A stretch of DNA of 64,000 bases from Bacilli bacterium (GTDB taxonomy: Bacteria; Bacillota_I; Bacilli_A; RF39; UBA660), in the NCBI GenBank assembly GCA_022798795.1, contig JAAWNF010000002.1:1871-65870 (forward strand), given 5' to 3'. Positions 1 to 64,000 of the stretch are shown piece by piece. Numbering within the stretch: position 1 is the stretch's first letter; each line of letters begins with the position of its first letter. The notes under the pieces were generated by a model, which saw nothing but the letters and a program-made list of their open reading frames with translations, had not been told where the DNA came from and made no database searches. The translations under genes were made by a program, and so were the position numbers.

Positions 1-359
1 ACTATATTGTCTCTTGTCAAATGATACGTTGTAGAATAGATGGCCTCATCTAAACCATATACATTCAAACTTCTAATCTTGTCAATGCTTTCTAATTCAG
101 GATTACACATCGTATAAAGCTTCGTTTGTAATCCTTTTTTATGAGCATATGAAATAACATGTTCTATCTCTGGATATAAAGTTGCTTCCCCACCAGTAAA
201 TACAACACTGGATGCTTTTAATAAAACTGCCTCATCAATAATTCTTTTCACAAGGTCATAATCTAAATAACGAAATTCTATTTCTTTGGCTTCACTAGAA
301 CAATGAACACACCATCTCTTACATTCTTCTGTTACTTCTATTTTTACTTCTTTTATCAC
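1..359 (-). CDS. Radical SAM protein, N-terminal fragment. The gene continues beyond the window start. The likely GTG start at 359 is preceded by a GAGGGA SD.
   Basis: Reverse-strand translation gives ...IKEVKIEVTEECKRWCVHCS...VVFTGGEATLYPE. This carries the CxxxCxxC 4Fe-4S/SAM motif typical of SPASM/peptide-maturase-like radical SAM enzymes. Confidence 0.6.
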   Translation of the reverse strand, partial: MIKEVKIEVTEECKRWCVHCSSEAKEIEFRYLDYDLVKRIIDEAVLLKASSVVFTGGEATLYPEIEHVISYAHKKGLQTKLYTMCNPELESIDKIRSLNVYGLDEAIYSTTYHLTRDNI

Positions 360-457
360 AGAATATCCCTCTTTTCTCAAAAAAAATATATTTATTATCA
401 TAACACCTTTTCAAAGATTGTCAAGAAACTGTGCTATAATGAAAGAGGTGATAAAAC

Positions 458-1036
458 ATGCAAAGTATTAAAAATACAGTCTTAAATACCATAATCATTC
501 AAAAATCAAAATTTATTTGTAAACTAGTTTCTGTACAAAATATAGAAGAAATAAAACAAGAATTAGAACAGGTAAAAAAAGAATATCAAAACGCCACACA
601 TTACTGTTATGCTTATATTTGTGACAATCATATTCATGTATCAGATAATGGAGAACCAAGTGGAACTGCTGGTATGCCTATATTAAATGTACTTCAAAAA
701 CAAAATTTGAATTACATTCTTGCTATCGTTATTCGCTATTTTGGCGGCATTAAATTAGGAGCTGGCGGTTTAGTACGTGCTTATTCCAATGCTACTGTAG
801 AAGCATTAAAAAAAGCAACTTTTATCAATTTTGTTCCAGGAAAGATTATCACTTGTACATTTTCCTATCCAGAAGAAAAACAAATGGAACATCTATTATC
901 TAATACCCAAATTATAGAAAAAAAATATCAAGAACAAATTATGTATAAAGTAAAAATATCAAATGAAGAATTTGAAAAAATGAAAAATCAACTTCTGCAT
1001 TTTCATATTGAAGAAGATATATTAATTGCTAAATAA
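458..1036 (+). CDS. yigZ: YigZ/IMPACT family protein (UPF0029)
   Basis: The GEPSGTAGMPIL and RYFGGIKLGAGGLVRAY motifs are present. An extended -10 (TGcTATAAT) and an AAAGAGGTGA SD lie upstream. Confidence 0.8.
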   Translation: MQSIKNTVLNTIIIQKSKFICKLVSVQNIEEIKQELEQVKKEYQNATHYCYAYICDNHIHVSDNGEPSGTAGMPILNVLQKQNLNYILAIVIRYFGGIKLGAGGLVRAYSNATVEALKKATFINFVPGKIITCTFSYPEEKQMEHLLSNTQIIEKKYQEQIMYKVKISNEEFEKMKNQLLHFHIEEDILIAK

Positions 1037-1084
1037 ATAACTTCGATTTGCAAAGTAAAATAAGCATTATTATTGACAAAAAAA

Positions 1085-1440
1085 AAGTACTATAGTACAA
1101 TGTATATAGATGAGGGAAACTTCATATCATAAAAAAGAGATACATTCTAATATTCCTATGTTAGGTGTTTACTCTCTATATATTAGGTAAGAAAAACACC
1201 AATTCAAAGCTGAGTTGGCGTTTTCTTTTAAGTTAATTCTTATTTTTAAGAACTATGATAGTGTAAAACACAATCATTGCAAATGCAATAATTAATTCCA
1301 AAAGAATTTATCCTTCCTATGAATTTTTTCATAAAAACCACCTCGATTCTATCATCTGTTGATGAAGAATTGAGTAAAACACCTAACTATCAGAATAGTA
1401 ACTCCATATTCATTATACATGAGGCTTCTACATTTTACAA
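1085..1440 (-). repeat. Copy 1 of a roughly 300-nt small-gene element. It has a promoter, a 5'UTR, a 28-aa ORF, a hairpin and a 3' region complementary to the 5'UTR. It is homologous to 24215-24600 and to the core at 49105-49325.
   Basis: Long shared blocks with 24215-24600: actatagta(c/g)aatgtatatagatgagg, aaaaaagagatacac, gttaggtgt...acacctaactatcagaat. On the minus strand there is TTGTAA-17-TGTATAAT at 1411-1440. Confidence 0.6.
1246..1332 (-). CDS. Small ORF (28 aa, MKKFIGRINSFGINYCICNDCVLHYHSS) inside element copy 1
   Basis: A GAGGTGG SD lies 5 nt upstream of the ATG. The SD, start and peptide core (R-I-N-S-x-G-I-N-Y) are conserved in the two other copies. Confidence 0.4.
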   Translation of the reverse strand: MKKFIGRINSFGINYCICNDCVLHYHSS

Positions 1441-1529
1441 TAGTATCTATCGAAATAGTTAATATATAAAAATCAGAAACCCATTTTTCACTCTTGTTTA
1501 TCATACCTTTTAAAATTCTATATTTAATA

Positions 1530-1575
1530 TAAAATAACACCTCTTTTCCTTGAGATGTTATTTTATATTAAAAAC
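1530..1575 (-). terminator. Intrinsic terminator downstream of murC
   Basis: An 11-bp stem (AAUAACAUCUC/GAGGUGUUAUU) is followed by a U-rich tract on the minus strand. Confidence 0.45.
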
Positions 1576-1583
1576 TATTTTTG

Positions 1584-2903
1584 TTAAACTTCTAAATTTT
1601 CTTTTAATCTTTTTTCAAATTCTGCTTGCAATACATAAATATCTTTACTACTCATGAATAACAACACTGCATTCTTATGTTTTAATAATTTATCGACTGT
1701 ATCTAAAGAAATATATTCTCCATTATTTAATTTTTCTAAAATCAATTCATAAGTAACATCATCATAGCCAATCTCTTCTCTATCTACTCCTACATCCATG
1801 ATATACGATTTATCAGCTAGATTAAGAGCCTCTGCAAATTCTTCTGCAAATTCTTTCGTTCTAGATAAAGTATGTGTTTTTAAAATGGCTACAATTTCTT
1901 TATCTGGATATTTTTGTTTGGCTGCTTTTATGGTTACTTTTACTTCAGTTGGATGATGAGCATAATCATCAACAGTTACAATATCGCCAATCACATTTTC
2001 CTTAAATCTTCTTTTGGCTCCACCAAATGTTTTTAAATTTTTTGCTACATCTTTGGCATCCATTCTTTCATAATAACAAACACCAATAACGGCTAAAGCA
2101 TTTAACAACATATGTTTTCCAAAAAGTGGTAAATCAAAATGTCCATAATAATTGCCTTCTACAAATACATCAAATTCTGTTCCATCATTCCTATATTCTA
2201 CATCTTTAGCTAAAATGTCATTATCTTCTTTTAATCCATAATAGAAAATTGGTGGATTTACTTCTAACACATGTGTATAAGGGTCATCTCCACAAGCAAT
2301 TACCATTTTTTCAGCTTTATTGGCAAAACTTTGATAAGCATCAATAACATCATCAATATTTTTATAATAATCGATATGGTCTAATTCAATATTCGTAATG
2401 ATTGCATATGTTGGGTCATAATCTAAGAAATGTCTTTTATATTCACACGCTTCTAATGCAAAATAGGAATTTTCTTTGCTCGCTTTCCCTGACCCATCTC
2501 CAATTAAATAATTACATCCTGTAATATTCGATAATACATGAGATAACATCGCTGTTGTTGTCGTTTTCCCATGACAACCTGAAACAGCAATCGTTTGAAA
2601 CATACCTGTTAATCTTCCAACCATTTCTTGATACGTATAAATTTTCAAATCTAGTTCCTTTGCTTTAGCAACCTCTGGATTATGGTCATTAAACGCATTT
2701 CCTTGTACAATAATCATACCAGGTTCTATATTTTTTTCATCAAATGGAAGAATCCGAATATTTTTTTCTAATAATGCTTCTTCTGTAAAAAAATGGTCTG
2801 GCTTGTCACTACCCTCTACTTCATACCCTAGGTCATGCATAATTTGTGCTAATGCACTCATGCCAGTCCCTTTTATTCCTATAAAATGATACATATTTTT
2901 CAT
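1584..2903 (-). CDS. murC: UDP-N-acetylmuramate--L-alanine ligase
   Basis: 439 aa. Mur ligase motifs are present: GIKGTGMSALA and the P-loop GCHGKTTTT. Confidence 0.9.
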   Translation of the reverse strand: MKNMYHFIGIKGTGMSALAQIMHDLGYEVEGSDKPDHFFTEEALLEKNIRILPFDEKNIEPGMIIVQGNAFNDHNPEVAKAKELDLKIYTYQEMVGRLTGMFQTIAVSGCHGKTTTTAMLSHVLSNITGCNYLIGDGSGKASKENSYFALEACEYKRHFLDYDPTYAIITNIELDHIDYYKNIDDVIDAYQSFANKAEKMVIACGDDPYTHVLEVNPPIFYYGLKEDNDILAKDVEYRNDGTEFDVFVEGNYYGHFDLPLFGKHMLLNALAVIGVCYYERMDAKDVAKNLKTFGGAKRRFKENVIGDIVTVDDYAHHPTEVKVTIKAAKQKYPDKEIVAILKTHTLSRTKEFAEEFAEALNLADKSYIMDVGVDREEIGYDDVTYELILEKLNNGEYISLDTVDKLLKHKNAVLLFMSSKDIYVLQAEFEKRLKENLEV

Positions 2904-2926
2904 CTCCTATTACTATTATACTTCAT

Positions 2927-3622
2927 TTATCCCAAAAAATTAAGTAGAAATGGTCCTAAAATAAGAATCATAATTAATGGCACAACAAATAATACTGAAA
3001 TAATACTTATTTTATTTGGAATTTTATTAATTTGTCCTTTAATTTCTAATATTTGTTTGTCTCTTAAAAAAGCAATTTGATTATACATTGTATCTAATAT
3101 ACTATTTCCAAAAATATTCGTTTGGGTAATATTTAAAATAATGTTATTGACTGTTTCTGATGGAATTCTTTTTTTCATATCTTCTAAAGCTTCTAATAAA
3201 GATTTTCCAAAATGAACTTCTAATAAAGACCGTTTAAATTCATCTGATAATTCCGATTTTACATTTGCTACGGTTACTTCTAATGAATTTTCAAGATTTC
3301 TTCCTGATTCTAATGTCAAAGTTAAAATTTCAAAAAAATACAAAGCTTCATGGTCAAGTTTTCGAATGCGCATCTTTAATGGTTTTGTTATAATCAAATA
3401 ATAATATGCATAATACCAAGCTAGTGTAATCGCAGGTGCAAATATATATGCATGCTTTGCTTGATACAATACAACTAGAAATACAATTAAGCAAGAAAGC
3501 AATTGAAGGTTAATGAATGCTGTCGCATCAAATTTAGACTTCCCTCCTAACATATCAATCTGCATTTGAATTCTTTCTAAATCTTTTTCACGATAAATTT
3601 TTCGAATGATATTATTTTTCAA
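2927..3622 (-). CDS. tadC: Type II secretion system F-family membrane protein (TadC-like)
   Basis: 231-aa polytopic membrane protein with GspF/TadC-like helices. It is the last gene of the Tad-like operon. Confidence 0.55.
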   Translation of the reverse strand: MKNNIIRKIYREKDLERIQMQIDMLGGKSKFDATAFINLQLLSCLIVFLVVLYQAKHAYIFAPAITLAWYYAYYYLIITKPLKMRIRKLDHEALYFFEILTLTLESGRNLENSLEVTVANVKSELSDEFKRSLLEVHFGKSLLEALEDMKKRIPSETVNNIILNITQTNIFGNSILDTMYNQIAFLRDKQILEIKGQINKIPNKISIISVLFVVPLIMILILGPFLLNFLG

Positions 3623-3628
3623 ATTTCA

Positions 3629-5143
3629 TCACATCCTAACCGCCATAATTTTTCTAACACACATAATATAAACAACATATAAAATAACAATAAAGAACGA
3701 TAACATAATTCCAAGTGGTGTTGTAAAAAATGGTAAAAAGTATTCTGGATTAATAACACTTACAAAAATTGTAAATAGAACTGGAACACAGAATAATACA
3801 TACATAATCATTTTAGAACTACTTGTTAAGGATTCTAATTCTAGCCATAGTTTTTTCTTGTTAAATAAGGACTCTTCAATCGAAGAAAATACTTTGATAA
3901 TATTCCCACCAGTTTTATTTAAAATACTTAAAGAAGCTGTTAAATAATTCACTTCTTCTAATTTAATTCGGTCTGCAAATCTTCCAAAAACAATATCCAC
4001 CGATAGTCCATAAGAAAGTTCTGCTCTCATTTTTTTAAACTCTTTGGCAATGGCTCCATCTAATTCAGTCATAACTAATTCTATGGCTTGTGTAATACTT
4101 CTTCCAGATTTAAATGCATTGTTCATAATAATAATCGCTTGCAATAAATCGTTTTCAATATGTCTTCTATGCAGCTTATGTTTTGAAATATACAAAATAT
4201 CTGGGACAAAAAATCCAAATATAAATGGAAAAATTATTTCATATGAATTCATCAATTCAATTTGCAAGGTAGATGATATAATTGCAATGATTACAAATAA
4301 AACTGCAATTAATATTTTAGCTGATACAAAATCGATACCAGTTCTATTTTCATCTCCCATAATTCCAACATATTTTTCATAACGATTCGAATATTTTTTT
4401 AAAAAAACAGACTTAGATACATACTTGCTCATTCGTTTTAATAATTTTGCATAAAATTGATAATATCTATCAAACAATGATAAAGAATGGTCATTTAAAG
4501 AATCAATACTATATTTTTTGATTCGTTGCTCTAATTTTACACTTTTTCTATAAGATAACATCGCAAATATAATCCCTACTAGCGCTGTTATAATTCCTAA
4601 TTGAATGAGAATAACTCCAAAAGTATCATCTTTGACAACATTAATCATCATCGTTTTCGTTGTCGTATTTCCAGCACTATCAGTCACTGTATAAACTAAT
4701 TTTTTTAATCCAATTTCATCAAAGTTTAATTCCTCTACATTGGTTGTTACTTGTTCCAATAAATCTCCATCTTGTGTATCATACGCTTTTACATCTGCCA
4801 TTGGATAAAGAATTGATCCAACTCTCATTTTTAAAGAATCGCTTCCAAGTAAGATTACAGGGGCATCTTTATCTATTTTATAAACTCCACTTTGGATTTC
4901 TGTTTTTCGATTGTAATAATCATAGGATTCTATTTTAATTTGGTAGGTTCCAGATTCATCTAATATAATATCTATTGCTTTATCTCTCTCAATACTTTCA
5001 CCACTACTTGGAACACCATTTTTAAATACTGTATATGTATATCTCATAACAAGTTGGTTTGGAGTATATGTAATAGTTATATCTTGATTCGTTGGTTTTT
5101 CTACTGATTCTAAACTAAAACCAGTTTCTTCCAAATTTTCCAT
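3629..5143 (-). CDS. tadB: TadB-like platform protein with an N-terminal roughly 170-aa Ig-like (DUF5011-like) domain
   Basis: The C-terminal half has T2SS-F/TadB-like TM segments. The N-terminus shows ...KAYDTQDGDL...YTVTDSAGN..., typical of bacterial Ig-like/DUF5011 domains. No signal peptide is present. Confidence 0.55.
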   Translation of the reverse strand: MENLEETGFSLESVEKPTNQDITITYTPNQLVMRYTYTVFKNGVPSSGESIERDKAIDIILDESGTYQIKIESYDYYNRKTEIQSGVYKIDKDAPVILLGSDSLKMRVGSILYPMADVKAYDTQDGDLLEQVTTNVEELNFDEIGLKKLVYTVTDSAGNTTTKTMMINVVKDDTFGVILIQLGIITALVGIIFAMLSYRKSVKLEQRIKKYSIDSLNDHSLSLFDRYYQFYAKLLKRMSKYVSKSVFLKKYSNRYEKYVGIMGDENRTGIDFVSAKILIAVLFVIIAIISSTLQIELMNSYEIIFPFIFGFFVPDILYISKHKLHRRHIENDLLQAIIIMNNAFKSGRSITQAIELVMTELDGAIAKEFKKMRAELSYGLSVDIVFGRFADRIKLEEVNYLTASLSILNKTGGNIIKVFSSIEESLFNKKKLWLELESLTSSSKMIMYVLFCVPVLFTIFVSVINPEYFLPFFTTPLGIMLSFFIVILYVVYIMCVRKIMAVRM

Positions 5144-5158
5144 AGAATCACCTACTTT

Positions 5159-6484
5159 CTATTCAAATATATCACTTAGTGTATTAATTCCTCTTGATTT
5201 GATTGTTTTATAAACGTTTGGAATACGGTCATGCAAAATAAATTCTCCCAATACATCCCCGTTTTCTTTCACTCCATCTTGTCTAAATGTAAATATTTCT
5301 TCCATTTTAATCGCGTTGTCTTCAATTCCAGTTATTTCACAAATACTGGTTACTTTTCTTCTTCCATCTGTTAATCTAGACACTTGAACAACAATATTAA
5401 TTGCTCCTTCAATATATTCACGAATCGCCCTAATTGGTATCTCCATTCCTGCCATTAACACCATTGTCTCCAAACGGTTTAAAGCATCTATCGGACTATT
5501 GGCGTGCATGGTTGTTAAAGAACCATTATGCCCTGTATTCATGGCTTGCAACATATCAAAAGCTTCTTTTCCACGAACTTCTCCAACAATAATACGGTCT
5601 GGTCTCATACGTAGAGAATTAATTACCAAATCTCGAATCGTGATTGCTCCTTCTCCTTCATAGTTGGTTAACCTTGTTTCTAAGGAAATAACATGTTCTT
5701 GTTCCAATCTAAGTTCTGCTGCATCTTCAATCGTGATAATTCTCTCATGTGGAGAAATAAACGAAGATAAAACATTTAATAAAGTTGTTTTTCCACTTCC
5801 TGTTCCTCCACAAATAATAATATTCAATTTTGCTTCTACACAAGCCTCTAAGAATCTTGCCATATAAGGGGTTAGTGCTCCTGTCCTTAAAAAGTCCTCA
5901 ATATTAGCAAGCTCCTCTTTAAATTTACGAATTGTTAGAACTGGTCCATTTAAAGAAAGTGGTGGAATAACAGCATTCAATCTGGAACCATCTACAAGCC
6001 TTGCATCAACCATAGGATTGGCTGTATCAATCGTTCTCCCAAGAGGCTGAATCATTCTTTGAATTGTTCTCAAAATATGGTCCTCATTAATAAAAGAAAT
6101 ACTATTGTCTCTTACCACACGACCTTCTAATTCAATATAGATTTCGTCTTTTCCATTCACCATAATTTCTGTAATATCATGGTCTTCTAATAATTCTGTT
6201 AATGGTCCATTCCCACTAATTTCATTATCTATCAAATTATATAAATAGCTTCTTTCCACATTGGATAAGTCATAACCATCAATGGTTCTATCAATTTGTG
6301 TTTTCACAAAGTCTGTCATATCTCTGGCTTTTGTAATATTGTTATCAATTAAGTTTTGAATTATTTTTGTGCGAAGTTCATCTAACAATATTTTATTTGG
6401 AAATGCTTCATAATCTGAAACATAAGCAACTTCTGGAGTTTCTATTTGAACATCAAATTCTTCTACAAATTTTTTCCTTGCCAT
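5159..6484 (-). CDS. cpaF: CpaF/TadA-type secretion ATPase
   Basis: Walker A GGTGSGKTTLLN, Asp box, Walker B and His box (LTTMHANS) of the VirB11/CpaF family are present. Confidence 0.85.
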   Translation of the reverse strand: MARKKFVEEFDVQIETPEVAYVSDYEAFPNKILLDELRTKIIQNLIDNNITKARDMTDFVKTQIDRTIDGYDLSNVERSYLYNLIDNEISGNGPLTELLEDHDITEIMVNGKDEIYIELEGRVVRDNSISFINEDHILRTIQRMIQPLGRTIDTANPMVDARLVDGSRLNAVIPPLSLNGPVLTIRKFKEELANIEDFLRTGALTPYMARFLEACVEAKLNIIICGGTGSGKTTLLNVLSSFISPHERIITIEDAAELRLEQEHVISLETRLTNYEGEGAITIRDLVINSLRMRPDRIIVGEVRGKEAFDMLQAMNTGHNGSLTTMHANSPIDALNRLETMVLMAGMEIPIRAIREYIEGAINIVVQVSRLTDGRRKVTSICEITGIEDNAIKMEEIFTFRQDGVKENGDVLGEFILHDRIPNVYKTIKSRGINTLSDIFE

Positions 6485-6494
6485 AATATTCCTC

Positions 6495-7256
6495 CTATTT
6501 TTTTTCTTTCATCAATGAAGTAGCCATGTTTTTAAAGCCTTCAATTGTTTTTCTATGTTTAGAAGAGACTCCTTTGTTTAAAGTTAAAATGCTCCCCTCT
6601 AAGACATATTTATCTATATTTTTCAAATAAAAACTTTTTGGAATTATATAATCAATTCCCTCTTTCAAAATATTTTTCACATCATATTTTGAAAATTGGT
6701 CTTTGCCAGGATGTGAAGCATCATTTAAAATAATTTTATAATTATCTTGCTCCATGTCCTTATGAATTGCAATTCTAGTAGCCATATTTTTTAAATTCGC
6801 TGGGTCATTATTCACAACATATAATACTTGGTCACTCGCATCAAGAGCTACTAAAGTAATATCATTCAAAAAGTGATTGGTATCAATCAAAATCACATCA
6901 TAACGATATATGACTTTTGATAATACGACTGAAATATATTTGCTTCCTACTTTACTTGCGTTTCTAGGGTCTTTCGGCGATGGAATCACATCGATATCAT
7001 CATTATATTTTACTAAATATCTATCTATATTTTCAAAGCGATTACTGCTCAAATCATCTACTAATCTATAAATATCTTGTTCATTCGAAATATTTAAAGA
7101 AAGGGCAATGGCTCCTCCATATAAATCCAAATCAATAATAAGTACTTTCTTTTTTTGAAGACTAAAAGCACCTGCTAAATTTAAAAGTGTCGTTGTTTTT
7201 CCAGTTCCTCCTTTTACAGATGCAATTGTAAATACTTTTGCCTTTTCTAAAGCCAT
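6495..7256 (-). CDS. cpaE: CpaE-like ParA/MinD-family ATPase of the Tad locus
   Basis: Deviant Walker A SVKGGTGKTT and MinD/ParA-like architecture. It is positioned next to cpaF. Confidence 0.6.
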   Translation of the reverse strand: MALEKAKVFTIASVKGGTGKTTTLLNLAGAFSLQKKKVLIIDLDLYGGAIALSLNISNEQDIYRLVDDLSSNRFENIDRYLVKYNDDIDVIPSPKDPRNASKVGSKYISVVLSKVIYRYDVILIDTNHFLNDITLVALDASDQVLYVVNNDPANLKNMATRIAIHKDMEQDNYKIILNDASHPGKDQFSKYDVKNILKEGIDYIIPKSFYLKNIDKYVLEGSILTLNKGVSSKHRKTIEGFKNMATSLMKEKK

Positions 7257-7257
7257 A

Positions 7258-7635
7258 TTATCCCTCTTTCTTAATCCTTTTTTTGCCGTTTATAAATTCT
7301 CCTTGATAAGATAATTTGATAGTGTAATCTTTGGAAAGAAAAATAGTATCTATTCGCTTCTCCATTCCAACAGAAACTTTCTCATTTTTTATTTCAATTC
7401 TAATTTCATAGATATCTTTAATATTTTCTTTTAATAAATGAGTCATATTCACTTTCAAAGTTGATTCTTCTTCTTTTATGTGGTCTAATGCATAAGAAAT
7501 AGAATCTCTCATTGCATGCTCTATTTTTCGCTTTTCATTATAAGCCATTCCAATATCTACAATAAAACCTACAAGCAATAATAAAAATGGTAATAAGATT
7601 AAAAACAGTACAAGAACTTGCCCCTTTTTATTCAT
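7258..7635 (-). CDS. TadE/TadG-like pseudopilin
   Basis: The N-terminus MNKKGQVLVLFLILLPFLLLLVGFIVD resembles the TadE prepilin-like leader plus hydrophobic helix. Confidence 0.5.
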   Translation of the reverse strand: MNKKGQVLVLFLILLPFLLLLVGFIVDIGMAYNEKRKIEHAMRDSISYALDHIKEEESTLKVNMTHLLKENIKDIYEIRIEIKNEKVSVGMEKRIDTIFLSKDYTIKLSYQGEFINGKKRIKKEG

Positions 7636-7963
7636 TTGAAATCACCCTGCTCGCTTTAATTTGATAGTTTTTTCCCAAGATTCGATTCAGTCCTGGTGTA
7701 TTCACTACCACTTTTCTTGACAAGGTAATGGTTGTAGTGGTACTTTTTTTTTCAATATCAGATTGTAGTTTTTTTTGTTTTACAAAGTAATTTACTTCTG
7801 TTATTTTATTTTGCTTTACTAATTCTACTACATAATCCAAATCATTTTCTAATGTATACTCTTTATAAAGAATATTTCCAAAGTCTATTGCTCCTAATAT
7901 TAATAGCAATAAAACTGGTAATATTATAATAAATTCGACCAATGCTTGCCCTTTATTCTTCAT
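7628..7963 (-). CDS. tadE: TadE-like pseudopilin
   Basis: MKNKGQALVEFIIILPVLLLLILGAIDFG carries the classic TadE G/xxxxEF processing motif and hydrophobic helix. Confidence 0.6.
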   Translation of the reverse strand: MKNKGQALVEFIIILPVLLLLILGAIDFGNILYKEYTLENDLDYVVELVKQNKITEVNYFVKQKKLQSDIEKKSTTTTITLSRKVVVNTPGLNRILGKNYQIKASRVISNE

Positions 7964-8153
7964 CTTACCACACTCTCATATTCTATATAAAATTATACCA
8001 AATAATCACTATTACGACAAGAAAAAGTTTGGGCAAAACCAAACTTTCAATCTAAAATTTTAAAAATTTTATAAAAAATCATAATATTTCATCTCTATCA
8101 AAATCAAATTTATTTTCACAATAAAAGAGCTATTTTCATAACTCTTTTTCTGA

Positions 8154-8714
8154 TTAAGCTTTTACATTTTTATTTTTACGAACTAATATAATCATTAATC
8201 CTAATGATAAAAGGGCTGCACCTGCTACAGGGAATACATAAGCTACATCTCCTGTATTTGGACTACTTGGTGCTCCTTTTTTCTTATATTTAATACATAG
8301 TGAATGTGCTACATCAGCTACATCTGTACTTAACAAACTATTTGCATTTGTAATATTTGAAAAAGTATAAACGCCATCTGCAGATGGTTGTACATATTGA
8401 CGGTCCACTAATACAGTATCAATTTCATAACCTTCATTTACAGTTACTTGAAATGTCTGAGTACATCCAGGATTTACTTCTACATAAAGTTGTTGTCCAC
8501 TTTTTATTGTTATAATATTGCTTGAACTGCTATCAGCTGGAGTTACTGTACAGCTATTTTTTGTTGTTGTAATTGTACCATAATCAATTCCACTTCCATC
8601 TTGTCCATTTATTACGTCAATTTTTAAATTTGCTGCACTTGCACTAGCTACTCCAAGCCATAGAGAACAAAATGCAATTGCAAAAAAGCTCATCATTTTT
8701 ACAGTTTTTTTCAT
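8154..8714 (-). CDS. Secreted surface protein with a C-terminal (S/P)PXTG cell-wall sorting signal (SPNTG); a likely sortase substrate
   Basis: It has an N-terminal Sec signal peptide (MKK...ASASA). At the C-terminus, SPNTG is followed by a hydrophobic segment and a KNKNVKA tail. Confidence 0.65.
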   Translation of the reverse strand: MKKTVKMMSFFAIAFCSLWLGVASASAANLKIDVINGQDGSGIDYGTITTTKNSCTVTPADSSSSNIITIKSGQQLYVEVNPGCTQTFQVTVNEGYEIDTVLVDRQYVQPSADGVYTFSNITNANSLLSTDVADVAHSLCIKYKKKGAPSSPNTGDVAYVFPVAGAALLSLGLMIILVRKNKNVKA

Positions 8715-8767
8715 AAAACACTCTCCCTTATCTTACATTACCATTATCTAACAATTTTTTTATAATG

Positions 8768-11254
8768 TCAATCAGGTAATTCGACATTTTTCTGATTTGA
8801 CACATTTTTTTCTGGAACTATATATGTCATCACTCGTTTTGCTACCACTGTAAAACGTTCATCTTGTTCTTCATCTGTACATGTTGAAAGGGTTAAAAGA
8901 TGGTCTTTTGTTCCTACTTCAAATTCATTGGAGAAAATGGTTTTTTCTTTTATGTTATCCAAATATTCTTGGAATGACTCTTCACTATTAAAATTAATAA
9001 TATGTGCTTCTTTTGAAGAATCAAATTCATAAGCCGCAAAAATTTCATATTGATATGTGGCTTTTGGAGTAATCAGCCATATATATTTATGTTCTTCAAA
9101 ATAAGATTCTTTTCGATATTTTTTCAAAGAACCAAACATCGTATTATTTCTCATGTTATGACCATAAAGAATGGTATTATCTGAACTAAAGTCTTGATTG
9201 GCACGATAATCCACAAAAATAGAACCACTAATATTTTCTTTTTTATTATATAAATGTTTCAAATAATATTCATTATCTTCTGCTCTAGTAATTGGATAAT
9301 TAATCTCTGTGTCTTCCACTCTAATCCAAGCAACAATTTCATCATTAATTTCATATAATGGTTCAAAATCTACTTGTGGGATATCATCATTAATTGGAAA
9401 CTCTGTTCTGTTTGGGTCTGGTTTCAGGATTGGAAGTGGTTTGCTTTGTCCTACTTGATTTTGTATTTTTCCATAACTATCAGAGGCACTCCAATATTGC
9501 CAAATAACTTTTCCTAACAAGAATAGTGAAACTGAAAAAATTAAAATCAAAATACTCAGTACTACCATATAAACTTTTTGATTCGTAAGTTTATTCTTTA
9601 AAACCTTTTTTTGAATTTCCTTTGCATCCTTGATATCAAGTACTTGTGTTAAATTGAGATAGGTACTTTCATATAATTCTGGATTACTAATATAACTAAC
9701 AGAACGATATAACATCTCTAAATGATGATTAGAAAATTTCCACTGGTCAGGATTTTTAGTCAAATATTTACTAATCCTTTTTTGCTCTAATTCATACAAT
9801 CTTGCCATATAATCATTCCATTTAGAAAGAATGGTTTCTAGCTCACTATGTGTAATGATATGATTTCTAACACTTTTATTAATTTCTTTTACAAAATGTC
9901 TTTGAATAATTTTCTCTATTAATTTATCCGTTCTTGGAAGTTTTGGTCTATATTCTAATAATCCAATAAATTCTTCTGACAATTTTGATATTGTTAATGA
10001 AGTATGAAAAATTACTTGTTCATAATAACTTGCTAACATTTCATTGTCTTCATCTTCAAAAATTAATTCCAATTCAGATTCATACGCTTCTAGCAATTCT
10101 ACAATTTTCTTTTTTCTTCCATCTAATTGATACTCCAATTTTAAAAAAGGACGATTTTCTATAATTTCTGGAGATAACAAAATGGTTTGGTCAGTTAAAT
10201 CTTCTAGTGTTAAAATAAGATGATTGGAATCATTAGAAGGTGTTTCTCCTTTTATTGCATCTATAATCTGTTTTTCATAATCTTCTATAATTTCTTTATA
10301 AAGTGCTGGCGCTACTTCTTCAAAAAAGCGAAGACGGTCAATTAAACTTTGGTCTACAATCTCAGTTTCAATACTTAAATAGGAATAATTATCATAGAAG
10401 AAACTTGCACCTAATATTTCTTTTATCATGTACTGCTTTTTACTTTTAATTTCTTCATATTTATTATGAACAAAAGACTTATATTTATATCTTTTTTCAA
10501 ACAAATCAAATAAATAAGCAAAATAAAGCATATTTCCTTCTAATGTTGGCTTTATAACATTTTCATTAATATAAATATCTGGCCCTTGATAAATAAACGG
10601 TTTTTTTTCATCCAATGTTACAACATGTACATTTTCTTTCCAACCTAGTTGTCCAAGTAAATCTAAAATCAAAAAACGGAATAATTCAACATATATTGCA
10701 GATGATAATTCTAATTCTCTATCTTTTTCAAAAATCACATAAAATAGATATCTAAGATAGTGATGTGGCATTTTTCGATTTTTGTAAATCATTAAATAAC
10801 TTAATAAATCTTTTAATTCAAAATCATTTAAAATTCTATTTTTTTTCATTTGCTTATGATAAAATCTTCCAACATCATCTGCTGCTTCTTCAAAATGAAT
10901 ATCCTTTAAAAATTTTTGAAAAAGTTCTAATTCTTTTGGATACTTTTTCGATAATTCTAATAAATTTCTGCATGCAGCATTTTCATAAAATTGAAAAGGA
11001 TTTTCACGCATTCTCTCTAAGTAAAAAGTCGTTAAAATTTTCATCGTAATTGGCAAATAACTAAAATTGTGGGTTTTCTTCATAATAAAAACAGTACTAT
11101 TTAATAAACGCTCAAATTCATTTAAATAATATTGCTTAGAAAGACCATCACCCAAAAAAGAACAATTATCGTCTGCATTTAATAATTGTTTACACAACGC
11201 TTGGTCATCCAATATATGAATTAATTGTTCTATTGTAGTTTTCCCCTTTTTCAT
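8768..11254 (-). CDS. Fusion protein. A roughly 555-aa N-terminal cytoplasmic domain of unknown function is followed by a TM helix and a C-terminal sortase B-like transpeptidase domain.
   Basis: The C-terminal approx. 230 aa contains the sortase catalytic signatures LYGHN and TLSTC. A single TM (VYMVVLSILILIFSVSLFLLG) precedes it. I recognise no motif in the N-terminal half. Confidence 0.7.
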   Translation of the reverse strand: MKKGKTTIEQLIHILDDQALCKQLLNADDNCSFLGDGLSKQYYLNEFERLLNSTVFIMKKTHNFSYLPITMKILTTFYLERMRENPFQFYENAACRNLLELSKKYPKELELFQKFLKDIHFEEAADDVGRFYHKQMKKNRILNDFELKDLLSYLMIYKNRKMPHHYLRYLFYVIFEKDRELELSSAIYVELFRFLILDLLGQLGWKENVHVVTLDEKKPFIYQGPDIYINENVIKPTLEGNMLYFAYLFDLFEKRYKYKSFVHNKYEEIKSKKQYMIKEILGASFFYDNYSYLSIETEIVDQSLIDRLRFFEEVAPALYKEIIEDYEKQIIDAIKGETPSNDSNHLILTLEDLTDQTILLSPEIIENRPFLKLEYQLDGRKKKIVELLEAYESELELIFEDEDNEMLASYYEQVIFHTSLTISKLSEEFIGLLEYRPKLPRTDKLIEKIIQRHFVKEINKSVRNHIITHSELETILSKWNDYMARLYELEQKRISKYLTKNPDQWKFSNHHLEMLYRSVSYISNPELYESTYLNLTQVLDIKDAKEIQKKVLKNKLTNQKVYMVVLSILILIFSVSLFLLGKVIWQYWSASDSYGKIQNQVGQSKPLPILKPDPNRTEFPINDDIPQVDFEPLYEINDEIVAWIRVEDTEINYPITRAEDNEYYLKHLYNKKENISGSIFVDYRANQDFSSDNTILYGHNMRNNTMFGSLKKYRKESYFEEHKYIWLITPKATYQYEIFAAYEFDSSKEAHIINFNSEESFQEYLDNIKEKTIFSNEFEVGTKDHLLTLSTCTDEEQDERFTVVAKRVMTYIVPEKNVSNQKNVELPD

Positions 11255-11259
11255 CCCTT

Positions 11260-11445
11260 TTACTCCGATTTTTCTTCTTTTATAATTTGACTTTGTTTTA
11301 AGTAGTGGTTTGCTAAATGAAGAAACTTACTTGCTTCATTTTTTCGGTTACAAGTTAAGGCTTTTTTATATTTTTCAAAATAATAAACCATTTTTTCACG
11401 GTCTGTTAAATGACGCTCAAAATAATTTGTCTCTTCCACTAGCAT
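11260..11445 (-). CDS. Hypothetical small helical protein (61 aa) immediately upstream of the sortase-fusion gene
   Basis: The ORF has an AGGAG-like SD. It is co-oriented with, and 5 nt upstream of, the 828-aa gene. Confidence 0.3.
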   Translation of the reverse strand: MLVEETNYFERHLTDREKMVYYFEKYKKALTCNRKNEASKFLHLANHYLKQSQIIKEEKSE

Positions 11446-11502
11446 CCACTCCTATTCTAAATTTATTTTAACACACAATAAAAGAAAGAACAAGAAAAAG
11501 TG

Positions 11503-12405
11503 TCATTTTTGATTGACATTCATAGATATGCTTTTTTGGTATTTTTCTGCTTTTTTCCTTGGTATTTTAGCGATTTTCATAATCGTTTCTAATGGAAAAC
11601 CTTCCATTAGCATATTTTGTATCACTTCTTCTTCTTTTTTTTGTACTCCAATTTTTTCTCCACGCTTTTCTCCCCTCTTTTCTCCAATTATAATTCCTTG
11701 CTCTCTTCCTTCTCTAAAAAAACCAGCTGTGGCTTGCTCAAACGTCATTTCCATCTTTTCTACCTCCTTTAATCTTTGGTACATTTCAGTATCCATATTA
11801 TAATACTTGACAGATTTTACTAGTTCTTCATATTCTTCTTTGCTTTCTAGCCTTTTTAATACTTCTTTTCCACTTTCACTCCTACCTTTATCATCTAATG
11901 TAAAGAGTCTAGCATAATCATAGTCAAGTCCCACTTTTTCTTTGAGCGCTACTTTAATATTCCATATTTTGATTTTGGAAACATTCCCTAGTTGTTCTTT
12001 TAATTTTTTTTCAAACTCTTCATATTCTTTTAGTACTTGCTTTTCTCCAAATGGAAAATTTACAATCAAATATACTTCTACTGGTAATAGTCGCTTATAA
12101 TCTTCTCCTGGATTTTGATTCGAATACATTTCCGAAGAATAATATTTCACTCTTTCCACTAAATTTTTTAAATCTACATTTTGAATTTCTAATATCATAA
12201 TTCTTTTCGAACTTTTCATAACAATGTCACAAACGCCTGAGCTTAAATTGACATTGCTTTTAGGAAGTTCCTGTTTTTCATAATGAAAATCTTCTAAGTC
12301 TTCATGAAATAAATCTTTCATTAATTTTTTCATATTTTTTTCTTTAAAATAAATATTTTTAAAAATTGGGTCATATCTAAGACCAAATATTCTCTTTGTT
12401 TTCAT
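11503..12405 (-). CDS. Rpn-family recombination-promoting nuclease/putative transposase (PD-(D/E)xK, YhgA-like)
   Basis: The C-terminal GEKRGEKRGEKIG repeat plus the architecture are typical of Rpn/Transposase_31 proteins. It is a standalone insertion between glyQS and the Tad/sortase operon. Confidence 0.55.
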   Translation of the reverse strand: MKTKRIFGLRYDPIFKNIYFKEKNMKKLMKDLFHEDLEDFHYEKQELPKSNVNLSSGVCDIVMKSSKRIMILEIQNVDLKNLVERVKYYSSEMYSNQNPGEDYKRLLPVEVYLIVNFPFGEKQVLKEYEEFEKKLKEQLGNVSKIKIWNIKVALKEKVGLDYDYARLFTLDDKGRSESGKEVLKRLESKEEYEELVKSVKYYNMDTEMYQRLKEVEKMEMTFEQATAGFFREGREQGIIIGEKRGEKRGEKIGVQKKEEEVIQNMLMEGFPLETIMKIAKIPRKKAEKYQKSISMNVNQK

Positions 12406-12533
12406 GATGCCCTCCTTCTATCAGGAAAACATCTATCTACATTATAGTAGTTATACATTACTATTGTCAAGTAGATAGAATTATCTTCTCACTAGTAGTA
12501 TTCGATAAGCATAATCGAAAATCCTATCTTTTT

Positions 12534-12560
12534 AACAAAAAAAGAAGCTTTCGCTTCTAA
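12534..12560 (-). terminator. Intrinsic terminator overlapping the glyQS stop codon
   Basis: AGAAGC-GAAA-GCUUCU hairpin followed by UUUUUUUG on the minus strand. Confidence 0.5.
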
Positions 12561-13930
12561 AATTTCATTTTTTCTTCTATATAAGGTATTACTTCTTCCA
12601 CTTTTAATGTTATTTGTTCCATTGTATCTCTATCTCTTATTGTGACTGTATTTTCGTTTAAAGTATTATCATCAATAGTAATTGCAAAAGGAGTTCCCAT
12701 AATATCGCTTCTACGATATCTTTTTCCAATATTTCCTGCTTCATCATAAGTTACCATAAAATGAGACGCGAGTACTTTATAAATCTCCATTGCTTTTTCA
12801 CTATGATATTTTTTAATAAGCGGAAGAATAGAAACTTTATATGGTGCTAATGCAGGATGAAGTGATAATATCTCTCTAACTTCTTCATTTTCTAAAGTTT
12901 CAGTACGATAAGCATTACACAAGAAAGCAAGTACAACACGGTCTGCTCCTAAACTTGGTTCAATAACATATGGAATATATTTTTCATTTGTTTCTGGGTC
13001 TAAATATTCCATACTTTGCTTTGAAACATTTTGATGTTGTGTTAAATCATAGTCAGTTCTACTTGCAACCCCCCATAATTCTCCCCAACCAAATGGGAAT
13101 AAAAATTCAAAATCAGTTGTAGCATTACTATAATGGCTTAATTCTTCTTGTTCATGGTCGCGTGTTCGAATATTTTCTTTTTTCATTCCTAAATTGAGTA
13201 GCCAATTGTAACAGTACTCTTTCCAATATCCAAACCATTCCAACTCTGTTCCTGGCTTACAGAAAAACTCTAATTCCATTTGTTCAAATTCACGAGTTCT
13301 AAACGTAAAGTTTCCTGGAGTAATTTCGTTTCTAAAGCTCTTTCCAACTTGAGCAATTCCAAATGGAACTTTTAATCTCATACTTCTTTGTATATTCATA
13401 AAGTTTACAAATATTCCCTGGGCTGTTTCTGGTCTTAAATAAACTGTACTTTTGGCGTCTTCTGTTACACCTTGGAATGTCTTAAACATTAAGTTAAATT
13501 GTCTAATGTCTGTATAGTTTAATTTTCCGCAATTCGGACAAGTGATATGATGTTCTTTAATATAATCAAGTAGTTTTTCGTTACTCCATCCTCCTGCTTC
13601 TATCTTACTATGCTCTTCTACTAGTTTGTCAGCACGATGTCTAGTTTTACATTCTTTACAATCAATTAATGGGTCCGAGAAAGTCGCTAAATGTCCACTT
13701 GCTTCCCATGTTTTTGGATTCATTAAAATCGCACTATCCATTCCTACATTGTAAATGCTTTCTTGTACAAATTTCTTCATCCATGCTTTCTTTACATTGT
13801 TTTTAAGTTCTACACCAAGTGGACCGTAATCCCAAGTATTGGCAAGCCCCCCATAGATTTCACTTCCTTTAAATATAAAACCATATTGCTTACATAAATT
13901 GACTATTTTGTCCATTGTTACTTTTTCCAT
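12557..13930 (-). CDS. glyQS: Glycine--tRNA ligase, single-chain alpha2 type
   Basis: 457-aa class II aaRS, with [15 protein letters not shown] and [10 protein letters not shown] motifs. Confidence 0.9.
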
Positions 13931-13934
13931 ATGT

Positions 13935-14080
13935 TCTCCTCTTTTCTATTTTCTGGTGGAAAGAAAAATTCCCTTAGAATGTAAGGACGAGTTACCCCGC
14001 GGTTCCACCTTACTTATTCTAAGAGAATCAGCTTATTTTATATTGCTCTTGGTTTCCAAGCCAGTCATCGCATTGATTAC
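13935..14080 (-). promoter_or_regulatory. T-box riboswitch leader of glyQS (Gly specifier GGC)
   Basis: On the minus strand, AAGGUGGAACCGCGGGG at 13995-14012 matches the T-box consensus. It is followed by a terminator hairpin plus U-run. ACUGGCUUGG is a candidate specifier. Confidence 0.8.
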
Positions 14081-14084
14081 TATT

Positions 14085-14113
14085 ATTTTACTCAGAAATA
14101 TTTTATTCGTCAA
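14085..14113 (-). promoter_or_regulatory. Sigma-A type promoter for the glyQS T-box leader
   Basis: TTGACG, 17-nt spacer, TAAAAT on the minus strand. Confidence 0.45.
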
Positions 14114-14119
14114 TACTTT

Positions 14120-15967
14120 TTATCGATAAAGTTCAATTAAATATTGACTAATATCTTCAAAATTTACAATTTCTAAATTGCCTAACTCTGGGTCTTTATT
14201 TTCATTTGTACTTTTTATGTCAATAACAATTGTGCTTGTCTCTCCTGGAGCTATTTGTTGATTCATTTTGGTATTTCTAACATTTTGATTATTTTTGTCA
14301 AATAACTTTAATATTCCGTTTAGAGTTCTTGCTTCTGTTCCATTATTTTTTACTTCTAATGTAATAGATAAAGTTTCTTTGTCCTCTGATAAAATTGCTT
14401 TCTGATAAGTCACAACCCAATTATTATAATCTACTGTATTATTTCCTGTTGTACTTGTCAGCGTTAATTCATTTGAAGGCTCCTTTTTAATTCCATTACA
14501 GGTATATCCTTCTTTTAAATAATATTCGTTCGCTTCATCAAAAGTGTTTTTCCAAGTTTCGTCTTTTTCTGTTTCTGTTGCTTTTTCATAATCACGGTCT
14601 ATAAACACTTGATAAATATATTGCTTGTCATCATACTTAAATGTATATTTTTGCCCATCTGTATTATTTAATTCTTGACTGAATACTTTAATCATTGCTT
14701 TTCTTTCCATATAAATATCTGCATCTGACATTGTAACCGTTATATGTTCTTTAGAACTTAAAATATTTTTACTAGCATTGTCATATACAAAGGTAATGGT
14801 CTTATTTTCTAAGCTATTATCTTCTGTATTTTCTGTTTCTATGGTACATACCAAATTGGACGTTTTTGGCTCTTCTGGTTTTGTTATTGGAGTATTTGGC
14901 TTATTTGTTTCTTGCATTTGAGGTTCCAATACAAATACATATACAACAGCAATAGAGGCTATTAACAATAAAGTAATAATCATTAGTATCACAATGCTAT
15001 TTTTTCCTTTTTTCTTTTCTTTTTTTCTTTTTTTGCCATCATAGATTTGTTCAAATTTAACAGGCTCTTCTACTGGTACTTCTGGAGTTAAAGTAGGTTC
15101 TATTGGTGGAACTCCTACTACATTCATATGATTGATAGGAGTCACTACTTCTGTAATTGGTATAGGCGTTTCTACCACTGCTGCTTCAGCTTGTTGTTCT
15201 GTCCTTTCTAATGTTGGTAATTCTTTTGATATGTCCTCTTTTTCTAATGGTCTATTTGGTTCTACTCCAGTTGGGATAATATTTATCGTATTTACCTCCT
15301 GTACTGGTGGTATATTTGACATTGATTCATTGAATGACCCTGCTTGTACACTTGGCATTACTGGAACCGTTTGTTCAGAAACTATATTTTGATTTGGAAC
15401 GATAGCTATCTCTGGAGTTGAAACAGGATTTGCTTCTTCCACGATATTTTCAACTTTGTTTGATGGTTCTACATTTGATTCTAATACTGTATCACTATTT
15501 TTCACAAACTGGATTTCTTCTGGTTGAGCCTTTATTTTAGAAGTTTTCTTCATCAAAAAATTTGGCAAAGTAATATTTGCATCGATTTCCTCTTTTTTAG
15601 GAAGCGTAAAGAAGTTTGGATATTGATCCATTTTTTCTTCAAACAAATCAGAGCTTACGATACTCATTCTTTCAATTATACTAAAATCAACAGGTTCTAT
15701 TTCATTATTTACCTCGCCTGAAAACACTTGTTTGAAATAGGAGAATACTTGACGCCTTTCAGAATCCGTTTCACATTTAAATAATAAATATTGTTCTTTT
15801 AATAAAGAAACTCTTCCGATATAGATTTCTAAACGAACATCCTTTTTTTTCTTAGGAACTTCAGTGTAGGCTAAATATTGGTTCTGATTATATATAATTT
15901 TAAACCCTATAGCAATTTCAACATAATGGTCTTCTTTTGTTGTATCTTTCACTATTTTCTTTTCCAT
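14120..15967 (-). CDS. Hypothetical single-pass membrane protein. It has a cytoplasmic N-terminal domain, a Pro/Val/Glu-rich linker and an extracellular C-terminal domain.
   Basis: 615 aa. There is a polybasic KKRKKEKKKGK stretch before the TM helix IVILMIITLLLIASIAVVYVFVL. I recognise no catalytic motif. Confidence 0.5.
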   Translation of the reverse strand: MEKKIVKDTTKEDHYVEIAIGFKIIYNQNQYLAYTEVPKKKKDVRLEIYIGRVSLLKEQYLLFKCETDSERRQVFSYFKQVFSGEVNNEIEPVDFSIIERMSIVSSDLFEEKMDQYPNFFTLPKKEEIDANITLPNFLMKKTSKIKAQPEEIQFVKNSDTVLESNVEPSNKVENIVEEANPVSTPEIAIVPNQNIVSEQTVPVMPSVQAGSFNESMSNIPPVQEVNTINIIPTGVEPNRPLEKEDISKELPTLERTEQQAEAAVVETPIPITEVVTPINHMNVVGVPPIEPTLTPEVPVEEPVKFEQIYDGKKRKKEKKKGKNSIVILMIITLLLIASIAVVYVFVLEPQMQETNKPNTPITKPEEPKTSNLVCTIETENTEDNSLENKTITFVYDNASKNILSSKEHITVTMSDADIYMERKAMIKVFSQELNNTDGQKYTFKYDDKQYIYQVFIDRDYEKATETEKDETWKNTFDEANEYYLKEGYTCNGIKKEPSNELTLTSTTGNNTVDYNNWVVTYQKAILSEDKETLSITLEVKNNGTEARTLNGILKLFDKNNQNVRNTKMNQQIAPGETSTIVIDIKSTNENKDPELGNLEIVNFEDISQYLIELYR

Positions 15968-16052
15968 ATTATCATCTACTTTCCTATATTATAGTTTAAC
16001 ATTGTATGAAATAAATTGCAATTACAAAGAAGTAAAAAAACATCTTCCGATG

Positions 16053-16490
16053 TCAAATATGAGAAAAAAGTAAAGCCATACTGATTCCTAATAATACTCC
16101 CATAAAAACTTCTAATGGCTTATGCCCAACTTGTTCCTTTAAATGAAATATTCCAGTTTCTGAATCTTTACTAAAAACTTCATCAAAAATTTGATTGATT
16201 GCTGCTGCTTGTTTTCCACTTTCTCTTCTAAGTCCCATTGCATCATAAGCGACAATGATAGAAAATACAAGTGCAAGGGCAAATATTGGAGTTTCAAATC
16301 CAATCTTTAATCCAATCAAAGATGTCAATGAAAAAGTAAATGAAGTATGACTACTTGGCATTCCTCCACTCCCATTGAATAATCTTCCCCATTTTAATTC
16401 TCTAGCCATCCATGATTCTGTTACAAATTTTATAAGTTGACAGGTAATCAAGGTTGAAAATGGACATGTTAAATACATAAACTCTTTCAT
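16053..16490 (-). CDS. Divergent PAP2 family protein (YuiD/DUF212-like)
   Basis: GGMPSSHTS motif and a 145-aa membrane protein. Confidence 0.7.
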   Translation of the reverse strand: MKEFMYLTCPFSTLITCQLIKFVTESWMARELKWGRLFNGSGGMPSSHTSFTFSLTSLIGLKIGFETPIFALALVFSIIVAYDAMGLRRESGKQAAAINQIFDEVFSKDSETGIFHLKEQVGHKPLEVFMGVLLGISMALLFSHI

Positions 16491-16498
16491 ATAAACTC

Positions 16499-17239
16499 CT
16501 AACTAATTGTCGCTTTACTAATATTTTTTAAAAATTCTTTGCTTTTTAAATAAAGGCCTGTATATTCACTATAATATTCATCTAAAAAGGCATTCATTTC
16601 CCGTTTGCTTTGGTCTTTTACTTCTAATTTTGTGATTTTTGAAACGTCTACATAATAAAACATCCTAATTAATTTAATTGTATTACTACTAACAATCGTT
16701 TCATTGGTATAGCAATTCTTGCATATGTATCCACCTTTCCTACTAGAAAGTGTTACAATAGAAACTTTACTTCCACAAATACTACAAGTATCAATCACTG
16801 GCATTACTCCCAAAAAGTAAAGATATTTCAGTTCTAATATGTTTGTAATAACCATTGGGTCATAGCCTTCATTCATTTTATTGAGACCCTCTATTAATAA
16901 ATCATAAATCCTATCATTACTATTTTGTTTATATACCTGTTCTGCTAATTCTAATAAAAAACTAGCATAACTAATTCTTATAATATCATTTTTTAAATTT
17001 CGATATGGATTTATAACATCTACGCTTGTCAAATTAGACAATTTATTTTCTTTATAATAAATATGAAAAAAGCCATAGGTTAGCTTATCTGTGACACTTC
17101 TTAAATCACTTTTCATATTTTTTGCGCCTTTCGCCATCAGTCCAATAACCCCATGTTCTTTTGTTAAAATATTGACAATTTTACTGGTTTCCCCGTAACT
17201 TTTGACATTCAAAATAATACCTTCTACTTTTTCAATCAT
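16499..17239 (-). CDS. recO: DNA repair protein RecO
   Basis: N-terminal OB-fold region and a C-terminal Cys4 cluster (CSICGSK...CKNC). It sits in the era context. Confidence 0.85.
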   Translation of the reverse strand: MIEKVEGIILNVKSYGETSKIVNILTKEHGVIGLMAKGAKNMKSDLRSVTDKLTYGFFHIYYKENKLSNLTSVDVINPYRNLKNDIIRISYASFLLELAEQVYKQNSNDRIYDLLIEGLNKMNEGYDPMVITNILELKYLYFLGVMPVIDTCSICGSKVSIVTLSSRKGGYICKNCYTNETIVSSNTIKLIRMFYYVDVSKITKLEVKDQSKREMNAFLDEYYSEYTGLYLKSKEFLKNISKATIS

Positions 17240-17466
17240 TCTGATTCACCAATGTACTCAAAACGATATTTTTGTTCTACTTCTGGATATTTTTCATGGT
17301 CTACTTCTTCAATGAACATATCATATGGTCTTACCCATATTTCACCTGTATCTTCATGAGAATAAACTACCATATTTTCTAAAGTTTCTGAATGTTTTGC
17401 GATTGCAATCACTTTGATATTCGCACCCTTAAAATGTCTATAAACTCCTCCAACTACTACTTTCAT
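17236..17466 (-). CDS. DUF1653 family protein
   Basis: YRHFKG motif in a 76-aa protein. Confidence 0.55.
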   Translation of the reverse strand: MKVVVGGVYRHFKGANIKVIAIAKHSETLENMVVYSHEDTGEIWVRPYDMFIEEVDHEKYPEVEQKYRFEYIGESE

Positions 17467-17548
17467 GCTCTTTCTCCTTTTTCCATTTCATATAATACTC
17501 TATTTTTCCTGTTGTTCTAAATAATTCCCATAATAATTCTTTTTTCAT
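17438..17548 (-). CDS. Possible YqzL-like small protein (36 aa, MKKELLWELFRTTGKIEYYMKWKKEKEH...)
   Basis: AAGGTGA SD. Its position between era and recO matches yqzL in Bacillus. It overlaps the DUF1653 start by 29 nt, so confidence is low. Confidence 0.3.
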   Translation of the reverse strand: MKKELLWELFRTTGKIEYYMKWKKEKEHESSSWRSL

Positions 17549-17597
17549 AATCTCACCTTATTTTTATAGTGAGACGAGATAAAATATTTTATACAAA

Positions 17598-18485
17598 TTA
17601 TTTTAGAGAATCATAATACCCAAATTCGTTCAGATATTTTTCTTTGTCTCTCCATTTTGGAATTGTTTTTACAAAAAGTTCTAAATATATTTTTTTCCCA
17701 ATTATTTTTTCTATATCCATTCTAGCTTGAGCACCTATTTCTTTAATCATAGACCCATTCTTTCCAATGATAATTCTTTTTAAAGAGTCCCTATCAACAA
17801 TGACTGCTACATGAATATGAAAACTTCCTTTTTGCTTTTCTATTGCTTCTGTAACACAAGTAACAGAATGTGGAACTTCCTCATCTGTTAATAAAAATAC
17901 TTTTTCTCTTACCATTTCAGAAATTAAAAACGGTAGAGACTGATTGGTAACCGTATTAGAATCAAAATACTGTATTTGGTCAGGCAAATAGTTTTTTAAT
18001 GTTCCTATAATGTCATTTACATTCTCTTTTTTTAGTGCTGAAACTGGAATATATTCTTTAAAATCATATAATTTTTGATAAGCTACTATTTTTTCTAAAA
18101 TATGCTCTTTTGGGATTTTATCAATTTTGTTCAAAATTAACAATACAGGTTTTGTTACTTCCTTTAATCTCTCTATGATATATTTGTCACCAAGTCCCAA
18201 TTCTTCACTCGCATCTACCAAAAACAAAATGACATCTACATCATCAATGCTATAATAAGCTTGCTTGTTTAAAACATTCCCTAATTTATGAGTTGGCTTA
18301 TGAATTCCTGGGGTATCCACAAATACAATTTGTGTTTCTAAATCATTATAAATGCCTTCTATAATATTTCTTGTTGTTTGTGGTTTTGGAGAAGTAATGG
18401 CAACTTTGGTTCCCACGATTTCATTGAGTAAAGTAGATTTTCCTACATTTGGTCTTCCGATTAGACTTACAAACCCACTTTTCAT
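17598..18485 (-). CDS. era: GTPase Era
   Basis: GRPNVGKST G1 motif, and a KH domain at the C-terminus. Confidence 0.9.
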   Translation of the reverse strand: MKSGFVSLIGRPNVGKSTLLNEIVGTKVAITSPKPQTTRNIIEGIYNDLETQIVFVDTPGIHKPTHKLGNVLNKQAYYSIDDVDVILFLVDASEELGLGDKYIIERLKEVTKPVLLILNKIDKIPKEHILEKIVAYQKLYDFKEYIPVSALKKENVNDIIGTLKNYLPDQIQYFDSNTVTNQSLPFLISEMVREKVFLLTDEEVPHSVTCVTEAIEKQKGSFHIHVAVIVDRDSLKRIIIGKNGSMIKEIGAQARMDIEKIIGKKIYLELFVKTIPKWRDKEKYLNEFGYYDSLK

Positions 18486-18871
18486 AATTCTAAATCCTTT
18501 TCATCAAATGGATATGGACATAATTCTTTTACGAGAAATTCTTTTTTATCTCCATGATGATTCATGCAAATTACTTTTTTATCCTTTTCCATCATTTCTA
18601 TAATGACTTGTCTACACATAAAACAACAAGTACTAATTTTAGGACTATCTACCATGATATACAAAGCTTCAAAATCATGTGGTTTATACCCATGACTAAT
18701 CGCACTCACAAAAGCACTTCTTTCTGCACATATTGCCGCTCCATAAGAAGCATTTTCTACATTCACTCCTAAGAATTCTTTTCCATCTTTGGCAACTAAT
18801 ATGGCAGCTACTCTAAACTTAGAGTATGGACTATAAGAGTTTTCTAATAATTGTTCTAATTTTTCTTTCAT
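18482..18871 (-). CDS. cdd: Cytidine deaminase
   Basis: CAERSA and the C..C zinc motif; 129 aa. Confidence 0.85.
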   Translation of the reverse strand: MKEKLEQLLENSYSPYSKFRVAAILVAKDGKEFLGVNVENASYGAAICAERSAFVSAISHGYKPHDFEALYIMVDSPKISTCCFMCRQVIIEMMEKDKKVICMNHHGDKKEFLVKELCPYPFDEKDLEL

Positions 18872-18879
18872 AACATCAC

Positions 18880-19278
18880 CTATTTTAATAAGTCTAATAA
18901 TTTTGGTAAAAAAATCATTACTCCAACTACCACGGAAGTGAGCGCAAATACCATAACAGAAGCAGCGGCAGTGTCTTTCGCGATTTTTGCTAACGGATTT
19001 TCTTCAGGGCAAGCTAAATCTACCACTGCTTCTATTGAAGTATTCATTAATTCGGTTCCTATCACAAGTCCAATAAAAAGGAAACAAACTAACCATTCCA
19101 TAGAACTAATGTTTAATAAGATTCCACCTACTACCACAACCATCGTAATAAAAATATGAATTATCATATTTTGTTCCTTTTTAAACGCATAGAGAAGTCC
19201 TTCTATTGCATATTTAAAACTATGAAGCAGTCTCTTCGGTCCTAATGTTTTCTTTTTATCTCTTAATTCCAAATCCAT
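18880..19278 (-). CDS. dgkA: Diacylglycerol/undecaprenol kinase DgkA family
   Basis: 132-aa three-TM protein in the conserved position after ybeY. Confidence 0.75.
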   Translation of the reverse strand: MDLELRDKKKTLGPKRLLHSFKYAIEGLLYAFKKEQNMIIHIFITMVVVVGGILLNISSMEWLVCFLFIGLVIGTELMNTSIEAVVDLACPEENPLAKIAKDTAAASVMVFALTSVVVGVMIFLPKLLDLLK

Positions 19279-19705
19279 CTAAAATCAACTCCTGACGGTC
19301 AAACATAACTTTTTCATCTTCTTTTTCCATATGGTCATATCCTAGTAGATGTAATAATCCATGTACTGCTAAAAAAGAAAGTTCTCGAGTAAAAGAATGT
19401 CCATAAAGTTCTGCTTGTTCTTTTGCTTTTTCTATGGAAATATAGATATCTCCTAATATTCTAGGAATTCCTTCTACATTTAGAAACACTTTATCATCTT
19501 CCAAAGCGAACGAAATGACATCAGTTGGCCTATCTATCCCTCGATATTCTAAATTCATTTTATGAATGTTTTGATTGTCAATTAAAATGATATTAAATAC
19601 CACTGCTTTTGTTTTTTCTACTTCTAATGCATATTCCATAAGCTTTCTTAAAGCTTCTAAATCTACGATTTCCTCAGTCTTATTAAATATTCCAATTTCA
19701 TTCAT
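19256..19705 (-). CDS. ybeY: rRNA maturation RNase YbeY
   Basis: HGLLHLLGYDH zinc-binding motif. Confidence 0.9.
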   Translation of the reverse strand: MNEIGIFNKTEEIVDLEALRKLMEYALEVEKTKAVVFNIILIDNQNIHKMNLEYRGIDRPTDVISFALEDDKVFLNVEGIPRILGDIYISIEKAKEQAELYGHSFTRELSFLAVHGLLHLLGYDHMEKEDEKVMFDRQELILDGFGIKR

Positions 19706-20320
19706 CTATATGACTCCCCAATTACATAAATATAACATTGCTCCTGCAATCAATATTACTATTAGTATAGTATAAATGACTTGATTTTTCAATATTGGAG
19801 GAATATGTTCTTTCATTTTATTGATAAAATAATAAATTAAAAAACCTAATAAAGCTCCAATAATATTTAATACAATATCATCTACATCAAATACTCGTCC
19901 AATTTGAAGTTGTGTAAATTCAATTGTAAAAGATGTCAGTACTGCTAATAGAAAAATGGAAATTGGCTTTTTTAATTTTAAAAAATAAGAGACAAAAAAA
20001 CCATATGGCATGAACATAATCATATTTCCTAATACATTTTTAAAAAATAAAGTGGAACCAATTCGATATCGAAACATTTCTTTAAAAGGAACAAAATTAG
20101 AAGTAGACCAACTAACATCCTGAAATGTCACAACATAGAATAAACACATCACATAAATAATAAAACAAAGCCCTAGCAATTCTTTATAAAAAATGATTTT
20201 CTGTTTTTCCTTGATAACCCAAACAATTCGCATGGAAACAATAATCACGGAACAAATTAAAATCATAGGCCAAGTCCCACTAAAAATACTTAAAAAAGTA
20301 GAGCGAAACATATTAACCAC
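19706..20320 (-). CDS. VanZ-like family membrane protein
   Basis: 204-aa polytopic protein with the VanZ-like conserved E/Q/R/D/N/G pattern (EFTQLQIGRVFDVDDIVLNIIGALLG). Confidence 0.55.
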   Translation of the reverse strand: MVNMFRSTFLSIFSGTWPMILICSVIIVSMRIVWVIKEKQKIIFYKELLGLCFIIYVMCLFYVVTFQDVSWSTSNFVPFKEMFRYRIGSTLFFKNVLGNMIMFMPYGFFVSYFLKLKKPISIFLLAVLTSFTIEFTQLQIGRVFDVDDIVLNIIGALLGFLIYYFINKMKEHIPPILKNQVIYTILIVILIAGAMLYLCNWGVI

Positions 20321-21490
20321 CTACTTACTTTCTATTTCCTCTGTTATATTTTGATAACTTGTAATATCCTCTAATACTGTAAAAAATATTTCTAATACTA
20401 TTCTACTATCTTTTACTTCAACTTTCAAATTTTTTTGACTAATTATTTCTTCTTTGTCAGAAAGTTGACTTTCCATTTTCTTCCGCGCTAAGGCTTCTGC
20501 TTTCACTATGGCTTCATCTTCTGTATTAATTTCATCTACTTCAACTGTCTCTATCTGATTTTCTTTTGCTAGCACAATTGGCAAAAAAGAATGCTTTAAA
20601 AGTATCGTTTTCTCAATCTTTTTCGTTTTGTAATAATGAAATGGAAACAATTGAAAATTTTGATTTAAAAACTGAAATGTATAAGCGATTTGTTTTTTAC
20701 CAGTTTCTCTTATTTCTTGGTAAGCAAATGGATAAGAAACAGTTACTTTATACCAAACTTCTCCATAAACTTTTCCTTCTGCTGGAACAGTTTCTTTTTG
20801 CTCCTCATTTAATTTTAAACTTCCACTAATAATAATATCTCCTGTACTAACATAATCATTCGTATTTCTAACAATTTCACCTTTGGTTGCTTCTACTCTT
20901 CTTATAATCGCACTTTTTTTTGCTATTACATTTCTATTTTCCTGTTCTTCTTTTGTTGGTTTTAATTTTCTCATTTCTACACGTACAATATATTTTGTTC
21001 CTTTTGCCTCTATTTCTAACCACTCTATTTTATCTCTATTTTCATTCACAATTTGTTCTTTGATTTTTTCAAGTTCCTGAAATCTTTTTTTAATACTTCC
21101 TTTCTTGATTCCATGTTCTTCTAATTCTTTATATAATAAAGTCCGAAGCTCCTTATTTGTATGAATAATTTCTATATCATACATAATATTCGATAATCCA
21201 TATAAAAAAAGTAATGCCAAAGCTAGTCCAATTAAAAAAAAGCGATTGAGTTTCATTTTTTTCTTAATTTCTATCAGACCAGAGGTTCCTACTTGGTCAA
21301 TTTCATAAATCGTTTTTAGTTCCATCACACTATCATAAGAGTCTGCATAAATTGTAATAATCACAGTTTTATAATTGGTATATTCTAATTTTAAAATTTC
21401 AATCTGATGACTATAAAGTCTATGAATAAAACGTTCAATATTTCTACCACTAATTTTTAGCGTTATTTTACTTTTTAATTTTTCTAACAT
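20321..21490 (-). CDS. yqfD: Sporulation protein YqfD
   Basis: 389 aa with the YqfD-like architecture (N-terminal domain, TM, C-terminal domain). It lies directly downstream of a yqfC-like gene, as in Bacillus. Confidence 0.6.
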   Translation of the reverse strand: MLEKLKSKITLKISGRNIERFIHRLYSHQIEILKLEYTNYKTVIITIYADSYDSVMELKTIYEIDQVGTSGLIEIKKKMKLNRFFLIGLALALLFLYGLSNIMYDIEIIHTNKELRTLLYKELEEHGIKKGSIKKRFQELEKIKEQIVNENRDKIEWLEIEAKGTKYIVRVEMRKLKPTKEEQENRNVIAKKSAIIRRVEATKGEIVRNTNDYVSTGDIIISGSLKLNEEQKETVPAEGKVYGEVWYKVTVSYPFAYQEIRETGKKQIAYTFQFLNQNFQLFPFHYYKTKKIEKTILLKHSFLPIVLAKENQIETVEVDEINTEDEAIVKAEALARKKMESQLSDKEEIISQKNLKVEVKDSRIVLEIFFTVLEDITSYQNITEEIESK

Positions 21491-21494
21491 ATTA

Positions 21495-21734
21495 TCACCT
21501 AAGTTCTATAGCTTCAATACTTCCTAAAATCAGAATTTCTTCTTGCATCAATTTAGATACAACTAATCCATTTCCTTTTACAATAACTTCTCCATTCTTA
21601 TAATAAATTCTAACTTGTCTACTATCAAAGTGCCCTATCGATTCATAATTTACAATATTCACTTTATTTTGGTAAACATGAATCGAAAATTCTTCTTCTA
21701 CTATAAAACTTCTAAAATCGTTAAATAACTTCAT
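21495..21734 (-). CDS. yqfC: Sporulation protein YqfC
   Basis: 79-aa protein in the conserved position upstream of yqfD. Confidence 0.5.
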   Translation of the reverse strand: MKLFNDFRSFIVEEEFSIHVYQNKVNIVNYESIGHFDSRQVRIYYKNGEVIVKGNGLVVSKLMQEEILILGSIEAIELR

Positions 21735-21781
21735 GAAACCACCTACTCTAGTATATGAAAAAAAGAATCCTTCTATGATTC

Positions 21782-22021
21782 TTATTCTACAACACTTAAA
21801 TTTCCACCATATTTGATATCATAATCATCTAACATATCATAAAAACTATCTTTATCTAAGGCTACTACCTCTTTGATATCAATCATAATATCCATAGTTC
21901 CATATTCATTTAAAATATAGTAAAGTTTACGCTTTAATTCTATTATGTTTTTTCTATTTGCCATTCCCTTTACAGTAATATATAATGTATTTTTACTAAA
22001 TTCAATATCTGTTTTAAACAT
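21782..22021 (-). CDS. Hypothetical small protein, possibly a truncated STAS-like domain
   Basis: The pattern TLYITVKG...IMIDIKEVVALDKDSF loosely resembles the SpoIIAA/STAS fold. It lacks the full-length domain. Confidence 0.3.
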   Translation of the reverse strand: MFKTDIEFSKNTLYITVKGMANRKNIIELKRKLYYILNEYGTMDIMIDIKEVVALDKDSFYDMLDDYDIKYGGNLSVVE

Positions 22022-22057
22022 AATAATCAGCTCCGGTTATACTATAGCACAGCATTT

Positions 22058-22105
22058 GTTTCTAGAAAACGAATTCGACAAAACTAGAAAAAAGTTGTAT
22101 TTTCG
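22058..22105. promoter_or_regulatory. Perfect 12-bp inverted repeat with a 24-nt spacer, in the divergent region upstream of murT
   Basis: AAACGAATTCGA...TCGAATTCGTTT, containing two GAATTC sites. It is a candidate operator or 5'UTR hairpin. Confidence 0.3.
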
Positions 22106-22149
22106 AATTCGTTTATGATAAAATAAAAGTGGTTTTAAAGAGGTGTAAC

Positions 22150-23484
22150 ATGAAAAAAATTCTATTAATCCTCCTTGGAAAATGCATCATTCTATTTGGA
22201 AAAATTGTGCATAGAGGAAGTTCTTTACCAGGTGAAATCATTTTAAAATTAGATTCTAAGTTTATGAAAAAAATAAAACTTCCTAGAACAGTAATTGCTG
22301 TTACAGGAAGCTCTGGAAAAGGTTCCGTTTCTAGTATGATAAGAGATATTTATAAAGGGTGTGGTTATAACGTTGCCCACAATGTGAAAGGTTCTAATTT
22401 AAGTGCTGGGATTATGACACTACTTTTAGAAAATACAACTTTGTTAGGAACCATCAAAAAAGATGTTCTCATTTTTGAAATTGATGAACGCTATACCAAG
22501 TATGTTTTTCCTGAACTAAATCCTAATTATGTGGTCATTACAAATTTAACAAGAGACCAGCCTCCAAGACAAGGACATTTCGATTTGGTATTTGAAGAAA
22601 TCAAAAAAGCAATTACAAATGATATGCATTTGATTTTAAATGGTGATGACCCATATTTACAAAAATTTACATTTGACCATAAGGGACCAATTACTTATTA
22701 TGGAATTTCAAAAAACAAGTTTTCTTATTCAAAAAACAAATTTCAAAATTTAAATCTTAATTATTGTCCAAAGTGTAATAAGAAGTTAGAATATGAATAT
22801 TATCAATTTGAAAATTTGGGGAATTATACTTGTTCAAAGTGCGATTTCAAAAGACCAAAAATTGATTATGAAGTAACAAAACTAGATTTTGAAAAAAAGC
22901 AAATAATTATCAATAATCTTTATTCTATTCATATGCCTTCTGGCATTTTGTATGCAGCTTATAATATATTAGCCGCTTTCGCTACAACTACTATTCTTGG
23001 ATTAAATATAGAAACGATTTCAAGGATAATGGACGAATTAAATCAAAATACAAAACTGTATGATGAATATTCTTTTCATGACAGAATTATTTATGTGTTA
23101 AATAACAAAAATGAAAATAGTACAACTTTTAACAGTTCTCTTTTATTTCTAGACCGTTTTAAGGAGAAAAAAACAATTGTTATTGGTTGGAAAGAAATCA
23201 GTAGAAGATATCATTTTGATGATTTATCTTGGCTATATGATATTGATTTTGAATTACTAAAAAAACATGATATTGATAAAATTATTTGCGTCGGTATCCA
23301 TCGCTATGATATTGCAACAAGATTAAAATATGCAGGTATTTATGAAAAGGATATTATGGTGTTTGACAACTTAGAAAATGCCACAACAGAAATTAAGAAA
23401 CGAACTTCAGGAAATATTTATGCAATTTTAAATTTCGATTATGTGGAACCTTTTAATCATTATATGAAGGAGGACTTATCATGA
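22150..23484 (+). CDS. murT: Lipid II isoglutaminyl synthase subunit MurT (Mur ligase family)
   Basis: GSSGKGS P-loop, a Cys4 insertion (CPKCNKK...CSKCDF) and the DUF1727 tail. AAAGAGGTG SD. The table ORF start at 22129 is probably spurious. Confidence 0.8.
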   Translation: MKKILLILLGKCIILFGKIVHRGSSLPGEIILKLDSKFMKKIKLPRTVIAVTGSSGKGSVSSMIRDIYKGCGYNVAHNVKGSNLSAGIMTLLLENTTLLGTIKKDVLIFEIDERYTKYVFPELNPNYVVITNLTRDQPPRQGHFDLVFEEIKKAITNDMHLILNGDDPYLQKFTFDHKGPITYYGISKNKFSYSKNKFQNLNLNYCPKCNKKLEYEYYQFENLGNYTCSKCDFKRPKIDYEVTKLDFEKKQIIINNLYSIHMPSGILYAAYNILAAFATTTILGLNIETISRIMDELNQNTKLYDEYSFHDRIIYVLNNKNENSTTFNSSLLFLDRFKEKKTIVIGWKEISRRYHFDDLSWLYDIDFELLKKHDIDKIICVGIHRYDIATRLKYAGIYEKDIMVFDNLENATTEIKKRTSGNIYAILNFDYVEPFNHYMKEDLS

Positions 23485-24212
23485 ATATTACAATTGCACA
23501 TCTTTATTATGATTTGCTCAATTTATATGGAGAAAGTGGTAATGTGAAAGCTTTAAAATATGGTTTAGAAAGTCAAGGTATTGATGTTACAATCAAGTTT
23601 GCAACAATTGGAGATGCATTAGACTTTGATTCTTATGATTTTATCTATATGGGCGCTGGAACAGAAGCCAATCAAAAATTAGCACTTCGCCATCTTATAA
23701 AATATAAGGATGATGTAAAAAAAGCAATTGAAATTGGTAAATTCTTTTTAATTACTGGAAATTCTTTAGAACTATTTGGAAAATGTATTATAGATAAACA
23801 TGAAAAAAGAATCAAAACATTACATGCTTTTAATTTCTATACAAAAGAGGAAAATTTTAGAATGGTTGATGAAGCACTGGTAAAAGCTGATTTTATGAAG
23901 CCTTATATATTGGGTTTTCAAAATCAAGGAAGTGTTATTAAAAGCAATGAAAATATAATGTTTGAAGTCATAAAAGGAATTGGAAGTTTTCCAAATAGCA
24001 AAATAGAAGGTGTTCATAAAAATCATTTCTATGGAACTTATTTAATTGGTCCTATTCTAGTTCGAAATCCAGAGTTCTTAAAATATATGGTAAAAGAATT
24101 AATTTTAAGTAAAAATCCAGAGTTTAAATTTAAACGATTTAATCTAACTTTAGAAAATAAAGCTTATCATGAATTTATGAAAAATTATTATAAAGAATAT
24201 ATAGAAGTTTGA
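23481..24212 (+). CDS. gatD: Glutamine amidotransferase GatD (CobQ-like), partner of MurT
   Basis: Overlaps murT by 4 nt (ATGA). Type-1 GATase-like. Confidence 0.75.
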   Translation: MNITIAHLYYDLLNLYGESGNVKALKYGLESQGIDVTIKFATIGDALDFDSYDFIYMGAGTEANQKLALRHLIKYKDDVKKAIEIGKFFLITGNSLELFGKCIIDKHEKRIKTLHAFNFYTKEENFRMVDEALVKADFMKPYILGFQNQGSVIKSNENIMFEVIKGIGSFPNSKIEGVHKNHFYGTYLIGPILVRNPEFLKYMVKELILSKNPEFKFKRFNLTLENKAYHEFMKNYYKEYIEV

Positions 24213-24214
24213 CA

Positions 24215-24600
24215 AAACAAAATTACTATAGTAGAATGTATATAGATGAGGTTTTCCTCATAAAATAAAAAAGAGATACACTCTGATATTGCGTGTTAGG
24301 TGTAACTCTAAACTTTTGGTTATAGAAAACACCTCTCATTGCTGATTGGTGTTTTCATTTAATTAGTCCTTTTTCTTAAGAACTAGAACAGTATAAAATA
24401 CTATAGTTATAAATATAACCATTAATTCCATTGGAATTTGTCCTTTCTATAATCGTTTCAATCATAGAAATCACCTCTTCTCTATCATCTAGTGATGAAA
24501 GAATAGAGTTTAAAAACACCTAACTATCAGAATTGTATCCATATATATTATATATCATATATATCTATTATACAAGAGTGCTACTGAAAATTATTGAATA
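24215..24600 (-). repeat. Copy 2 of the small-gene element
   Basis: Homologous block-by-block to 1085-1440. It has the same TGTATAAT promoter context, the same ATTCTGATAGTTAGGTGTTTT 5'UTR, SD and ORF, the same hairpin and the same ACACCTAAC 3' region. Confidence 0.6.
24376..24465 (-). CDS. Small ORF (29 aa, MIETIIERTNSNGINGYIYNYSILYCSSS) inside element copy 2
   Basis: GAGGTGA SD lies 5 nt upstream. It is a paralogue of 1246-1332. Confidence 0.4.
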   Translation of the reverse strand: MIETIIERTNSNGINGYIYNYSILYCSSS

Positions 24601-24605
24601 CAAAA

Positions 24606-24640
24606 AGAATATGAAAGCCATATTCTTTTTTCATTTATTT
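24606..24640. terminator. Bidirectional intrinsic terminator downstream of pheT
   Basis: AAGAAUAUG...CAUAUUCUU stem flanked by T/A runs on both strands. Confidence 0.5.
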
Positions 24641-27019
24641 ATTTCTAAGCTCTGCATGTAATCCTGTTGTAACAGCTTCAATAATACGCTCAAATACAAC
24701 CGTTACTTCTTGCTCATTCAATGTTCTATTTGGGTCACTAAATGTTAATGCATACGCAATCGATTTTTCATCTTCCCCTACATTTTCTCCTTCATAAACA
24801 TCAAATACATCAATATTTGTTAACATTCTACTTCCTGCTTTTTTGATGATTTCTTCTATTTCTTTTGAAGATACATTTTTCTTTACAATAAAAGCTACAT
24901 CTTTTTTGACACTTGGAAATTTTGGAATTTCTTTAAACTTAATTGGTTTTACTTTTAATTCCAATACTTTCTCTAAATTAATTTCAAATACATAGACATC
25001 TTTTTTTGAAATATTAGGATGTACTCTTCCAATAAATCCTACTACTTCTCTATCAATTAATATTCTTGCACTCATTCCAGGATGTAATTCTTTTCCTAAA
25101 TTTTCAGTATCAAATTGATAGCGATTGGTAAGGCCTAAAAAGCAAAGTAAATTCTCTACGATTCCTTTTATTAAGTAAAAATCAATATTGATTTTATTTC
25201 CTTGCCAAGTATTTTCTTCATAAACACCACTCATAAGTCCTGACAGTGTAAAATCTTCTTTATAGGTTTCATTTTCCTTATAATAGATAGCTCCAGTTTC
25301 AAAAATGGAAACATCTTTTCTGTTACGAGCTACATTATAATCATAAACATGTAATAAAGATGGTATGAATGATTTTCTCATAATTTTTCTATCCTCACTC
25401 ATTGGAGAATTTAAAATTACAGAATCTTTCTTCTTTGAAACAAATAACTCAGCTTCTTCTTCACTTAGCAAAGAATAAGTAATTACTTGATTTAGACCTA
25501 GTGCATTTAAATGTCTACGAATTGTTCTTTCTAATTTTGCTTTTTTAGAATAAGTTCCTTTTCTAATTCTATCCATTGGTAGTGTCCCAACAACTTTGTT
25601 ATACCCATAAATTTTGCCAATTTCTGCAATCAAATCTTCTTTAATATTAACATCTAATCTTCTAGTTGGTACAAACACTTCAAATATGTTATATTTAATT
25701 TTATACTCAAATCCCAAGCGTGGTAAAATCTCACATACATCTTCTTTGGTTATCGGCATTCCTAAAACGCTCTCAATGTTTTCTAACGAAACTTCTATTT
25801 TCTTATCTTCCTTATTTGTTGTATCATGTGTCAATACCCCAGAGCATACTTCTCCTTCTGCATAAAGTTCTAAAAGCTCACATGCTCTATTTAACGCCAA
25901 AACAGTCCTATAAGGGTCTACTCCTTTTTCATAACGACTGCTTGCTTCACTTCTGATAATTGCTTTTGAAGTATAACGAATATGAGTCGGTTCAAAAATA
26001 GCTGCTTCTATAAAAATATCTTTCGTATCTAGTTCTATTTCTGTTTCTAAGCCTCCCATTACTCCTGCTAATGCTACTGGTCCTGTTGGATTTGCGATTA
26101 CAATATCTGTATCTTTTAAAGCTCTTTCTTTATTATCCAATGTGATTAATGTTTCTTCATCGGTTGCCATTCTTACAATCACTTCATCTCCTAAACGGTT
26201 CTTATCAAAAAAATGAAGCGGTTGTCCATATTCAAGCATAACATAATTGCTGATATCAACAACATTATTAATGGGTCTAATACCACTTGCCATCAAACGA
26301 TTTTTGATAAATTTTGGACTCTCTTTAATGGTAACATTTTTTACTAATTTTCCCAAATAAATTGAGCAATTCTCTGTTTGTACCTGTAATCTCATTTGGT
26401 CATTGATGTTTTCTTTCGCCTCATGAAGCTTAATTTCTGGTAATACTACTTTTCTATTATAAATAGCACCAACTTCATAAGCCATTCCTATCACACTTAA
26501 TAAGTCTGCTCTATCTGCGGTTAATTCAAAATCAATTACTTCATCATCTAATCCCAAATAATGCAGTGCATCTTCTCCTACTTTTGCATCTTCCCCTAAA
26601 ATATGAATTCCTGCGTGGTCTTCTTCTTTTAAATATTTTGATTCCAAGCCTAATTCTGCCAAAGAGCAAATCATTCCATTCGATTCCATTCCTGCTAATT
26701 TTGCCTTTTTGATAACTCCACCAGGAAGCTCAGCACCCACTGTTGCTACAATTACTTTTTCTCCCGCTTTTACATTTGGAGCTCCACATAAAATCTGAAC
26801 AGTTTCACTCCCTATATTCACATTACAAATGTGCAAATGGTCTGATTCTGGATGGTTTTCACATGTTTCTACATATCCAATAACCAGTCCTGTCGCATTA
26901 CATAACTTTCCAATACTTTCATATTCATTTCCTGCAAATACCATTTTTTCTGCTAATTCAGAATAAGGAATACCAGATAAATCAATATAATCACTTAAAA
27001 AGGATTTACTTAAACGCAT
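24635..27019 (-). CDS. pheT: Phenylalanine--tRNA ligase beta subunit
   Basis: 794 aa with tRNA-binding, B3/B4 and B5 domains. It is adjacent to pheS. Confidence 0.9.
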   Translation of the reverse strand: MRLSKSFLSDYIDLSGIPYSELAEKMVFAGNEYESIGKLCNATGLVIGYVETCENHPESDHLHICNVNIGSETVQILCGAPNVKAGEKVIVATVGAELPGGVIKKAKLAGMESNGMICSLAELGLESKYLKEEDHAGIHILGEDAKVGEDALHYLGLDDEVIDFELTADRADLLSVIGMAYEVGAIYNRKVVLPEIKLHEAKENINDQMRLQVQTENCSIYLGKLVKNVTIKESPKFIKNRLMASGIRPINNVVDISNYVMLEYGQPLHFFDKNRLGDEVIVRMATDEETLITLDNKERALKDTDIVIANPTGPVALAGVMGGLETEIELDTKDIFIEAAIFEPTHIRYTSKAIIRSEASSRYEKGVDPYRTVLALNRACELLELYAEGEVCSGVLTHDTTNKEDKKIEVSLENIESVLGMPITKEDVCEILPRLGFEYKIKYNIFEVFVPTRRLDVNIKEDLIAEIGKIYGYNKVVGTLPMDRIRKGTYSKKAKLERTIRRHLNALGLNQVITYSLLSEEEAELFVSKKKDSVILNSPMSEDRKIMRKSFIPSLLHVYDYNVARNRKDVSIFETGAIYYKENETYKEDFTLSGLMSGVYEENTWQGNKINIDFYLIKGIVENLLCFLGLTNRYQFDTENLGKELHPGMSARILIDREVVGFIGRVHPNISKKDVYVFEINLEKVLELKVKPIKFKEIPKFPSVKKDVAFIVKKNVSSKEIEEIIKKAGSRMLTNIDVFDVYEGENVGEDEKSIAYALTFSDPNRTLNEQEVTVVFERIIEAVTTGLHAELRNK

Positions 27020-28068
27020 TATTCTTCACTTCCTTCCACACGATTAAAGTCTTCTAAAAATCTTAAATCATTAATATAAAAATTACGAATATCATGAATT
27101 CCATATTTTAACATGGCAATTCTTTCTGGACCCATACCAAATGCAAATCCAGTATACTTTTCTGGGTCATATCCACAACCTCTTAATACATTTGGATGCA
27201 CCATGCCAGAGCCTAATATTTCAATCCAACCAGTTCCCTTACAGATAGAACAACCACTTCCACCACATTTAAAACAACTAACATCTACTTCTAAACTTGG
27301 TTCTGTAAAAGGGAAAAAACTTGGACGAAAACGAACTTCTCTATCTTCACCAAATAATTTTTTTGCTACTTCCTCTAATGTTCCTTTTAAATGAGAAAGA
27401 CTGATATTTTCTCCTACAACAAGTCCTTCTATTTGTGTAAATTGATGAGAATGAGTTGCATCATCATCATCTCTTCTATATACTTTTCCAGGACAGATTA
27501 CTCTAATTGGAGTTTTCTCTAAATTCGCATCCATGGTTCTAGCTTGAACTGGAGAAGTCTGAGTCCGAAGTAACATTTCTTCTGTAATATAAAAACTATC
27601 TTGGGCATCTCTTGCTGGGTGTCCTTTTGGTAAATTCAATTTTTCAAAATTATATAAATCTTCTTCTATTTCAGGTCCCTCTACCACATCATAACCCATC
27701 GATACAAATAAATCTTCTATTTCTTCGATTACTTTGGTAATTGGATGAACACTTCCTACATGTATTTTAGAACTTGGAAGTGTAATATCAATTTTTTCAC
27801 GTTCTAATTTTTCATTTAATTCTTTTTCTTCTAATGCTTCACGCGCAGTATCAAATAATGTTCCAACTTCTGCTTTTAGTTCATTTAATACTCGACCAAA
27901 TTCTTTTTTTTCATCTACTGACAATTCTTTCATCATAGAACTAAGTTCGTTAATTGGTCCTTTTTTTCCTAAATATTCTACTTTTAAATCATTTAATTCT
28001 TTTAAAGAAATCACTTTTTCTATTTTTTCTTTGATTTCTTTTTTTAAATTTTCTACTCTTTCTTTCAT
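27019..28068 (-). CDS. pheS: Phenylalanine--tRNA ligase alpha subunit
   Basis: 349-aa class II aaRS core ([26 protein letters not shown]). Confidence 0.9.
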
Positions 28069-28074
28069 TTTATC

Positions 28075-28300
28075 CCTCCTAATAAAAAAATCACATCCAA
28101 TAAGGACGTGATTTGACGTGGTACCACCTTAATTTGTAGAACATTCTACCTTGAAACTGTAACGCGTTACCGTTATATGTTTTGCATATAAAACTCCAAG
28201 ACGAATTCATAAATTGATATCATCTATTTTCACCAACCATAGACTCTCTAAAAATATCTCCATTTATTACTACTTCTCTTCTCCGTTTTTCATAAACACT
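28075..28300 (-). promoter_or_regulatory. T-box riboswitch leader of pheST
   Basis: On the minus strand, AAAUUAAGGUGGUACCACG at 28117-28135 matches the T-box consensus. It is followed by terminator AAUCACGUCC...GGAUGUGAUUUUUUUAUU. A UUC is present in a GAAUUCG context. Confidence 0.8.
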
Positions 28301-28303
28301 CTC

Positions 28304-28332
28304 ATTTTAGCACATTTTTTTTAAGCTTACAA
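28304..28332 (-). promoter_or_regulatory. Sigma-A promoter for the pheST leader
   Basis: TTGTAA, 17-nt spacer, TAAAAT on the minus strand. Confidence 0.45.
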
Positions 28333-28358
28333 GAATTAATTTTTACTTTTTTGAAAAT

Positions 28359-29129
28359 CTAACAAGCGGATTCACTTTTTAACATCATATAAGAACCTAT
28401 CAATAAAAGACTAGAAATCATAAGTGTTAATTCAGTTAATAAGAAATCTTGATAAATAAACATTGTAAATACGATACTTGCCATATTCGCGCTCACATGA
28501 ACCATAATAGAAGCTTTTAAATTGTATTTTTCATAGACAAAAATAAGTATAAAATTAAAAATAAAAGCATATAAAATTCCAAAAATATCAGTATGAGAAA
28601 ACGCAAATATCACTCCTGTTAACAATAAGGATTTCATCACTGGATAATATTTTTGAAGTCGATTGTAAACAATTCCTCTAAATAAATATTCCTCTAAAAT
28701 TGGGCCTAATAAAACAGTACTTATAATTGTAGAAACCAGATTTATATTTCCCTCAAATGAACTGGTAACTGAAAAAATAGAATTGAAACTACTCAATATT
28801 GCATTATAAAGAAGACTAAATGAAATCCCTAGTATTATCAAAAACAAACAATCAGAAACTGCTAATTTCTTTTTTTCTTTTCTTTTTTCCCGTTGATATT
28901 TTTTATAGAGAATTGGAAAAAATATCAAAAACAAAATAATTACTATAATAACACCATAATGAGAGAAAAAGCGTGCCAAAGAATTTATATAGTCATCTGT
29001 ACCTATCCAACTTTCTAAATTCGGTTTATTACTAGTTAATAGAAAAATAATGGTTGCAATCATGGTCAAGAAAAATTGGCTTACAGCAAATAAGAATGGT
29101 AAGCCAATTATATAAAATAATTTTTTCAT
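28359..29129 (-). CDS. CPBP family intramembrane metalloprotease (CAAX protease-like)
   Basis: EEYLFRG...FSHTD motifs. Confidence 0.7.
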   Translation of the reverse strand: MKKLFYIIGLPFLFAVSQFFLTMIATIIFLLTSNKPNLESWIGTDDYINSLARFFSHYGVIIVIILFLIFFPILYKKYQREKRKEKKKLAVSDCLFLIILGISFSLLYNAILSSFNSIFSVTSSFEGNINLVSTIISTVLLGPILEEYLFRGIVYNRLQKYYPVMKSLLLTGVIFAFSHTDIFGILYAFIFNFILIFVYEKYNLKASIMVHVSANMASIVFTMFIYQDFLLTELTLMISSLLLIGSYMMLKSESAC

Positions 29130-30016
29130 TATTTTTTTTCTTTTAACATTTCACTAATTGTTGTTCCAATGGTTGCTATATTTTGTAGTTCTGATGGAAC
29201 AATAATCTTCGTTGCTTGACCATTTGCAACCGTTTCTAATGCTTCAAAGCTTTTAAGTGTTAAAACAGAAGAGTCAGCTTTTGCTTCCTTTAATAAACGA
29301 ATTCCTTCTGCCTCTGCTGTTTTTAATTTGATAATCGCTTCTGCTTCTCCTTCAGCTTTTTTGATTTTTGATTCTTTATCTGCTTCTGCTCTTAAAATGG
29401 CACTTTCTTTTTCTCCTTCAGCAATTAAAATACTAGATTTTTTTTCTCCTTCTGCCTGAAGAATTTTTTCTCTTCTTTCACGTTCTGCTCTCATTTGTTT
29501 TTCCATTGCTTCTTGAATATCTCTTGGTGGAATGATATTTTTCACTTCAACACGATTTACTTTAATGCCCCATGGGTCTGTTGCTTCATCTAAAATAGAA
29601 CGCATTTTAGAATTGATAATATCTCTAGATGTCAAGGTTTGGTCTAATTCTAGCTCTCCAATAATATTACGTAATGTTGTTGCTGTTAAGTTTTCAATCG
29701 CACTAATTGGATTTTCTACTCCATAAGTATATAATTTTGCATCTGTAATTTGAAAATATACTACAGTATCTATTTGCATTGTTACATTATCTTTTGTAAT
29801 AACAGGCTGTGGGTCAAAATCTTTTACGATTTCTTTTAAAATGACTTGATTGGCTATCCTGTCTAAAAAAGGCAATTTAAAATGCAATCCATTTTTCCAT
29901 GTTGTATAATAAGAGCCTACTCTTTCAATAACATATGTTTTTGCTTGTGGCACAATTTTCACATTTGGCACAATTAGAACAATAGCAAGTATTAAAATAA
30001 CAATTAAAAATTCCAT
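29129..30016 (-). CDS. SPFH/Band 7 (stomatin-like) protein
   Basis: N-terminal TM plus SPFH domain, and a C-terminal coiled coil with AEGE repeats. Confidence 0.85.
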   Translation of the reverse strand: MEFLIVILILAIVLIVPNVKIVPQAKTYVIERVGSYYTTWKNGLHFKLPFLDRIANQVILKEIVKDFDPQPVITKDNVTMQIDTVVYFQITDAKLYTYGVENPISAIENLTATTLRNIIGELELDQTLTSRDIINSKMRSILDEATDPWGIKVNRVEVKNIIPPRDIQEAMEKQMRAERERREKILQAEGEKKSSILIAEGEKESAILRAEADKESKIKKAEGEAEAIIKLKTAEAEGIRLLKEAKADSSVLTLKSFEALETVANGQATKIIVPSELQNIATIGTTISEMLKEKK

Positions 30017-30018
30017 AT

Positions 30019-30438
30019 TTACTCCTCAACTTTCTCTACTTTTAATTTCGCTCCATCAATAGAAATGATTTTAACAATACTGTCTTTTTCTATTTTCTTT
30101 GTACTAACAGCACTCCATTTCTTTCCATCTACTTTGACTTCGCCGACTATATTCTTCGCTATTTTTTCAGTTACAACTCCTTCCATTCCAATAATTCTAT
30201 CAAAGTTTGTTTTTTCATTTTTTGGTTTTACAAATTTTAATAATAATGGTCTTGTTGTAATTAATAGAAAAATTCCTAAAATAACAAAAATTCCAAATTG
30301 TAGAATAAAATTATCAACAGTAAGTGAAACTAATAAAGCCACTATCCCACTAATCACAAACCAAATTGTTGTTAATCCGACTGTCATACATTCTACAAGT
30401 GTTAGTAAAATGACGACCCCTAACCATATATAAGACAT
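30019..30438 (-). CDS. NfeD family membrane protein
   Basis: TM helices plus a C-terminal OB-like NfeD domain, paired with the SPFH gene. Confidence 0.7.
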   Translation of the reverse strand: MSYIWLGVVILLTLVECMTVGLTTIWFVISGIVALLVSLTVDNFILQFGIFVILGIFLLITTRPLLLKFVKPKNEKTNFDRIIGMEGVVTEKIAKNIVGEVKVDGKKWSAVSTKKIEKDSIVKIISIDGAKLKVEKVEE

Positions 30439-30516
30439 TTACATCACCTGAATTTATTATACACTTTTTTAGATAAAATTTCAATGAAGCTATCATAGTA
30501 TATGAAAAAAAAGAAC

Positions 30517-30963
30517 TTAATAGTCCTTTACTAACTGTTTCAATTCTTCTATTTTACTAGTTCTACCATACACTTCTATCGAAAGCAACTTGACTCCATA
30601 AAAAGAGATTTTTTCTACTTCTTTTGTATTCCCCATAGCTTTCATCTCTTTGGCTAATTTTTTTTCAATTTCTTCTAAACCTTTTTGATTTGAAATTCCT
30701 AAAAATGAATATTCTGGATTTTGATTTGAGAATTTACTTCTATATAATTTAGGAATTTCATAAGTAACTTTGTATAATGTTAAAGAATTCAATAATGAGG
30801 CGATATTTTTTGTTGTAATAGAAGCATTAGAAACATCAATTTTTACGAATTGAAATTCATTTGCGTTTGTTTCTTCAAAAACTGGTTTTGAACTTTCTTT
30901 TTGAGTTATAAAACAGATTGAAGCAAATAAGCAAATACTAATTAAAACAAACCACTTTTTCAC
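30517..30963 (-). CDS. Hypothetical secreted or membrane-anchored protein
   Basis: N-terminal signal/anchor MKKWFVLISICLFASIC. Confidence 0.4.
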   Translation of the reverse strand: MKKWFVLISICLFASICFITQKESSKPVFEETNANEFQFVKIDVSNASITTKNIASLLNSLTLYKVTYEIPKLYRSKFSNQNPEYSFLGISNQKGLEEIEKKLAKEMKAMGNTKEVEKISFYGVKLLSIEVYGRTSKIEELKQLVKDY

Positions 30964-31014
30964 ACTTTCACCTCATTTATAGAATGGCACTTTTTTAAAA
31001 AAATAATCTTTTAT

Positions 31015-31044
31015 TTGACAAAAAGAATTCTTTATGCTAGAATT
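31015..31044 (+). promoter_or_regulatory. Near-consensus sigma-A promoter
   Basis: TTGACA, 17-nt spacer, TAGAAT. Confidence 0.55.
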
Positions 31045-31303
31045 AGTCCTAATCGAAAGAGGTTGCGAAACTTATTATTATTTAACAATTACTCAGATTA
31101 TTGTTGTTAAAGAAAGGAAGTTTTGCCGAAATAAAACAAGATATCTGAATCTTGCTTTATTGGGACAGCTACATAATATGGGCTGGACTGTCACAAGAGA
31201 AACTTGTGGAGTGCTTTCAAAATTATTATCATAGAAATGATTTCTATTTTTAATGGTTTTGTGTACTCACAAGACCATTTTTTAATAGAAAGAAGGAATT
31301 TAT
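31045..31303 (+). promoter_or_regulatory. Roughly 250-nt transcribed leader ending in a strong intrinsic terminator (31255-31290). A candidate riboswitch or attenuator of unknown class.
   Basis: The 11-bp stem AUGGUUUUGUG-UACU-CACAAGACCAU is followed by UUUUUU, located 14 nt before the start codon at 31304. Additional internal hairpins are present. Confidence 0.45.
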
Positions 31304-32290
31304 ATGACAGAACAAAATTTTATAGAAGCTATTGGAATCTATGGTCAAGTTTGTGAGATGATGAACACTGAAAATCATAATGTTCAATATGAGGTATTAC
31401 AATTATCTAGTTTGTATCATCAACCAAATTTTGCATATCAAATCGCTTCACTTTATGATAGTTATCATAACAACAAAGACTTTATCCATTTACCAAATGT
31501 AGGAACAATCATACAAAACAGCAAGCAATTTCCTATTATCATCGCTAGAAGAAGAGACAATGGAACATTACTTGGCGTTTCTACAATCAAATATTTTGAA
31601 AATGACGAGAACTATATCAATCCATATTTTCCAGAAGAAAACGCTCATTATTTAGAAATTAGTGGATTGCTTGTTCGTAAAGATAATATTATTTCTGGAT
31701 TTCCAGGAATTGGAAAAAGGATTAATGAAATTGCAATTTTTTTAGCTTCTAAAATTCATGAAATTCATCCAGACATTCGAATGATTGGAGTTATCGATGT
31801 TAGGAATGTTCCTAGCATTGAGGCTTTGAAAAAAAGTTTACATAGAATTCAAAAGCAAAGATATTTTGAAGACTATTCTTTATCGGGTCATCTTATTGGA
31901 TACTATGAAGTCCATGATTTTGCAACTGAATCTTTAATAGAACCTCAAACTTTAGTATTAGAAATTTCCTTAACTCCAAGTAAAATGGTAGACCCTATCG
32001 CAATCACAATTGACTTAGAACAACAAACAGAAACAATCACAGAAACTATAGAACGAGAATTTCAAAAAACATTAGGTTGTTTTGGTATAAAACGAGGAGA
32101 AGCTTTAGAAGACCCAGAATGTGGAAACGTCGTATTCTGTTCCATTGCAAATAGAACCATGAGCAGAATTGAAAACCTTACTGTAATTCCACACGAATCG
32201 GCACTCGGAAACGATAGAAAAGCATCTTTTGGGTCATTATTTACAACTACAAATGAGTCTTCTGATAGAAAGGTATATATTTATGAATAA
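31304..32290 (+). CDS. Hypothetical protein (328 aa), co-transcribed with pepD
   Basis: ORF with an AAGGAA SD. Its stop overlaps the pepD start. Confidence 0.5.
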   Translation: MTEQNFIEAIGIYGQVCEMMNTENHNVQYEVLQLSSLYHQPNFAYQIASLYDSYHNNKDFIHLPNVGTIIQNSKQFPIIIARRRDNGTLLGVSTIKYFENDENYINPYFPEENAHYLEISGLLVRKDNIISGFPGIGKRINEIAIFLASKIHEIHPDIRMIGVIDVRNVPSIEALKKSLHRIQKQRYFEDYSLSGHLIGYYEVHDFATESLIEPQTLVLEISLTPSKMVDPIAITIDLEQQTETITETIEREFQKTLGCFGIKRGEALEDPECGNVVFCSIANRTMSRIENLTVIPHESALGNDRKASFGSLFTTTNESSDRKVYIYE

Positions 32291-33650
32291 TACTATCCAT
32301 TTTTTCAAAGAAATTTCTAAAATTCCAAGAGAATCAGGAAATGAAAGCCAAATTGCACAATATTTATGTGAATTTGCCAAATCTAGAAATTTGTATTGTG
32401 AAATAGACAAATTCAATAATGTATTTATAAAAAAAGAAAATAAAAATTGTTCTCCTCTTATTTTACAAGCACATACAGATATGGTTTGCGAAAAACTTCC
32501 AGAAAAAGTTTTCAATTTTGAAAAAGACTCTATTGAAATTATAGAGCAAGATGGTTATTTATGTGCAAATGGGACTACTTTAGGTGCAGACAATGGGATT
32601 GGTGTTGCACAAATTTTATCTATATTAGATAGTAATATTCCATGTAATATTGAAGCCGTTTTTACAACTTCTGAAGAAACATCAATGGATGGCGCAATTC
32701 ACTTTGATGCTTCTAAACTAAAAGGGAAGAGATTACTTAATTTAGACGGATTTGAAGAAAATACAATTGTTATTGAAAGTGCTGCTTTTTATGATGTTCT
32801 ATACCACGACCAGTATGAATTACAAGATATTTCTAATACAAAAGGATATCAAATATCATTATCTGGACTATTAGGTGGACATTCTGGTGCTGACATTAAC
32901 AAAAATAGAGGGAATGCATCTATCATTCTTGCTGAATTTTTAAAAGAACTTCCTCATTTACAAATCAGTGATTTTTCTGGTGGAACAAAATTTAACGTTA
33001 TTCCTAGCAATGCAAATGCAAAGATTATCACTTCTATTTCAGAGACTATTATACAAGAGAAAATAAAGCACTTTTTAAATAAAAAAAGTATACTATTTCC
33101 AAGCTTAGATATTACAATCCAAACTTGTTCTATTTCTACTGCTTTATCATCTATAGAAAGCCAAAATTGGTTAAATTGGATTTTAAAATTTCGCCATGGT
33201 GTTTTCTATAGCCACAATGACCTCCCTACTACCTCAATTAATTTAGGCGTTGTAGATTTGAAACATCATTTACACAAAATTGGAATTAGGAGTTCAAAAA
33301 AAGTAGAAGAAGATGAATGTCTTCAATACTTAAAAAATTTTGCCTACAACAATCATTTATCCTTTGAAATTTTAGGATATCAACCAGGTTTTGAAAGCAA
33401 CTCAAATTCTAAATTTATCCAAAATATTATTGCTGCACATCCAACAGAGCTATTTTCTAAAATTCCTGAAACAAAATCGATTCACGCTACAGTTGAAGTG
33501 GGTTTCTTTAAAGAAAAAATTCCCGATTTAGAAATCGCGATTATCTCTCCAAATATTAAAAATGCCCATACACCAAAGGAAAGTGTAGAAATTGAATCGA
33601 TAAAAAAAGTTGACCAATGGATAATCAACATTATTTCTGTATTAAAATAA
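32283..33650 (+). CDS. pepD: Aminoacyl-histidine dipeptidase (Xaa-His dipeptidase, M20C)
   Basis: HTDMV and GTTLGADNGIGVA motifs. The probable start is MNNTIHFFKEI. Confidence 0.8.
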   Translation: MNNTIHFFKEISKIPRESGNESQIAQYLCEFAKSRNLYCEIDKFNNVFIKKENKNCSPLILQAHTDMVCEKLPEKVFNFEKDSIEIIEQDGYLCANGTTLGADNGIGVAQILSILDSNIPCNIEAVFTTSEETSMDGAIHFDASKLKGKRLLNLDGFEENTIVIESAAFYDVLYHDQYELQDISNTKGYQISLSGLLGGHSGADINKNRGNASIILAEFLKELPHLQISDFSGGTKFNVIPSNANAKIITSISETIIQEKIKHFLNKKSILFPSLDITIQTCSISTALSSIESQNWLNWILKFRHGVFYSHNDLPTTSINLGVVDLKHHLHKIGIRSSKKVEEDECLQYLKNFAYNNHLSFEILGYQPGFESNSNSKFIQNIIAAHPTELFSKIPETKSIHATVEVGFFKEKIPDLEIAIISPNIKNAHTPKESVEIESIKKVDQWIINIISVLK

Positions 33651-33687
33651 AAGTATTTTTAACGCAAAATACTTTTTTTCATTGGTG

Positions 33688-35337
33688 TTAAAATAATCCG
33701 ATAATTTCATTATCTATAACATCAATTTGCTCATAGTTTGGCCTCTTTGGAAGTCCTGGCATTGTCATAATGTCTCCAAGTAAAATTGTTATAAATTTGG
33801 CTCCTGCATAAAGTCTAATATCTTTTACATGGAGCTCATAATTGGTTGGATTTCCTAACTTATTTGGGTCATCTGATAAAGAATATTGGGTTTTGGCAAC
33901 ACAGATTGAATATTGCTCATATTTTGTATTTTTTAATCTTTCTATTTTTTCTTTGGCTTCTTCTGAATAGCAAACCCCATTCGCGTGATAGATATTTTTA
34001 GCAAGTTTTTCTAACTTTTCTTCTATGGAGTCTTCAAGCTCATATTGATACTTTAAATCATGCTTTTCTTCACTCAACTCTAATACTTTCTTTGCCAAAG
34101 ATATTGCCCCTTCACCACCATTTACATAAGCAGTACTTGCCTCTAATGAAACCTGAAGTTCAGCACAAATGTCTTTTAACGTTTTAATTTCTTCTTCTGT
34201 ATCCGTTTGATATTGATTTAAACAAACCACGATTGGAATTTCAAATTGTTTTAAATTGCAAATATGCGCTTTTAAATTTGCTGCTCCTATTTTAATTGCT
34301 TCTATATTTTCTTTTAAAATGTCTTCTTTTTTTATTCCTGCATTATATTTTAATGATTTTAAAGTAGCTACTAAAACAATAGCTGAGGGAGTTAAATTCC
34401 CTACTCTACATTTTATATCTAAAAATTTTTCAGCTCCTAAATCAGAACCAAAACCAGCTTCTGTAATAACATAATCAGATAATTTTAGAGCAAGCTCTGT
34501 TGCAATCAAACTATTACACCCATGAGCAATATTAGCAAATGGCCCTCCATGAACAAGCGCTGGATTACCCTCTAATGTTTGTACTAAATTAGGTTTGATA
34601 GCATCTTTTAAAACAGCCATCATACTTCCTGTAATATGAAGTTGTCCAGCTAAAACTGGAGTCCCTTCATAAGTATAGCCAATGACAATTTCGTCAATTC
34701 TATTTTTTAAATCTTCCAAATCTTTTGCTAGACAAAATAATGTCATAATTTCACTTGCAGCAGTGATATTAAAATGTTCTTCTCGTTTCGTTTCTCTATC
34801 ACTAGAAAATCCTATTTTTGTGCTTCTTAAAGCTCTATCATTCATATCCAAGCATCTTGAGAACGATATGGTTTCAGGATTTATATTTAGCTCATTTCCA
34901 AAATATAAATGATTATCTATTGCTGCACATAACAAATTATTTGCTGTTGTAATTGCATGAAAATCTCCTGTAAAGTGCAAATTAATTTCTTCCATCGGAA
35001 CAATTTGAGAATAGCCTCCCCCAGTTGCTCCTCCTTTCATTCCAAATACAGGACCTAATGATGGTTCTCTTAAAGCAAGAATTGCATTTTTCCCTAATTT
35101 ACATAAAGCATCATCTAATCCAATACTAACTGTCGTTTTCCCTTCTCCATAAGGTGTTGGAGATATGGCTGTTACCAAAATCAATTTTCCTTTTTTCTCG
35201 CCTTTTATTTTGTTTCCGTCTATTTTAGCCTTATCATTTCCATAACGTTCTAAATCATCATTTAAAACTCCAATTTTTTTCGCGATTTCTTCTATTTTTA
35301 AAGGAGAAATACGATGCGCTATTTCAATATCTGTCAT
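33688..35337 (-). CDS. fhs: Formate--tetrahydrofolate ligase
   Basis: PTPYGEGKTT motif. About 549 aa from the ATG at 35337, preceded by an AGGTGA SD. Confidence 0.9.
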   Translation of the reverse strand: MTDIEIAHRISPLKIEEIAKKIGVLNDDLERYGNDKAKIDGNKIKGEKKGKLILVTAISPTPYGEGKTTVSIGLDDALCKLGKNAILALREPSLGPVFGMKGGATGGGYSQIVPMEEINLHFTGDFHAITTANNLLCAAIDNHLYFGNELNINPETISFSRCLDMNDRALRSTKIGFSSDRETKREEHFNITAASEIMTLFCLAKDLEDLKNRIDEIVIGYTYEGTPVLAGQLHITGSMMAVLKDAIKPNLVQTLEGNPALVHGGPFANIAHGCNSLIATELALKLSDYVITEAGFGSDLGAEKFLDIKCRVGNLTPSAIVLVATLKSLKYNAGIKKEDILKENIEAIKIGAANLKAHICNLKQFEIPIVVCLNQYQTDTEEEIKTLKDICAELQVSLEASTAYVNGGEGAISLAKKVLELSEEKHDLKYQYELEDSIEEKLEKLAKNIYHANGVCYSEEAKEKIERLKNTKYEQYSICVAKTQYSLSDDPNKLGNPTNYELHVKDIRLYAGAKFITILLGDIMTMPGLPKRPNYEQIDVIDNEIIGLF

Positions 35338-35394
35338 TCTTATCACCTAACTTCATTATACTAAATCGGAAGAAAAAAAGAAAGCTATTACTTT

Positions 35395-36039
35395 CTATAC
35401 ATGTGGATTCCAACTTTTTAAATATTCTAAACTTGCTTTTTCTTGACTTTCTACCAAAGAAACTGCAGAAGGACCCATTCTTCTAACTTGTTCCTGAAGC
35501 CCAAAAATAGCAAGTATCTCCCTTCCTTTTTCCCATGTTAATTTATAAGAACCTGGAGACATCGCATCATAATTATTACTATAGAGACGCTCCATAACTG
35601 ATTTTGCGAAATTTCCTTCCATACTATAATTGCTGATTGCATTTGCTTCCTTTATATAATCTTTTAAAAACCATTCAATCATTCGATTTGAAAACGCTTT
35701 AAAACATGTAATTTGATTTAACAAGAAAAAGCCTTCTAACCATTTCAACTTTTTTTCTAAAATACTTGTTGCTCTATTTATGTTAGTAAGCATATCAAAC
35801 ATGATAATAAAACGAACCTCACTTTGTTCTCTGCTAAAATAGTCCAATCCTTTTTCACGAAATTGCTCTTCTAATTCTAAAATCTTCTTTTGGTAAATGT
35901 CCCCAATATTTAACATTCTTACTTCAAAGCCTGTCATCGTAGAAATTTGGCATACCAAACTGGTCACTGCCGCAGCAAGTTGGTTACTGCTTCCTAAAAA
36001 TTCATTTTTCTCATCTAATCTTGTCCATTTTTTTTCCAT
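35395..36039 (-). CDS. Hypothetical protein (214 aa)
   Basis: ORF overlapping the upstream carboxypeptidase stop. I recognise no motif. Confidence 0.4.
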   Translation of the reverse strand: MEKKWTRLDEKNEFLGSSNQLAAAVTSLVCQISTMTGFEVRMLNIGDIYQKKILELEEQFREKGLDYFSREQSEVRFIIMFDMLTNINRATSILEKKLKWLEGFFLLNQITCFKAFSNRMIEWFLKDYIKEANAISNYSMEGNFAKSVMERLYSNNYDAMSPGSYKLTWEKGREILAIFGLQEQVRRMGPSAVSLVESQEKASLEYLKSWNPHV

Positions 36040-37261
36040 TCTTTTTTCTTCTCCTCATTTTCTTTATTACAAATATCATTGCAATTAGACAAATAATCAC
36101 GATTCCAATTGCAAGCTCCATATGTGCTTTTACATATTTTACAATATCAAAGGTAAGCTTTTTTCTTAAAATAATATCTTGTTCATAAACTGTTTCATCT
36201 TGGTATTTGATTCTGAGAGTCCCCAATTTAGTGCCTACTTGTTCTTTTGATGTAATGACTTTAATCCCATCATATTGATATTTTAAATCTTTCTTTTCAA
36301 AATCATTAGATAAATATTTTTCTAATGTTTTCTCAGCATAAAAAGAAACATTATCTTCTTTGGTATATAAAGTATTTAAAGTGAGTAGTTTTTCTTTCTT
36401 TTCTACGATTTTTTGATTTCCATAGTGATTCATAAAATGTTCATATATTGTTTTGGCATCATATAAATTTTTTGGTCCTTCATTATAAGGTGCCCTAGCT
36501 GTTACAAGCATATAATGAACATTATTCCAAGTAGCAATAGAAGCAAGACACAAACCAGCATCATAAGTGGTTCCTGTTTTTCCGCCTTCTAAATAATCCA
36601 TTTCAATTCCATATCTTCTTTTATTTTTATCAATGGAATTATAAACGACAAATGAATTATCACTTATCTTATAAGAAGAGGAGGTCATAATCTTTTTTAA
36701 TTCTTCATTTCTTAAAGCATACTGAAAAATAATGGCTACTTCCTCAACCGTAGAATAATGTTCTTCTTCATCAAGACCAGTTTCGTTCACAAAATGTGTA
36801 TTTTTTAGCCCTAAATCCATTGCTTTTTCATTCATTAAGTTGATAAAGTTTACTCTTCCTCCTGCTACCATTCTCGTGAGTGCCTGTGCAGCATCTGCCC
36901 CTGATGGAAGCAATAATCCATACAGCAAATCACGATATGTTACATGTTGTCCAACTTCAAAACCTGCCACTGAAGCATTGGCTTCTTCTAAACCATAAAA
37001 ATCTTCATTTGTTAACGTTATTTTCTCATCCAAATCATTGATATGCTCCATCGCTACAATTGCTGTCATAATTTTTGTCATAGATGCAATTGAAACTTTT
37101 TCTTTAGAAGCTTTTTCATATAAAATTGTATTTTCATCTAAATTATACAAAATAGCATTTTTTGAATGGATATTAAAATCAACTGCTTTCACATTAGAAA
37201 CGCCTAAATATAAAGTTAGGATGACTAATACCACACGCAAATATGTTTTCATATCATTCAC
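36011..37261 (-). CDS. D-alanyl-D-alanine carboxypeptidase (serine-type, PBP5-like)
   Basis: Signal peptide, SMTK active-site motif and a C-terminal membrane anchor. Confidence 0.8.
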   Translation of the reverse strand: MNDMKTYLRVVLVILTLYLGVSNVKAVDFNIHSKNAILYNLDENTILYEKASKEKVSIASMTKIMTAIVAMEHINDLDEKITLTNEDFYGLEEANASVAGFEVGQHVTYRDLLYGLLLPSGADAAQALTRMVAGGRVNFINLMNEKAMDLGLKNTHFVNETGLDEEEHYSTVEEVAIIFQYALRNEELKKIMTSSSYKISDNSFVVYNSIDKNKRRYGIEMDYLEGGKTGTTYDAGLCLASIATWNNVHYMLVTARAPYNEGPKNLYDAKTIYEHFMNHYGNQKIVEKKEKLLTLNTLYTKEDNVSFYAEKTLEKYLSNDFEKKDLKYQYDGIKVITSKEQVGTKLGTLRIKYQDETVYEQDIILRKKLTFDIVKYVKAHMELAIGIVIICLIAMIFVIKKMRRRKKNGKKMDKIR

Positions 37262-37314
37262 CTCTATAAGTATAATATAAAAGATTTGAAAAAACTAGTA
37301 TAAAAAAAAGAAAA

Positions 37315-39294
37315 TTATTTTTTCTTTTCCTTTAATACCTTAACAATTAAGTCAGCTGTCTTTTCTACTCCAAGTAAATCTACATTTAAGCACAATTCAT
37401 AATGACTGGCATCTTTCCATTTCATATCTGTATAATGCTCATAATGTCGCTCTCTTGCTTTATTCACTTTTTCTATTTCTTTTGCTGGATTTTTTGAAAT
37501 TCCATAATATTTCGTTACTCGATTTATTTTGTTTTCTAAATCACTATATAAGAAAATTCTAAAAACATTTTTTTCTTCTTTTAAGATATAGTCTGCACAT
37601 CTTCCAACAATGACGCAACTTCCTTTTTTAGAAATTTCTTTGATTGCATTTGATTCTGCTAAAAAAAGAGCATCATCATTACTAATATTTTGAAAGTATG
37701 AACGATTTAATTCTGATAATAGATTTCCAGCCCTATTTTGTTCTTGGTTTTCTATGTAAGTTGCTGATAAACCACTTTCACTAGATACAATTTCAATTAA
37801 GTTTTTGTCATATAAATGAACCTTTAATTTAGAAGCGAGAAGCTCACCAACATATCTTCCACCTGAACCATATTCCCGATTGATTGTAATAATTGGACCT
37901 TGTTTTCCCATTCCTATGATTTGTTCTTTTCTAGTTTCTTCCTTTTTTCCGTTTAATTTCCTTACTTCAAAGAATAATAAGGTTCCCGAGATTATGAATG
38001 CCAGTCCATCAGATACTGGTCCTGCATATAAAACTCCCATAACTCCAAATAGTTTTGTCAAAATGAAAGCTGCTGGAATAAAAATCAAAATTTGTCTTGA
38101 TAGACTAAGCAAGGCTGCTTTTCCTGATTTTCCAATTGCTTGAAAGAAAATTCCTGATGCAATTTGAATCCCATTAAATATGGTTAGCATTAAAAAGATA
38201 CGGAATGTCAAACATGCAAATTCATTATATAAAGCATCTCCTGAACCAAATAATCCAATTAATTGTTCTGGTATTGTTTGGAATAATAAAAATGCTATGA
38301 CAGAAATCGAAAGGCTAAGCGTCAATACAATTTTTAAAGTCTGCTTTACTCTATCATAATTTCTAGCACCATAATTAAATCCTACAATTGGCTGGCTTCC
38401 TGCTGCTATTCCTATCACAATACTAGATAAAATCTGATTGATTTTCATAACAATTCCAAGAACTGTAATTGGTATTTCACTTCCAAACTTACTAGTCGCA
38501 CCATATTTGCTTAATAAATTATTTTGAACTGCAATAATAATGACAATTGACATTTGGGTTATAAAAGAAGAAATTCCAAGTAAAGATACCCTTTTCGCAC
38601 TGTCTACCGAAAATGTCACGGTCTTCTTATTCATTTCAATTGATTTAAATTTAAATAAATAAGTTATATTCATGATAAATGTCACAAATTGACTGATAAT
38701 GGTTGCCAATGCTGCTCCTTTTACTCCCATATCCAAAACAAAGATGGCAATTGGGTCTAAAATAATATTTAGTATTGCTCCAATTACCATAGAAGCCATG
38801 GCATATTTTGGTGAGCCATCCGCTCTTATAATCGAGTTAAAAGTAGTTCCAATCATCATAAATGGAATTCCAAATGCGATAACATATCCATAATCAAGTG
38901 CATAGTTTTGTAGTTTTTCAGTTGAACCAAATAAATTGATTAAAGTAGGCAAGAAAATCAGTACAAAAATGCAAAAAAGAATTGAAATGATGATGGAAGA
39001 AAAAATTCCACTCCATACTCCCTTTTCTGCTTCTTCTTTTTTCTTTTCTCCTAGTTTTAAACTTAAATAAGCAGATGTTCCATCTCCAAACATAAGTGCG
39101 AAAGCAAGACAAATAACGGTAATTGGAAAAACCACATTGGTAGCTCCATTTCCTAAATATCCTACTCCCCATCCAATAAAAATTTGGTCTACCATATTAT
39201 ATAAGGCATTCACTACCAAAGATATAATACATGGAATGGAAAAAGCTTTTAATAATTTGCTTATTTTTTCGTTTCCCAAATCTAATTTTTTCAT
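37315..39294 (-). CDS. MATE family efflux transporter fused to a C-terminal cytidylate kinase-like domain
   Basis: Residues approx. 1-460 are a 12-TM MATE (NorM/DinF-like). The C-terminal roughly 200 aa (IITINREYGSGGRYVG...) matches the cytidylate kinase-like family. Confidence 0.65.
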   Translation of the reverse strand: MKKLDLGNEKISKLLKAFSIPCIISLVVNALYNMVDQIFIGWGVGYLGNGATNVVFPITVICLAFALMFGDGTSAYLSLKLGEKKKEEAEKGVWSGIFSSIIISILFCIFVLIFLPTLINLFGSTEKLQNYALDYGYVIAFGIPFMMIGTTFNSIIRADGSPKYAMASMVIGAILNIILDPIAIFVLDMGVKGAALATIISQFVTFIMNITYLFKFKSIEMNKKTVTFSVDSAKRVSLLGISSFITQMSIVIIIAVQNNLLSKYGATSKFGSEIPITVLGIVMKINQILSSIVIGIAAGSQPIVGFNYGARNYDRVKQTLKIVLTLSLSISVIAFLLFQTIPEQLIGLFGSGDALYNEFACLTFRIFLMLTIFNGIQIASGIFFQAIGKSGKAALLSLSRQILIFIPAAFILTKLFGVMGVLYAGPVSDGLAFIISGTLLFFEVRKLNGKKEETRKEQIIGMGKQGPIITINREYGSGGRYVGELLASKLKVHLYDKNLIEIVSSESGLSATYIENQEQNRAGNLLSELNRSYFQNISNDDALFLAESNAIKEISKKGSCVIVGRCADYILKEEKNVFRIFLYSDLENKINRVTKYYGISKNPAKEIEKVNKARERHYEHYTDMKWKDASHYELCLNVDLLGVEKTADLIVKVLKEKKK

Positions 39295-39444
39295 ATACTC
39301 CTCCTTCTTATGTGCGCAAAAAAACACAAGTATTTTTGCATGTGTTGTTCGTTATTCATTACACGTTGTAATGTACGTTTCTAATTTGACCAATGCTTTC
39401 ACATTTTAGCACACAATTTTTTTTATTTCAAGAGATTTTGTAAA

Positions 39445-39465
39445 AGAAAAAGATGAAAATTTCAT
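39445..39465 (-). terminator. Intrinsic terminator after the DUF362 gene
   Basis: AGAUGAAA/UUUCAUCU hairpin plus U-run on the minus strand. Confidence 0.4.
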
Positions 39466-39466
39466 C

Positions 39467-40339
39467 TTAATCGATGTTTATCAATTCATATTCTCTAGAA
39501 CCAATTCCTTGTTCTACCGCTGCTTCTATTGTAAGTAATCCATTTCTTGATTCAATTCGTTCTATCATATGGTTCTTTCCTGGGTCATTGGAATTATAAA
39601 TCAAATCAATACATGCTTGGTCTAGGGCTACTGGGTCTTTAGAAGCTAAAATACCGATATCTTGCATACATGGGTCCTCTGCTACTCCACAACAATCACA
39701 ATCTACTGACATATTACACATGACATTGATATAGACAATATTATCTCCATAAAAATCAGTAATGGTTTTTGCTGCATCTGCCATTGACTTTAAAAATAAA
39801 CTTTGTTCTACTTGAAACATATCATCAAAACTTGCATGTTCTTTTCCACCTGTATGAATATATCGTTTTCCTTCTGAAGATGCCAAACCTATCGAAAGCT
39901 GTTTTAAAGCTCCTCCATATCCACCCATAGGATGTCCTTTAAAATGTGATAAAACAAGCATAGAATTATAATCTTTCATTTTTGAACCTACAATGTTTTT
40001 TTGAATAACGGTTCCTTTTTTATTTTCTAATACTTCTTCCCCTTCACTATCCAAAATGTCAACTGTAAAATACTTGCTCCATCCATGTTTCTCCATTAAC
40101 TTTATATGTTTTTCCGTGGTATCTCTTGCGCCATCGTAAGCAGTATTGCATTCTACTACAGTTCCATTTACATGTTCTACTAGAGATTTTACAAATTCAG
40201 GTTTTAAATAGTTTTGGTTTCCTTCTTCTCCTGAGTGTAATTTCACAGCTACTTTTCCTTGTAATGTCATTCCTAATGCATCATAAATTTTAATTAGACT
40301 ATCAGGTGTAAGACTTTTTGTAAATAATACGTTTTCCAT
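39467..40339 (-). CDS. DUF362 domain protein
   Basis: SHFKGHPMGGYGGALK motif. Confidence 0.65.
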   Translation of the reverse strand: MENVLFTKSLTPDSLIKIYDALGMTLQGKVAVKLHSGEEGNQNYLKPEFVKSLVEHVNGTVVECNTAYDGARDTTEKHIKLMEKHGWSKYFTVDILDSEGEEVLENKKGTVIQKNIVGSKMKDYNSMLVLSHFKGHPMGGYGGALKQLSIGLASSEGKRYIHTGGKEHASFDDMFQVEQSLFLKSMADAAKTITDFYGDNIVYINVMCNMSVDCDCCGVAEDPCMQDIGILASKDPVALDQACIDLIYNSNDPGKNHMIERIESRNGLLTIEAAVEQGIGSREYELINID

Positions 40340-40398
40340 TTTTATCCCTCCAATAAGATTATATCAATTAAAGTTTACTTTAAGTCAAGAATATCTTG

Positions 40399-41127
40399 TC
40401 AATTTATTTCAACAATATCTCCTTCTTCTGGGTACATCATATTTTCCTGTTCTATCACAGGAATTGCATCACTTCTATGAATTAAATAAAAATCTTTCTT
40501 AGAATATTCTTTCGCATATTCTAAAATTCTAGAAAATCCAATATGAGCTTCTGTAGTATTCATAACCGTTGTATCAATAAAAATTGCATTACTTTCTTTC
40601 ACCAATGTATCTAAATTATCACATTCTGTTGTATCCCCTGTATATGCTATTTTATGGTCTCCTATTTCCAGCAAGTATCCATTGCAAGGAACACAAGTAC
40701 TATGGATGAAAGAAAATGCTTGAATTGTAAAATTCGCTAATTCTATTTTTTCTCCATCTATTTCTTGAAAAACAAGATTGTATTTTTCTTCTATCTTATC
40801 ATATTTGTTTAGTTCATTATCTCCATGTGTAAAATACATCAAATCAATTACTTTTTGTCTTAAACCTTTTGGTCCTATTAAAGTAAGCTCATTTTGTTCT
40901 TTTCTAATATAACGCATCAAAAGAAAGCAAGCAATATCTAAAAAATGGTCTGCATGAAAATGAGTTATTACAATATATTTTATTTTTGATATATCTTTTT
41001 TCATGTCTTTCAGTTTAGCAAGTACTCCAGAACCAATATCAAATAATATTTCATCATTTACTAAAATACTACTATTTCCTCTTGTTAAACTTCCCATCAT
41101 TCCAGTACCAATAAAATCAATTTTCAT
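40399..41127 (-). CDS. MBL-fold metallo-hydrolase
   Basis: ITHFHADHF motif. Confidence 0.7.
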   Translation of the reverse strand: MKIDFIGTGMMGSLTRGNSSILVNDEILFDIGSGVLAKLKDMKKDISKIKYIVITHFHADHFLDIACFLLMRYIRKEQNELTLIGPKGLRQKVIDLMYFTHGDNELNKYDKIEEKYNLVFQEIDGEKIELANFTIQAFSFIHSTCVPCNGYLLEIGDHKIAYTGDTTECDNLDTLVKESNAIFIDTTVMNTTEAHIGFSRILEYAKEYSKKDFYLIHRSDAIPVIEQENMMYPEEGDIVEIN

Positions 41128-41368
41128 TTTTTTCCTCCTCATATTTTTTTACATAAGAACAACTATATTTTGTGGTTATTCCCTTTTGTCCAAAATAAGG
41201 TAAAGCATATTCTACCAATTTTTTCGCAATTCCTTTTCCTCTATGATTGGGATTTACATAAGTATGAATCATATCTACTGTATTAGAATCCAAATAGATA
41301 AATTCAATAAATCCCAACACTTCCTCTTTTTCTTCATATAAAATTTTATTATCTTCTATTTTAAACAT
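41117..41368 (-). CDS. Small GNAT-like N-acetyltransferase (YjdJ-like)
   Basis: 83 aa with an HRGKGIAKKLV motif. Confidence 0.5.
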   Translation of the reverse strand: MFKIEDNKILYEEKEEVLGFIEFIYLDSNTVDMIHTYVNPNHRGKGIAKKLVEYALPYFGQKGITTKYSCSYVKKYEEEKNEN

Positions 41369-41388
41369 AAAAGCCTCCTTTTTTAATT

Positions 41389-42108
41389 TTATTTTGCTCT
41401 AATATATTTTTGCTCTTTCCATTCCCCAATCATATTTTGTTCTTTTCTAACTTCACAAACCTCAATAAGATTTTGCTTTATGAGTTCATTAATTCGTGTT
41501 GAAAAAAAGATATCTCCATAAAATCCACAAAGTCTTTCTGCCATACATTTTCCAACTAACTTCCAATAACGAACACTTTCATATTGTTTTAAAATATCTA
41601 ATATCCTTTTGTCTAAATAATCAAAGGAAACCGATTTTAGACTGTTGTTATGAATGACTCTTAAATCACTATTTTCTTCTACTAATGCTATCCATTCGTC
41701 ATTATATTGTTTTTGTTCTGGTTCCTTTATAACAATTGTCTTTTTTTCTAAAGGCCTAATTTCTTTTGCTGTATAACTTCCAACCGAAAAATGATTTTTA
41801 TCTGTTACATCACAAGCAAGAATTTGAACGTTTTTCTGATAGAAATAGGAATTTAAAAAGTATAATGTACATACATCTTCATTATCTAATGAAGAATACC
41901 AAATGCGAATTTGCTTTGGATTACATTGTTCTAATTTCTGTAATTGTTTTTTTATTGGTACTTTTATATCTCCTGCTGTTTTTTCATTTTGATTTTCCAA
42001 ATCTTTGATGTTTCCATAACTTAATAAAAGACAAAAAGAGATAACATTTTCAAAACCTGCTTTTTCTAATAACATTTTTTCGCTTTCGCTAATTGCAATT
42101 TCTAACAT
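41389..42108 (-). CDS. DUF1835/DUF3658 domain protein
   Basis: The architecture is typical of DUF1835 proteins, and it sits downstream of a MerR regulator. Confidence 0.5.
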   Translation of the reverse strand: MLEIAISESEKMLLEKAGFENVISFCLLLSYGNIKDLENQNEKTAGDIKVPIKKQLQKLEQCNPKQIRIWYSSLDNEDVCTLYFLNSYFYQKNVQILACDVTDKNHFSVGSYTAKEIRPLEKKTIVIKEPEQKQYNDEWIALVEENSDLRVIHNNSLKSVSFDYLDKRILDILKQYESVRYWKLVGKCMAERLCGFYGDIFFSTRINELIKQNLIEVCEVRKEQNMIGEWKEQKYIRAK

Positions 42109-42122
42109 ATAAATCCAACTTT

Positions 42123-42470
42123 CTATGACATAATTTTTTCATAATTATCTATTTTATAATCCAATTTCTTTAAAATTTCTGTTAAAACATCAATTTGTTC
42201 TTTTATTTCTTTTCTTTGTAATTCTAATATCTGTTTTCGTTCTTTTTCTGTGTTTTGAACATTGAGCAATTGCATATATTTTTTTAATCTTTCCATACTC
42301 ATTCCAGAATTTCTCATACAAAGTACAAATTCTATATTTGGAAAATTTTCTTCTTTATAATCTCGAATTCCATTCTTTCTTTTGACATCAAGAATAAGGC
42401 CTTCTTGTTCATAATATCTAAGCGTTGCTTCTGATACATGATATCGTTTACTGATTTCTTTAATTGTCAT
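42123..42470 (-). CDS. MerR family transcriptional regulator
   Basis: N-terminal HTH MTIKEISKRYHVSEATLRYYEQEGL. Confidence 0.8.
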   Translation of the reverse strand: MTIKEISKRYHVSEATLRYYEQEGLILDVKRKNGIRDYKEENFPNIEFVLCMRNSGMSMERLKKYMQLLNVQNTEKERKQILELQRKEIKEQIDVLTEILKKLDYKIDNYEKIMS

Positions 42471-42477
42471 ATTTCAC

Positions 42478-43263
42478 CTACTTTGTTTTTTCACTAAAAT
42501 AAAAATACATTGCGTTTCTTAAAACAGAATACATAGTTCCACTTTCATCTAACAGTTGACTTTCTTCACTATCTTTTAAATATTCCTGATAAGTAACTTT
42601 TCTAATTTCTTCTATTCCATACAATTTATAATAATCTTCTTTATTCATAGATAAATTAGATGTTAAATCAATTACATAATCTCCATCTAATATAAAAGAA
42701 TGTAGATATTTCCCATCTAAGTTTTTATGTGCAAAGGCTGTTACTGCAATATAACCAGGATTTCGCTCTAATAAAAACATTGTACTTTCATGGCAAGCAC
42801 TTCTAATATCGGCATTATTACTAATAAAGTTGTTTGTTACTTCGTCCAATTGACCATCCAGTTTTCGAAAATGAATTGTTCCTATTTTTGATACAATACA
42901 AATTTCGCCATTTTCTTCTTGGTAATTGCTAATAATACCTCTTTTGATAAGTAGTTCCTTTAAAAATTCTGCATTGCTTCTATTTCTAGTGACAGTTAGT
43001 ATAAAAGAAACCAAAACTTCTCTCCAAAATATAGAAACTGGAATATTAGATACTTCTAAAGCTTGATATAAAATTTCTTTAAACTTATCTAATAAGAAAA
43101 AACAATTGACATTAAATGCTTCTATTGAATTACTTGTTTTTGCTGCTTCATATAAATTAACTCCCAATAACTTTTGAAGTTCGTCAATGACATTTCTGAC
43201 ATTTTCTTCCCTTTCTTTTTGAAGTTGCGCTTCTAATTCATCTGTCAATTTTGATAATCCCAT
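42478..43263 (-). CDS. Hypothetical protein
   Basis: GGAGGAG SD before MGLSKLTDELE. The table ORF start is 10 codons too long. Confidence 0.4.
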   Translation of the reverse strand: MGLSKLTDELEAQLQKEREENVRNVIDELQKLLGVNLYEAAKTSNSIEAFNVNCFFLLDKFKEILYQALEVSNIPVSIFWREVLVSFILTVTRNRSNAEFLKELLIKRGIISNYQEENGEICIVSKIGTIHFRKLDGQLDEVTNNFISNNADIRSACHESTMFLLERNPGYIAVTAFAHKNLDGKYLHSFILDGDYVIDLTSNLSMNKEDYYKLYGIEEIRKVTYQEYLKDSEESQLLDESGTMYSVLRNAMYFYFSEKTK

Positions 43264-43322
43264 TTTAGCTCCTCCAATTCGTAACTTCCCCATTTACTTT
43301 TAGTACATATTTTTTTTCTAAA

Positions 43323-43814
43323 TATTTTGAAATCTTTTCTGGTATCGTAAAAGCTTTAATTAACAGTTCTATGATAAGTTACATCTAATTTATCAGCAAG
43401 TACCAATGCAACTCCAACAAGAGATGTAATATGATTGCCATTAGAATGGTCTTTAATTGCTTCTTCTAATACATTCATTTCTTCTTCTGTAATATTTGTT
43501 CCTACTAAAAATTCACGAAAGATTTGACTGCTTTTTAAAGCATGGTCTTATTTTTCTTCTCCACTGATAGAAAGACCAATATCATGTAATAGTGCAGCTA
43601 CCATTCCAAGTTCAATCATTCTTTCTGTTGCATTCAATTGTTCTAATATTCGTTTGGTATAGCCCGCTACTCTTTTATAATGTTCTAATCCATGTTCCCA
43701 ATCCCATTTTCCATCTGTGATAAATTTTAAATTTCCAATTTTCTCTGTTATTTCTAAATAAGATGTTTTTCTTAATATAATTTCATAATTATTCATACAA
43801 TAAAGTCCTTTCAT
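43323..43814 (-). pseudogene. HD-domain phosphohydrolase, frameshifted
   Basis: The N-terminal part (HGLEHYKRVA...AALLHDIG) stops at 43548 inside an A5 run. The rest of the HD domain (KDHALKSSQIF...HSNGNHITSLVGVALVLADKLD) continues in another frame down to 43323. Confidence 0.55.
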
Positions 43815-43930
43815 TTTATCTACTTTTATTATAGCGTATCAAAAGATAGAAGTAAACGAATTGAAAGATGTTACCAACAAAAATCTACATTCTTTTATTT
43901 TCTGCTTATAATAAAACAGATAGAAATTTT

Positions 43931-45073
43931 CTACCTGTTTCTCTTTTTTGTAATTATGTTCGTCATTACAACAAACATAAAACCAAAGAATAAAAGTATT
44001 CCCATATTTAGAAAGATTGGCTTTACGGTTTCTAAATTGATTGTTTCTAAAGAGGCAATTAAATCATTGTTATGAATGTAATAATAAGATGGCAAAACAT
44101 GAGCTATCTTTAAAACAAAATCTGGAAGAAATTCAGTTGGTACAAATGCTCCACATAAAAAGCTTGACCCAAGTGCGATGACATTTACAATTCCACTCAT
44201 AGCTTCTTTATTATGAACCAAATTTCCAATCAGAAGAGCTAATGTTAATGCCGAAATTGTAAAGATAAAGGAATTTAGTATTAAAAACATTCCTTGATTT
44301 GTAAACATGACATCTCCAACCAATATAATACTTAAAATGACATAGCACAACCATAAGACAATCGCAAATAAACTATTGGAAAATAATAATTGTCTATTAA
44401 ACTTCTTATACTCTATACTACTGACCATAATTCTTAGTTTTACTTTCTGTTCTTTAAAACTAGAAACCATAAAACAAATAATGAAAACACAGCCTGCTAA
44501 AATGCTATAGTTGGCAAAATTATAAAATAAAGTGGCTTTTGCAAATTTTTCCGTATCTAATTTTGATGTTACTTCTATAAAAACTTCTTTTTCCAAAGTC
44601 GTATTTATCATTTCTAATAAAGTTTCTTCGTCTTTTGTAACTTTTCTATAAATATTCGCAACATTAAAGTATCGATTTACTAGCATTTCGGCCAAAGAAG
44701 CTTGATAATCACCAGTACTTTTGATTTCTACATTTAACTTTTTTCCCTCTAAAAAATTATTTTTAAAGTCTTTAGGAATATAAATGATATAATTGACATC
44801 TCTATAAAATAATGCATCATTTCTTGCTTCTTCTGTTTCTTGAACTTCTTTTATGGTAGTATGCTTTTCTATATATTGAATAAAATTTTTGGTAACGTTA
44901 TCTGTCTCATTTTCATTTACAATTAAAACATCTGGTTTTTCAGCCATAAATGAAGTACCTGTGTCATTATTTTGCATATTAAATCCTGCAAAAAAGATTA
45001 ATATAACAGTATATAAAATAACTAGAAATTTATTTTTATTTAATATCTTTAAATAAGCTTTAAATACTGTCAT
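43931..45073 (-). CDS. ABC-2 type transporter permease
   Basis: 380 aa, 6 TM with a large N-terminal loop. Confidence 0.6.
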   Translation of the reverse strand: MTVFKAYLKILNKNKFLVILYTVILIFFAGFNMQNNDTGTSFMAEKPDVLIVNENETDNVTKNFIQYIEKHTTIKEVQETEEARNDALFYRDVNYIIYIPKDFKNNFLEGKKLNVEIKSTGDYQASLAEMLVNRYFNVANIYRKVTKDEETLLEMINTTLEKEVFIEVTSKLDTEKFAKATLFYNFANYSILAGCVFIICFMVSSFKEQKVKLRIMVSSIEYKKFNRQLLFSNSLFAIVLWLCYVILSIILVGDVMFTNQGMFLILNSFIFTISALTLALLIGNLVHNKEAMSGIVNVIALGSSFLCGAFVPTEFLPDFVLKIAHVLPSYYYIHNNDLIASLETINLETVKPIFLNMGILLFFGFMFVVMTNIITKKRNR

Positions 45074-46223
45074 AAGTTTGCCTCCTTAAACTTCTTATAG
45101 AAAGTGCTAACATCAGAATAGAAAAAATACATAAGCTAAAGATATTAAAATAATATCTGTCCAAAGTATCATAGTAATATAAGGAATAAAATCCATCTGT
45201 AATCATACTTGCAGGGTTTATCTGATTTAAAATAGGAATATTTTTATCTACCATATATTTCATTGTAATTCCCATCATTCCAGATAAAAAGCAGCAAAGC
45301 ATCGTGAATGCAATTACAATGCCTGTTTTGGTATTCTCATTTGTTTTAAAAACACTAGCAATCATAATTCCAAGCGACAATCCTGCAAAGCAACCAATTA
45401 GTGTTAAAAGAACAATGAAAAAGATATTTTCTCCATAATCTATTTTCAAAAAGCAAATGGTATAGAAAAATAGTAATGCAATTCCAATGAGTTGAACGGT
45501 ATAACCAGCCAAAGCATTTGTTATAATCACTTTTCCTTTTAAAGTTGGACTCACAGAAATTCTTTTTCCATTGGCACTTTGATTTGCAAGGTTTTGATTA
45601 ATCAAATAAAGCCCCAAAATTCCTCCATATAAACAGGTCATCGCAATTAACGTATAAAATTCTATCATCGTATAACTGAGATTTTTGTTTGATATATTTA
45701 CAAGTTCTATTTGATTTTCTTCCTTCCACTTTTCTAGTTTTAAATAAACTGATTGGTAGAGATTTTCAGTTAACATATTTTTATCTTCTATTTCTAGTGC
45801 TACTACATTTTTCATGACTTCTTCTGTTTGGATAATTTCTTCTGTTACAAATTTTAAAATCGTTTGATTGATTCCATTTTCTTTCACAATCAATTTGAGT
45901 GGTTCTGATAAAATCAAGTATCCATCAATTTTTTTATTTTCTAATAATGCTTTAGCGTCTTTTTCTTCTTCATAGGAAATTTGAAACATTGGCTCCTCTC
46001 CCGTTTTTAAATGTTCAAAAATATTGATTATCATAGAGTTTTGATTGGATGTTTCTTTTACAATTGCAATTGGGATTGTTTTTAATTGTTCTTCTTTTTC
46101 GATATCAGAAAATGCCATCGAAAATAAAGTTCCCAATATAAGAGGAAATGCAAATGTCCAAAAGATTAATGGTTTATTTTTAAAGAGAGTTTTCATTGCA
46201 TATTTATAGTTATGAAATAACAT
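45060..46223 (-). CDS. ABC-2 type transporter permease
   Basis: 387 aa, a paralogue of the adjacent permease. Confidence 0.6.
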   Translation of the reverse strand: MLFHNYKYAMKTLFKNKPLIFWTFAFPLILGTLFSMAFSDIEKEEQLKTIPIAIVKETSNQNSMIINIFEHLKTGEEPMFQISYEEEKDAKALLENKKIDGYLILSEPLKLIVKENGINQTILKFVTEEIIQTEEVMKNVVALEIEDKNMLTENLYQSVYLKLEKWKEENQIELVNISNKNLSYTMIEFYTLIAMTCLYGGILGLYLINQNLANQSANGKRISVSPTLKGKVIITNALAGYTVQLIGIALLFFYTICFLKIDYGENIFFIVLLTLIGCFAGLSLGIMIASVFKTNENTKTGIVIAFTMLCCFLSGMMGITMKYMVDKNIPILNQINPASMITDGFYSLYYYDTLDRYYFNIFSLCIFSILMLALSIRSLRRQTYDSI

Positions 46224-47161
46224 TAGTCTCTTAGTTCCTTTCCTGTAAGTTCTAGAAAAACATCATTCAAAGTTGGTCTTTCTGAATAAATCTTATCATA
46301 TAAAATACTCTCTTTTTTGAAATAATCTATGAGTGTAATCAAATTATTTTTTCCTTTTTTATAGATTACAGTTAAGTTTTGATTATGATAATAAATTTCA
46401 TCTACATTTTTCAGTTTTTTTATTTCTTCTAGTTGCTTTTCTGTAATGGAATCTACTTCTACATTCACTTTTTCTTCCATATTCGCTAATTCTTTTAATT
46501 CATCTGGTGTACCACTGGCAATTACTTTCCCCTTATCCAAAATAATCACTCTGTCACAAAGAATTTCTACCTCTTCCATGTAATGTGTTGTATAAACAAT
46601 GGTTGCTCCATTTTCTCTTAATTTTTCAATTCCATCTAAAATATTATTTCGGCTTTGTGGGTCTACAGCTACTGTTGGTTCATCTAAGAAAATTAGTTTG
46701 GGTTTGTGTGCAATTCCACAAGCGATATTTAATCTTCTAAGTAGTCCTCCTGATAATTGCTTGGGATAAAATTTTTTAAATTCATTTAAACTGACCAATT
46801 CAATGGCCTCTTCGATATATTGTTTTCTTAACCGTTTATCATTGATATAAAGGCCACAAAAATAGTCAATATTCTCTTCTACTGTGAGTTCTTCAAATAC
46901 TGCAACATCTTGAAAAACTACTCCAATTTCTCGTTTGATATCATAGGCATTTGGTGCCATTGGTTTTCCAAAGATTTGAATGGTACCTTTTTCAAAATTT
47001 AAAAGAGACAAAATACAATTTATCGTAGTGGATTTTCCAGAACCATTTGGTCCTAATAATCCTAAAATCTCTCCTTTTTTTACTTCTAAAGATATCCCAT
47101 CTACGGCTTTGATATTTTTATATTCTTTGATTAAATTTTTTACTTCAATAACATTTTTCAT
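46223..47161 (-). CDS. ABC transporter ATP-binding protein
   Basis: Walker A GPNGSGKST, signature LSGGLLRRL and Walker B ILDEPT. Confidence 0.85.
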   Translation of the reverse strand: MKNVIEVKNLIKEYKNIKAVDGISLEVKKGEILGLLGPNGSGKSTTINCILSLLNFEKGTIQIFGKPMAPNAYDIKREIGVVFQDVAVFEELTVEENIDYFCGLYINDKRLRKQYIEEAIELVSLNEFKKFYPKQLSGGLLRRLNIACGIAHKPKLIFLDEPTVAVDPQSRNNILDGIEKLRENGATIVYTTHYMEEVEILCDRVIILDKGKVIASGTPDELKELANMEEKVNVEVDSITEKQLEEIKKLKNVDEIYYHNQNLTVIYKKGKNNLITLIDYFKKESILYDKIYSERPTLNDVFLELTGKELRD

Positions 47162-47721
47162 AATCGTTCCTCTTTATATCCTTTCAATAATTCTAAAACA
47201 GTATTCGTAAGTAGTTCTTCTATTTCATTTTCTTCTAATTTTACTGTTTTTGTTGCTAATAAACAAGCAATTCCATGGGTAAAAATAAATACTTTCACAT
47301 GAAATTTCTTCTGTTCTTCATAAGATAATCCTGTTAATTGTTGTCCTTTTTTTATGATATCTTCTCCTTCACTATCATTTATAATAAAGTTTTCTGGGCT
47401 GTTATTTGTTTCTTTCATGAAAAGAATTTTAAATAGTACAGGATGGTCTTTTGCAAATTCTATATAAGAAAGTCCTGATTGTTTATAGGCGTGTTTTTCT
47501 GTTACTCTCTCCATATAGTTCTGATAAGTTTCATAAATTTTTTCATAGACAGTATTTTTTAATTCTTCCATTGATGTAAAGTTATGAAAAATTGGCTGAA
47601 CAGAGGCATTTAATTCTTTTGCGATTCTTCTAGCATTTAAGTTTTCAAATCCTTCACTTTCTACAATTTTATAAGCAATGTTTACAATTTCCTCTTTTGT
47701 ATACTTTTTATTAGGTGGCAT
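47158..47721 (-). CDS. TetR/AcrR family transcriptional regulator
   Basis: N-terminal HTH (ARRIAKELNASVQPIFHNF). Confidence 0.8.
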   Translation of the reverse strand: MPPNKKYTKEEIVNIAYKIVESEGFENLNARRIAKELNASVQPIFHNFTSMEELKNTVYEKIYETYQNYMERVTEKHAYKQSGLSYIEFAKDHPVLFKILFMKETNNSPENFIINDSEGEDIIKKGQQLTGLSYEEQKKFHVKVFIFTHGIACLLATKTVKLEENEIEELLTNTVLELLKGYKEERL

Positions 47722-47737
47722 TCATTCACTTCCGTTC

Positions 47738-47765
47738 TATATCGTTTGTTATATAACATATGTTA
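47738..47765. promoter_or_regulatory. Candidate TetR operator palindrome
   Basis: Perfect palindrome ATAACATATGTTAT with a flanking CATATG repeat, directly upstream of the tetR-like gene. Confidence 0.4.
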
Positions 47766-48171
47766 TCATATGTTGGAATATGTGTAAATATAAACTTTAC
47801 AAATATTTATTATTTTAAAATACATAATCATTTACATTATGATTTTTTTTGCACATACAGGAATGACAATATAAATAATAGCAATCCTATGCTACCCATA
47901 AAAATTAAAAAGTACCCTACTATATTTTTTTATTTTATATAATAAATACCGAAAAGAAATATAACAAATAGTAAACCGATAATTATTATATAATATATAA
48001 AAATATAAAGTTTTTTTGACGGAATGCCTTATCAACAACTAATTCTACCAATATACTACTTCAAGGAGATATCTTATATGTTTTTCCTTTTTCTTATAGT
48101 GAATTACTGATATTAAACAAGCTTTTCAATTGATACTAGAACTGTTATAATTAAGTCTAGGAGAGATTTTA

Positions 48172-49041
48172 ATGAATAAATATAGAGCTAATAAACTAAG
48201 AGAATATATTGAAAATTCAGAATTAATTGTTATCAATAGTCATTTTAAAATTCGATTATCTAAAGAATTATTAAAAAAATATGAAAATAATTTATATAAA
48301 ACAGAATTAGATTCTCTTAAAAAACATATCGAAAAAATAAATGCACTAAATATAAAATATCCCGCTAATGCCAATCCAGTATTTTACTTATATATAGTAC
48401 CAGATAGTGATTTTAAGGAATTATTAAATTTTTCACGTTCTTCTATAGGTGGTGGAAAACCTGTTATATCATACGATTTAGATGGATTTAATAGCTCCTA
48501 TGGTTTAAGTAGTAACATGTTAGAAAATACCACTAGTTCAGCTATTCAAGAAACTGTGAATACAATTCATGAATTAGCTCATTTAGTTCATAGTATGTTT
48601 TTTCTAGGAGTAGATAGGTTTATCTGCGAGGGATTTGCTGAAGCTTTGCCACTATATACTATGGATTATGAAAGTATATTTAATCAACATAGAGAACTAT
48701 TAAAATCTTTAAAAAAAGAGCAAATTTTATCTGCTCAAGAATTAATAGAACTAGGAAATAATCAGTTTCATGCAGAACCACTTATTCCTAATACTTCGTG
48801 CTCTTTTGAGCTACCTTACATTTCTTCTTATTTATTTGTAAGAGGTTGTTTAGAAAAGATAGCAAATAAATTTCATCTAAACAGAAATGAAGCGACCCAA
48901 AAGTTCTTAGAGATTGTCAAACAGTCAGAATGCTCTAGTCAATGGCTAGTTTTTGATATTGCAAATGCTATAGGTATTTCTGGAACAGACTTGTTAAATA
49001 AAAAAGATATGCAATTTGATATGATAAATTATATGGCTTGA
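48172..49041 (+). CDS. Hypothetical protein with an HExxH motif (putative Zn-peptidase-like)
   Basis: IHELAHLVH motif. It is flanked by roughly 400 bp of AT-rich non-coding DNA and by terminators. Upstream there is a 10-aa uORF (MFFLFLIVNY) with an AAGGAG SD. Confidence 0.45.
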   Translation: MNKYRANKLREYIENSELIVINSHFKIRLSKELLKKYENNLYKTELDSLKKHIEKINALNIKYPANANPVFYLYIVPDSDFKELLNFSRSSIGGGKPVISYDLDGFNSSYGLSSNMLENTTSSAIQETVNTIHELAHLVHSMFFLGVDRFICEGFAEALPLYTMDYESIFNQHRELLKSLKKEQILSAQELIELGNNQFHAEPLIPNTSCSFELPYISSYLFVRGCLEKIANKFHLNRNEATQKFLEIVKQSECSSQWLVFDIANAIGISGTDLLNKKDMQFDMINYMA

Positions 49042-49149
49042 TTTTTGATTTCTTCTCTAGTATAATACATATAGATGGAAATATTCCATAAAATAAAATG
49101 AGACACGAATAATTTTTTAGGTGTTAAGCGTGTCTAATCATTAGCAACG

Positions 49150-49185
49150 CTTGAACAAATATCAAGCGTCCTTTTTTAATCTTTG
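49150..49185 (+). terminator. Intrinsic terminator of the 48172-49041 gene
   Basis: ACGCUUGA-ACAAAUA-UCAAGCGU followed by CCUUUUUUA. Confidence 0.6.
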
Positions 49186-49188
49186 TTT

Positions 49189-49260
49189 TTAGGTCTTAGG
49201 TCTAATAGTAAAATCAAGATAATTAATATTACTAAATATTCCACGGAATCCTTTCATCAT
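49189..49260 (-). CDS. Small ORF (23 aa, MMKGFRGIFSNINYLDFTIRPKT), a third divergent member of the small-gene family
   Basis: GAGGTGA SD lies 5 nt upstream of the ATG. It is similar to the other two at the nucleotide level (CATCATAGACATCACCTC) and the peptide level (RGI-SN-INY). A TTGTATATT promoter-like motif lies upstream. Confidence 0.35.
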   Translation of the reverse strand: MMKGFRGIFSNINYLDFTIRPKT

Positions 49261-49315
49261 AGACATCACCTCACTTTCACGAGGAACGCTTAACAATTAT
49301 CGTGCTCACTTTTAA

Positions 49316-49353
49316 TATACAAGGAAAAAGAAACGAATTACTAACCTTTTCGT
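49316..49353. terminator. Bidirectional terminator hairpin downstream of the 49358-50125 gene
   Basis: AAAGAAACGAA...UUCGUUUCUUU 11-bp stem with T-rich flanks. Confidence 0.5.
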
Positions 49354-49357
49354 TTCT

Positions 49358-50125
49358 TTATTTTGATATATTTTTTATTTCACTTCTTGAAATAATTCTT
49401 ACAGTTACCTCTTTCATTCCAAGTAATTTGCACTTTACTAATCGATGTAATCCATCTAAAATTACAAATCGTCCTTTATTTTCCATAACATCAATTGGAT
49501 AGGAAATATCTGCTTTCATTACTCGCTCATATTCTTTTTTAAAGGTTTCTGGATGATTCATAACACTTCTTGGCGTCAATGTATACCAGTTTCCATTTGA
49601 GTTCCAAAAAGGAACATCAAAATGCCATTCTAATTTCTGAATATCCATTTCCTCTTTTTCATAATTTAACTTCCAAACATCTTCCTCATTCCAATCAAAA
49701 TCAAAACCATATTCTAATACACTTTTTGGAATTTGTGGTTCTTCCATTTCCCAACTTTTAAAATAAATGCAATTATAATCATTATCAAATTTTATTTCAT
49801 AAATACCATCGTAGCAAATCCCATTCTGTTTTAATTTCCATTCTGCAATTGCCCTATTTTCTTGACATGCTAACAAGATAATTTCAATTGATTCTATTTG
49901 CTCATTTTGAACATGCTGCCACTCTTCTTTTATTTCGTCTATGGTTGTAAATGGTTCCATAAAAGGTGTTTCTTGATAAAACGTTGTATGTTCAAATAAA
50001 GAAACTGCTCCTTCTATATTCTTTTCTAACCAATAATTTTTTAAATTTTCTAACCATTTTTTTATTTTTTCTTCTCTCATATTTATACCTCCAAAATTAT
50101 CTTTTCTATAATCTATTTTCTCCAT
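49358..50125 (-). CDS. Hypothetical protein with a C-terminal ParB/Srx-like motif
   Basis: VILDGLHRLVKCKLLG resembles the ParB/sulfiredoxin DGxHR motif. The N-terminal domain is unknown. Confidence 0.4.
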   Translation of the reverse strand: MEKIDYRKDNFGGINMREEKIKKWLENLKNYWLEKNIEGAVSLFEHTTFYQETPFMEPFTTIDEIKEEWQHVQNEQIESIEIILLACQENRAIAEWKLKQNGICYDGIYEIKFDNDYNCIYFKSWEMEEPQIPKSVLEYGFDFDWNEEDVWKLNYEKEEMDIQKLEWHFDVPFWNSNGNWYTLTPRSVMNHPETFKKEYERVMKADISYPIDVMENKGRFVILDGLHRLVKCKLLGMKEVTVRIISRSEIKNISK

Positions 50126-50149
50126 TACATTTATTATACAATAAAAACT

Positions 50150-51037
50150 TTAAAATTCTATTTTTATCTCTAATTTATCCCCTACTTTAGAGGCTATAAT
50201 CCTTCCTCCAAGTGCTTCTGTAAATTCTTTGGCAATTGCAAGTCCCAGTCCTGTATTTCCATCTGTTCTAGAAATATCAATTGTATAAAATTGGTCAAAT
50301 ATTTTATCAATTTCTAATGCTTCACTATGAAATTTATTGACAAACGTAATCATAACTTTTTTCTTTTGTTTCACTTCTATTGTCAAATTATCTTCACTAT
50401 GTTTTAAAGCATTCAAAATCAAATTATCAAAGATTCTAGATAGCATCATTTTATTAGAAGAAAGTATTATTTTAGATTGTGCATTTTTAAATATTACTTC
50501 TCTATTCTCTCTTTTATAATCTTCATAATAATGCGCAATACATTCTTCTAAGATAGAAATGATATTCACATCTTCTAGTTCATAATGTGAATTCATTTTA
50601 GAGAGTTCAAAAAATTCTTCAATTAATTCTTCCAATCGTTTTAATCTTTCAAACACAATTTGAAGGGCTTTTTCCTTTTCTGCTTCTTTTAAGTCACTAT
50701 GAATCACCATATCTAAATATCCAAGAGCAGAAGTAAGTGGCGTTCTTAAATCATGAGAAATGTTTGTCATCATATTTTGTAAATTTTCTTTTTTCTTTTC
50801 ATAATCAATTCTATTTTTTCTATTCTCTTCAATTAAAAGATTAATTTCTTTGATTTCTTCTAAAAATAAAAAAGAAGCTTTTTCCGTGTGCAAAAGAGTA
50901 TTACTAGAATTCGCTTTTATTTTTTTCATTTCTTTTGTAATCCGATTCACTTCTTTTTTTAGAAGAAACAAATAAAAAAAAGATAGAATAATTATAATAC
51001 CAAACAATATAATAATCCATTCCATCTTCATCACCAC
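50150..51037 (-). CDS. Sensor histidine kinase (single N-terminal TM, no extracellular domain)
   Basis: H-box ISHDLRTPLT plus N and G boxes. Confidence 0.8.
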   Translation of the reverse strand: MVMKMEWIIILFGIIIILSFFYLFLLKKEVNRITKEMKKIKANSSNTLLHTEKASFLFLEEIKEINLLIEENRKNRIDYEKKKENLQNMMTNISHDLRTPLTSALGYLDMVIHSDLKEAEKEKALQIVFERLKRLEELIEEFFELSKMNSHYELEDVNIISILEECIAHYYEDYKRENREVIFKNAQSKIILSSNKMMLSRIFDNLILNALKHSEDNLTIEVKQKKKVMITFVNKFHSEALEIDKIFDQFYTIDISRTDGNTGLGLAIAKEFTEALGGRIIASKVGDKLEIKIEF

Positions 51038-51042
51038 TTTCT

Positions 51043-51882
51043 CTACTTAATTTCTGATTTTTTAAAACTATAATATCCGATTGTATGAAATATCAAAATA
51101 TAGAAAATTCCTAGTACTGTACAAGCTATCAAATACTGAGTGCTTGGATTCTGTGCTATTTTTTCTAAAGCAAATTGAAATTCATAATTATAAAACCAGT
51201 CTGCTTTTATTTTAAATAAACTAGTAATTCCTATTACAACTAGCTGTAATCCTAATATGAAAGGTATTGCAACGGTATTAAAGGTAGAAGTTTTCTTAAA
51301 TAAAAATGCAAAACAAATTAGTAAACTTATTATACCATAAAGAAGAGGTAATTCTAATATTGTTACTTTCGTTACTTCTAATAAGCTAGAAGCAAACTCT
51401 TTTCCATTTATTATGATATTGAGAAAGTAGAAAAAATAAGTATTGAAAAACGTAAAGAATGTTGCCAATAAAAAGATTAACAATGTTTTTGAACCATAAT
51501 ATTTTTTTCTAGAAATTGCTGAAGACAATGTATTTTTGATAGACTTATTAGAAAAATCTGTACAAAGAACAATGACTACAAGTACAATAAATAGATAGTA
51601 AAGGTTCGCATTTGTTCCAATCACTGCTTTGTCAAGTTCAAAAGCCCCTCCACTTTTCATAATTTCTCTTACATCTTTTAATGATTTTGCCTTTGAAAGT
51701 TGTTCTACAAATTCAGCATCATTAATATCTATTGTGGTACTGCCAGATGTTGACATTCCAATGTGTCCTGGAGAGATTCCGATTGCAGATACAAAAGATG
51801 TTAATATTAAAAATACAAATATAATATAGATTGCTTTTCCTTTTAAAATGCGATACATATCTGCTTTCATCATATTAAGCAT
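51043..51882 (-). CDS. ABC-2 family transporter permease
   Basis: 279 aa, 6 TM. Confidence 0.55.
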   Translation of the reverse strand: MLNMMKADMYRILKGKAIYIIFVFLILTSFVSAIGISPGHIGMSTSGSTTIDINDAEFVEQLSKAKSLKDVREIMKSGGAFELDKAVIGTNANLYYLFIVLVVIVLCTDFSNKSIKNTLSSAISRKKYYGSKTLLIFLLATFFTFFNTYFFYFLNIIINGKEFASSLLEVTKVTILELPLLYGIISLLICFAFLFKKTSTFNTVAIPFILGLQLVVIGITSLFKIKADWFYNYEFQFALEKIAQNPSTQYLIACTVLGIFYILIFHTIGYYSFKKSEIK

Positions 51883-51883
51883 A

Positions 51884-52795
51884 TTATAATTCCTCCTTTA
51901 TCACAGTTTTAAAGTATTCCTCTAATGTTATTCCAGTTTCATATAACCCCATAATAGTAATATCATGTGAGATAAGTTCTTTGGATACTTTTTCTGCATG
52001 GTTTAAATAATCATATAGTCTAATTTCATTTATATTTATAATTTTATAATTGGTTGTTTTCAAGTTTGTCTCTAAGACAACACTTGCTTTTTTTGTATCA
52101 TCTGTTTTAATCACAATACATTTACTACATTCTGTATCAAGTTCTTCTTTCGATAATTCTTTGATAACTTTTCCTTTTTCTATGATGCAAAAACGATTTG
52201 CCACCATATAAAGTTCTGACAAAATATGACTAGATATCATAATTGTAATATTTTTTTCTGTATTGAGCTTTTTAAAGGTATCTCTTAACTTACTAATACC
52301 AATTGGGTCTAATCCATTAATTGGTTCATCTAATATAATAAAGTCTGGACTATCTAATATTGCAAAGGCAATACCAAGTCTCTGCTTCATACCTAACGAG
52401 AAATTTTTAAATTTCTTATTTTTTGCTTCCTTTAAGTCAACTAACTCTAGTATTTCATCTATGACATTTTTGTCTGCAATCCCTTTCTGAAAACAATAAT
52501 ACTTTAAATTTTCATAGGCTGTTAAACTTGGGAAAAAAGCTGGATTTTCGATTAAACAACCGATTCTTTTTTTCTTTTCTAGTACATTTTCTTTTTCTCC
52601 AAAAAGTTCATATTCCCCACTTGTCTTATTGGTAAGGGTTGTAATCACTTTCATCAAAGTTGTTTTTCCAGCCCCATTTCTACCAATTAACCCATAAATA
52701 TCCCCTTTGTTAATTTGTATATTCACATTTTCTAAAGCAGTAAAATTATCATATTTTTTCGTTAATTGATTGGTTTTTAAAATTGCTTCTTTCAC
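51884..52795 (-). CDS. ABC transporter ATP-binding protein
   Basis: Walker A GRNGAGKTT, signature LSLGMKQRL and Walker B ILDEP. Confidence 0.85.
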   Translation of the reverse strand: MKEAILKTNQLTKKYDNFTALENVNIQINKGDIYGLIGRNGAGKTTLMKVITTLTNKTSGEYELFGEKENVLEKKKRIGCLIENPAFFPSLTAYENLKYYCFQKGIADKNVIDEILELVDLKEAKNKKFKNFSLGMKQRLGIAFAILDSPDFIILDEPINGLDPIGISKLRDTFKKLNTEKNITIMISSHILSELYMVANRFCIIEKGKVIKELSKEELDTECSKCIVIKTDDTKKASVVLETNLKTTNYKIININEIRLYDYLNHAEKVSKELISHDITIMGLYETGITLEEYFKTVIKEEL

Positions 52796-52866
52796 ATATA
52801 TCCCTCCATAATTTTATTGTATAAAAAAAGTGTTAAAAAAGTCTTAACCCAATTCTTAATTTTTTC

Positions 52867-53535
52867 TTAATTTTTCATTTTATAACCAATACTCCATACC
52901 GTTTCTATATAATCTTCTTCCTGATTACATTCTTTTAATTTATTTCTAATCTTACTAATATGAACGTTTAATGTATTATCATCTACAAATTCATCTTTCC
53001 AAACAAGTTCGAATAACATAGATTTGGTAAATACTCTAGTTGGATTTTCTAATAATGTTTTCAATAATTCAAATTCTTGCTTAGTTAAATTTAGAAGTTT
53101 CCCATTACAAGTAACTGTATAGTCTAATTTATTTATAAGAATATCTTTAAATGATATTATGCTTTTATTTTCTTTCCCATTTTGATGTTTTAAAGCAAGT
53201 TTGATACGTGCTAATAATTCTTTGTTGTCAAATGGCTTGGTTATATAGTCATCAGCTCCTAATTCAAACAAGTCTACTTTTTTATCTACTTCATGAATTG
53301 CACTCATCACAATAATGGGAACCTGATATTTATTCAATAATTCAGTTAAGATTTCCTCGCCATTTTTACCTGGCAACATCAAATCTAATAAAATCAAAGA
53401 TACATTTCCATTATGAACCAATACTCCCTCTGTTCCAGAAAACGCTTGTAGAACTTGATAATGATTGGTTTCTAATAGCTGTTTTAACATATTATTAATA
53501 TCTTTATCATCTTCTATAATTAATATTTTATACAT
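52867..53535 (-). CDS. OmpR-family response regulator
   Basis: Receiver domain (MYKILIIEDD...LLDLMLPG) and a winged-helix C-terminus. Confidence 0.85.
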   Translation of the reverse strand: MYKILIIEDDKDINNMLKQLLETNHYQVLQAFSGTEGVLVHNGNVSLILLDLMLPGKNGEEILTELLNKYQVPIIVMSAIHEVDKKVDLFELGADDYITKPFDNKELLARIKLALKHQNGKENKSIISFKDILINKLDYTVTCNGKLLNLTKQEFELLKTLLENPTRVFTKSMLFELVWKDEFVDDNTLNVHISKIRNKLKECNQEEDYIETVWSIGYKMKN

Positions 53536-53624
53536 ACATAACACATTCCTTTTTATTATTATAAAATAATTTTGTTTCATTTACAATTTTCTAAATTAAA
53601 AAAGTGAACATAATATTCACTTTC

Positions 53625-56225
53625 TTATTCTGTTCTAAGTGCAATGACTGGGTCTTTTTTACTAGCAATCTTAGATGGTATTAAACCAGCTACTACAGTT
53701 AAGCCCATACTAATTACAATCAAAACAATAGCTGCTACAACAGGAACTGCAGTTACAATACTAACATTTGTAAGTTGATAAATCATGTAGTTTATTGGCA
53801 ATGTCAGTAAAACGGTAATGATAATTCCAAGCACTCCTGAAATAAGTCCAACAATTAAAGTTTCTGCATTAAAGACTCTAGAAATATCTTTTTTACTAGC
53901 TCCAATTGCTCTTAAAATTCCAATTTCTTTGGTTCTTTCTAATACCGAAATATAAGTAATAATTCCAATCATAATAGATGAAACAATTAAAGAAATAGCA
54001 ACGAATGCAATCAGAACATAGCTGATAATATCTATAATTTGACTGACTGATTTTAACATAATTCCTACAATATCTGTATAGTTAATTATATTTTCTTCTT
54101 TTCCATTTTTCTTTTGAATATCATTATATTCTGCAATTGCATTTGAAATAGAATCTTTTGATTCAAAATCTTTTGGATAGATATAAATCCCTGTTGGGCT
54201 ATCTAAGTTTATTGCTCCCAACTTGATTAAGTTTTTATCATAACTGGCATTTTTATTTTCTGTATAAGCTTCCATTATCTTTGCAATTTCCTCAGCACTT
54301 AAATTACTTAATGCATATTTTTGCTCTGGAGTTAAAGAATTAAAATCAAAGTTTGGATTTTCATTTTCCTTTGGAAATTCTAGTCCAGAGAAAATATTAA
54401 TGTTTGGATTTTTCATTTGTTCTTTTACAACTTCTGACTCATTTGATTTTTGTATGACATATTCTTTTAATTCTTTTAAATAACCTACTCCACCTGTCAT
54501 TCCTTGTGCCAGAGTCTCTTCATTTTGTCTAATAATTCCAACTACTTTTATTTCTTCGGCTGCTTCTATTTTCTGTTTCATATATTCCTCATCATCGCTT
54601 TTATTCATCCAGATTCCATTCTCATATTTGTAATAATCAGAGTTTAATAAAAGTTTATAAGATAGATTTAGAAGTTCCTCATAAGTGTAAGAGGTTGGCT
54701 TTATTTCTTCTAGTTTTTCACCTTTCATTGCAGATGCAAGTTTTTCTTCTAACTCTTTTTGGTCTTTTAATCCTAAGGCATATAAAGTATAGTCACTAAT
54801 TTCATTATCGTTTCCTACAATTAAAACGACTTCATTATATTTGGATGGCCATACACCTGCTACTAAATCATATTGCGATTTTAGTAATGCTTTGTTATCT
54901 AACATTTCTGTAAAAACATTGGCATCATTACTTGAATGTCCCATAAAGTTAGAAAACATAGAATTTTCTGATGCTTCCATCATTTCTCCCATTCCCATAG
55001 CAGTCATAACAGTACTTGGGTTTACTCTTACAATTCCGTTACTTGTATCTTTTTTATAAAGCTGTAAATTCAAATTATATAAATATTGAATTGCTGAGCT
55101 ATTTTCTTTGATAGAACGATTTTCTTCTATATATTTTTTTAATTCTTTCAAATTATTCGTTTCCATCTTATTAGAAAGCGTTGTTAAAAGATGATTCATA
55201 ATATCAGCAGAATAGATTTTGCCATCTTCCTTTTCTTCTATCTTACTATCTTTATTCCCCATCATAGCTTCAAGCATACTAGACATATCAATTGTAGATT
55301 CCTCTATCATAATTGGATAGGAAGAAATGGTGTCTTTTTCTACTCTATCAATGTAGTTTTGAACGCCTGTTGATATCGCCAAAATAAGAGCAATTCCAAT
55401 AATTCCAATACTTCCTGCAAAAGAAGTTAAAATGGTTCTTCCTTTTTTGGTCATTAAATTGTTCAAACTTAAACGAAAAGCTGTGAAAAAATTCATAGAA
55501 GTTCTTTTCATTGTCTCTATTTTTGGGCTTTCCTTTTCTTCTTTTTCAATTGGATTTGAGTCATCTGTAATTTTTCCATCTAAAATTTTAATAATTCTAC
55601 TAGAATAGCTTTCTGCTAAATCAGGATTATGTGTAACCATAATAATTAATTTATTCTTTGAAATCTCTTTTAGAATTTCCATCACCTGAACACTTGTCTT
55701 TGTGTCCAAAGCACCAGTTGGTTCATCTGCTAAGATGATATCAGGATTATTAACAAGTGCTCTTGCAATTGCAACCCTTTGCATCTGACCACCTGATAAT
55801 TGATTCGGTCTTTTATGAATTTGGTCTTTTAGTCCTACTGATTTTAACGCATCTATCGCTCTTTTTCTTCGTTCTTTTTTAGATACTCCAGAAATAGTAA
55901 GCGCAAGTTCTACATTGGAAAGTACAGTTTGATGACCAATTAAATTATAACTTTGAAATACAAATCCAATAGAATAATTTCTATAGGCATCCCAATCTCT
56001 ATTTTTAAAATTCTTTGTCGATTTTCCATTTATAATTAAGTCTCCACTGGTATAGCGGTCTAACCCTCCAATAATATTTAATAACGTTGTTTTTCCGCAT
56101 CCACTAGGTCCTAATATAGAAACAAATTCAGAATTTCTAAATTCAATATCAATTCCTTTTAACGCTTTTACTTGTTCATCTCCTGAAACATAAGTTTTTT
56201 TTATATTTTTTAATTTTAGCATAGC
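53625..56225 (-). CDS. Fused ABC ATPase/FtsX-family permease (MacB-like)
   Basis: N-terminal NBD (GPSGCGKTT, LSGGQMQRVAIARAL). C-terminal FtsX permease with a large extracytoplasmic domain and 4 TM. Confidence 0.8.
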   Translation of the reverse strand, partial: AMLKLKNIKKTYVSGDEQVKALKGIDIEFRNSEFVSILGPSGCGKTTLLNIIGGLDRYTSGDLIINGKSTKNFKNRDWDAYRNYSIGFVFQSYNLIGHQTVLSNVELALTISGVSKKERRKRAIDALKSVGLKDQIHKRPNQLSGGQMQRVAIARALVNNPDIILADEPTGALDTKTSVQVMEILKEISKNKLIIMVTHNPDLAESYSSRIIKILDGKITDDSNPIEKEEKESPKIETMKRTSMNFFTAFRLSLNNLMTKKGRTILTSFAGSIGIIGIALILAISTGVQNYIDRVEKDTISSYPIMIEESTIDMSSMLEAMMGNKDSKIEEKEDGKIYSADIMNHLLTTLSNKMETNNLKELKKYIEENRSIKENSSAIQYLYNLNLQLYKKDTSNGIVRVNPSTVMTAMGMGEMMEASENSMFSNFMGHSSNDANVFTEMLDNKALLKSQYDLVAGVWPSKYNEVVLIVGNDNEISDYTLYALGLKDQKELEEKLASAMKGEKLEEIKPTSYTYEELLNLSYKLLLNSDYYKYENGIWMNKSDDEEYMKQKIEAAEEIKVVGIIRQNEETLAQGMTGGVGYLKELKEYVIQKSNESEVVKEQMKNPNINIFSGLEFPKENENPNFDFNSLTPEQKYALSNLSAEEIAKIMEAYTENKNASYDKNLIKLGAINLDSPTGIYIYPKDFESKDSISNAIAEYNDIQKKNGKEENIINYTDIVGIMLKSVSQIIDIISYVLIAFVAISLIVSSIMIGIITYISVLERTKEIGILRAIGASKKDISRVFNAETLIVGLISGVLGIIITVLLTLPINYMIYQLTNVSIVTAVPVVAAIVLIVISMGLTVVAGLIPSKIASKKDPVIALRTE

Positions 56226-56291
56226 ATTCTCCTTTTTTTGCACTCTTTTTCTCCATACTACTAAGCATATTAGCATTTTATTTTTTTTATG

Positions 56292-57302
56292 TCAATCTAC
56301 CATCTTGCTTTCTTCTACATATTCTTTGATTTCTTTTAATTTATGCTCTAAAATTTTTGTGTCAATTAATTTCACTTGATATTCAGACACTAATGTTGGT
56401 GACATGCTTCTATTCATAGAATATTTTACAACTTCTTTATTTCGATTGGTACATAAAATAATGCCAACGGAAGGATTTTCATGCTCTTTTTTCACTTGCC
56501 TATCCAAAGCTTCTAAATAGAAATCCATTTTTGAAATGTATTCAGGTGCAAAAGCTCCAATTTTTAGTTCAAAAGCGACTAAACAAGATAAATCACGGTT
56601 ATAAAACAATAAATCGATATAAAAATCCTCTCCGCCTACTTGTATTCGATATTCTTCTCCTATAAAAGTAAAAGATTTTCCTATTTCCAAAATAAATTTT
56701 TTAAAATTTACCATGATTGCTTTTCTGAAATCTTTTTCTGAGTGTTCTAAAGGCAAATTTAAAAATTCAAAACTGTAGATGTCCAAAAATCTTGAATTTG
56801 GGATTTCTGTTTCATTGATAAGTAGCTTTTGACTAAATGGTGCGTTCTTAGAAATCATATAGCGTTCATAATACCCACTCCTAATCTGACGAGACAATTC
56901 TCTTGCTGAATATTGTTCTTTTATGGAAAGTGCTATATAGAATTTTTTGGCCTCTATCGTTTTCACTTTTGATAATATTTCAACATGATTAGACCAATTA
57001 ATTTGTCTCAACAGTGTCGAGACAATTTCAGGAAACTCACAATATGTTTCATAAAATTGTTTCATTCGATAAATTCCTGCACGGTTAAAGCCCTTTAATG
57101 TAGGATATTTATTTTTTATATAGGCAGCCAGATTTTCAACGGTCTTACTCCCCCAATTATCCTGTTTAATTTTTTCAGTTACATATTTTCCAATATCCCA
57201 ATATAGAAAAATCATCTCTTCATTCACTTTTCTATAAGCATTATGTCTTCTTTCTTCTATCATATTTATAATTTCTTGAAACCCAGTGATATCTTCTACC
57301 AT
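56292..57302 (-). CDS. YhcG-family PD-(D/E)xK nuclease (DUF1016)
   Basis: Strong AAAGGAGTGA SD before MVEDITGF. The N-terminal DUF1016 region and a C-terminal PDDEXK-like segment (EDFYIDLLFYNRDLSCLVAFELK) are present. The table ORF has a spurious N-extension. Confidence 0.6.
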   Translation of the reverse strand: MVEDITGFQEIINMIEERRHNAYRKVNEEMIFLYWDIGKYVTEKIKQDNWGSKTVENLAAYIKNKYPTLKGFNRAGIYRMKQFYETYCEFPEIVSTLLRQINWSNHVEILSKVKTIEAKKFYIALSIKEQYSARELSRQIRSGYYERYMISKNAPFSQKLLINETEIPNSRFLDIYSFEFLNLPLEHSEKDFRKAIMVNFKKFILEIGKSFTFIGEEYRIQVGGEDFYIDLLFYNRDLSCLVAFELKIGAFAPEYISKMDFYLEALDRQVKKEHENPSVGIILCTNRNKEVVKYSMNRSMSPTLVSEYQVKLIDTKILEHKLKEIKEYVEESKMVD

Positions 57303-57547
57303 TCTCTCACTCCTTTTTGCTATGTAATGTATCAGTATAGGTATCATATATGGGAATTTCTGATATGTCAAAAATAGAATTTTCCAAATTAGGAAAGAAA
57401 TATAAATCAATTTTAAAAATCTGTACAAAGAATTATTATTTTTGCGAAATTTTTATCTCAATTTCATAGATTTACCTCCATTTCTAGAAATTTTATATTG
57501 ACATGCTTTTCTTTTGAATACAAAAAAGAGAATCCAATAAAATTCTC

Positions 57548-57580
57548 TAATTTTGGTATTCTTCAAAAAAATGAAATGCT
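57548..57580 (-). terminator. Intrinsic terminator downstream of the EVE/nuclease gene
   Basis: AGAGAAU...AUUCUCU hairpin plus UUUUUUG on the minus strand. Confidence 0.5.
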
Positions 57581-57629
57581 TCCAATTTCTGACATCATAT
57601 TCCGCAAAATTTATCTCTTTTTCCTTGGT

Positions 57630-59228
57630 TCACGAAATAACCTCTACATCTAGATTTATTTTATACGCTATTGGTTCAAATAACGATTCAAATTCTAATA
57701 AGTTATTTCGATTTATAATATGACATTTAATTTTCTTTTTGATATTATATAAATAATAAATATAGTATTTATCATCCTCTTTCATTTTCTCTAATTCCCG
57801 ATTAGTAAGATAGAAAGCTACTGTTTTAGAACTATTTCCTGAATTTGTTTTTACTTCTATATGAATTTCTTGCCCATGAATATCAAAAGAATCGATATCA
57901 TATCCTGCTGCATCATTTGGATTTTTTGCGACTTGAGAAGCTAATTTTTCTAATCCAGCATCTATTAATTTTTTCTTTTCATAATTTAGGACCGCTGTTT
58001 CTCCCCTATCTCCAATATCTTTTTTATTCCGATTCATTTTTTCATAATCAGTATCTCTAGACCGAATGCGTTCTTTTTTTTCTGCTTCATGTATTCCTAG
58101 ATAATGAAAATTTACAAATTCAAAATCATAATCCAATTCTCCGTTCACAGTATGTTCTATTTCTAGTTCATGCGCGAAAGTATCATATAAAAAAATTACA
58201 AAATAGTAATCAGATATTTCCTTTAACAATGGATGATTTTCTTTCCACTCTTTTAATAATAATTTTTTCTTTTCAGCGGTATTATATTTATATATATCAT
58301 AATGAATCTCTAAAGCATTTAAGAATTTGTCCACATCTTCTTCTTTAAAAATTCCTAAATAACTATCTGGATAATAAGTAGTTAGTATTTTGCTTCTTAC
58401 AGTAGGAGCAAAAGAAGAGTTTGCGATTTCTTCATAACTATGGTTATTGCCATTAATAATTAAAGAAATTAGTTCCTGTTTTAGATTTGAAAAAGCCTCT
58501 TCTATGGTCACTCCATAAGGTTTGTTCCAGTCATAGTGCTGTGTTTTTTTATCATACCAAAATCCAAACTTTGTAACATTGGCCCCTCTTGCTTCTCCTA
58601 ATTTTTGAAGCTTTCGTTCTAATATATAACAAAAGCTATTTCTTCCTGTCTCACTTGTTTCTGCTTTTCCCATAACATAATCATCATAATCCATATTTTT
58701 AATAAATGGAATTGTAAATTTTTTGATAAACTCTTCTCTTACCTTTAAATCAGTTTCTATTCTTATCAAAAACTCATTTGGATTATTTTTTTCTAAATAT
58801 TCTTTTATTTTTTTATTTAATTGAACTTCTTTTTTCCGTTTTGGATGTAACATCATTTCATATAGTTTTTTTCCTGCTTTTTCTTCTAATCGGTGTGTAG
58901 AACGAAATTGGTTGATATATTTTTTACACTCATCATAAGTAATAAATGGCTCATTACATTCAAATTTTATGAATTGGACATCAACAGAATTTTTTTGGTG
59001 ACAATATTCTTCTGGTTTTCCATAATAAATATATGGATTTGTCATGACTTCACCCGTTGCATAAATACCCGCAGTTTCTAAACTTCTCTCTTTTCCAATA
59101 TAAAAAAATACAATATCTCTTGGTTTCATTTCTTTGGTAGCAAGTACTGTTTCTATATGTCCTTCCTTTTTTACTTCTTCTAGCATATTCCATATTTCTA
59201 GGTTTATCAGCGATAAAAAATAATTCAT
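57630..59228 (-). CDS. EVE-domain protein fused to a C-terminal PD-(D/E)xK nuclease (DUF3883). A candidate modification-dependent (type IV) restriction enzyme.
   Basis: The N-terminus MNYFLSL...RDIVFFYIGKE...AGIYATGEV matches the EVE/PUA-like fold. The C-terminus GDRGE...GYDIDSF...IEVKT matches DUF3883 with D...E-x-K. Confidence 0.55.
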   Translation of the reverse strand: MNYFLSLINLEIWNMLEEVKKEGHIETVLATKEMKPRDIVFFYIGKERSLETAGIYATGEVMTNPYIYYGKPEEYCHQKNSVDVQFIKFECNEPFITYDECKKYINQFRSTHRLEEKAGKKLYEMMLHPKRKKEVQLNKKIKEYLEKNNPNEFLIRIETDLKVREEFIKKFTIPFIKNMDYDDYVMGKAETSETGRNSFCYILERKLQKLGEARGANVTKFGFWYDKKTQHYDWNKPYGVTIEEAFSNLKQELISLIINGNNHSYEEIANSSFAPTVRSKILTTYYPDSYLGIFKEEDVDKFLNALEIHYDIYKYNTAEKKKLLLKEWKENHPLLKEISDYYFVIFLYDTFAHELEIEHTVNGELDYDFEFVNFHYLGIHEAEKKERIRSRDTDYEKMNRNKKDIGDRGETAVLNYEKKKLIDAGLEKLASQVAKNPNDAAGYDIDSFDIHGQEIHIEVKTNSGNSSKTVAFYLTNRELEKMKEDDKYYIYYLYNIKKKIKCHIINRNNLLEFESLFEPIAYKINLDVEVIS

Positions 59229-59471
59229 AGTATCCCTCACTCTTTACTACATTATAACATACTTATAAAGAAAAACTACCAAATGGTAGTATTAATTATT
59301 TTGTATCGATTTTAAATATAATGATTTATAATAAATATTTGTTTTCAATAATTCCTCATTCTTTCCATTTTTACTTCACACTCCAATATGACTTTTTTTC
59401 TTATTATTGTATCATAAGAAATTATTTTTTGATATCGTTTCTTTTTGTTTTATATATCAAAAAAGCACTAC

Positions 59472-59729
59472 TTAATGAGTACTTTTTACGATATGAGCTG
59501 TAATAATTGTATAGCTATGGAAATGGATTGTAATTCTTATGTTATCTATTTCACAGTACCAATTTTTCCCTTGTTTATAAATATAACTTTTATTATTTTT
59601 AATCATTTGCTTGCAATAACAAACTGCATCTTCTTTTAGATTTAGATTTTTTTCTATTCTCAGTTTCCCCATTTCTGTTGTATGAAGTTTTTCAATATTT
59701 TGCAATAATATATTCTTATCATTTTTCAT
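59472..59729 (-). CDS. DUF3781-like small protein
   Basis: 85-aa ORF with GKNWY. Confidence 0.4.
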   Translation of the reverse strand: MKNDKNILLQNIEKLHTTEMGKLRIEKNLNLKEDAVCYCKQMIKNNKSYIYKQGKNWYCEIDNIRITIHFHSYTIITAHIVKSTH

Positions 59730-60471
59730 GGTTTATCAATTTTTCAAAAGAGTTGGCATTTAATATTGTATTTGATACAAATTTTCCTTTATAAAAATTA
59801 GCCCAATTTTGAAAGACACATGGAACTTCTTTTGCTCTTTCTAAAGTGTCTATTTTTACAAAATGGATAGGAACATGGTTTTCTTTTGAATACTCTGTTA
59901 ATTCTTTTATTTCATATTCTACATAGGGACATCCTGGACTATAGTAAATTGTGAACATATCCTCTTCTATTTTCATTTGTTTTGCTGAAGCGTTAAATTT
60001 TGGCGTTTCTTCGTTATTAAAGGAGAGCGCTAATAATTCATAATCCTCTATTTCATCTACTACTTGAAAACCATAGTGAAGATAAAACTTTTTTTCTCCA
60101 ATAAATGGTTTTTTCTTTTTTGAAGTTAAAGTACAGATACCACTCATTCCTTTTTCTTTGGAATCTTCAATTGCATATTCTAATAATTCTTTTGCAATTC
60201 CTTTTCCTTTAAAACTTCCTGCCACCCATAGGCAATAGATATATTGATACTTTTTCCCACTGATTGGTACCCATGCTGTTTCAATGGGTTCATATTCAAT
60301 AAATGTTTTTCCTCTGGCATTTAATTTCCTAAATACATGACCATCTTTTAATTTGCTTTTTATCCATTCTTTTTTGCTATCTACACCATTTTGATGCTTT
60401 TTATCTCCTATTGCACAACATAAATGTTCGCTATCGATATTTTCTAGTGTTAAATTGATATATTCATTCAT
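59719..60471 (-). CDS. GNAT N-acetyltransferase with a C-terminal YoaP-like domain
   Basis: N-terminal EHLCCAI YoaP signature and a GNAT core. Confidence 0.6.
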   Translation of the reverse strand: MNEYINLTLENIDSEHLCCAIGDKKHQNGVDSKKEWIKSKLKDGHVFRKLNARGKTFIEYEPIETAWVPISGKKYQYIYCLWVAGSFKGKGIAKELLEYAIEDSKEKGMSGICTLTSKKKKPFIGEKKFYLHYGFQVVDEIEDYELLALSFNNEETPKFNASAKQMKIEEDMFTIYYSPGCPYVEYEIKELTEYSKENHVPIHFVKIDTLERAKEVPCVFQNWANFYKGKFVSNTILNANSFEKLINHEK

Positions 60472-61115
60472 TTTATTTCCGCCTTTATTTTCCTAATTGG
60501 ATGTCTAATAACTGTTCTTAATTTATTTGGTGCACATTTTCTTGGGTCGCTTAAATATATTTCATGATGAAATCTTTTCTCTGTGATATCTAATTCATAA
60601 CCTTGTTCTATCATCAATTGATGCATCAATTCTAATGTTTTGGGTTCTTCATCATAGGAACCAATATGCATACACTGAACACAAGTTCCCTCTTCATAAG
60701 TAAAAAATTCCACTTTACTATAGTCTTGTTTCTTTTTCTTTGTTGCTTCTTTGATAGCCCAGTCAAAATCTTCTTTTGTTACAAAGTCTGGCAATCGTAT
60801 CATGGAAAGGAAATGAAATGTTTCTTTTTTCTGATAATCTATAGTGTTACTTCCCTCTTGCCACCAAAGTCCTTCTAATGGAGGCACAACATAGTTGAAA
60901 AAGCCTTTTATTTGATGGGCTCCTTTGTAGCTCATTTTAATGGTAAAGGCAATTCCATATAATAGTCCAATCGACTTTTTATAGTCTCCATTTTCTTCAT
61001 TTGGATTCCCTTTTCCTTTTACTATAATGTAATTCATTTTTGGGATTTCTATAATACTTGGGGCATTTTTTGGCATATAAAATTCTTTATATTCTTTTTT
61101 ATAATCAAAAGCCAT
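60468..61115 (-). CDS. GyrI-like small-molecule binding domain protein
   Basis: 215 aa with the GyrI-like fold pattern (GLWWQEG). Confidence 0.6.
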   Translation of the reverse strand: MAFDYKKEYKEFYMPKNAPSIIEIPKMNYIIVKGKGNPNEENGDYKKSIGLLYGIAFTIKMSYKGAHQIKGFFNYVVPPLEGLWWQEGSNTIDYQKKETFHFLSMIRLPDFVTKEDFDWAIKEATKKKKQDYSKVEFFTYEEGTCVQCMHIGSYDEEPKTLELMHQLMIEQGYELDITEKRFHHEIYLSDPRKCAPNKLRTVIRHPIRKIKAEIK

Positions 61116-61181
61116 AGTATCTTCCTTTCTGTTTTTCTAACAATTATTATACTTAGTTAAATATGACAACTGATTGTCATA

Positions 61182-62075
61182 TTAAGAATATTGTTCTAGG
61201 CTTTTTCTTAATCGTTCTATGATTTCTTTTTTTACTTCTTTTGGTTCTAGTACTTTTATATGTTCTCCAAAGGAAAGAATATATCCATAAATCCAATCAT
61301 TGTATGGAAATTCTACAGATACTAAGAAATCACCATTTTCTTTCTTTTGAATAGCTGTTTCCTCAAATTCGTCATATACTCTATATGCTAAAGTTTTATC
61401 AATTTGTAAAATCAATGTTATCATTTTGGGCGGAGCATCATGCAATTCGATTTTCATATCTATGGTCCTATCGAATGTTTCTTCTAATATCATCAATTCT
61501 TTTATTCTCATAATTTTAAAGAATCGGTAATCATTTTTATCGACATCAAAACCACATAAATACCAGGAGTTATATTTAAAGCAAAGCTTTATGGGTTCTA
61601 CTTTTCTTTTGGTACAAGTTCCATAAGAGCTAAAATAAGAGAAAGTAATTACAGATTTATAGATAATCGCTTTTTTTATCATTTCAAAGCTTTCCTGATG
61701 AGTTTTAGAATTACTCCAGATAGAAAAGTCTACATCAAACCATTCTTCTTCTGTTTTGGTAAATAGATGCTTCATTTTTTCATAGGTATCGTTATTCATG
61801 ACGTGTAGCTTATTCATACCCTGTAAGGAAAATAGAATTTGGTTCTGTTCTTCTTCTGTTAATAAAGCTTTATCAAATTTATAGTTTTCTAATAGATGGA
61901 TGCCCCCATTTTTTCCTTTGCTCATATAAATTGGAATATGAAATTCGCTTAACACTTCAATATCTCTATAAATTGTTCTAGTAGATACTTCAAAATATTC
62001 TGATAATTCTTTGGCAGTTATGGTATTATTAGAAAGTAGTAAATATAATATTCCAAATAAACGATTATTTTTCAT
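61182..62075 (-). CDS. HTH-WYL (YafY-family) transcriptional regulator
   Basis: N-terminal HTH (TAKELSEYFEVSTRTIYRDIEVL) and a WYL-like middle domain. Confidence 0.75.
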   Translation of the reverse strand: MKNNRLFGILYLLLSNNTITAKELSEYFEVSTRTIYRDIEVLSEFHIPIYMSKGKNGGIHLLENYKFDKALLTEEEQNQILFSLQGMNKLHVMNNDTYEKMKHLFTKTEEEWFDVDFSIWSNSKTHQESFEMIKKAIIYKSVITFSYFSSYGTCTKRKVEPIKLCFKYNSWYLCGFDVDKNDYRFFKIMRIKELMILEETFDRTIDMKIELHDAPPKMITLILQIDKTLAYRVYDEFEETAIQKKENGDFLVSVEFPYNDWIYGYILSFGEHIKVLEPKEVKKEIIERLRKSLEQYS

Positions 62076-62117
62076 GCTATCACCATATTCATTATATCAT
62101 CAAATGTTAAATTTCTT

Positions 62118-62150
62118 CTAGTCAGTAAAAAAGCAGATACTTTTTCTATA
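62118..62150 (-). terminator. Intrinsic terminator
   Basis: AGCAGAU...AUCUGCU hairpin plus UUUUUU on the minus strand. Confidence 0.5.
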
Positions 62151-62172
62151 TCTGCTTCTATTAAAAATCAAT

Positions 62173-62544
62173 TTATAATTGTTTTCCTATTTTTTTTAAA
62201 TATCTTTTTTCTGCATCACAAGCTTTTTGTTCACTTTCTTCAGTATGCCATTCATAGGTTCTACCTAAATAAGAATAAACTTCATAAGCATGTGTATATT
62301 CGTGAATGTTAACACATAAAGATTTCACATCATAAATAATTGGAATAACCATTCTAATATCTATTAAAGTTCCATTTTCTCCTATCATTGGAAATACTCC
62401 CCATTCAAAATCTTCAACTGATAGTGGTAATCTTTTGATTTTTCCTTTCATAAAGGTAAAAAACTCTTGGTTTTTAATTCCTTCTTCTTCTAAAACGGCA
62501 TTTAATTCTTTTTGCCAATCTTTTATATTTGTTTTGTCTAGCAT
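62173..62544 (-). CDS. Hypothetical small protein with an HExxH-like motif (IHEYTHAYE)
   Basis: The probable start MLDKTNIK lies 4 nt downstream of the zinc-ribbon gene stop. Confidence 0.4.
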   Translation of the reverse strand: MLDKTNIKDWQKELNAVLEEEGIKNQEFFTFMKGKIKRLPLSVEDFEWGVFPMIGENGTLIDIRMVIPIIYDVKSLCVNIHEYTHAYEVYSYLGRTYEWHTEESEQKACDAEKRYLKKIGKQL

Positions 62545-62548
62545 ATTC

Positions 62549-62881
62549 CTATTTTTCTGTACAATGACATTCTGGATTGGTGCAAGTACAATTTGGATTA
62601 TATCCACTAGCACATTCCTCTGTACAAGTACATTTCCATCTTTTTAAAGTAGGGAACAGTTTTTCACAGTATTTTTTCATTTCTTCATTGGTCATTCCTG
62701 CTTGCTCTCCATATTTTGAACACATAAGAATATATTCTTCCATTGAAACTTTATCTATAAATTCCCCTTTTTCAAAGCAAAATTTACAGTAATCTATATT
62801 GATACTTCCATCTTTATTTCTACCCAATTGTTCCTTTGATTCTATAGGCATTCCGCAACTTTGACATATTTTATACTCCAT
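62549..62881 (-). CDS. Putative zinc-ribbon domain protein with a Cys-rich C-terminal tail
   Basis: N-terminus MEYKICQSCGMPI...DYCKFCF...LKRW. C-terminal CTCTEECASGYNPNCTCTNPECHCTEK. Confidence 0.65.
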   Translation of the reverse strand: MEYKICQSCGMPIESKEQLGRNKDGSINIDYCKFCFEKGEFIDKVSMEEYILMCSKYGEQAGMTNEEMKKYCEKLFPTLKRWKCTCTEECASGYNPNCTCTNPECHCTEK

Positions 62882-62915
62882 TTTATTTCTCCTTTTACTG
62901 TTTGGTTTTTACAAA

Positions 62916-63245
62916 TTAACGACAATTTTGATGTCTATTATGTCCACCATTATGATGTCCTCCACCATGGTATTGATATCCATTAGATTGATACCCCTGA
63001 TGATTTGTTTGATTACAGTCTGGATAATTGCAATTAGAGTGGTACTCTGTGTGATTTGTTTGATTGCAATTTGGATAGTTACAATTCGCATGATATTCTT
63101 CATGATGATAAGTGTTATTATAAACTTCTTCTTATTCTACACTTGCATTTTCTACTCTTCTAGGACAATCTTGTATATATGCATATACTCTTTCTGCTCC
63201 AAAAATAAGAGAAAGAGCTCCTACTACAAATAAAATCTTTTTCAT
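62916..63245 (-). pseudogene. Secreted His/Cys/Asn-rich tandem-repeat peptide interrupted by a single in-frame TAA (63132-63134). A pseudogene, a sequencing error, or a readthrough candidate.
   Basis: I verified the frame codon by codon. It reads MKKILFVVGALSLIFGAERVYAYIQDCPRRVENASVE-TAA-EEVYNNTYHHEEYHANCNYPNCNQTNHTEYHSNCNYPDCNQTNHQGYQSNGYQYHGGGHHNGGHNRHQNCR*. Two roughly 17-aa repeats correspond to about 50-nt tandem DNA repeats. Confidence 0.5.
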
Positions 63246-63328
63246 ATTCTCCCTCCAATTCATTTAACTACTAATAGTATATCATATTATGAAAAATGTT
63301 TGCATAGTATAAAGCTATTATTTTCAAA

Positions 63329-63967
63329 TTAACATAAAAATTCTTCTACACATTTTTGAATTTTATCCAATTCATATCCATAAGCTTGACAGGTCTTCCA
63401 ACCATATTCTTTGGCCATTAGAATATTATTCGTGTCATCATCAATCAACAATATATTTTCAGGTAAAATATTTAAATCTTTTAATACATATTCATAAACT
63501 CTCTTATCTGGTTTTCTTAAACCTATCTCAAAAGATAAATAAACATAATCAAATTTACTCAAATCATATTGCATATCAATTCTTTTTTTATCAAAGGGAG
63601 TTAAATTGGATAGAATTGCGATTTTACACTTTTCTTTTAATGAGTGAGCATAGGCAACCACATCTTTATAATATTTTACAACTGATAATTCTTCTTCATA
63701 TACTCTTTTAAATTCATCAAATGGAATCTCAATTCCCATATTTTGTTGAACTAAATTTACCCAATCTTTGATATCTTCTATATTGTTAGAAGCACCTATT
63801 GCAATCCCTTTTGACGTTTTGTCTGTCCACCTATCTAATACTTCTTTATCTGTTAATGAACCATTAAAGCGTTTAATTACTCTTACCTTTGCTTCTTTTA
63901 AGTCTTTCCAATCATTCTCATGACTTTCTACAATTCCACCCCAATCAAAAATAATTACTTTATTCAT
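63329..63967 (-). CDS. HAD-family hydrolase
   Basis: Motif I IIFDWGGIV and motif IV LIDDDTNN. AAGGAGA SD before MNKVIIF. Confidence 0.65.
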   Translation of the reverse strand: MNKVIIFDWGGIVESHENDWKDLKEAKVRVIKRFNGSLTDKEVLDRWTDKTSKGIAIGASNNIEDIKDWVNLVQQNMGIEIPFDEFKRVYEEELSVVKYYKDVVAYAHSLKEKCKIAILSNLTPFDKKRIDMQYDLSKFDYVYLSFEIGLRKPDKRVYEYVLKDLNILPENILLIDDDTNNILMAKEYGWKTCQAYGYELDKIQKCVEEFLC

Positions 63968-64000
63968 ACAATCTATCTCCTTATATAAAAACATTATATT

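Follow-up and report, generated by a model that had tools for sequence, protein, structure and literature searches.

A repeated element of uncultured Bacilli with the architecture of a type I toxin–antitoxin locus

The window analysed here, a whole stretch of 64,000 nt from the genome of an uncultured Bacilli bacterium, contains three homologous elements (~1073-1440, 24209-24575 and 49038-49321), each of which, according to modelling of its RNAs and reading frames, is likely to be a type I toxin–antitoxin-like locus of an undescribed family. With respect to the generic features of such systems, a small hydrophobic ORF (<60 aa) is present and a complementary RNA gene is predicted in silico. Because the loci show no similarity to known toxin or antitoxin families, it is their architecture that places them among the type I systems, and the likeness to type I toxin mRNAs pointed out in a first-pass annotation of this DNA is judged to be correct.

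All three copies are flanked by convergent genes. Copies 1 and 2 are 74% identical (281/378 aligned columns), while copy 3 is 53-56% identical to them over aligned columns. A family pattern of 34-36 nt matches the window at exactly these three sites, and none of 100 dinucleotide-preserving shuffles of the window contains a match. With filters switched off, a covariance model for the plus-strand RNA that had window copies 1-3 in its training set returned only three significant matches in the window (78.8, 74.0 and 58.7 bits), the next-best one, at 27 bits, being the reverse strand of copy 3. The first-pass annotation had described a repeated, structured small-gene element with two homologous copies and a diverged third, situated between convergent genes and carrying a conserved 5'UTR, a GAGGTG Shine-Dalgarno sequence followed by ATG, and short ORFs; all of this was recovered at the places it had given, with the ORFs as it had written them. 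The features of the three copies are as follows.

Copy 1
1073..1101, plus strand: predicted small-RNA promoter, TTGACA-17-TACAAT (11/12 consensus matches)
1107..1230, plus strand: predicted antisense small RNA of ~124 nt (covariance model, 78.8 bits)
1128..1405, minus strand: predicted full-length toxin mRNA of ~278 nt, between the predicted start and the T-run past the end helix (both ends predicted)
1137..1176, minus strand: end helix, 3' strand, with an unpaired bulge (CATAGGAATAT region; fold, covariation)
1233..1301, minus strand: putative toxin ORF with TTG start, MELIIAFAMIVFYTIIVLKNKN (coding signature in frame)
1246..1332, minus strand: leader ORF, MKKFIGRINSFGINYCICNDCVLHYHSS (ORF list, comparison of relatives)
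1311-1318, minus strand: the putative toxin ORF's own RBS, AGGAAGGA (sequence)
1339..1344, minus strand: RBS GAGGTG of the leader ORF, 6 nt before the ATG at 1332 (sequence)
1372..1406, minus strand: end helix, 5' strand (5'UTR element ...ATTCTGATAGTTAGGTGTTTTACTC; fold, covariation)
1412..1440, minus strand: predicted toxin-mRNA promoter, TTGTAA-17-TATAAT, with TG directly 5' of the -10 (10/12 consensus matches)

Copy 2
24209..24237, plus strand: predicted small-RNA promoter, TTGACA-17-TAGAAT (11/12 matches)
24243..24361, plus strand: predicted antisense small RNA with SL1 at 24246-24261, SL2 at ~24273-24309 and T1 at ~24325-24355 (74.0 bits, fold)
24273..24309, minus strand: end helix, 3' strand, with the T-run next to it at 24262-24272 (pairing)
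24363..24431, minus strand: putative toxin ORF with ATG start, MELMVIFITIVFYTVLVLKKKD (coding signature)
24376..24465, minus strand: leader ORF, MIETIIERTNSNGINGYIYNYSILYCSSS, with GAGGTG at 24472-24477 (sequence)
24506..24541, minus strand: end helix, 5' strand (pairing)
24547..24575, minus strand: predicted toxin-mRNA promoter, TTGTAT-17-TATAAT (-35 below scan threshold)

Copy 3
49038..49066, plus strand: predicted small-RNA promoter, TTGATT-17-TATAAT (10/12 matches)
49072..49178, plus strand: predicted antisense small RNA with SL1 at 49075-49089 and a terminator stem at 49147-49169 followed by CCTTTTTT (58.7 bits)
49099..49131, minus strand: end helix, 3' strand (ACGCTTAACA...), with the T-run next to it at 49088-49098 (sequence)
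49176..49244, minus strand: putative toxin ORF with GTG start, MEYLVILIILILLLDLRPKNKD (sequence)
49189..49260, minus strand: leader ORF, MMKGFRGIFSNINYLDFTIRPKT, with GAGGTG at 49267-49272 (sequence)
49286..49321, minus strand: predicted toxin-mRNA -10, TATATT (49314-49319), preceded by TG, and end helix, 5' strand, at 49286-49309 (sequence)

The plus strand of each copy is predicted to encode a small RNA of ~107-124 nt that folds into three covarying hairpins and is complementary to the 3' untranslated portion of the mRNA read from the minus strand. Neither this RNA nor its promoter and terminator had figured in the first-pass annotation. In copy 1, the small RNA comprises SL1 (1110-1125), an A-rich linker, SL2 (1137-1176) and the T1 stem (1199-1218) followed by a T-run, with a predicted folding energy of -31.2 kcal/mol (z = -4.1). 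A terminator scan detects the small-RNA terminators of copies 1 and 3, whereas the predicted T1 hairpin of copy 2 fails the scan. The family consensus of the small RNA has 19 pairs, 16 of which show compensatory changes. Among the matches listed, the -10 hexamer begins with TA in 125/126 members, at bases left unspecified in the search pattern, and the -35 hexamer has at least 4/6 matches in 107/126. Strand preference points the same way: among the listed matches, SL1 is stabler on the small-RNA strand in 113/120 elements and SL2 in 103/120, and the terminator is followed by a U-tract on the small-RNA strand in 110/120 but on the toxin strand in 6/120. In copies 1 and 2 the small RNA stops short of the ORF, and in copy 3 it touches the stop codon only. 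Because the predicted transcripts overlap, the small RNA and the mRNA would be fully complementary over ~100 nt, a figure that presumes that the toxin transcript passes through T1. The most conserved part of the locus is the 5' third of the small RNA; this conservation is partly a matter of ascertainment, since the pattern used to collect the family lies there. A possible anti-RBS role of the SL2 loop, raised by eye from the copy 1 loop UUCCUAUG and the toxin RBS CAUAGGAA, was rejected as chance because copy 2 and most relatives lack the match and the loops vary.

On the minus strand, the first ~30 nt of the putative toxin mRNA are predicted to pair with its last ~40 nt, just 5' of a U-run. 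The fold of 1106-1406(-) in copy 1 reaches -84.1 kcal/mol (z = -8.2) and is closed by this 5'-3' pairing, and the DNA of the helix 3' strand corresponds, on the opposite strand, to the small-RNA hairpin SL2. The end helix consists of two covarying helices split by a 7-11 nt bulge, which is the complement of the SL2 loop. Across 58 elements among the matches listed, 18 of 19 pairs show compensatory changes and 90% of end-helix cells are paired, compared with 36-48% in slid controls; none of 500 shuffles matches the observed pairing. Mean duplex energies among the listed matches are -35.4 kcal/mol for cognate arms versus -25.6 kcal/mol for non-cognate ones, and the toxin strand outscores the opposite strand for end pairing in 111/126 elements. 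The 5'/3' complementarity noted in the first-pass annotation is therefore borne out as covarying pairing, including the compensatory changes that it had recognized in copy 3, where the helix 3' strand differs from those of copies 1 and 2. Its remark that a hairpin stem contains a G-U pair also holds, as a position of the copy 1 terminator stem that pairs as G-U in the minus-strand RNA is an A-C mismatch in the plus-strand RNA.

The predicted transcript ends lie close to this helix. Among the listed matches, a -10-like hexamer ends 5-6 nt 5' of the first helix base in 73 of the 83 elements having one, and in copy 2 the helix begins 5 nt past the -10. Minus-strand promoters had been proposed for copies 1 and 2, and promoter-like sites are indeed present; in copy 2, however, the box had been misplaced, in that 'TGTATAAT', taken for the -10, belongs to the -35 region (TTGTAT, 24570-24575), and the -10 correctly spaced to the helix is TATAAT at 24547-24552. 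At the other end, the scan detected no canonical terminator on the toxin strand past the end helix in the three window copies. The T1 stems of E/F-type elements, among them window copies 1 and 2, are flanked on either side by A and T tracts, and the shared terminator modelled in these two copies could stop the toxin transcript 5' of the helix 3' strand; a shorter copy 1 toxin mRNA ending at T1 (~1190) is a possible product. The end helix was also considered as a gate for the RBS, but the predicted unpaired probability of the RBS is nearly the same with and without the helix (0.19 vs 0.16; 0.34 vs 0.25), so that this idea was dropped in favor of a role in stability or targeting.

With regard to the encoded peptides, the first-pass annotation had proposed a conserved, non-hydrophobic product of 23-29 aa. 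Its peptides are indeed not hydrophobic in the frame that it chose, but a hydrophobic ORF of 22 aa with a charged C-terminal tail occurs in the +1 frame of all three copies, and the coding signature sits there instead. In E-type relatives, the share of synonymous changes among the codon differences between pairs of sequences is 36% in the hydrophobic +1 frame versus 9.5% in the frame of the upstream ORF, and the three codon positions of the hydrophobic frame have entropies of 0.67/0.26/0.89. The start codons of the putative toxin ORFs differ among the window copies, and homologues of the copy 3 ORF in five relatives (L020, L041, L049, L097 and L104) have an ATG start. The upstream ORF ranges from 8 to 50 codons across relatives, with an unconserved C-terminal half, and in every case remains open past the start of the hydrophobic ORF; since its end is variable yet always spans the toxin start, it behaves as a leader ORF, and that of copy 1 probably has a regulatory role instead of encoding a conserved protein. 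Among the matches listed, a strong RBS with an overlapping leader ORF is found in 25/25 E/F-type elements, and the leader is confined to the E/F subfamilies, 27/126 elements having the two-ORF layout; in two of the relatives (L020 and L023) the leader stop lies 10-13 nt 3' of the toxin ATG. By comparison, 76/126 listed relatives have no second ORF, and the strong RBS directly drives a hydrophobic peptide of 25-30 aa, with hydrophobic peptides of 21-30 aa encoded by 103/126 overall. The same RNA scaffold carries hydrophobic peptides of several unrelated types, some with the reverse charge topology of others. A hairpin joining the leader AUG to the toxin RBS is predicted; it is conserved, but just 2/13 of its pairs are compensatory. 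Programmed frameshifting from the leader into the toxin frame was also considered and rejected: inspection by eye showed no conserved slippery site, and the toxin ORF comes with an RBS and a start of its own.

A genome scan with the family pattern yielded at least 116 DNA stretches containing at least 126 distinct full elements, and a covariance model over 100 related loci gave 125 sites. The hosts of the listed elements are MAGs of uncultured Bacilli and "Tenericutes", every listed element is chromosomal and, judging from the matches listed, the family is common in uncultured gut Bacilli. Genomes of 1.3-1.5 Mb carry many copies, in tandem arrays of up to four. The position of copy 1 is syntenic in one related genome, and no neighboring gene is conserved beside the elements. 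Three degenerate loci (L005, L008 and L033) keep the small RNA without the 5' half of the ORF. One further locus, from a Syntrophomonas MAG (L083), gave a match to the DNA pattern and none to the covariance model, and was set aside as a chance match. Searches of Rfam returned no relevant family for the whole window at the gathering threshold and no toxin–antitoxin family for copy 1 (1000-1560) at E values up to 10, and seven toxins and three leader peptides gave no meaningful match in Pfam or NCBIfam. Exact look-up of ten peptides in a collection of 15 billion proteins found 0/10 present, blastn of copy 2 against plasmid and phage collections gave no match, and the family pattern had none in viral contigs.

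Among the alternatives, the one that deserves most weight, although it is improbable, is a non-toxic small membrane protein, such as a regulator or complex subunit, whose mRNA is tuned by a cis-antisense RNA. The toxicity of the peptide is putative, and both the chromosomal location of all listed elements, with none in plasmid, phage or viral collections, and the syntenic position of copy 1 would suit such a protein. However, unrelated hydrophobic peptides of opposite charge topology would hardly be expected to share one RNA scaffold in that case, the neighboring gene is not conserved, and the many copies, tandem arrays and decayed small-RNA-only loci are habits of type I systems rather than of housekeeping genes. 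Much less credible is a structured mRNA for the non-hydrophobic 23-29 aa peptide encoded after GAGGTG, without an antisense partner. The strong RBS and ATG kept in three copies and in all 25 E/F-type relatives among the matches listed, as well as the frame that is always open beyond the start of the hydrophobic ORF, speak for this product; against it stand the codon differences described above, a length varying from 8 to 50 aa with no conservation in the C-terminal half, the absence of the ORF from 76/126 listed relatives, and the promoter, covarying RNA and terminator present on the plus strand.

Two further readings appear slightly less probable still. The first-pass annotation had named a MITE/REP element as a possible refutation, and a non-autonomous mobile repeat would indeed account for units of ~300 bp with inverted repeats of ~30 bp close to their ends and many intergenic copies per genome; arms held identical for a transposase at the DNA level would, moreover, imitate covariation. 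This explanation is not supported, as the end-helix mismatches are strand-asymmetric among the matches listed (G:U 127 vs A:C 26) and the adjacent hairpins have the opposite asymmetry; the G:U excess could partly reflect strand-biased mutation, yet SL1 and SL2 in the same DNA are biased to the opposite strand. In addition, the 7-11 nt insertion in one arm is a hairpin loop on the other strand, the helix runs from the predicted transcription start to the U-run, the repeat takes in neither the small-RNA promoter nor SL1, its interior has a coding signature and internal promoters, and copies are absent from the viral, plasmid and phage collections. A plus-strand small RNA acting in trans, with an incidental ORF opposite, would fit the strong conservation of its 5' third and the three degenerate loci that retain it after losing the 5' half of the ORF. 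Nevertheless, the search pattern itself accounts for part of that conservation, purifying selection acts on the hydrophobic frame, and the end helix of the toxin strand covaries independently. Orphan antitoxins are, besides, a known decay state of toxin–antitoxin loci.

For the preferred reading as a type I toxin–antitoxin-like locus, a mechanism can be proposed. The end helix would bury both ends of the toxin mRNA, which would make the message stable and leave it mostly untranslated; the RBS is predicted to be paired with or without the helix. The small RNA may nucleate at the exposed bulge and the terminator loop and then zip over ~100 nt, displacing the 5' strand of the mRNA, of which it is a sequence copy; the resulting duplex and the freed 5' end would lead to decay of the toxin mRNA. 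In the subfamilies of the window, the strong RBS would drive translation of the leader ORF across the toxin's weak RBS and start, so toxin synthesis would depend on leader translation, as in mok/hok. A more specific model, namely a strand-exchange type I system, is possible but doubtful as a whole. In it, the antitoxin small RNA would mimic the 5' end of the toxin mRNA and expel that strand from a covarying 5'-3' panhandle protecting both mRNA ends, and the panhandle with its adjacent U-run may itself terminate transcription. A single scaffold would have taken up hydrophobic peptides of at least six unrelated types, oriented in opposite ways in the membrane, and two of these types would have turned the old start site into a mok-like leader ORF.

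Comparison with known systems helps to place the family. In Gram-positive type I families, antisense RNAs overlap their targets at the 3' ends (PMC8594479). TxpA/RatA and BsrG/SR4 of Bacillus subtilis (PMC8594479) resemble the window loci in having a convergent mRNA and small RNA with a ~100 nt 3' overlap, a small hydrophobic peptide and a host of low-G+C Gram-positive type, and by analogy are probably the closest match in mode, that is, a 3'UTR duplex leading to decay. They differ in that no sequence or profile similarity was found in Rfam, Pfam or NCBIfam, the antisense target in the window doubles as the 3' strand of a covarying end helix, the small RNA repeats the sequence of the mRNA 5' end and does not extend into the ORF beyond its stop codon, and the peptides here are just 22-30 aa. 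The par locus of Enterococcus faecalis pAD1 (Fst, RNA I-RNA II), which has relatives of the Fst/Ldr kind, likewise has convergent promoters directed toward a shared terminator hairpin, an RBS-sequestering hairpin and a toxin with a charged C-terminal tail, and its toxin RNA is stabilized by a helix that hides the 5' end (PMC7472228), to which the end helix of the window loci is analogous, not homologous. The repeats of par DNA are direct (DRa/DRb), so its two RNAs are complementary at the toxin start site, whereas those of the window loci are inverted; here the small RNA has the sequence of the 5'UTR, and it is the mRNA that is complementary to itself. Among the matches listed, the terminator appears one-directional in most members, unlike in par, to judge from its U-tract, although E/F-type stems such as those of window copies 1 and 2 have A/U tracts on both sides; compared by eye with the published Fst motif (PMC7472228), the window toxins have neither PXXXG nor the conserved Trp, and no Rfam, Pfam or NCBIfam match links the window loci to the Fst/par family.

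The hok/sok/mok system of plasmid R1, as well as Ldr/Rdl, shares with the window loci the 5'-3' fold-back of the full-length toxin mRNA, and hok/sok/mok also has a leader ORF with a good RBS that overlaps the toxin ORF in another frame. However, these are systems of Gram-negative hosts, Sok pairs with the 5' leader whereas the window small RNA pairs with the 3' end, no Hok/Gef domain was found here with Pfam, and the leader in the present family is confined to the E/F subfamilies. AapA/IsoA of Helicobacter pylori, with toxins of ~30 aa, is similar in peptide size but has no sequence relation to the window loci and, unlike them, is activated through 3' trimming. A second point of similarity is that, according to the published account (PMC6733600), a long-distance 5'-3' interaction holds the AapA primary transcript inert. 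In a further difference from the window loci, IsoA is antisense to a stretch that falls entirely within the mRNA and overlaps the toxin ORF (PMC8594479). Multiple copies, tandem arrays and decayed small-RNA-only copies are, by analogy, typical of type I loci.

If the preferred reading is true, these elements would represent a large unannotated type I toxin–antitoxin superfamily in a gut lineage known from MAGs only, with covariation support for a long-range mRNA helix far above what is usual for such systems. The mok-like leader, if true, would have no precedent outside Gram-negative families. The layout points to a mechanism that can be tested, in which the antisense RNA opens a protective panhandle through strand displacement, as well as to modular swapping of toxin ORFs on a single regulatory scaffold. 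Gene callers overlook these genes entirely, and the family pattern combined with the covariance model could be used to annotate them.

Three homologous elements lie in the window where the first-pass annotation had placed them, and its conserved 5'UTR, GAGGTG followed by ATG, open reading frames (ORFs) and 3' segment complementary to the 5'UTR, with a compensatory version of the pairing in copy 3, are all present. Each copy is located between convergent genes; the gene names at copies 1 and 2 were read from translations and the Pfam labels of a Logan contig.

~1073-1440: copy 1, between a YigZ/Impact-like gene and murC; small-RNA promoter (plus) TTGACA-17-TACAAT
1233-1301 (minus): second ORF of copy 1, MELIIAFAMIVFYTIIVLKNKN, from the ORF listing
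24209-24575: copy 2, between a murT/gatD-like pair and pheT; small-RNA promoter (plus) TTGACA-17-TAGAAT
49038-49321: copy 3, between a pair of unnamed ORFs (289 aa and 255 aa); small-RNA promoter (plus) TTGATT-17-TATAAT

MAFFT alignment of the minus strands gives 74% identity between copies 1 and 2 over 378 columns, and 53-56% between copy 3 and either of them. A pattern of 34-36 nt, built from positions conserved across all three copies, matches exactly these sites and nowhere else in the 64 kb window, with no match in 100 dinucleotide-preserving shuffles.

Several other features occur in the surroundings. In a related genome (L051, 4236-7344), the gene pair flanking copy 1 recurs as an Impact-like gene of 192 aa and a murC of 439 aa, with two tandem elements and an additional 173 aa gene between them. 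Copy 2 directly adjoins pheT (24635-27019, minus), and a T-box leader (28099-28292, minus; 119 bits, above the Rfam gathering score) is found upstream of the apparent pheS/pheT operon. Further along are a lysine riboswitch aptamer (31049-31224, plus; 110 bits), four in-register direct repeats spaced by 33 nt with 65-75% identity that are probably a repetitive coding segment (29306-29455), and a tandemly duplicated 51 nt unit of 76% identity (62982-63083). An AT-rich inverted repeat (47921-48007), whose 31 nt arms are 87% complementary and separated by 25 nt, occupies the gap between a TetR-like ORF (47158-47721, minus) and an ORF at 48172-49041 (plus); it may be an operator or a region of divergent promoters.

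The 23-29 aa peptide after GAGGTG, singled out earlier as the product of the element, was rejected by frame analysis. The second ORF of copy 1 overlaps this frame in the +1 frame, the equivalent ORFs are MELMVIFITIVFYTVLVLKKKD in copy 2 and MEYLVILIILILLLDLRPKNKD in copy 3, and each of the three peptides comprises one hydrophobic span and a charged tail. The hydrophobic frame has a codon-position entropy of 0.67/0.26/0.89 across 18 copy 1/2-type relatives, and synonymous changes make up 36% of their pairwise codon differences in this frame versus 9.5% in the formerly proposed one. Since the coding signature sits in the +1 frame, the earlier "peptide core" is a wrong-frame reading of what the sequence indicates to be the ribosome-binding site, start and N-terminus of the predicted toxin.

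The first-pass annotation missed the plus-strand promoter, small RNA and terminator. The three promoters match 10-11 of 12 consensus positions, and an intrinsic terminator was detected by scan in copies 1 and 3, while that of copy 2 is seen only from fold and sequence. From promoter to terminator, the predicted fold consists of a 5' hairpin (SL1), an A-rich linker, a second hairpin (SL2) and the terminator hairpin (T1). [quoted passage not shown] When 49 diverse sequences were aligned, compensatory changes appeared at 16 of the 19 pairs in the consensus structure, distributed across SL1, SL2 and T1. A covariance model built from this alignment, which includes the three window copies, recovered just those three sites when run on the window with filters off. 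Across 100 related loci it recovered 125, among them copies missed by the pattern. It also gave a weak match on the toxin mRNA 5' region of copy 2 (24462-24567, minus; 18.9 bits, E = 0.28), because the small RNA and the toxin 5'UTR resemble each other in sequence.

The proposed 5'-3' end pairing of the toxin mRNA was borne out by RNAalifold on 58 diverse constructs that joined 5' strand, linker and 3' strand: it predicted two helices with 19 pairs in all, of which 18 show compensatory changes. Paired cells reach 90%, compared with 36-48% after shifting the partners by 1-3 columns; covariation scores 0.605, versus 0.31 in shuffled versions (0 of 500 shuffles reach 0.605) and 0.11-0.17 in shifted ones. 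Predicted duplexes pairing the 5'UTR of an element with its own 3' tail average -35.4 kcal/mol versus -25.6 for mismatched partners, and G:U wobbles number 127 versus 26 A:C mismatches. The first paired base, which coincides with the expected transcription start, lies 5-6 nt past the -10 box in 73 of 83 elements with a recognisable -10, and the last adjoins a U-run. The toxin strand gives the better end duplex in 111/126 elements; SL1 and SL2 are more stable on the small-RNA strand (113/120 and 103/120), and this opposite bias within the same DNA argues against mutational bias behind either. At least five U follow T1 on the small-RNA strand in 110/120 elements but on the toxin strand in only 6/120, so the toxin transcript of most members is expected to pass T1 and continue to the U-run beyond the end helix. 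In the window's subfamilies, A and U tracts flank T1 on both sides, making a shorter toxin transcript stopping at T1 possible for copies 1 and 2.

Scanning 185,579 species-representative genomes with the pattern matched at least 116 DNA stretches, and at least 126 distinct full elements were extracted from the 116. Among the matches listed, hosts are almost all MAGs of uncultured Bacilli, "Tenericutes" or "Mycoplasma sp." from animal guts, with Candidatus Coprosoma, Candidatus Faecisoma and Firmicutes bacterium CAG:822 as named examples; complete host chromosomes are 1.3-1.5 Mb.

Single-ORF class: 76/126 elements listed; a strong ribosome-binding site directly drives a hydrophobic peptide of 25-30 aa
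Two-ORF class: 27/126 listed; the window's layout
Other: 23/126 listed; 21 without a ribosome-binding site by the rule used, 2 unclassified
Tandem arrays of three to four elements: L060, 2651-3756; L095, 2103-2957; L024, 1388-2206; L081, 987-1759

Single-ORF peptides fall into at least four types (e.g. MNKKDFLIL...IVLI, MTKRE...ILFK, MKKRVFILKVLNN..., MKQTEKCLFLII...). Arrays of up to four elements, spaced by ~330-365 nt, were found with the covariance model in the 100 related loci, and some combine different toxin types (L024). Some elements of the "other" class have decayed but retain an intact small RNA; three loci (L005, L008, L033), resembling orphan antitoxins or decaying loci, keep the small-RNA gene while the toxin 5' half is absent or cut off.

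In every two-ORF element among the matches listed (27 elements), the leader ORF, 8 to 50 codons long, spans both the start codon of the toxin and the ribosome-binding site that serves it; its stop lies 10-13 nt past the toxin ATG in L020 and L023. E-type relatives, which share this layout, have a conserved predicted hairpin pairing the leader AUG region with sequence directly 5' of the toxin's ribosome-binding site GAAAGGA, and their toxin AUG lies inside a small palindrome (AATTCC-AAT-GGAATT). Leader translation would melt both structures, which is the logic of mok/hok. The hairpin is nearly invariant, and covariation speaks neither for nor against it.

Owing to inverted DNA repeats and converging transcripts, the small RNA has the same sequence as the mRNA 5' strand, not its complement. 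It carries an extra 7-11 nt between its two halves, which allow it to fold as SL2; the mRNA 5' strand without them cannot self-fold. In the mRNA 3' tail their complement forms the unpaired bulge that separates the end helices, which could serve as the exact docking spot of the SL2 loop. The panhandle formed by the end helix may shield both mRNA ends, much as par RNA I is stabilised by a 5' "upstream helix" (PMC7472228). The small RNA would invade from the bulge and the terminator loop and displace the mRNA 5' strand, and the long duplex and free 5' end would lead to decay. Thermodynamic predictions, which place the ribosome-binding site mostly in local hairpins in both states, gave no support to gating of that site by the end helix.

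Strand-asymmetric mismatches, the coding signature and internal promoters led to rejection of the MITE/REP reading raised earlier. A non-toxic small membrane protein under antisense control is less likely than a toxin, given that unrelated peptide types occupy a single scaffold, copy number is high, tandem arrays occur and decayed copies keep only the small RNA. Rfam, Pfam and NCBIfam gave no match to elements or peptides, no copy was found in plasmid, phage and viral collections, none of ten peptides tested occurs in a 15-billion-protein collection, and a search of the literature for type I toxin terms together with RFN20 turned up no paper in which RFN20 occurs.

The same genetic layout occurs in Gram-positive type I systems whose antisense RNA overlaps at the 3' end (PMC8594479), TxpA/RatA and BsrG/SR4 being closest in likely mechanism. 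Convergent promoters, a shared terminator hairpin and a helix that conceals the 5' end also occur in par/Fst, whose start-site direct repeats for intermolecular pairing, Fst motif and Rfam match are missing here. Hok and AapA share the end-to-end fold-back, and hok also the leader ORF, but their antisense RNAs act at the opposite mRNA end. The element is real, non-random and widespread, and its best interpretation is a new family of type I toxin-antitoxin-like loci whose arrangement is unusual and for which we infer transcription, toxicity, neutralisation and coupling from sequence. Single-ORF toxins are basic at the N-terminus (MNKK/MTKR) and hydrophobic at the C-terminus, and the window's types are acidic at the N-terminus (ME) with a basic tail at the C-terminus (KKKD/KNKD); this opposite charge layout suggests that one RNA scaffold may carry peptides of opposite membrane orientation.

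Follow-up and report, generated by a model that had tools for sequence, protein, structure and literature searches.

A class B sortase with a large cytoplasmic domain related to HExxH proteins, encoded in a conserved three-gene cassette of uncultured gut Bacilli

Introduction

Sortases are usually regarded as small enzymes that act autonomously outside the cell and whose specificity resides in an external motif. An ordinary class B sortase (SrtB) is ∼220 to 260 amino acids (aa) long, with only a few residues before its membrane anchor. To our knowledge, no sortase has been described whose action is controlled from within the cell by a fused domain, and a search of the literature on sortases with cytoplasmic domains, on sortase-zincin links and on sortase-Tad links found no description of the fusion architecture reported here. 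Gluzincins carry an HExxH motif and a downstream Glu helix, and include M48 (HtpX/Ste24), M56 (BlaR1), M34 (lethal factor/PPEP-1) and the minigluzincins. BlaR1 combines four transmembrane (TM) helices with an active M56 protease and a PBP-like sensor. The Clostridioides difficile protein ZmpI/PPEP-1 is reportedly a secreted, active and separate zincin that releases SrtB-anchored substrates, and FtsHi proteins are said to be pseudo-proteases that have been kept for binding or regulation.

The protein considered here is encoded in a 64-kb stretch of DNA (hereafter the window). It shares with the described class B sortases (S. aureus, B. anthracis and C. difficile SrtB; MEROPS C60B) the His-Cys-Arg triad, a TM helix directly N-terminal of the catalytic domain and an adjacent probable substrate with a C-terminal sorting signal, but differs from them in its 556 additional conserved residues, predicted to be cytoplasmic, and in having an obligatory small gene upstream of its own. 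Its parts are as follows:

8768 to 11254, minus strand: sortase-fusion gene, 828 aa, ATG start, uninterrupted frame
9587 to 11254, minus strand: N-terminal cytoplasmic domain (N-domain), aa 1 to 556, a rare uncharacterised family
9506 to 9580, minus strand: single TM helix (VYMVVLSILILIFSVSLFLLGKVIW), aa ∼559 to 583, from a Kyte-Doolittle scan
8831 to 9370, minus strand: sortase B catalytic domain, aa ∼629 to 808, with H699 (LYGHN), C792 (TLSTC) and R800

Read on the plus strand, 8768 to 11254 gave a stop-riddled translation; the gene is that of the minus strand. No further sortases were found in the 64-kb window.

Results and Discussion

The catalytic domain and its topology

The NCBIfam model TIGR03064 (“class B sortase”) matched aa 564 to 803 with 213.3 bits against a curated cutoff of 153.75 bits, over model positions 7 to 235 of 235. 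Pfam Sortase matched aa 644 to 808, and solved SrtB structures matched the window protein at E values of ∼1e-35 to 1e-37, starting from aa 560 or 629 and ending at aa 808. The LYGHN motif occupies aa 696 to 700 and TLSTC aa 788 to 792, and the H699/C792/R800 triad was invariant across 13 aligned homologues. A Kyte-Doolittle scan of all 828 aa returned the TM helix as its only hydrophobic peak, flanked by a net charge of +4 on the N side and 0 on the C side. Hydropathy and flanking charges fit a predicted N-in/C-out (type II) orientation, and a sortase could function in no other. The earlier note on this DNA had placed the catalytic domain in an extracellular C-terminal third and had proposed the same orientation; both agree with the model score, the motif positions and the predicted topology.

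The TM helix corresponds to the anchor at the N terminus of an ordinary SrtB. At 828 aa, with 556 cytoplasmic residues before the anchor, the protein does not have the length of a single-domain class B sortase (∼220 to 260 aa), and it is a sortase B by catalytic domain, not by architecture. We are highly confident of this anatomy, namely, a bitopic protein with an intact class B sortase on the outside, encoded in a conserved three-gene cassette.

Reality of the fusion

A reading frame of this kind could arise from a sequencing or assembly error that joined two genes, or the cell might make only a short sortase from an internal start at Met562. This residue stands just ahead of the TM helix, at the position expected for the start of an ordinary SrtB, and databases contain two short fragments of the N-terminal part (P0009 and P0027). 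Against an artefact, the same fusion architecture was found with an uninterrupted frame in 15 full-length clusters from independent NCBI metagenome-assembled genome (MAG), ENA and Logan assemblies, among which identity falls to ∼26%. Internal initiation was rejected because no Shine-Dalgarno sequence was found before Met562 and because the residue is not conserved (Val in P0011, Ile in P0015); a GGAG precedes the ATG of the fusion gene, overlapping the 3′ end of a small upstream open reading frame (ORF). The ratio of nonsynonymous to synonymous substitution (dN/dS) relative to four close relatives was 0.085 to 0.095 for the N-domain (aa 1 to 556), and that of the sortase half was 0.05 to 0.08; both halves of the protein are under purifying selection.

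We regard the artefact explanation as effectively refuted. The earlier description of a sortase B-like domain and an N-terminal part of ∼555 aa in one ORF is upheld by the unbroken 828-aa frame and its conserved architecture. Two findings that were said to count against it, an assembly-level fusion of two genes and an N-terminal region belonging to a domain commonly associated with sortases, did not emerge: the former is contradicted by the 15 clusters, by the dN/dS of ∼0.09 and by the lack of an internal Shine-Dalgarno sequence, and the N-domain is not such a domain. The fusion has a narrow known distribution: it comes from a few clusters, and every one derives from uncultured gut Bacilli.

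The N-terminal domain and its stand-alone relatives

Residues 1 to 556 are rich in L (13.8%), E (10.4%), K (10.1%), I (8.5%), Y (6.8%) and F (5.6%). An AlphaFold2 (AF2) model of the N-domain (pLDDT, 87.1; pTM, 0.71) predicted an almost all-helical fold with one three-stranded sheet, so that composition and model agree with the initial view of a cytoplasmic, alpha-helical region rich in K, E, L, Y and F. The full-length AF2 model was set aside (pLDDT of 61, below 50 in the sortase part); it was weak because its alignment had only 13 rows. A profile search with the N-domain across 1.84 billion representatives returned only 14 matches at E ≤ 1e-3, and word-indexed homologue searches with mixed alignments returned the close family or a handful of additional stand-alone proteins only. 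Either the N-domain family is rare or its words have diverged too far for a word-indexed search.

The N-domain had no match in Pfam or NCBIfam, in keeping with the earlier note, which had recognised no motif in it. That part of the observation stood; profile alignment with hhalign nonetheless points to a degenerate member of an HExxH family. HMMER linked the N-domain to HExxH proteins at E values of 1.5e-10 to 1e-4 (whole library), and hhalign of the fused against the stand-alone alignments gave a probability figure of 99.45% (E = 4.5e-22, 422 columns). By these profile comparisons the N-domain is clearly homologous to rare soluble stand-alone proteins. In the stand-alone family the H, E, H, Y and E columns of HExxH...Y...E are invariant, with the Tyr ∼35 residues and the Glu ∼41 residues downstream of HExxH, the latter in an E-x-D-A-like context. 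Exactly one HExxH was present in each of the 12 full-length stand-alone relatives, all of which lack a TM helix; none of the 15 full-length fusions has the motif, and all 15 have the TM helix and the sortase. The corresponding segment of the window protein is:

10493 to 10507, minus strand: degenerate active-site motif D250-L251-F252-E253-K254, in predicted helix 238 to 263, aligned with H-E-x-x-H (alignment A3, hhalign)

With D-L-x-x-K at the motif, the N-domain of the window protein cannot be an active zincin. Farther downstream, E296 aligns with the invariant E309 of the stand-alone protein P0018; this Glu is kept in the 13 closer fusions and is replaced by Q in P0014 and by D in P0015. In the N-domain model, a helix and three strands precede the motif helix, which is followed by the later Glu helix, an order that, as modelled, resembles that of gluzincins. 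The stand-alone relatives share with gluzincins the H-E-x-x-H and the downstream Tyr and Glu, a resemblance that is not a database match; the N-domain family differs from them in having neither an HMM nor a fold match to any peptidase family. Scans of the fused and stand-alone proteins against PHROG, Pfam and NCBIfam found no curated peptidase family (the best match was SprT-like, at E = 0.096, for P0026), and when the PDB was searched by sequence, the single protein and the A4 and A5 profiles retrieved only sortases, or noise at E > 0.01. Taken on its sequence, the N-domain is a degenerate member of the HExxH family whose catalytic motif has been lost.

The N-domain might still be an enzyme through a new catalytic site, for instance the HNKYEEIK segment beside the old motif helix, since H263-N-K-Y-E-E-I-K is invariant in 13 closer homologues and recurs as HNKYEEVK in P0014. 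However, P0015 has DTIDYEEY at this position, with no His, and the equivalent of the third-ligand Glu is itself substituted in P0014 and P0015, making a new site very improbable.

The three-gene cassette

The fusion gene lies between two small genes, the three together spanning ∼3.3 kb:

11260 to 11445, minus strand: small ORF, 61 aa (or 59 aa from a GTG two codons in), from the ORF list and the DNA
8154 to 8714, minus strand: secreted 186-aa protein with a signal peptide, a domain of ∼120 aa with conserved Cys residues, and a C-terminal sorting signal
8157 to 8264, minus strand: sorting signal, comprising SPNTG-D, a hydrophobic stretch and RKNKNVKA-COOH

The small ORF is preceded by AGGAG and stops 5 nt before the ATG of the fusion gene. 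It is predicted to form a helical hairpin with the motif LTDxEKMVYYFEKYKxAL-C-xxxEAxxFLxLAxxY, and it had no match in Pfam, NCBIfam or PHROG. By tblastn it was found directly 5′ of the fusion gene in each of the 10 related fusion loci (L001 to L008, L013 and L014) and also 5′ of the stand-alone HExxH protein P0018 in L009 to L012. Likewise, P0024 (L015) and P0019 (L020) each have a small ORF at this position whose N-terminal motif is visibly similar, and every stand-alone locus examined carries a small ORF upstream. Across loci its length ranges from ∼50 to 64 aa. Gene order and sequence conservation make the small protein our proposed cytoplasmic partner of the N-domain.

The 186-aa protein matched TIGR01167 (LPXTG_anchor) with 22.8 bits against a cutoff of 15.9, and its gene lies immediately 3′ of the fusion gene in 10 of 10 related loci (11 of 11 loci in the alignment). 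No other sorting-signal proteins were found in the 64-kb window, and the 186-aa protein is the probable dedicated substrate of the fusion sortase. C. difficile SrtB cuts at (S/P)PXTG (PMC4155245), a motif of the type to which SPNTG belongs. Across the 11 loci the sorting motif reads [SD]P[NDEA]TG[DE] and the tail always ends in [VL][KE]A, although the mature domain has strongly diverged.

This retention of the tail raises the possibility that recognition is two-sided, with the N-domain acting as the receptor for the positively charged tail RKNKNVKA-COOH and holding the precursor while the sortase half cleaves SPNTG between T and G; the small ORF would then encode only a chaperone or assembly factor. 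The cleft of a dead peptidase would be a natural peptide-binding site, and the cassette holds strictly one sortase and one substrate. Conservation of the tail may, however, reflect phylogenetic inertia, and the stand-alone relatives have the small ORF with neither a sortase nor a substrate, making the small protein the more likely ancestral ligand. On balance we think a tail receptor of this kind unlikely.

The neighboring Tad genes

As the earlier note had stated, Tad genes are encoded downstream; they lie on the same strand as the fusion gene:

2927 to 7963, minus strand: Tad-type pilus genes by Pfam, namely, two TadE-like, TadZ-like, CpaF, TadB (with an Ig-like N-terminal region) and TadC

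The Pfam matches in this interval were to two TadE-like genes, a TadZ-like ATPase, a CpaF/T2SSE ATPase and two T2SSF genes. It had been suggested that the sortase is coupled to a cytoplasmic partner or signal, possibly the Tad ATPase machinery, in which case the cytoplasmic domain would dock the sortase on the CpaF or TadZ ATPases and the SPNTG protein would be anchored at or onto the pilus. The cassette adjoins a same-strand Tad locus in the window, and synteny with Tad genes is kept in L002 to L004, L007 and L008. In L002 to L004, however, 2 to 2.6 kb of unrelated genes lie between the cassette and the Tad genes; in L005 the substrate gene is followed by a GmrSD-like gene and in L006 by an HD-domain gene; and no Tad genes adjoin the cassette in the two fusion loci that diverge most (L013 has PolC upstream and GlmM downstream, and L014 has HTH genes). 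Tad genes are thus absent or set off by unrelated genes in 7 of 10 related loci, and N-domain relatives also occur without them. A promoter-like site with an extended −10 precedes the first Tad gene, and identity of the Tad proteins is 90 to 98% in cases where that of the sortase is only 52%, a sign that the two gene sets evolve at very different rates. The interval from the substrate gene to the first TadE gene was searched for a Flp pilin and yielded none, and the fusion protein had no Tad-family match in Pfam. Docking on the Tad machinery is therefore very unlikely; the Tad genes are context, loosely linked to the cassette. The general idea of a cytoplasmic partner is plausible, but the evidence favors the conserved small upstream ORF over a Tad ATPase.

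A possible mechanism

Our best reading, to which we assign a probability of roughly 0.4, is that this sortase is a dedicated one and that its zincin-like cytoplasmic domain, now inactive, binds the small partner. The fusion sortase would probably cleave the neighboring protein between T and G of SPNTG and link the product to peptidoglycan, as does C. difficile SrtB. The stand-alone relatives may well be gluzincin-type metallopeptidases, with the small ORF encoding their substrate, inhibitor or adaptor. More tentatively, the peptidase could have become a noncatalytic binding module (a pseudo-peptidase) in the fusion, which would still bind the small protein and perhaps the substrate's conserved cytoplasmic tail (-VKA) as well. 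In that case the stability, location or activity of the dedicated sortase would depend on a cytoplasmic factor.

FtsHi pseudo-proteases resemble the N-domain in having lost the catalytic motif while the domain stays under purifying selection, but the N-domain belongs to a different fold family and cellular context, and its binding role is a proposal. ZmpI/PPEP-1 offers an earlier example of a zincin that is functionally linked to SrtB-anchored proteins, whereas the zincin-like domain of the window protein is predicted to be cytoplasmic and inactive, and is fused to the sortase.

A layout analogy also exists with BlaR1/MecR1, in which a cytoplasmic zincin-type domain likewise precedes, from N to C terminus, an acyl-enzyme-forming domain outside. 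By this analogy alone, the fusion could signal from the outside in, the occupancy or acyl-enzyme state of the sortase causing the N-domain to sequester or release the small protein as a regulator, and the conserved small partner gene would suit such a role. The window protein differs from BlaR1/MecR1 in having one TM helix, a dead domain and a cysteine transpeptidase; a single helix offers little means of conformational coupling, and proteolytic signaling is impossible because the catalytic motif is lost. The Pfam scan found no Peptidase_M56 match and no sequence relation to BlaR1/MecR1, no other HMM matched the N-domain, and the Pfam, NCBIfam and PHROG scans found no recognizable DNA-binding or sigma-related domain in the small protein. 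Such signaling is accordingly improbable.

Compared with the best reading of a partner-binding domain, a broader proposal is bolder and distinctly doubtful: that the dead peptidase domain and the 60-aa adaptor recognize or gate the cytoplasmic end of one specific precursor, or report the state of the sortase inward, while the sortase half transpeptidates. Were such a two-sided sorting device real, the cell would control sortase action from within, by way of a fused domain, and the cytoplasmic tail of the sorting signal would gain a possible specific reader.

The importance of the system is limited by its narrow distribution (a few clusters, from uncultured gut Bacilli). The compact cassette is amenable to direct testing in a heterologous Gram-positive host. 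The comparison with the stand-alone proteins brings to light an unannotated HExxH family in low-GC gut bacteria, each member paired with a protein of ∼60 aa, and offers what appears to be a natural case of peptidase-to-pseudopeptidase conversion coinciding with domain fusion. The combination of a conserved sortase, a large cytoplasmic domain under selection and a small partner suggests that, in at least one lineage, sorting may be controlled or targeted from inside the cell.

A sortase fused to a large cytoplasmic domain

A single open reading frame on the minus strand, starting with ATG, encodes the 828-aa fusion protein; a plus-strand reading of the same interval was rejected, being full of stops. 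Its immediate surroundings are as follows:

8154-8714, minus strand: immediate downstream neighbour of the fusion gene; its 186-aa product has a signal peptide and a C-terminal sorting signal
8768..11254, minus strand: fusion gene
11260-11445, minus strand: 61-aa ORF with AGGAG in front, ending five nt upstream of the fusion gene

NCBIfam TIGR03064 identifies the C-terminal part as a class B sortase (213.3 bits against a curated cutoff of 153.75 bits, aa 564-803, model positions 7-235 of 235), and Pfam Sortase also matches there (aa 644-808). With phmmer, solved SrtB structures, among them those of B. anthracis, S. aureus, C. difficile and Listeria, matched at E values of 1e-35 to 1e-37. LYGHN lies at aa 696-700 and TLSTC at aa 788-792, and His699, Cys792 and Arg800 are invariant among 13 homologues. 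In catalytic domain, anchor and substrate logic the protein is like ordinary class B sortases, but it differs in architecture from these proteins of ∼220-260 aa. The topology is most simply predicted as N-in/C-out with 556 cytoplasmic residues, because a Kyte-Doolittle scan found only one hydrophobic segment (aa ∼559-583), the 15 residues flanking it carry net charges of +4 on the N side and 0 on the C side, and there is no N-terminal signal-like segment. The earlier note had read a sortase B-like domain (LYGHN...TLSTC) at 8768-11254, which the single ORF and the TIGR03064, Pfam and SrtB structure matches bear out; the N-in/C-out orientation it proposed agrees with the predicted segment and flanking charges, and its description of the N-terminal region as rich in K/E/L/Y/F matches the computed composition of the 556 residues.

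When aa 1-561 were searched by word index against 5.8 billion proteins, 13 clusters came back, 11 of them full-length (793-832 aa, with a Pfam sortase domain and N-domain identity of 49-88%) and two short fragments. Two fusions of greater divergence, P0014 (824 aa) and P0015 (826 aa), emerged from an HMMER profile run exhaustively against 1.84 billion cluster representatives. The fusions originate from mutually independent assemblies (NCBI MAGs, ENA and Logan), and every sequence derives from an uncultured gut MAG carrying the label "Tenericutes" or "Bacilli". In comparisons with four close relatives, the N-domain gave a dN/dS of 0.085-0.095 and the sortase part one of 0.05-0.08; therefore, both halves are translated and constrained. 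The true start has GGAG 9 nt upstream, while the internal start Met562, where an ordinary SrtB would begin, has no Shine-Dalgarno sequence and is Val or Ile in some homologues. The independent assemblies, the dN/dS values and the lack of a Shine-Dalgarno sequence at Met562 exclude an artefact, including the assembly-level joining of two genes raised earlier; it is the sole rival so excluded. None of the literature searched describes a sortase that carries a large cytoplasmic domain, though its coverage was incomplete and an earlier description is possible.

Cell wall and candidate substrate

Wall and sporulation genes in the window comprise the following:

1584-2903: MurC
20321-21490: sporulation protein YqfD
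22129-24212: MurT/GatD-like pair

A cell wall for the sortase is therefore expected. Although matching MAGs are titled "uncultured Tenericutes", this low-GC (28.7%) organism resembles a member of Bacilli that has a wall and possibly forms spores.

The sorting signal of the 186-aa protein runs from SPNTG-D through a hydrophobic stretch to RKNKNVKA (TIGR01167 above its cutoff), and the window holds no other sorting-signal protein. All 10 related loci have a counterpart, with the motif [SD]P[NDEA]TG[DE] and a tail that always ends in [VL][KE]A. C. difficile SrtB cuts motifs of the (S/P)PXTG type between T and G (PMC4155245), and SPNTG belongs to this type. We infer with fair confidence that the sortase anchors this neighbouring SPxTG protein to the wall. 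A near-consensus sigma-70-like promoter-like site (8743-8771, minus strand; TTGACA-17-GATAAT, 11/12) is embedded in the last sortase-gene codons, in front of the substrate gene, which suggests that the substrate can be transcribed independently of, and more strongly than, the sortase.

Two further minus-strand genes lie on the other side:

11503-12405, minus strand: gene of the Rpn/PD-(D/E)XK "putative transposase" family, immediately preceding the cassette
14120-15967, minus strand: 615-aa protein with a central TM helix and a proline/glutamate-rich linker, without a Pfam match

The first is only 42-47% identical in close relatives, against 95-96% for the flanking GlyS, and is thus fast-evolving or replaced.

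Descent of the N-domain

The N-domain had no match in Pfam or NCBIfam, nor to any family model compared, and the exhaustive profile search of 1.84 billion representatives yielded only 14 proteins at E ≤ 1e-3. Besides fusions and fragments, this search found soluble, sortase-free proteins of 295-887 aa (P0018-P0026; E values of 1.5e-10 to 2.7e-4). Profile-profile comparison of the fused and stand-alone alignments gave a probability of 99.45% (E = 4.5e-22, 422 columns). Seven columns are invariant in the stand-alone family, including H-E-x-x-H, a Tyr ∼35 residues downstream and a Glu ∼41 residues downstream; HExxH with downstream Tyr and Glu is the signature of gluzincin-type metallopeptidases. 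Exactly one HExxH occurs in each of 12 full-length stand-alone relatives, none of which has a sortase or a membrane segment (maximum 19-residue hydropathy below 1.6), versus none in 15 full-length fusions, all with one strong hydrophobic segment and TLSTC, a perfect split by simple count. The fusion protein has D250-L251-F-E-K254 at the HExxH position, so that its N-domain lacks the defining motif of zincins. The closer fusions retain the Glu (E296) that aligns with the putative third ligand, whereas P0014 has Q and P0015 has D at this position. A relocated active site in the N-domain is a less favoured alternative to inactivation.

The AlphaFold2 model of aa 1-556 is confident (mixed alignment; pLDDT 87.1, pTM 0.71) and helical throughout, apart from three short strands (208-212, 220-223 and 226-230), which sit between helix 185-203 and the long helix 238-263 bearing the degenerate motif, with the Glu at the start of helix 295-314. 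Such an order of elements is consistent with a gluzincin core set within helical bundles.

The 61-aa ORF product (…LTDREKMVYYFEKYKKALTCNRKNEASKFLHLANHYLKQ…) looks like a helical hairpin and matched nothing across family libraries. By tblastn, it lies directly upstream of the fusion gene in 10/10 related loci (L001-L008, L013 and L014), and a recognisable homologue directly precedes P0018, one of the stand-alone HExxH proteins, and overlaps its start. At the equivalent position before P0024 and P0019 there are small ORFs of 60 and 64 aa, and the neighbouring HExxH paralogues P0021 (496 aa) and P0024 (572 aa) flank a 60-aa ORF (locus L015, 3323-6719; identical to L017, 5001-8397). The ancestral unit was therefore a two-gene module of a small protein and an HExxH protein. 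At L015, from another metagenomic organism, this module directly follows a 222-aa Spo0A_C-domain gene, raising the possibility of a link to sporulation regulation.

Tad genes as neighbours

Downstream of the cassette, Pfam identified two TadE-like genes, a TadZ-like ATPase, CpaF and TadB/TadC-like genes. The earlier note had placed Tad ATPase machinery downstream; its suggestion of this machinery as a possible partner of the sortase is the less likely one. Cassette-Tad adjacency recurs at five related loci (L002-L004, L007 and L008), but several findings speak against a functional link. Unrelated genes, one of them for an HTH-domain membrane protein, take up 2-2.6 kb between substrate and Tad genes in L002-L004, and the gene after the substrate is GmrSD-like in L005 and of the HD-domain type in L006. 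The two most divergent fusions have no Tad genes (L013 lies between PolC and GlmM, L014 among HTH genes), a separate promoter-like site with an extended -10 precedes the first TadE gene in the intergenic region, CpaF and TadC are 90-98% identical between loci where the fusion protein is 52% and the substrate 57% identical, and stand-alone HExxH relatives have no Tad neighbours. The gap between substrate and first TadE gene (window 8154-7963) is a variable spot, with differing inserts among relatives:

L002, 13148-15652: HTH-domain membrane protein and two unknown genes
L005, 9816-11657: GmrSD_N restriction-like gene
L006, 13453-14076: HD-domain gene

The Tad genes of the window include:

2927-8150, minus strand: Tad locus, whose two TadE-like genes are pseudopilin genes
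3629-5143, minus strand: TadB-like protein with a T2SSF domain (aa 340-461) and a ∼170-aa N-terminal region matching PF16403 (bacterial surface Ig-like)

L007 and L008 share the Ig-like region, an uncommon feature in a Tad platform protein. Between the TadE-like genes and the substrate gene, no Flp-type pilin gene was found among ORFs down to 20 aa. Scanning every window ORF of 40 aa or more for a pilin motif turned up only two weak matches, both distant and on the plus strand (33842-33970 and 62577-62792), and no prepilin peptidase was found within the Tad locus.

Proposed role of the cytoplasmic domain

The analysis shows the anatomy, conservation and homology of the fusion and the coupling of motif loss to fusion; the roles that follow are predictions. 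With moderate confidence, the stand-alone relatives would be metal-dependent peptidases for which the small partner is a substrate or a regulator. The layout of the fusion recalls BlaR1, with a zincin inside and an acyl-enzyme domain outside, although no relationship to BlaR1 was detected. Less favoured readings are BlaR1-like outside-in signalling and recognition of the substrate tail alone by the cytoplasmic domain. Our tentative reading, at a probability of roughly 0.3, is that the inactivated domain is retained as a binding module for the small protein encoded upstream, and perhaps also for the conserved cytoplasmic tail of the substrate. Such a module would link the placement, stability or activity of this dedicated sortase to the cytoplasm.

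Follow-up and report, generated by a model that had tools for sequence, protein, structure and literature searches.

The best described relative of the locus studied here is PD-T4-1 of E. coli UMB0934 (RRM93940.1), a validated anti-T4 system that consists of a single gene for a DUF3883 protein of 400 aa (Vassallo et al. 2022, PMC9519451). HHpred did not assign a domain to the first ~260 aa of this protein (PMC9519451). EcPD-T4-1 restricts the phages T4 and Bas21 and is dimeric; the purified protein cleaved only ssDNA and nicked plasmid, no dsDNA was cut, T4 genomic DNA included, and the authors suggest that ssDNA is recognized (10.1101/2025.07.10.664194). Bas21 is listed among the phages with modified G (PMC12191111). 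Other enzymes combine related domains. YenY4I, in which an EVE-like domain, DUF3427 and DUF3883 are joined, showed weak cleavage that depended on modified cytosine (Lutz et al. 2019, PMC6765204), VcaM4I and TspA15I are EVE-HNH enzymes (PMC7897488), and EVE-PD(D/E)XK proteins form a predicted type IV class (PMC7641849).

We analysed a window of 64,000 nucleotides from a Bacilli bacterium (contig JAAWNF010000002.1), for which a first-pass annotation had described two neighbouring ORFs spanning 56292-59240, one for a YhcG-like nuclease and one for a fusion of an EVE reader with a DUF3883 PD-(D/E)xK nuclease. Both ORFs were confirmed to be intact and to lie on the minus strand; the fusion is called gene A and the YhcG gene is called gene B. 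The following features were assigned:

56292..57302, minus strand: gene B, YhcG/DUF1016 PD-(D/E)xK protein of 336 aa, a separate transcription unit (Pfam, PADLOC, RBS)
57343..57371, minus strand: sigma-70-like promoter of the YhcG gene, TTGACA-17-TATGAT, 11/12 matches (sequence)
57522..57548, minus strand: intrinsic-terminator-like hairpin 3' of gene A, AGAGAAT...ATTCTCT + T6 (RNA fold, sequence)
57630..59228, minus strand: gene A, EVE-X-NOV_C nuclease of 532 aa (ORF, RBS, PADLOC PD-T4-1 match)
57633..58046, minus strand: NOV_C/DUF3883 PD-(D/E)xK nuclease domain, ~aa 395-532 (Pfam, alignment, Foldseek)
58104..58811, minus strand: helical domain X, ~aa 140-375 (PD-T4-1 HMM coverage, hhalign, AF2)
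58845..59228, minus strand: EVE-like (PUA-superfamily) domain, aa 1-128 (Pfam in relatives, AF2, Foldseek)
59251..59259, minus strand: putative promoter of gene A, extended -10 TGtTATAAT (read from the sequence)
59275..59290, minus strand: terminator-like hairpin followed by a T run, belonging to an upstream, largely deleted ABC-exporter gene (sequence)
59292..59386, minus strand: deletion scar (comparison with the related loci L006 and L007)

The ORF listed for gene A (57630..59240) starts with GTG at 59240 and has 536 aa. The true start is likely the ATG at 59228-59226, since an RBS (GAGGGA, 59238-59233) is located just 5' of it and the resulting 532 aa are equal to the length of P0001, a protein that is 96% identical to the gene A product. 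The gene ends with TGA (57630-57632). The closest MAGs carry the label 'Tenericutes', which suggested genetic code 4; this code was ruled out, as TGA ends 13 of the 48 long ORFs.

The C-terminal part of gene A matched the NOV_C Pfam family over aa 413-509 of the 536-aa ORF (E=5e-15; 55.7 bits with a cut-off of 22.1). The restriction-endonuclease-like D...ExK motif reported at first pass is real. The active-site motif E...D...ExK is formed by GDRGE (E410), GYDI (D444) and IEVK (E458 and K460), and these four residues are invariant in an alignment of the core of 21 sequences. In Foldseek searches, the nuclease domain matched Hjc resolvases (2wcw with a probability of 0.99, and 2eo0), with weaker matches to DpnI, EcoRV and SwaI; the modelled nuclease fold is thus nearest to that of Holliday-junction resolvases. 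A sequence search of PDB chains with the core profile gave no meaningful match. In other proteins, NOV_C is joined to MrcB_N (P0045) and BpuJI_N (P0050). Gene A shares with the Type IIS enzyme BpuJI and with the MrcB_N-NOV_C fusions that a NOV_C nuclease is attached to a DNA-recognition module, but the recognition domains are different ones, and BpuJI reads unmodified sequence.

When gene A was compared with the PADLOC profiles, PD-T4-1 (PDLC04021) was matched with E=1.8e-62, and the match covered aa 140-533 of the 536-aa ORF and positions 9-380 of the 383 in the profile. WP_000889012.1, a 400-aa protein from a Salmonella IncI plasmid, matched the same HMM with E=4.6e-205 and is 27% identical to gene A over aa 161-529 (E=4e-32). 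The length of WP_000889012.1 is the same as that of the validated RRM93940.1, and length is the only property in which the two were compared. Judged from these matches, domain X and the nuclease of gene A together are a full-length homologue of PD-T4-1. Gene A has in common with PD-T4-1 the X and NOV_C domains (aa ~140-532 in gene A), the catalytic motif and the organization as a stand-alone gene. It differs in the extra N-terminal EVE domain of ~130 aa, which the canonical 400-aa proteins do not have, in the identity of only 27%, and in its host, a low-GC MAG labelled Tenericutes and not an enterobacterium. The canonical two-domain form of ~400 aa was found in 95 of the 146 best representatives, and gene A is not canonical. 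Among the relatives of gene A, the N-terminal modules are swapped: an EVE domain, an EVE domain with an insert domain, a 'NYWTI' type and a Zn-ribbon type were found.

The EVE assignment relies on several lines of evidence. With the whole gene A protein, the EVE Pfam family (PF01878) was matched only marginally (19.9 bits with a cut-off of 23, E=8e-4), and the isolated N-terminus reached 23.3 bits with the same cut-off. All 14 homologous N-termini matched EVE in Pfam, the best of them with E=3.7e-9. An AF2 model of aa 1-133 had a pLDDT of 88.7. When this model was used in Foldseek, the best PDB matches were nearly all EVE proteins, with E values down to 9e-6; they included PH1033 (1wmm/2hd9), 2gbs, 2ar1, 2p5d, 1zce and 2eve, as well as THYN1 with 5mC DNA (5j3e) and VcaM4I (6yex), with TMq values of 0.6-0.67. 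The model therefore places the N-terminus in a PUA-like pseudobarrel fold that is nearest to EVE structures. W13, Y56 and Y66 are invariant in this domain, which resembles the solved EVE domains too little in sequence for residues to be mapped onto them, and a sequence search of PDB chains with the EVE profile gave no meaningful match. In comparison with P0002, the EVE part of gene A is 42% identical and the remainder 80-86%; by this measure, EVE evolves much faster than the core of X and nuclease. The architecture of an EVE reader and a DUF3883 PD-(D/E)xK nuclease had thus been assigned correctly. Taken from its sequence, gene A is a member of the PD-T4-1 family to which an N-terminal EVE domain has been added.

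The ~250 aa between these two domains had been considered unassigned at first pass, which does not hold: the region corresponds to the N-terminal domain of PD-T4-1 and also occurs on a McrB-type GTPase and on HNH nucleases. There is no Pfam family for this domain X. In hhalign comparisons, X matched the N-terminus of a McrB-type AAA_5 protein of Acaryochloris (probability 99.5, E=3e-23), namely WP_235112662.1 of pMB05, which is encoded next to McrC. X was found in the architectures X-HNH, DUF3427-X-HNH and X-AAA_5, and in P0130 DUF3427 is located ahead of X. In total, the domain is represented by 2411 clusters (50% identity). The AF2 pLDDT over X was mostly >85, and neither Foldseek with the model nor a profile search of PDB sequences gave a significant PDB match for X. 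X heads a McrB-type GTPase whose gene neighbours that of McrC, and it also occurs in fusions with HNH nucleases and DUF3427. As this is the pattern of a swappable module, we consider X to be a putative reader of DNA or determinant of specificity. In the McrBC-type system of pMB05, the homologous X takes the place of the DNA-specificity domain of McrB homologues. Gene A, on the other hand, lacks both an AAA_5 GTPase and a partner McrC, and its own fused nuclease is predicted to perform the cleavage. We tentatively propose, without giving it even odds, that X represents an unrecognised family of readers of foreign or modified DNA that is interchangeable on NOV_C, HNH and McrB-type GTPases. The whole PD-T4-1 family would then be type IV-like restriction, and gene A would be a dual-reader form (EVE and X), in which EVE diversifies in an arms race against phage DNA modifications. 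This reading of X contradicts the original statement that PD-T4-1-type DNases are unlike type IV systems.

A defence role of gene A is well founded, as its core is homologous to the validated PD-T4-1 over the full length and its relatives are located in variable contexts rich in RM and mobile-element genes. Gene A joins a domain of the type that reads modified bases to a nuclease domain with an intact active site, which fits the EVE-PD(D/E)XK type IV class. With an EVE domain reading modified bases on a relative of PD-T4-1, the protein therefore probably cuts modified phage DNA. On balance we favour the view that gene A acts against phages as a single gene and that its product is a PD-T4-1 family nuclease extended by an EVE domain, type IV-like and modification-dependent, with two reader modules. 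The protein would form a homodimer via the nuclease domains, in line with the dimer measured for EcPD-T4-1, and would need neither NTP nor a methyltransferase. EVE would flip out and bind a modified base in the DNA of the invader; the likeliest target is a modified cytosine (such as 5mC, 5hmC or a derivative). X may contribute DNA binding or a second specificity. Binding by the readers would tether the nuclease dimer, upon which the foreign DNA would be nicked or cut, and host DNA without the mark would be spared. We found no methyltransferase among the neighbours of gene A, and in a crude test no methyltransferase motif (xPPY, or PCQ and ENV) was present in the ORFs of at least 150 aa of the 64-kb window.

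Two groups of characterized enzymes resemble this layout. In the YenY4I group, too, a reader of the PUA superfamily and a further domain of reader type precede a C-terminal DUF3883 PD-(D/E)xK nuclease, and ATPase and methyltransferase are absent; there, however, the middle domain is DUF3427, whereas gene A has X in this position and no DUF3427 Pfam match. VcaM4I and TspA15I use EVE as a sensor of modified cytosine, and the EVE model of gene A matched the VcaM4I structure, but these enzymes have an HNH nuclease instead of PD-(D/E)xK and do not contain X.

A different trigger would also be compatible with a defence function. Gene A may be a PD-T4-1-type defence nuclease that responds to DNA structure, such as long ssDNA and replication or recombination intermediates, and not to base modification. 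A Hjc-like dimer would then attack phage replication intermediates, and EVE and X would merely tune binding, or EVE would serve regulation by sensing a modified RNA or nucleotide. Classically, EVE/PUA domains are known as RNA-binding domains, and EVE domains are capable of binding RNA as well. The nuclease fold closest to Holliday-junction resolvases points in the same direction, as do the in vitro activities of EcPD-T4-1 on ssDNA and plasmid, the uncut T4 dsDNA and the suggestion by its authors of ssDNA recognition. Because EcPD-T4-1 cut no dsDNA in vitro, a PD-T4-1-type core alone may not be an endonuclease for modified dsDNA. Against this stands that reader-type N-terminal domains (EVE, DUF3427 and MrcB_N) are swapped on the same nuclease and that X takes the position of the specificity domain of a McrB homologue, both of which are typical of modification-dependent systems. 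In addition, both target phages of EcPD-T4-1 have hypermodified DNA. We therefore regard a purely structural trigger as rather unlikely. That the PD-T4-1 family tells foreign DNA by its base modification is a testable hypothesis for the trigger, which rests on the natural fusions of EVE and other reader-type domains to its complete core, on the presence of X on a McrB-type GTPase and on HNH nucleases, and on the two phages with hypermodified DNA that are restricted by EcPD-T4-1. If it is true, a new reader domain would become available for the toolkit of modification-dependent nucleases.

We also considered whether X is an inactivated glycosylase fold of the EndoIII/HhH-GPD type, which would group gene A with the END nucleases, whose iEndoIII sensor recognizes hypermodified bases. 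MutY glycosylases were the best Foldseek PDB matches over the helical part (8dvy, E=0.019, probability 0.69), but the TMq of these matches was only ~0.21 with an rmsd of ~13 Å. In the END paper, the iEndoIII sensor is described in fusions with a PD-DExK nuclease and with McrB-like GTPases, partners that it shares with X, and Bas21 is restricted by END-Mag as it is by EcPD-T4-1. However, the X profile aligned to E. coli EndoIII with an hhalign probability of 0.1, and the profile search of PDB sequences with X retrieved no glycosylase. A glycosylase fold of X is thus improbable.

Gene B matched the Pfam families YhcG_C (E=1e-50) and DUF1016_N (E=2e-38) and the PADLOC profile PDC-S02 (E=4e-120). 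It starts with the ATG at 57302, as called in the related locus L001 (336 aa), and not with the TTG at 57428; an RBS (AAAGGAG) precedes this ATG. PDC systems in PADLOC are candidates that were found via their embedding in RM, BREX and DISARM loci. Gene B strongly matches both Pfam domains and the PDC-S02 profile, but it is not embedded in a system of the RM, BREX or DISARM type. That genes A and B form one two-component defence system is very improbable. In the window, and also in loci L001-L003 and L006, the two are same-strand neighbours separated by ~330 bp, and in an archaeal locus (L020) a relative of gene A and a YhcG gene are found within 2 kb. In 37 of 38 loci of other species, however, YhcG is not located beside the relative of gene A, and the genes that follow gene A in L007 (94% identical) are unrelated and phage-like. 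Moreover, a terminator-like hairpin (-11.2 kcal/mol, z=-3.4 by RNA fold) follows gene A, a strong promoter lies ahead of YhcG, and PD-T4-1 functions as a single gene. YhcG as a partner of gene A was ruled out by synteny and these transcription signals. Gene B is an independent candidate defence nuclease and no subunit of a gene A system. The YhcG gene next to gene A had been taken as support for a defence context; the adjacency is correct, but, the archaeal locus aside, it is confined to the same species, and YhcG is no conserved partner, is transcribed separately and belongs to a family that is only a candidate for defence.

In GC content, genes A and B do not differ from the genome, and their neighbours in the window are ordinary: ABC transporters, a two-component system, GNAT, a GyrI-like protein and a WYL regulator. 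The window contains no tRNA that would mark an integration site, the locus had no match to deposited phage genomes, and a NCBIfam search gave nothing useful. Among the relatives of gene A, the neighbours are enriched in genes for RM, OLD/ABC ATPases, integrases and conjugation, and no partner gene is conserved. Housekeeping synteny in all relatives, named at first pass as an observation that would speak against defence, was not found, because these contexts are non-conserved and rich in RM and mobile-element genes. A housekeeping role of gene A in DNA repair or recombination, or a decaying remnant, is hardly credible despite the Hjc-like fold, the ordinary neighbours and the native GC, as the gene is patchy across phyla in variable contexts that include conjugative elements, prophage-like regions and RM loci, has a full-length, intact ORF with invariant catalytic residues, and is homologous to a validated defence gene. 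For the window itself, what emerges is modest: a pair of stand-alone nuclease genes in a variable place of a low-GC genome of gut type.

The flank at 59240-59470, cited earlier in favour of an accessory context, is indeed AT-rich (GC 0.199, within the lowest 0.4% of 231-bp windows), but it consists of intergenic DNA and the scar of a 4.4-kb deletion and is not the edge of an island. In the scar, ~10 codons from the start of a LysR gene (TTG at 59386) run directly into the final 75 nt of an ABC-exporter gene. Relative to L006 and L007, 4.4 kb are missing here, and the junction (59356-59366) is located within a microhomology (GGAAAGAATGA / GGAAAGCATGA). An island border at this position was ruled out by the deletion scar with its microhomology. 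Logan assemblies break at the neighbouring hairpin (59275..59290).

Two intact ORFs lie on the minus strand within the interval 56292-59240, namely gene A, which encodes an EVE-X-NOV_C protein (X being a helical middle domain, about aa 140-375, and NOV_C the DUF3883 nuclease domain), and gene B, which encodes a YhcG/DUF1016 protein:

57630..59240, minus strand: gene A ORF as listed, GTG start
59228, minus strand: preferred ATG start of gene A (532 aa), GAGGGA ribosome-binding site just before it
57522-57548, minus strand: hairpin and T-run downstream of gene A (-11.2 kcal/mol, z=-3.4)
57428, minus strand: TTG start of gene B ORF as listed
57371..57343, minus strand: sigma-70-like promoter of gene B, 11/12 consensus matches
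57302, minus strand: preferred ATG start of gene B (336 aa)

The 532-aa length of gene A equals that of its relative P0001 (96% identical). For gene B, the ATG at 57302 was favoured because of a 336-aa call in a related contig, the AAAGGAG site preceding it and the upstream promoter. An extended -10 element (TGtTATAAT) is present upstream of gene A, and this separate set of promoter elements together with the hairpin after gene A suggests that both genes are read as separate transcription units. Since TGA terminates 13 of the 48 long ORFs in the whole window, the genetic code is the standard bacterial one (table 11), despite the label 'uncultured Tenericutes bacterium' carried by the nearest genomes (MAGs, including contigs L006 and L007). 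Beyond the TGA of gene A, its frame continues for another 58 codons (57456-57629) with neither TAA nor TAG, which is unusual at 28% GC. This is probably chance, because the homologues stop at this codon, TGA serves as a regular stop and the stretch holds the terminator hairpin.

The fusion of EVE and DUF3883 proposed in the first-pass annotation was borne out. NOV_C was clear in gene A (Pfam, E=5e-15), and the active-site residues E410 (GDRGE), D444 (GYDI) and E458/K460 (IEVK) were invariant in a core alignment of 21 sequences. In the AF2 model of the core (pLDDT 86), the NOV_C part was like archaeal Hjc resolvases (2wcw, prob 0.99), with a weaker likeness to DpnI, EcoRV and SwaI. EVE was marginal on the whole of gene A (19.9 bits, Pfam cut-off 23), the isolated domain reached 23.3 bits, and every member of an alignment of the N-termini of 14 relatives matched EVE (best E=3.7e-9). 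The best PDB matches of the AF2 model of aa 1-133 (pLDDT 88.7) were almost all EVE proteins, including PH1033, Rpa0253, MJECL36, Atu2648, PSPTO5229, human THYN1 in complex with 5mC DNA and the EVE-HNH enzyme VcaM4I. YTH and ASCH domains ranked after the EVE proteins. The predicted EVE domain appears sound at the level of fold and family.

The middle region of about 250 aa, previously left unassigned, could be placed. Gene A aa 140-533 matched the PADLOC profile of PD-T4-1 with E=1.8e-62, over positions 9-380 of 383. PD-T4-1, a DUF3883 gene of 400 aa that stands alone, was obtained by functional selection against T4; HHpred found DUF3883 in it at residues 271-360 only and left roughly the first 260 aa blank (PMC9519451). 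A 400-aa protein of a Salmonella IncI plasmid matched the same profile with E=4.6e-205 and gene A aa 161-529 with 27% identity (E=4e-32). Given the near end-to-end match and the blank first part of PD-T4-1, X is, judged from sequence, the N-terminal domain of PD-T4-1. No Pfam model for X was found in the Pfam search.

Searching 1.84 billion representative proteins by profile yielded 2411 clusters containing X (1677 at E≤1e-10). Among the best 146 representatives, 95 had the canonical X plus nuclease, 23 had N-terminal extensions and 13 long C-termini. In 39 non-canonical members Pfam recognised NOV_C (17), HNH (8, and HNH_2 in 1), DUF3427 (1) and AAA_5 (1), and the architectures include X-HNH, DUF3427-X-HNH and X-AAA_5. 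X (aa 137-352) matched the N-terminus of a 670-aa AAA_5 (McrB-type) protein of an Acaryochloris plasmid (profile comparison, prob 99.5, E=3e-23 over 180 columns), whose gene lies beside McrC and a type I HsdR. The NOV_C nuclease is elsewhere fused to BpuJI_N and to MrcB_N, the reader of E. coli McrB. The mix-and-match pattern of X is the one usual for the specificity modules found in type IV enzymes, and X may bind DNA or a modified base. The Acaryochloris locus (plasmid pMB05, NZ_CP071722.1 69053-79679) is a compact plasmid-borne defence cluster, with its McrBC pair flanked by the HsdR gene, which a SprT-like protease gene adjoins, and by a gene for a 1135-aa RecB-like nuclease.

Gene A very probably belongs to the PD-T4-1 family of defence nucleases. 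It would be dimeric and NTP-independent and act without a methyltransferase; invading DNA would be recognised through EVE, probably also through X, and then nicked or cut. Compared with canonical PD-T4-1, gene A carries an extra EVE tag, and it resembles known PUA-reader/DUF3883 type IV enzymes. A type IV class of EVE-PD(D/E)XK proteins has been predicted (PMC7641849), and YenY4I (EVE-like + DUF3427 + DUF3883) preferentially cuts 5mC and 5hmC DNA in Mn2+ (PMC6765204). The E. coli protein EcPD-T4-1 is dimeric and restricts T4 and Bas21 (10.1101/2025.07.10.664194), the latter placed among modified-G phages (PMC12191111). We lean towards gene A being modification-dependent. What chiefly speaks against this is the behaviour of purified EcPD-T4-1, which only cut ssDNA and nicked plasmid, leaving T4 dsDNA uncut (10.1101/2025.07.10.664194); it keeps alive the alternative of a PD-T4-1 core that responds to ssDNA or to replication intermediates. 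In a weak alternative, X would be an EndoIII-like sensor of the inactivated type present in END nucleases; only weak MutY Foldseek matches point to this, and it fails in sequence-profile comparison. The original observation was confirmed, gene A being an EVE-tagged PD-T4-1, while the interpretation as modification-dependent restriction was supported in part and sharpened. The main value of gene A is a hint at how PD-T4-1 recognises phage, with X possibly a new reader module.

Among the relatives, the exact EVE-X-NOV_C layout was found only in P0001 and P0002 (70%). Identity of gene A to P0002 was 42% in EVE, 80% in X and 86% in NOV_C; the low value for EVE agrees with the fast evolution reported for defence-associated EVE domains (PMC7641849). 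Many Firmicutes relatives (core identity 50-58%) have EVE together with an insert domain of ~130 aa, only this insert, or different modules at the N-terminus. The insert, conserved but absent from gene A, lies ahead of X in most Firmicutes relatives (P0003-P0036, e.g. P0013 aa 1-130, P0003 aa 135-260); it carries the motifs KKDWxxILxNE ... RYWNIPF ... FTWKLRxEL, and no Pfam match to it was found. At least three further N-terminal module types occur ('NYWTI', Zn-ribbon and P0025/P0028 types).

Conserved housekeeping synteny in all relatives, which had been named as evidence against a defence role, was not found in the loci compared. Among 123 neighbouring genes (two per side, 34 loci), the commonest families were N6_Mtase, Eco57I, AAA_15, HsdM_N, AAA_21, OLD-TOPRIM, integrase and transposase, and PADLOC identified mad2 and type I methyltransferases. 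Close relatives lie inside a conjugative element (VirD4, TrbL, VirB4-like), have a phage replisome organiser on one side and a type I RM system on the other, or are single insertions in the GroEL/PreP and SecA/MetRS gaps. Full-length X-NOV_C genes are also present on two IMG/VR contigs.

By Pfam, gene B is typical of YhcG/DUF1016 proteins, and it matches PDC-S02 (PADLOC, E=4e-120), PDC entries being candidates proposed from their embedding in RM, BREX or DISARM loci. It is an ordinary member of a candidate defence family, for which no functional study was found in a literature search. As first annotated, it adjoins gene A, but this adjacency is confined to this species, apart from one archaeal locus with the two genes 2 kb apart. 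In L007, gene A is 94% identical with a recombinant 3' end, and YhcG is replaced by unrelated phage-like genes (10400-15426): a 215-aa ORF, without a family match found, overlaps the gene A stop and is followed by a NUMOD4-HNH endonuclease. The arrangement resembles an insertion, mobile or phage-like, into the junction of gene A and YhcG. Further L007 ORFs appeared, by eye, exonuclease-like and leucine-rich-repeat-like.

The AT-rich stretch 59240-59470, taken earlier as a sign of an accessory context, does have a low GC (0.199), but is explained by a deletion. In L006 (5050-9473) and L007 (4322-8744), a 4.4-kb block with genes for a LysR regulator, a 573/605-aa kinase-like protein and a 577-aa ABC exporter separates DUF3781 from gene A. 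The block is missing in the window, deleted between the imperfect 11-bp repeats GGAAAGAATGA and GGAAAGCATGA. The LysR start and the final 75 nt of the exporter gene (59292-59386) remain, as do the exporter terminator hairpin and a 7-codon remnant ORF (MERMRNY*). The flanks are ordinary: one side has ABC transporters and a two-component system, the other DUF3781, GNAT/YoaP, GyrI-like and WYL regulator genes. Because the deletion explains the AT-rich flank, genes A and B have the GC content of the genome and no tRNA was found in the window, 'defence islet' is justified only in a weak sense, as a name for two adjoining defence-type genes at a variable spot.

Beside gene A, 59472-62881 holds a cluster of small-molecule-response-type genes (DUF3781, GNAT/YoaP acetyltransferase, GyrI-like protein, HTH-WYL-WCX regulator, a 146-aa protein without a family match found and a Zn-ribbon protein); nothing was seen that connects this cluster with gene A. 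Four independent Logan assemblies of gene A (L001-L004) all end at 59290, at a palindromic terminator hairpin (59275-59290) beside the strain-variable 4.4-kb site.

Follow-up and report, generated by a model that had tools for sequence, protein, structure and literature searches.

Why is an otherwise open frame for a small exported protein interrupted by a single in-frame TAA, and what does this interruption mean for the gene? The frame lies in the window, i.e., the whole 64,000-nt stretch of DNA analysed here, which has a G+C content of 28.7% and carries 50 of its 57 open reading frames (ORFs) of at least 120 aa on the minus strand. Among the products encoded in the window are pheT, formate-tetrahydrofolate ligase and a protein with a class B sortase domain. 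PG_binding_1 and LysM proteins are encoded at related loci, and related MAGs are labelled 'uncultured Tenericutes bacterium'. Despite this label, the sortase in the window and the PG_binding_1 and LysM proteins in the related loci indicate that the organism is walled. The window is chromosomal DNA of a walled, low-GC, Bacillota-like bacterium. The name of one related contig (XIAO15-1_SAMEA3134420) may point to the mouse gut as its source. In the 828-aa ORF concerned (window 8768-11254, minus strand), the class B sortase domain covers only residues 564-803, with a long unassigned N-terminal region before it.

The peptide gene has a frame of 110 codons on the minus strand, running from 63245 to 62916 and broken by one TAA. 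Translation of the minus strand from 63263 to 62910 gives MNWRENMKKILFVVGALSLIFGAERVYAYIQDCPRRVENASVE, a stop, EEVYNNTYHHEEYHANCNYPNCNQTNHTEYHSNCNYPDCNQTNHQGYQSNGYQYHGGGHHNGGHNRHQNCR and a second stop, and thereby bears out the description in an earlier note of a 110-codon frame with a signal peptide, two 17-aa repeats and a His/Gly tail. The features of the locus are the following.

63276..63284, minus strand: extended -10-like element TG-n-TATACT, upstream of the peptide gene
63251..63256, minus strand: ribosome-binding site GGAGGG, 5 nt 5' of the ATG at 63245, read directly
63245-63243, minus strand: likely start codon ATG, with a product that begins MKKIL
63180..63245, minus strand: codons 1-22, Sec-type signal peptide MKKILFVVGALSLIFGAERVYA, assigned by inspection
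63135..63179, minus strand: codons 23-37, remaining mature part YIQDCPRRVENASVE, from translation and family alignment
63132..63134, minus strand: codon 38, premature TAA, from CAA via C>T at 63134; the DNA spanning it is GTAGAATAAGAAGAA
62919..63131, minus strand: codons 39-109, now untranslated, with the YNNTYHHEEYH motif; from translation, and homologous to the C-terminal parts of relatives
63048-63098 and 62997-63047, minus strand: two 17-aa H-x2-C-x4-C-x4-H repeats
62919-62996, minus strand: His/Gly/Asn tail HQGYQSNGYQYHGGGHHNGGHNRHQNCR
62916..62918, minus strand: original stop codon TAA of the 109-aa ORF, identical in all intact alleles
62549..62881, minus strand: Zn_ribbon_2 (PF12674) gene of 110 aa (Pfam E=5.5e-26), intact in the window

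The GGAGGG sequence favors the MKKIL start over an upstream ATG at 63263, and no called-gene record was found for a 43-aa form beginning MNWRENM. The sequence ATATGnTATACTAT is present 25-35 nt 5' of the ATG in 8/8 family loci compared, where the remaining upstream DNA is unconserved, and this conservation points to a putative extended -10 promoter of the peptide gene. A generic promoter scan stayed at chance level (16 found vs. 13.4 expected), and a terminator scan of 62100-64000 found none.

Beyond the premature stop, the frame is rich in a few residues: the 71 residues comprise 15 N, 11 H, 9 Y, 7 G, 6 Q and 5 C. The two repeats, EYHANCNYPNCNQTNHT (residues 50-66) and EYHSNCNYPDCNQTNHQ (residues 67-83), are near-identical, as claimed earlier, with 14/17 residues shared; the DNA that encodes them is a 51-nt direct repeat with 76% identity. 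From base composition, 0.093 stops per codon are expected, and a run of 71 open codons then has a probability of ~0.001. Hence, the open stretch after the stop is not due to chance. It is homologous to the C-terminal parts of the proteins P0001, P0002, P0005 and P0011 and shows no further damage as compared with intact alleles. The observation that no start codon follows the stop was also correct. In the absence of any in-frame ATG, GTG or TTG, the downstream part cannot be translated separately.

The relatives just mentioned belong to a family that is very rare and unnamed. A protein search yielded two homologues with an uninterrupted frame, P0001 (113 aa) and P0002 (93 aa), with E=1.8e-18 and 1.2e-14, respectively, in single-sequence searches and E=7.8e-51 and 7.1e-37 with a profile. 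An exhaustive HMMER profile search among 1.84 billion (1.84e9) cluster representatives retrieved eight proteins with E<=0.001, i.e., P0001, P0002, P0005, P0007, P0009, P0010, P0011 and P0015, to which cluster look-ups added a few variants. No name for family members is given by any source searched. A signal peptide, a Cys-containing core and a His-rich tail are common to all eight. At the N terminus, MKK is followed by a hydrophobic core and (E/G)x-VYA, and most members contain YxQ(D/N)CP(R/K). Then follow a variable linker, the motif Y-x-N-x-Y-H-H-E-E-Y-H in the closer members, one or two Cys-pair units flanked by His, and a His-rich end, from which pattern the distant members deviate partly. 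The protein of the window shares with the P0001-type proteins the VYA-Y signal end, Y-I-Q-D-C-P-R-R, YNNTYHHEEYH, the His-flanked Cys pairs and the His-rich C terminus, and the genes for P0001 and P0002 have the same chromosomal position as the window gene. It differs in that the window copy is cut by a TAA at codon 38, and members have either one or two repeat units. Across the family, the ORF is kept at full length together with its His-rich tail; the contrary pattern considered in the earlier note, i.e., a 37-aa ORF conserved alone with repeats that decay in relatives, is not observed.

The origin of the stop codon can be read from close relatives. An intact orthologue, which the earlier note had proposed to seek in other strains, is present in 12 contigs of the species-level clade of the window (L009-L011, L014, L015, L017, L019, L030, L033, L035-L037), all with a full 109-aa ORF and CAA at codon 38. 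Where the window reads GAA-TAA-GAA-GAA, four of these contigs (L014, L015, L017 and L019) read GAA-CAA-GAA-GAA. The sequence is GAA-CAA-GGA-GAA in L009 and L010, two GTDB MAGs that were found by a scan of one genome per species and have 98.5% and 97.7% nucleotide identity to the window over 4-4.6 kb, and L011 also has CAA-GGA. Position 63134 is the sole difference between the window and L015 and L017 over 1377 and 1292 nt, respectively, and L014 shows one more difference within 1377 nt. Since the otherwise identical L015 and L017 have CAA, the codon that preceded the TAA was CAA (Gln38), altered by one C>T transition, and not GAA. Thus, of the earlier proposal that a GAA had been mutated, the single in-frame TAA at 63132-63134 stands, but the ancestor in L014, L015 and L017 is CAA; the accompanying idea of a fresh nonsense mutation agrees with the presence of TAA and CAA in near-identical contigs.

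All intact alleles are found in the same position, after a gene for an HAD hydrolase and before the Zn_ribbon_2, WYL and GyrI-like genes. The clade contigs were recovered via exact matches to the HAD, Zn_ribbon_2 and WYL proteins of the window and to the 37-aa product. Because of this mode of retrieval, the allele frequencies are not population estimates, and the query genes could not show disruptions themselves. The intact 109/115-aa sequences were not found in the protein collection, and the alleles were recovered through the neighboring genes; exact-pattern and protein-pattern scans of metagenome_contigs gave no match. One of the intact alleles (L030 941-1288, NCBI GCA_949745785.1) carries the substitution Y23C at the predicted cleavage site, i.e., VYA-C instead of VYA-Y.

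The TAA allele is carried by the window, L012 and L013. The 37-aa cut product is recorded as a called gene in the Logan assemblies L012 (SRR11195281) and L013 (ERR13867518), which match the window with 100% identity over 1760 and 975 nt, respectively. As another contig of SRR11195281, L034, is identical to the window over 3580 nt, the strain of the window was present in that sample. The window may itself derive from SRR11195281, in which case only ERR13867518 provides independent confirmation; at least one other run, unrelated to that sample, thus has the T. No substitutions have occurred in the lineage of the window since the TAA arose. The TAA is therefore a real allele and very recent, given a background that is otherwise identical and without secondary decay, and it segregates in the population beside intact alleles. 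Taken together, the locus is an ordinary young nonsense (pseudogene) allele, which is present in some strains of this gut bacterium and absent in others.

Two other explanations would leave the gene functional. If the stop were a sequencing or assembly error, the true sequence would be CAA and the gene intact, and it fits such an error that a single base separates the window from L015 and L017, which otherwise have the same sequence. However, the same T is found in the otherwise identical, separately assembled contigs L012 and L013, and its occurrence in assemblies from two different runs makes a sequencing error very unlikely; moreover, the substitution is located outside any homopolymer, which is atypical of errors. 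The error alternative offered in the earlier note is consequently hardly credible. The other explanation is programmed readthrough or recoding, with the TAA decoded, e.g., as Gln and the full-length protein possibly produced as a minor isoform. The ancestral residue is indeed Gln in both lineages that bear an in-frame TAA, i.e., that of the window and that of P0006 (see below), and the frame downstream of the stop is undamaged. Near-cognate misreading of UAA commonly inserts Gln, and since the lost residue is Gln, any basal misreading of UAA would recreate the wild-type protein. Nothing suggests, however, that misreading at the peptide gene exceeds the background. The stop is absent from 12/12 intact clade contigs and from every family lineage other than P0006, and is therefore not a conserved signal; TAA is the commonest terminator in the window, where it ends 30 of the 57 ORFs of at least 120 aa and also the peptide gene. 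On the basis of this stop-codon usage, a reassignment of TAA was rejected. No tRNA gene was detected in the window with ARAGORN, and there was no Rfam match at 62000-64000, hence no riboswitch or recoding element.

A survey of prokaryotic genes reported that short-lived in-frame stops are widespread, and it was argued that many genes with such stops are functional via readthrough (Belinky et al., 2021; PMC7918605). The present case resembles those in having a single in-frame stop in a gene that is otherwise undamaged and in the presence of the stop in some close relatives only. It differs in that the stop is TAA, whereas TGA, not TAA, was named as the leaky terminator (PMC7918605), and in that recentness alone explains the undamaged downstream frame. 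With regard to purifying selection on the part beyond the stop, one synonymous and five non-synonymous changes are found there between P0006 and P0011 vs. six and six upstream, but these are few changes. Overall, readthrough is most improbable, in line with its dismissal as unlikely in the earlier note. Phase variation of a contingency gene was also considered and rejected, as the change is a base substitution and no simple-sequence tract is present at the stop. The only repeat reported by TRF, with a 15-nt unit in 1.9 copies, is located at 62936-62964 and thus well away from the stop.

What the intact gene encodes can be described from the restored frame. The precursor consists of 109 aa and the mature form of ~87 aa, which is rich in Asn, His, Tyr, Gln, Gly and Cys and probably disordered. 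The N-terminal sequence shows an MKK n-region, a 13-residue hydrophobic core ILFVVGALSLIFG with a mean Kyte-Doolittle value of 2.66, and V-Y-A at -3 to -1. By inspection, the peptide is predicted to be secreted via the Sec system with processing by SPase I, and this signal pattern is conserved in all family members. An AF2 model of the homologue P0001, based on a family alignment of 12 rows, contains a helix at residues 2-21 only; the rest has a pLDDT<50 and the mean pLDDT is 45. This model is compatible with a signal peptide ahead of a chain that is disordered or folds only with a bound ligand, but the shallow alignment would also result in low confidence. Searches with the restored peptide gave no match better than E=0.32 in Pfam, E=0.14 in NCBIfam and E=0.28 in PDB. 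Several classes of proteins were considered and dropped. A lipobox has the consensus [LVI][ASTVI][GAS]C, in which an Asp at -1 does not fit; the residues preceding Cys27 are I-Q-D, and the protein is not a lipoprotein. A RiPP precursor was rejected as no genes for a modifying enzyme, protease or transporter adjoin the gene. The idea that even numbers of cysteines point to disulfide bonds was abandoned as P0008 and P0010 have odd numbers.

The composition is metal-binding-like, as the 71-residue stretch past the stop contains 11 His and 5 Cys. Tentatively, the intact protein may bind divalent metals extracellularly via the H-x2-C-x4-C-x4-H units and the His-rich tail, a proposal that we consider somewhat less likely than not. 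It recalls SmbP, a small, exported, His-rich repeat protein thought to bind divalent metals outside the cytoplasm. However, no sequence relationship was detected, and SmbP lacks Cys pairs and stems from a Gram-negative periplasm; the resemblance is limited to composition and location. Hpn and Hpn-like are His/Cys/Gln-rich nickel-storage proteins of Helicobacter pylori. Like these and the bacterial metallothioneins, the peptide is a small low-complexity protein rich in His, Cys, Gln and Asn with short Cys motifs, but Hpn, Hpn-like and the metallothioneins are cytoplasmic and have no signal peptide, and no homology emerged from the Pfam, NCBIfam and PDB searches.

In the window, the gene for the Zn_ribbon_2 protein starts 34 nt past the stop codon of the peptide gene. 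It is found directly downstream, at distances of 26-41 nt, in 4/7 sampled lineages, i.e., the window clade and those of P0002, P0005 and P0007; the contigs that show this adjacency are the window, L007, L020 and L022. In the window clade, the Zn_ribbon_2 protein ends in the Cys-rich tail CTCTEECASGYNPNCTCTNPECHCTEK. This Cys-rich C-terminal extension, KCTCTEECASGYNPNCTCTNPECHCTEK (window 62549-62630), is additional to the Pfam domain; in L022, the homologue ends immediately ahead of it, and the one in L020 begins the same tail. No paper on PF12674 was found in a literature search. Judged by composition, a metal-related role for the pair formed by the peptide and the Zn_ribbon_2 protein is plausible. 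The neighborhood comprises the HAD hydrolase, the Zn_ribbon_2 protein, a small protein, the WYL regulator and the GyrI-like protein, and the order in L001 is as in the window, with the HAD hydrolase upstream and the WYL and GyrI-like genes downstream of the peptide gene. The HAD hydrolase, WYL regulator, GyrI-like and acetyltransferase neighbors are not metal-related. The small ORF after the Zn_ribbon_2 gene (window 62173-62613, minus strand; probable true start at 62544) has an HExxH-like motif (NIHEYTHAYE) and no match in Pfam or NCBIfam. It is called as 123, 139 or 144 aa in different contigs; the longer calls overlap the Cys-rich tail of Zn_ribbon_2 by ~59 nt and are probably over-extended.

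The premature stop is not the only lesion in this gene pair. Besides the Gln38 stop in the window, L012 and L013, an IS3-family element with an HTH_Tnp_1 ORF and an rve ORF replaces the 5' part of the peptide gene in L028, L029 and L031. The junction (...TGTTGACAATCCA followed by CATCAGGGG) corresponds to window 63002, and the element, at 430-1573 in L028, abuts codon 82. A DUF1016 gene is located on its other side, so that neither the HAD gene nor the 5' part of the peptide gene is found here. The window does not contain the element of L028. As L028, L029 and L031 have consecutive ENA accessions, they may represent a single strain. In L014 (SRR27313114; 1936-2115), the peptide gene is intact and the Zn_ribbon_2 gene carries a stop at Gln60 due to a CAA>TAA change at window 62704, which is the one additional difference from the window mentioned above. 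In L036 (SRR30808301), a one-base deletion at about 1290-1300, equivalent to window about 62760, changes GGGGAA to GGGGA (AAAAAGGGGAATTT to AAAAAGGGGATTT) and causes a -1 frameshift in Zn_ribbon_2, of which only a 64-aa C-terminal fragment is called. Finally, the P0006 lineage (73 aa, seven contigs) has its own in-frame TAA (L024 codon 74), beyond which the frame is open for 39 more codons that specify YNNTYHHEEY and a His-rich tail; in the sister P0011 (113 aa), the corresponding codon is CAA. The loci of the P0006/P0011 lineage are L023-L026 (e.g., L024 1532-1873) and L027 (3001-3342). Wherever a contig spans the GyrI-like and acetyltransferase neighbors completely, these genes are called at full length. 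Thus, the peptide gene and the Zn_ribbon_2 gene have been disrupted several independent times, and the TAA is one of these events, although the sample is small and was retrieved by exact protein matches, and the count of independent events is a minimum-assumption estimate. The repeated disruption suggests that the pair is dispensable or counter-selected in some settings.

Whether the losses are selected bears on how the TAA should be viewed, as it would in that case belong to a set of adaptive loss-of-function alleles that arose in parallel and would not reflect neutral decay. Four independent disruptions hit two adjacent genes, together ~660 nt, in one species-level clade and a fifth occurred in a sister lineage; the GyrI-like and acetyltransferase neighbors are intact wherever covered. 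Moreover, the only two SNPs of the near-identical contigs inside the pair are both nonsense mutations. Only ~6% of random point changes in the peptide gene (0.53 of 9 per codon) are expected to be nonsense, and two of two are therefore unlikely by chance (~0.004). On the other hand, the events are few and the sampling was ascertained through exact protein look-ups, relaxed selection on an accessory gene that the cell can do without leads to an identical pattern, and the peptide gene is only moderately nonsense-prone, ranking 5 of 57 ORFs with eight sites in 109 codons where a GC>AT transition creates a stop. Selected inactivation is thus possible but unlikely. The three nonsense mutations also share a sequence context, i.e., GAA[C>T]AAG in the window, GAG[C>T]AAG in Zn_ribbon_2 of L014 and GAG/GAA[C>T]AAG between P0006 and P0011, as if the C in GAR-CAA-G were unusually mutable, e.g., by deamination of methylated cytosine. 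About 1/8, 1/3 and 1/6 of the Gln codons of the respective genes are in this context, giving a post-hoc probability of ~0.007. However, this pattern was noticed after the fact, and when the window was compared with four related contigs, 0/154 other SNP positions represented a C/T change before AAG. Such a hotspot is very unlikely and not supported; the shared context is an unexplained coincidence.

With these alternatives weighed, the locus is very probably a small chromosomal gene for an exported His/Cys/Asn-rich protein that is inactivated here by a recent CAA>TAA mutation of Gln38. The C>T transition turned Gln38 (CAA) into TAA, and translation ends after 37 codons. After signal cleavage, at most the 15-residue YIQDCPRRVENASVE would be exported, and the Cys/His repeats and the His-rich tail are lost. 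The TAA allele would then represent a loss of function. The remaining 15-aa peptide includes Y-I-Q-D-C-P-R-R, the best conserved motif of the family, and for that reason might still be active. The knock-outs may recur because the pair is not needed, or is costly, under certain conditions or in certain hosts. A bolder and doubtful option is that the peptide and the Zn_ribbon_2 protein work as a pair and are turned off time and again in natural gut populations, with the TAA as an adaptive presence/absence state and maybe a knock-down. If true, rare misreading of UAA with insertion of Gln would regenerate the exact wild type, as both nonsense events replace Gln, and the allele could be a strong knock-down rather than a null.

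For annotation, these results mean that the locus should be marked as a nonsense-disrupted gene for a 109-aa secreted protein, and neither as a recoding site nor as a 37-aa gene with non-coding DNA behind it. The family of exported His/Cys-rich proteins to which its product belongs is uncharacterised and extremely rare, and may be linked to the Zn_ribbon_2 protein. The natural knock-outs of both genes, beside near-isogenic intact strains, offer ready material for testing the role of the pair, e.g., in extracellular metal handling in the gut.
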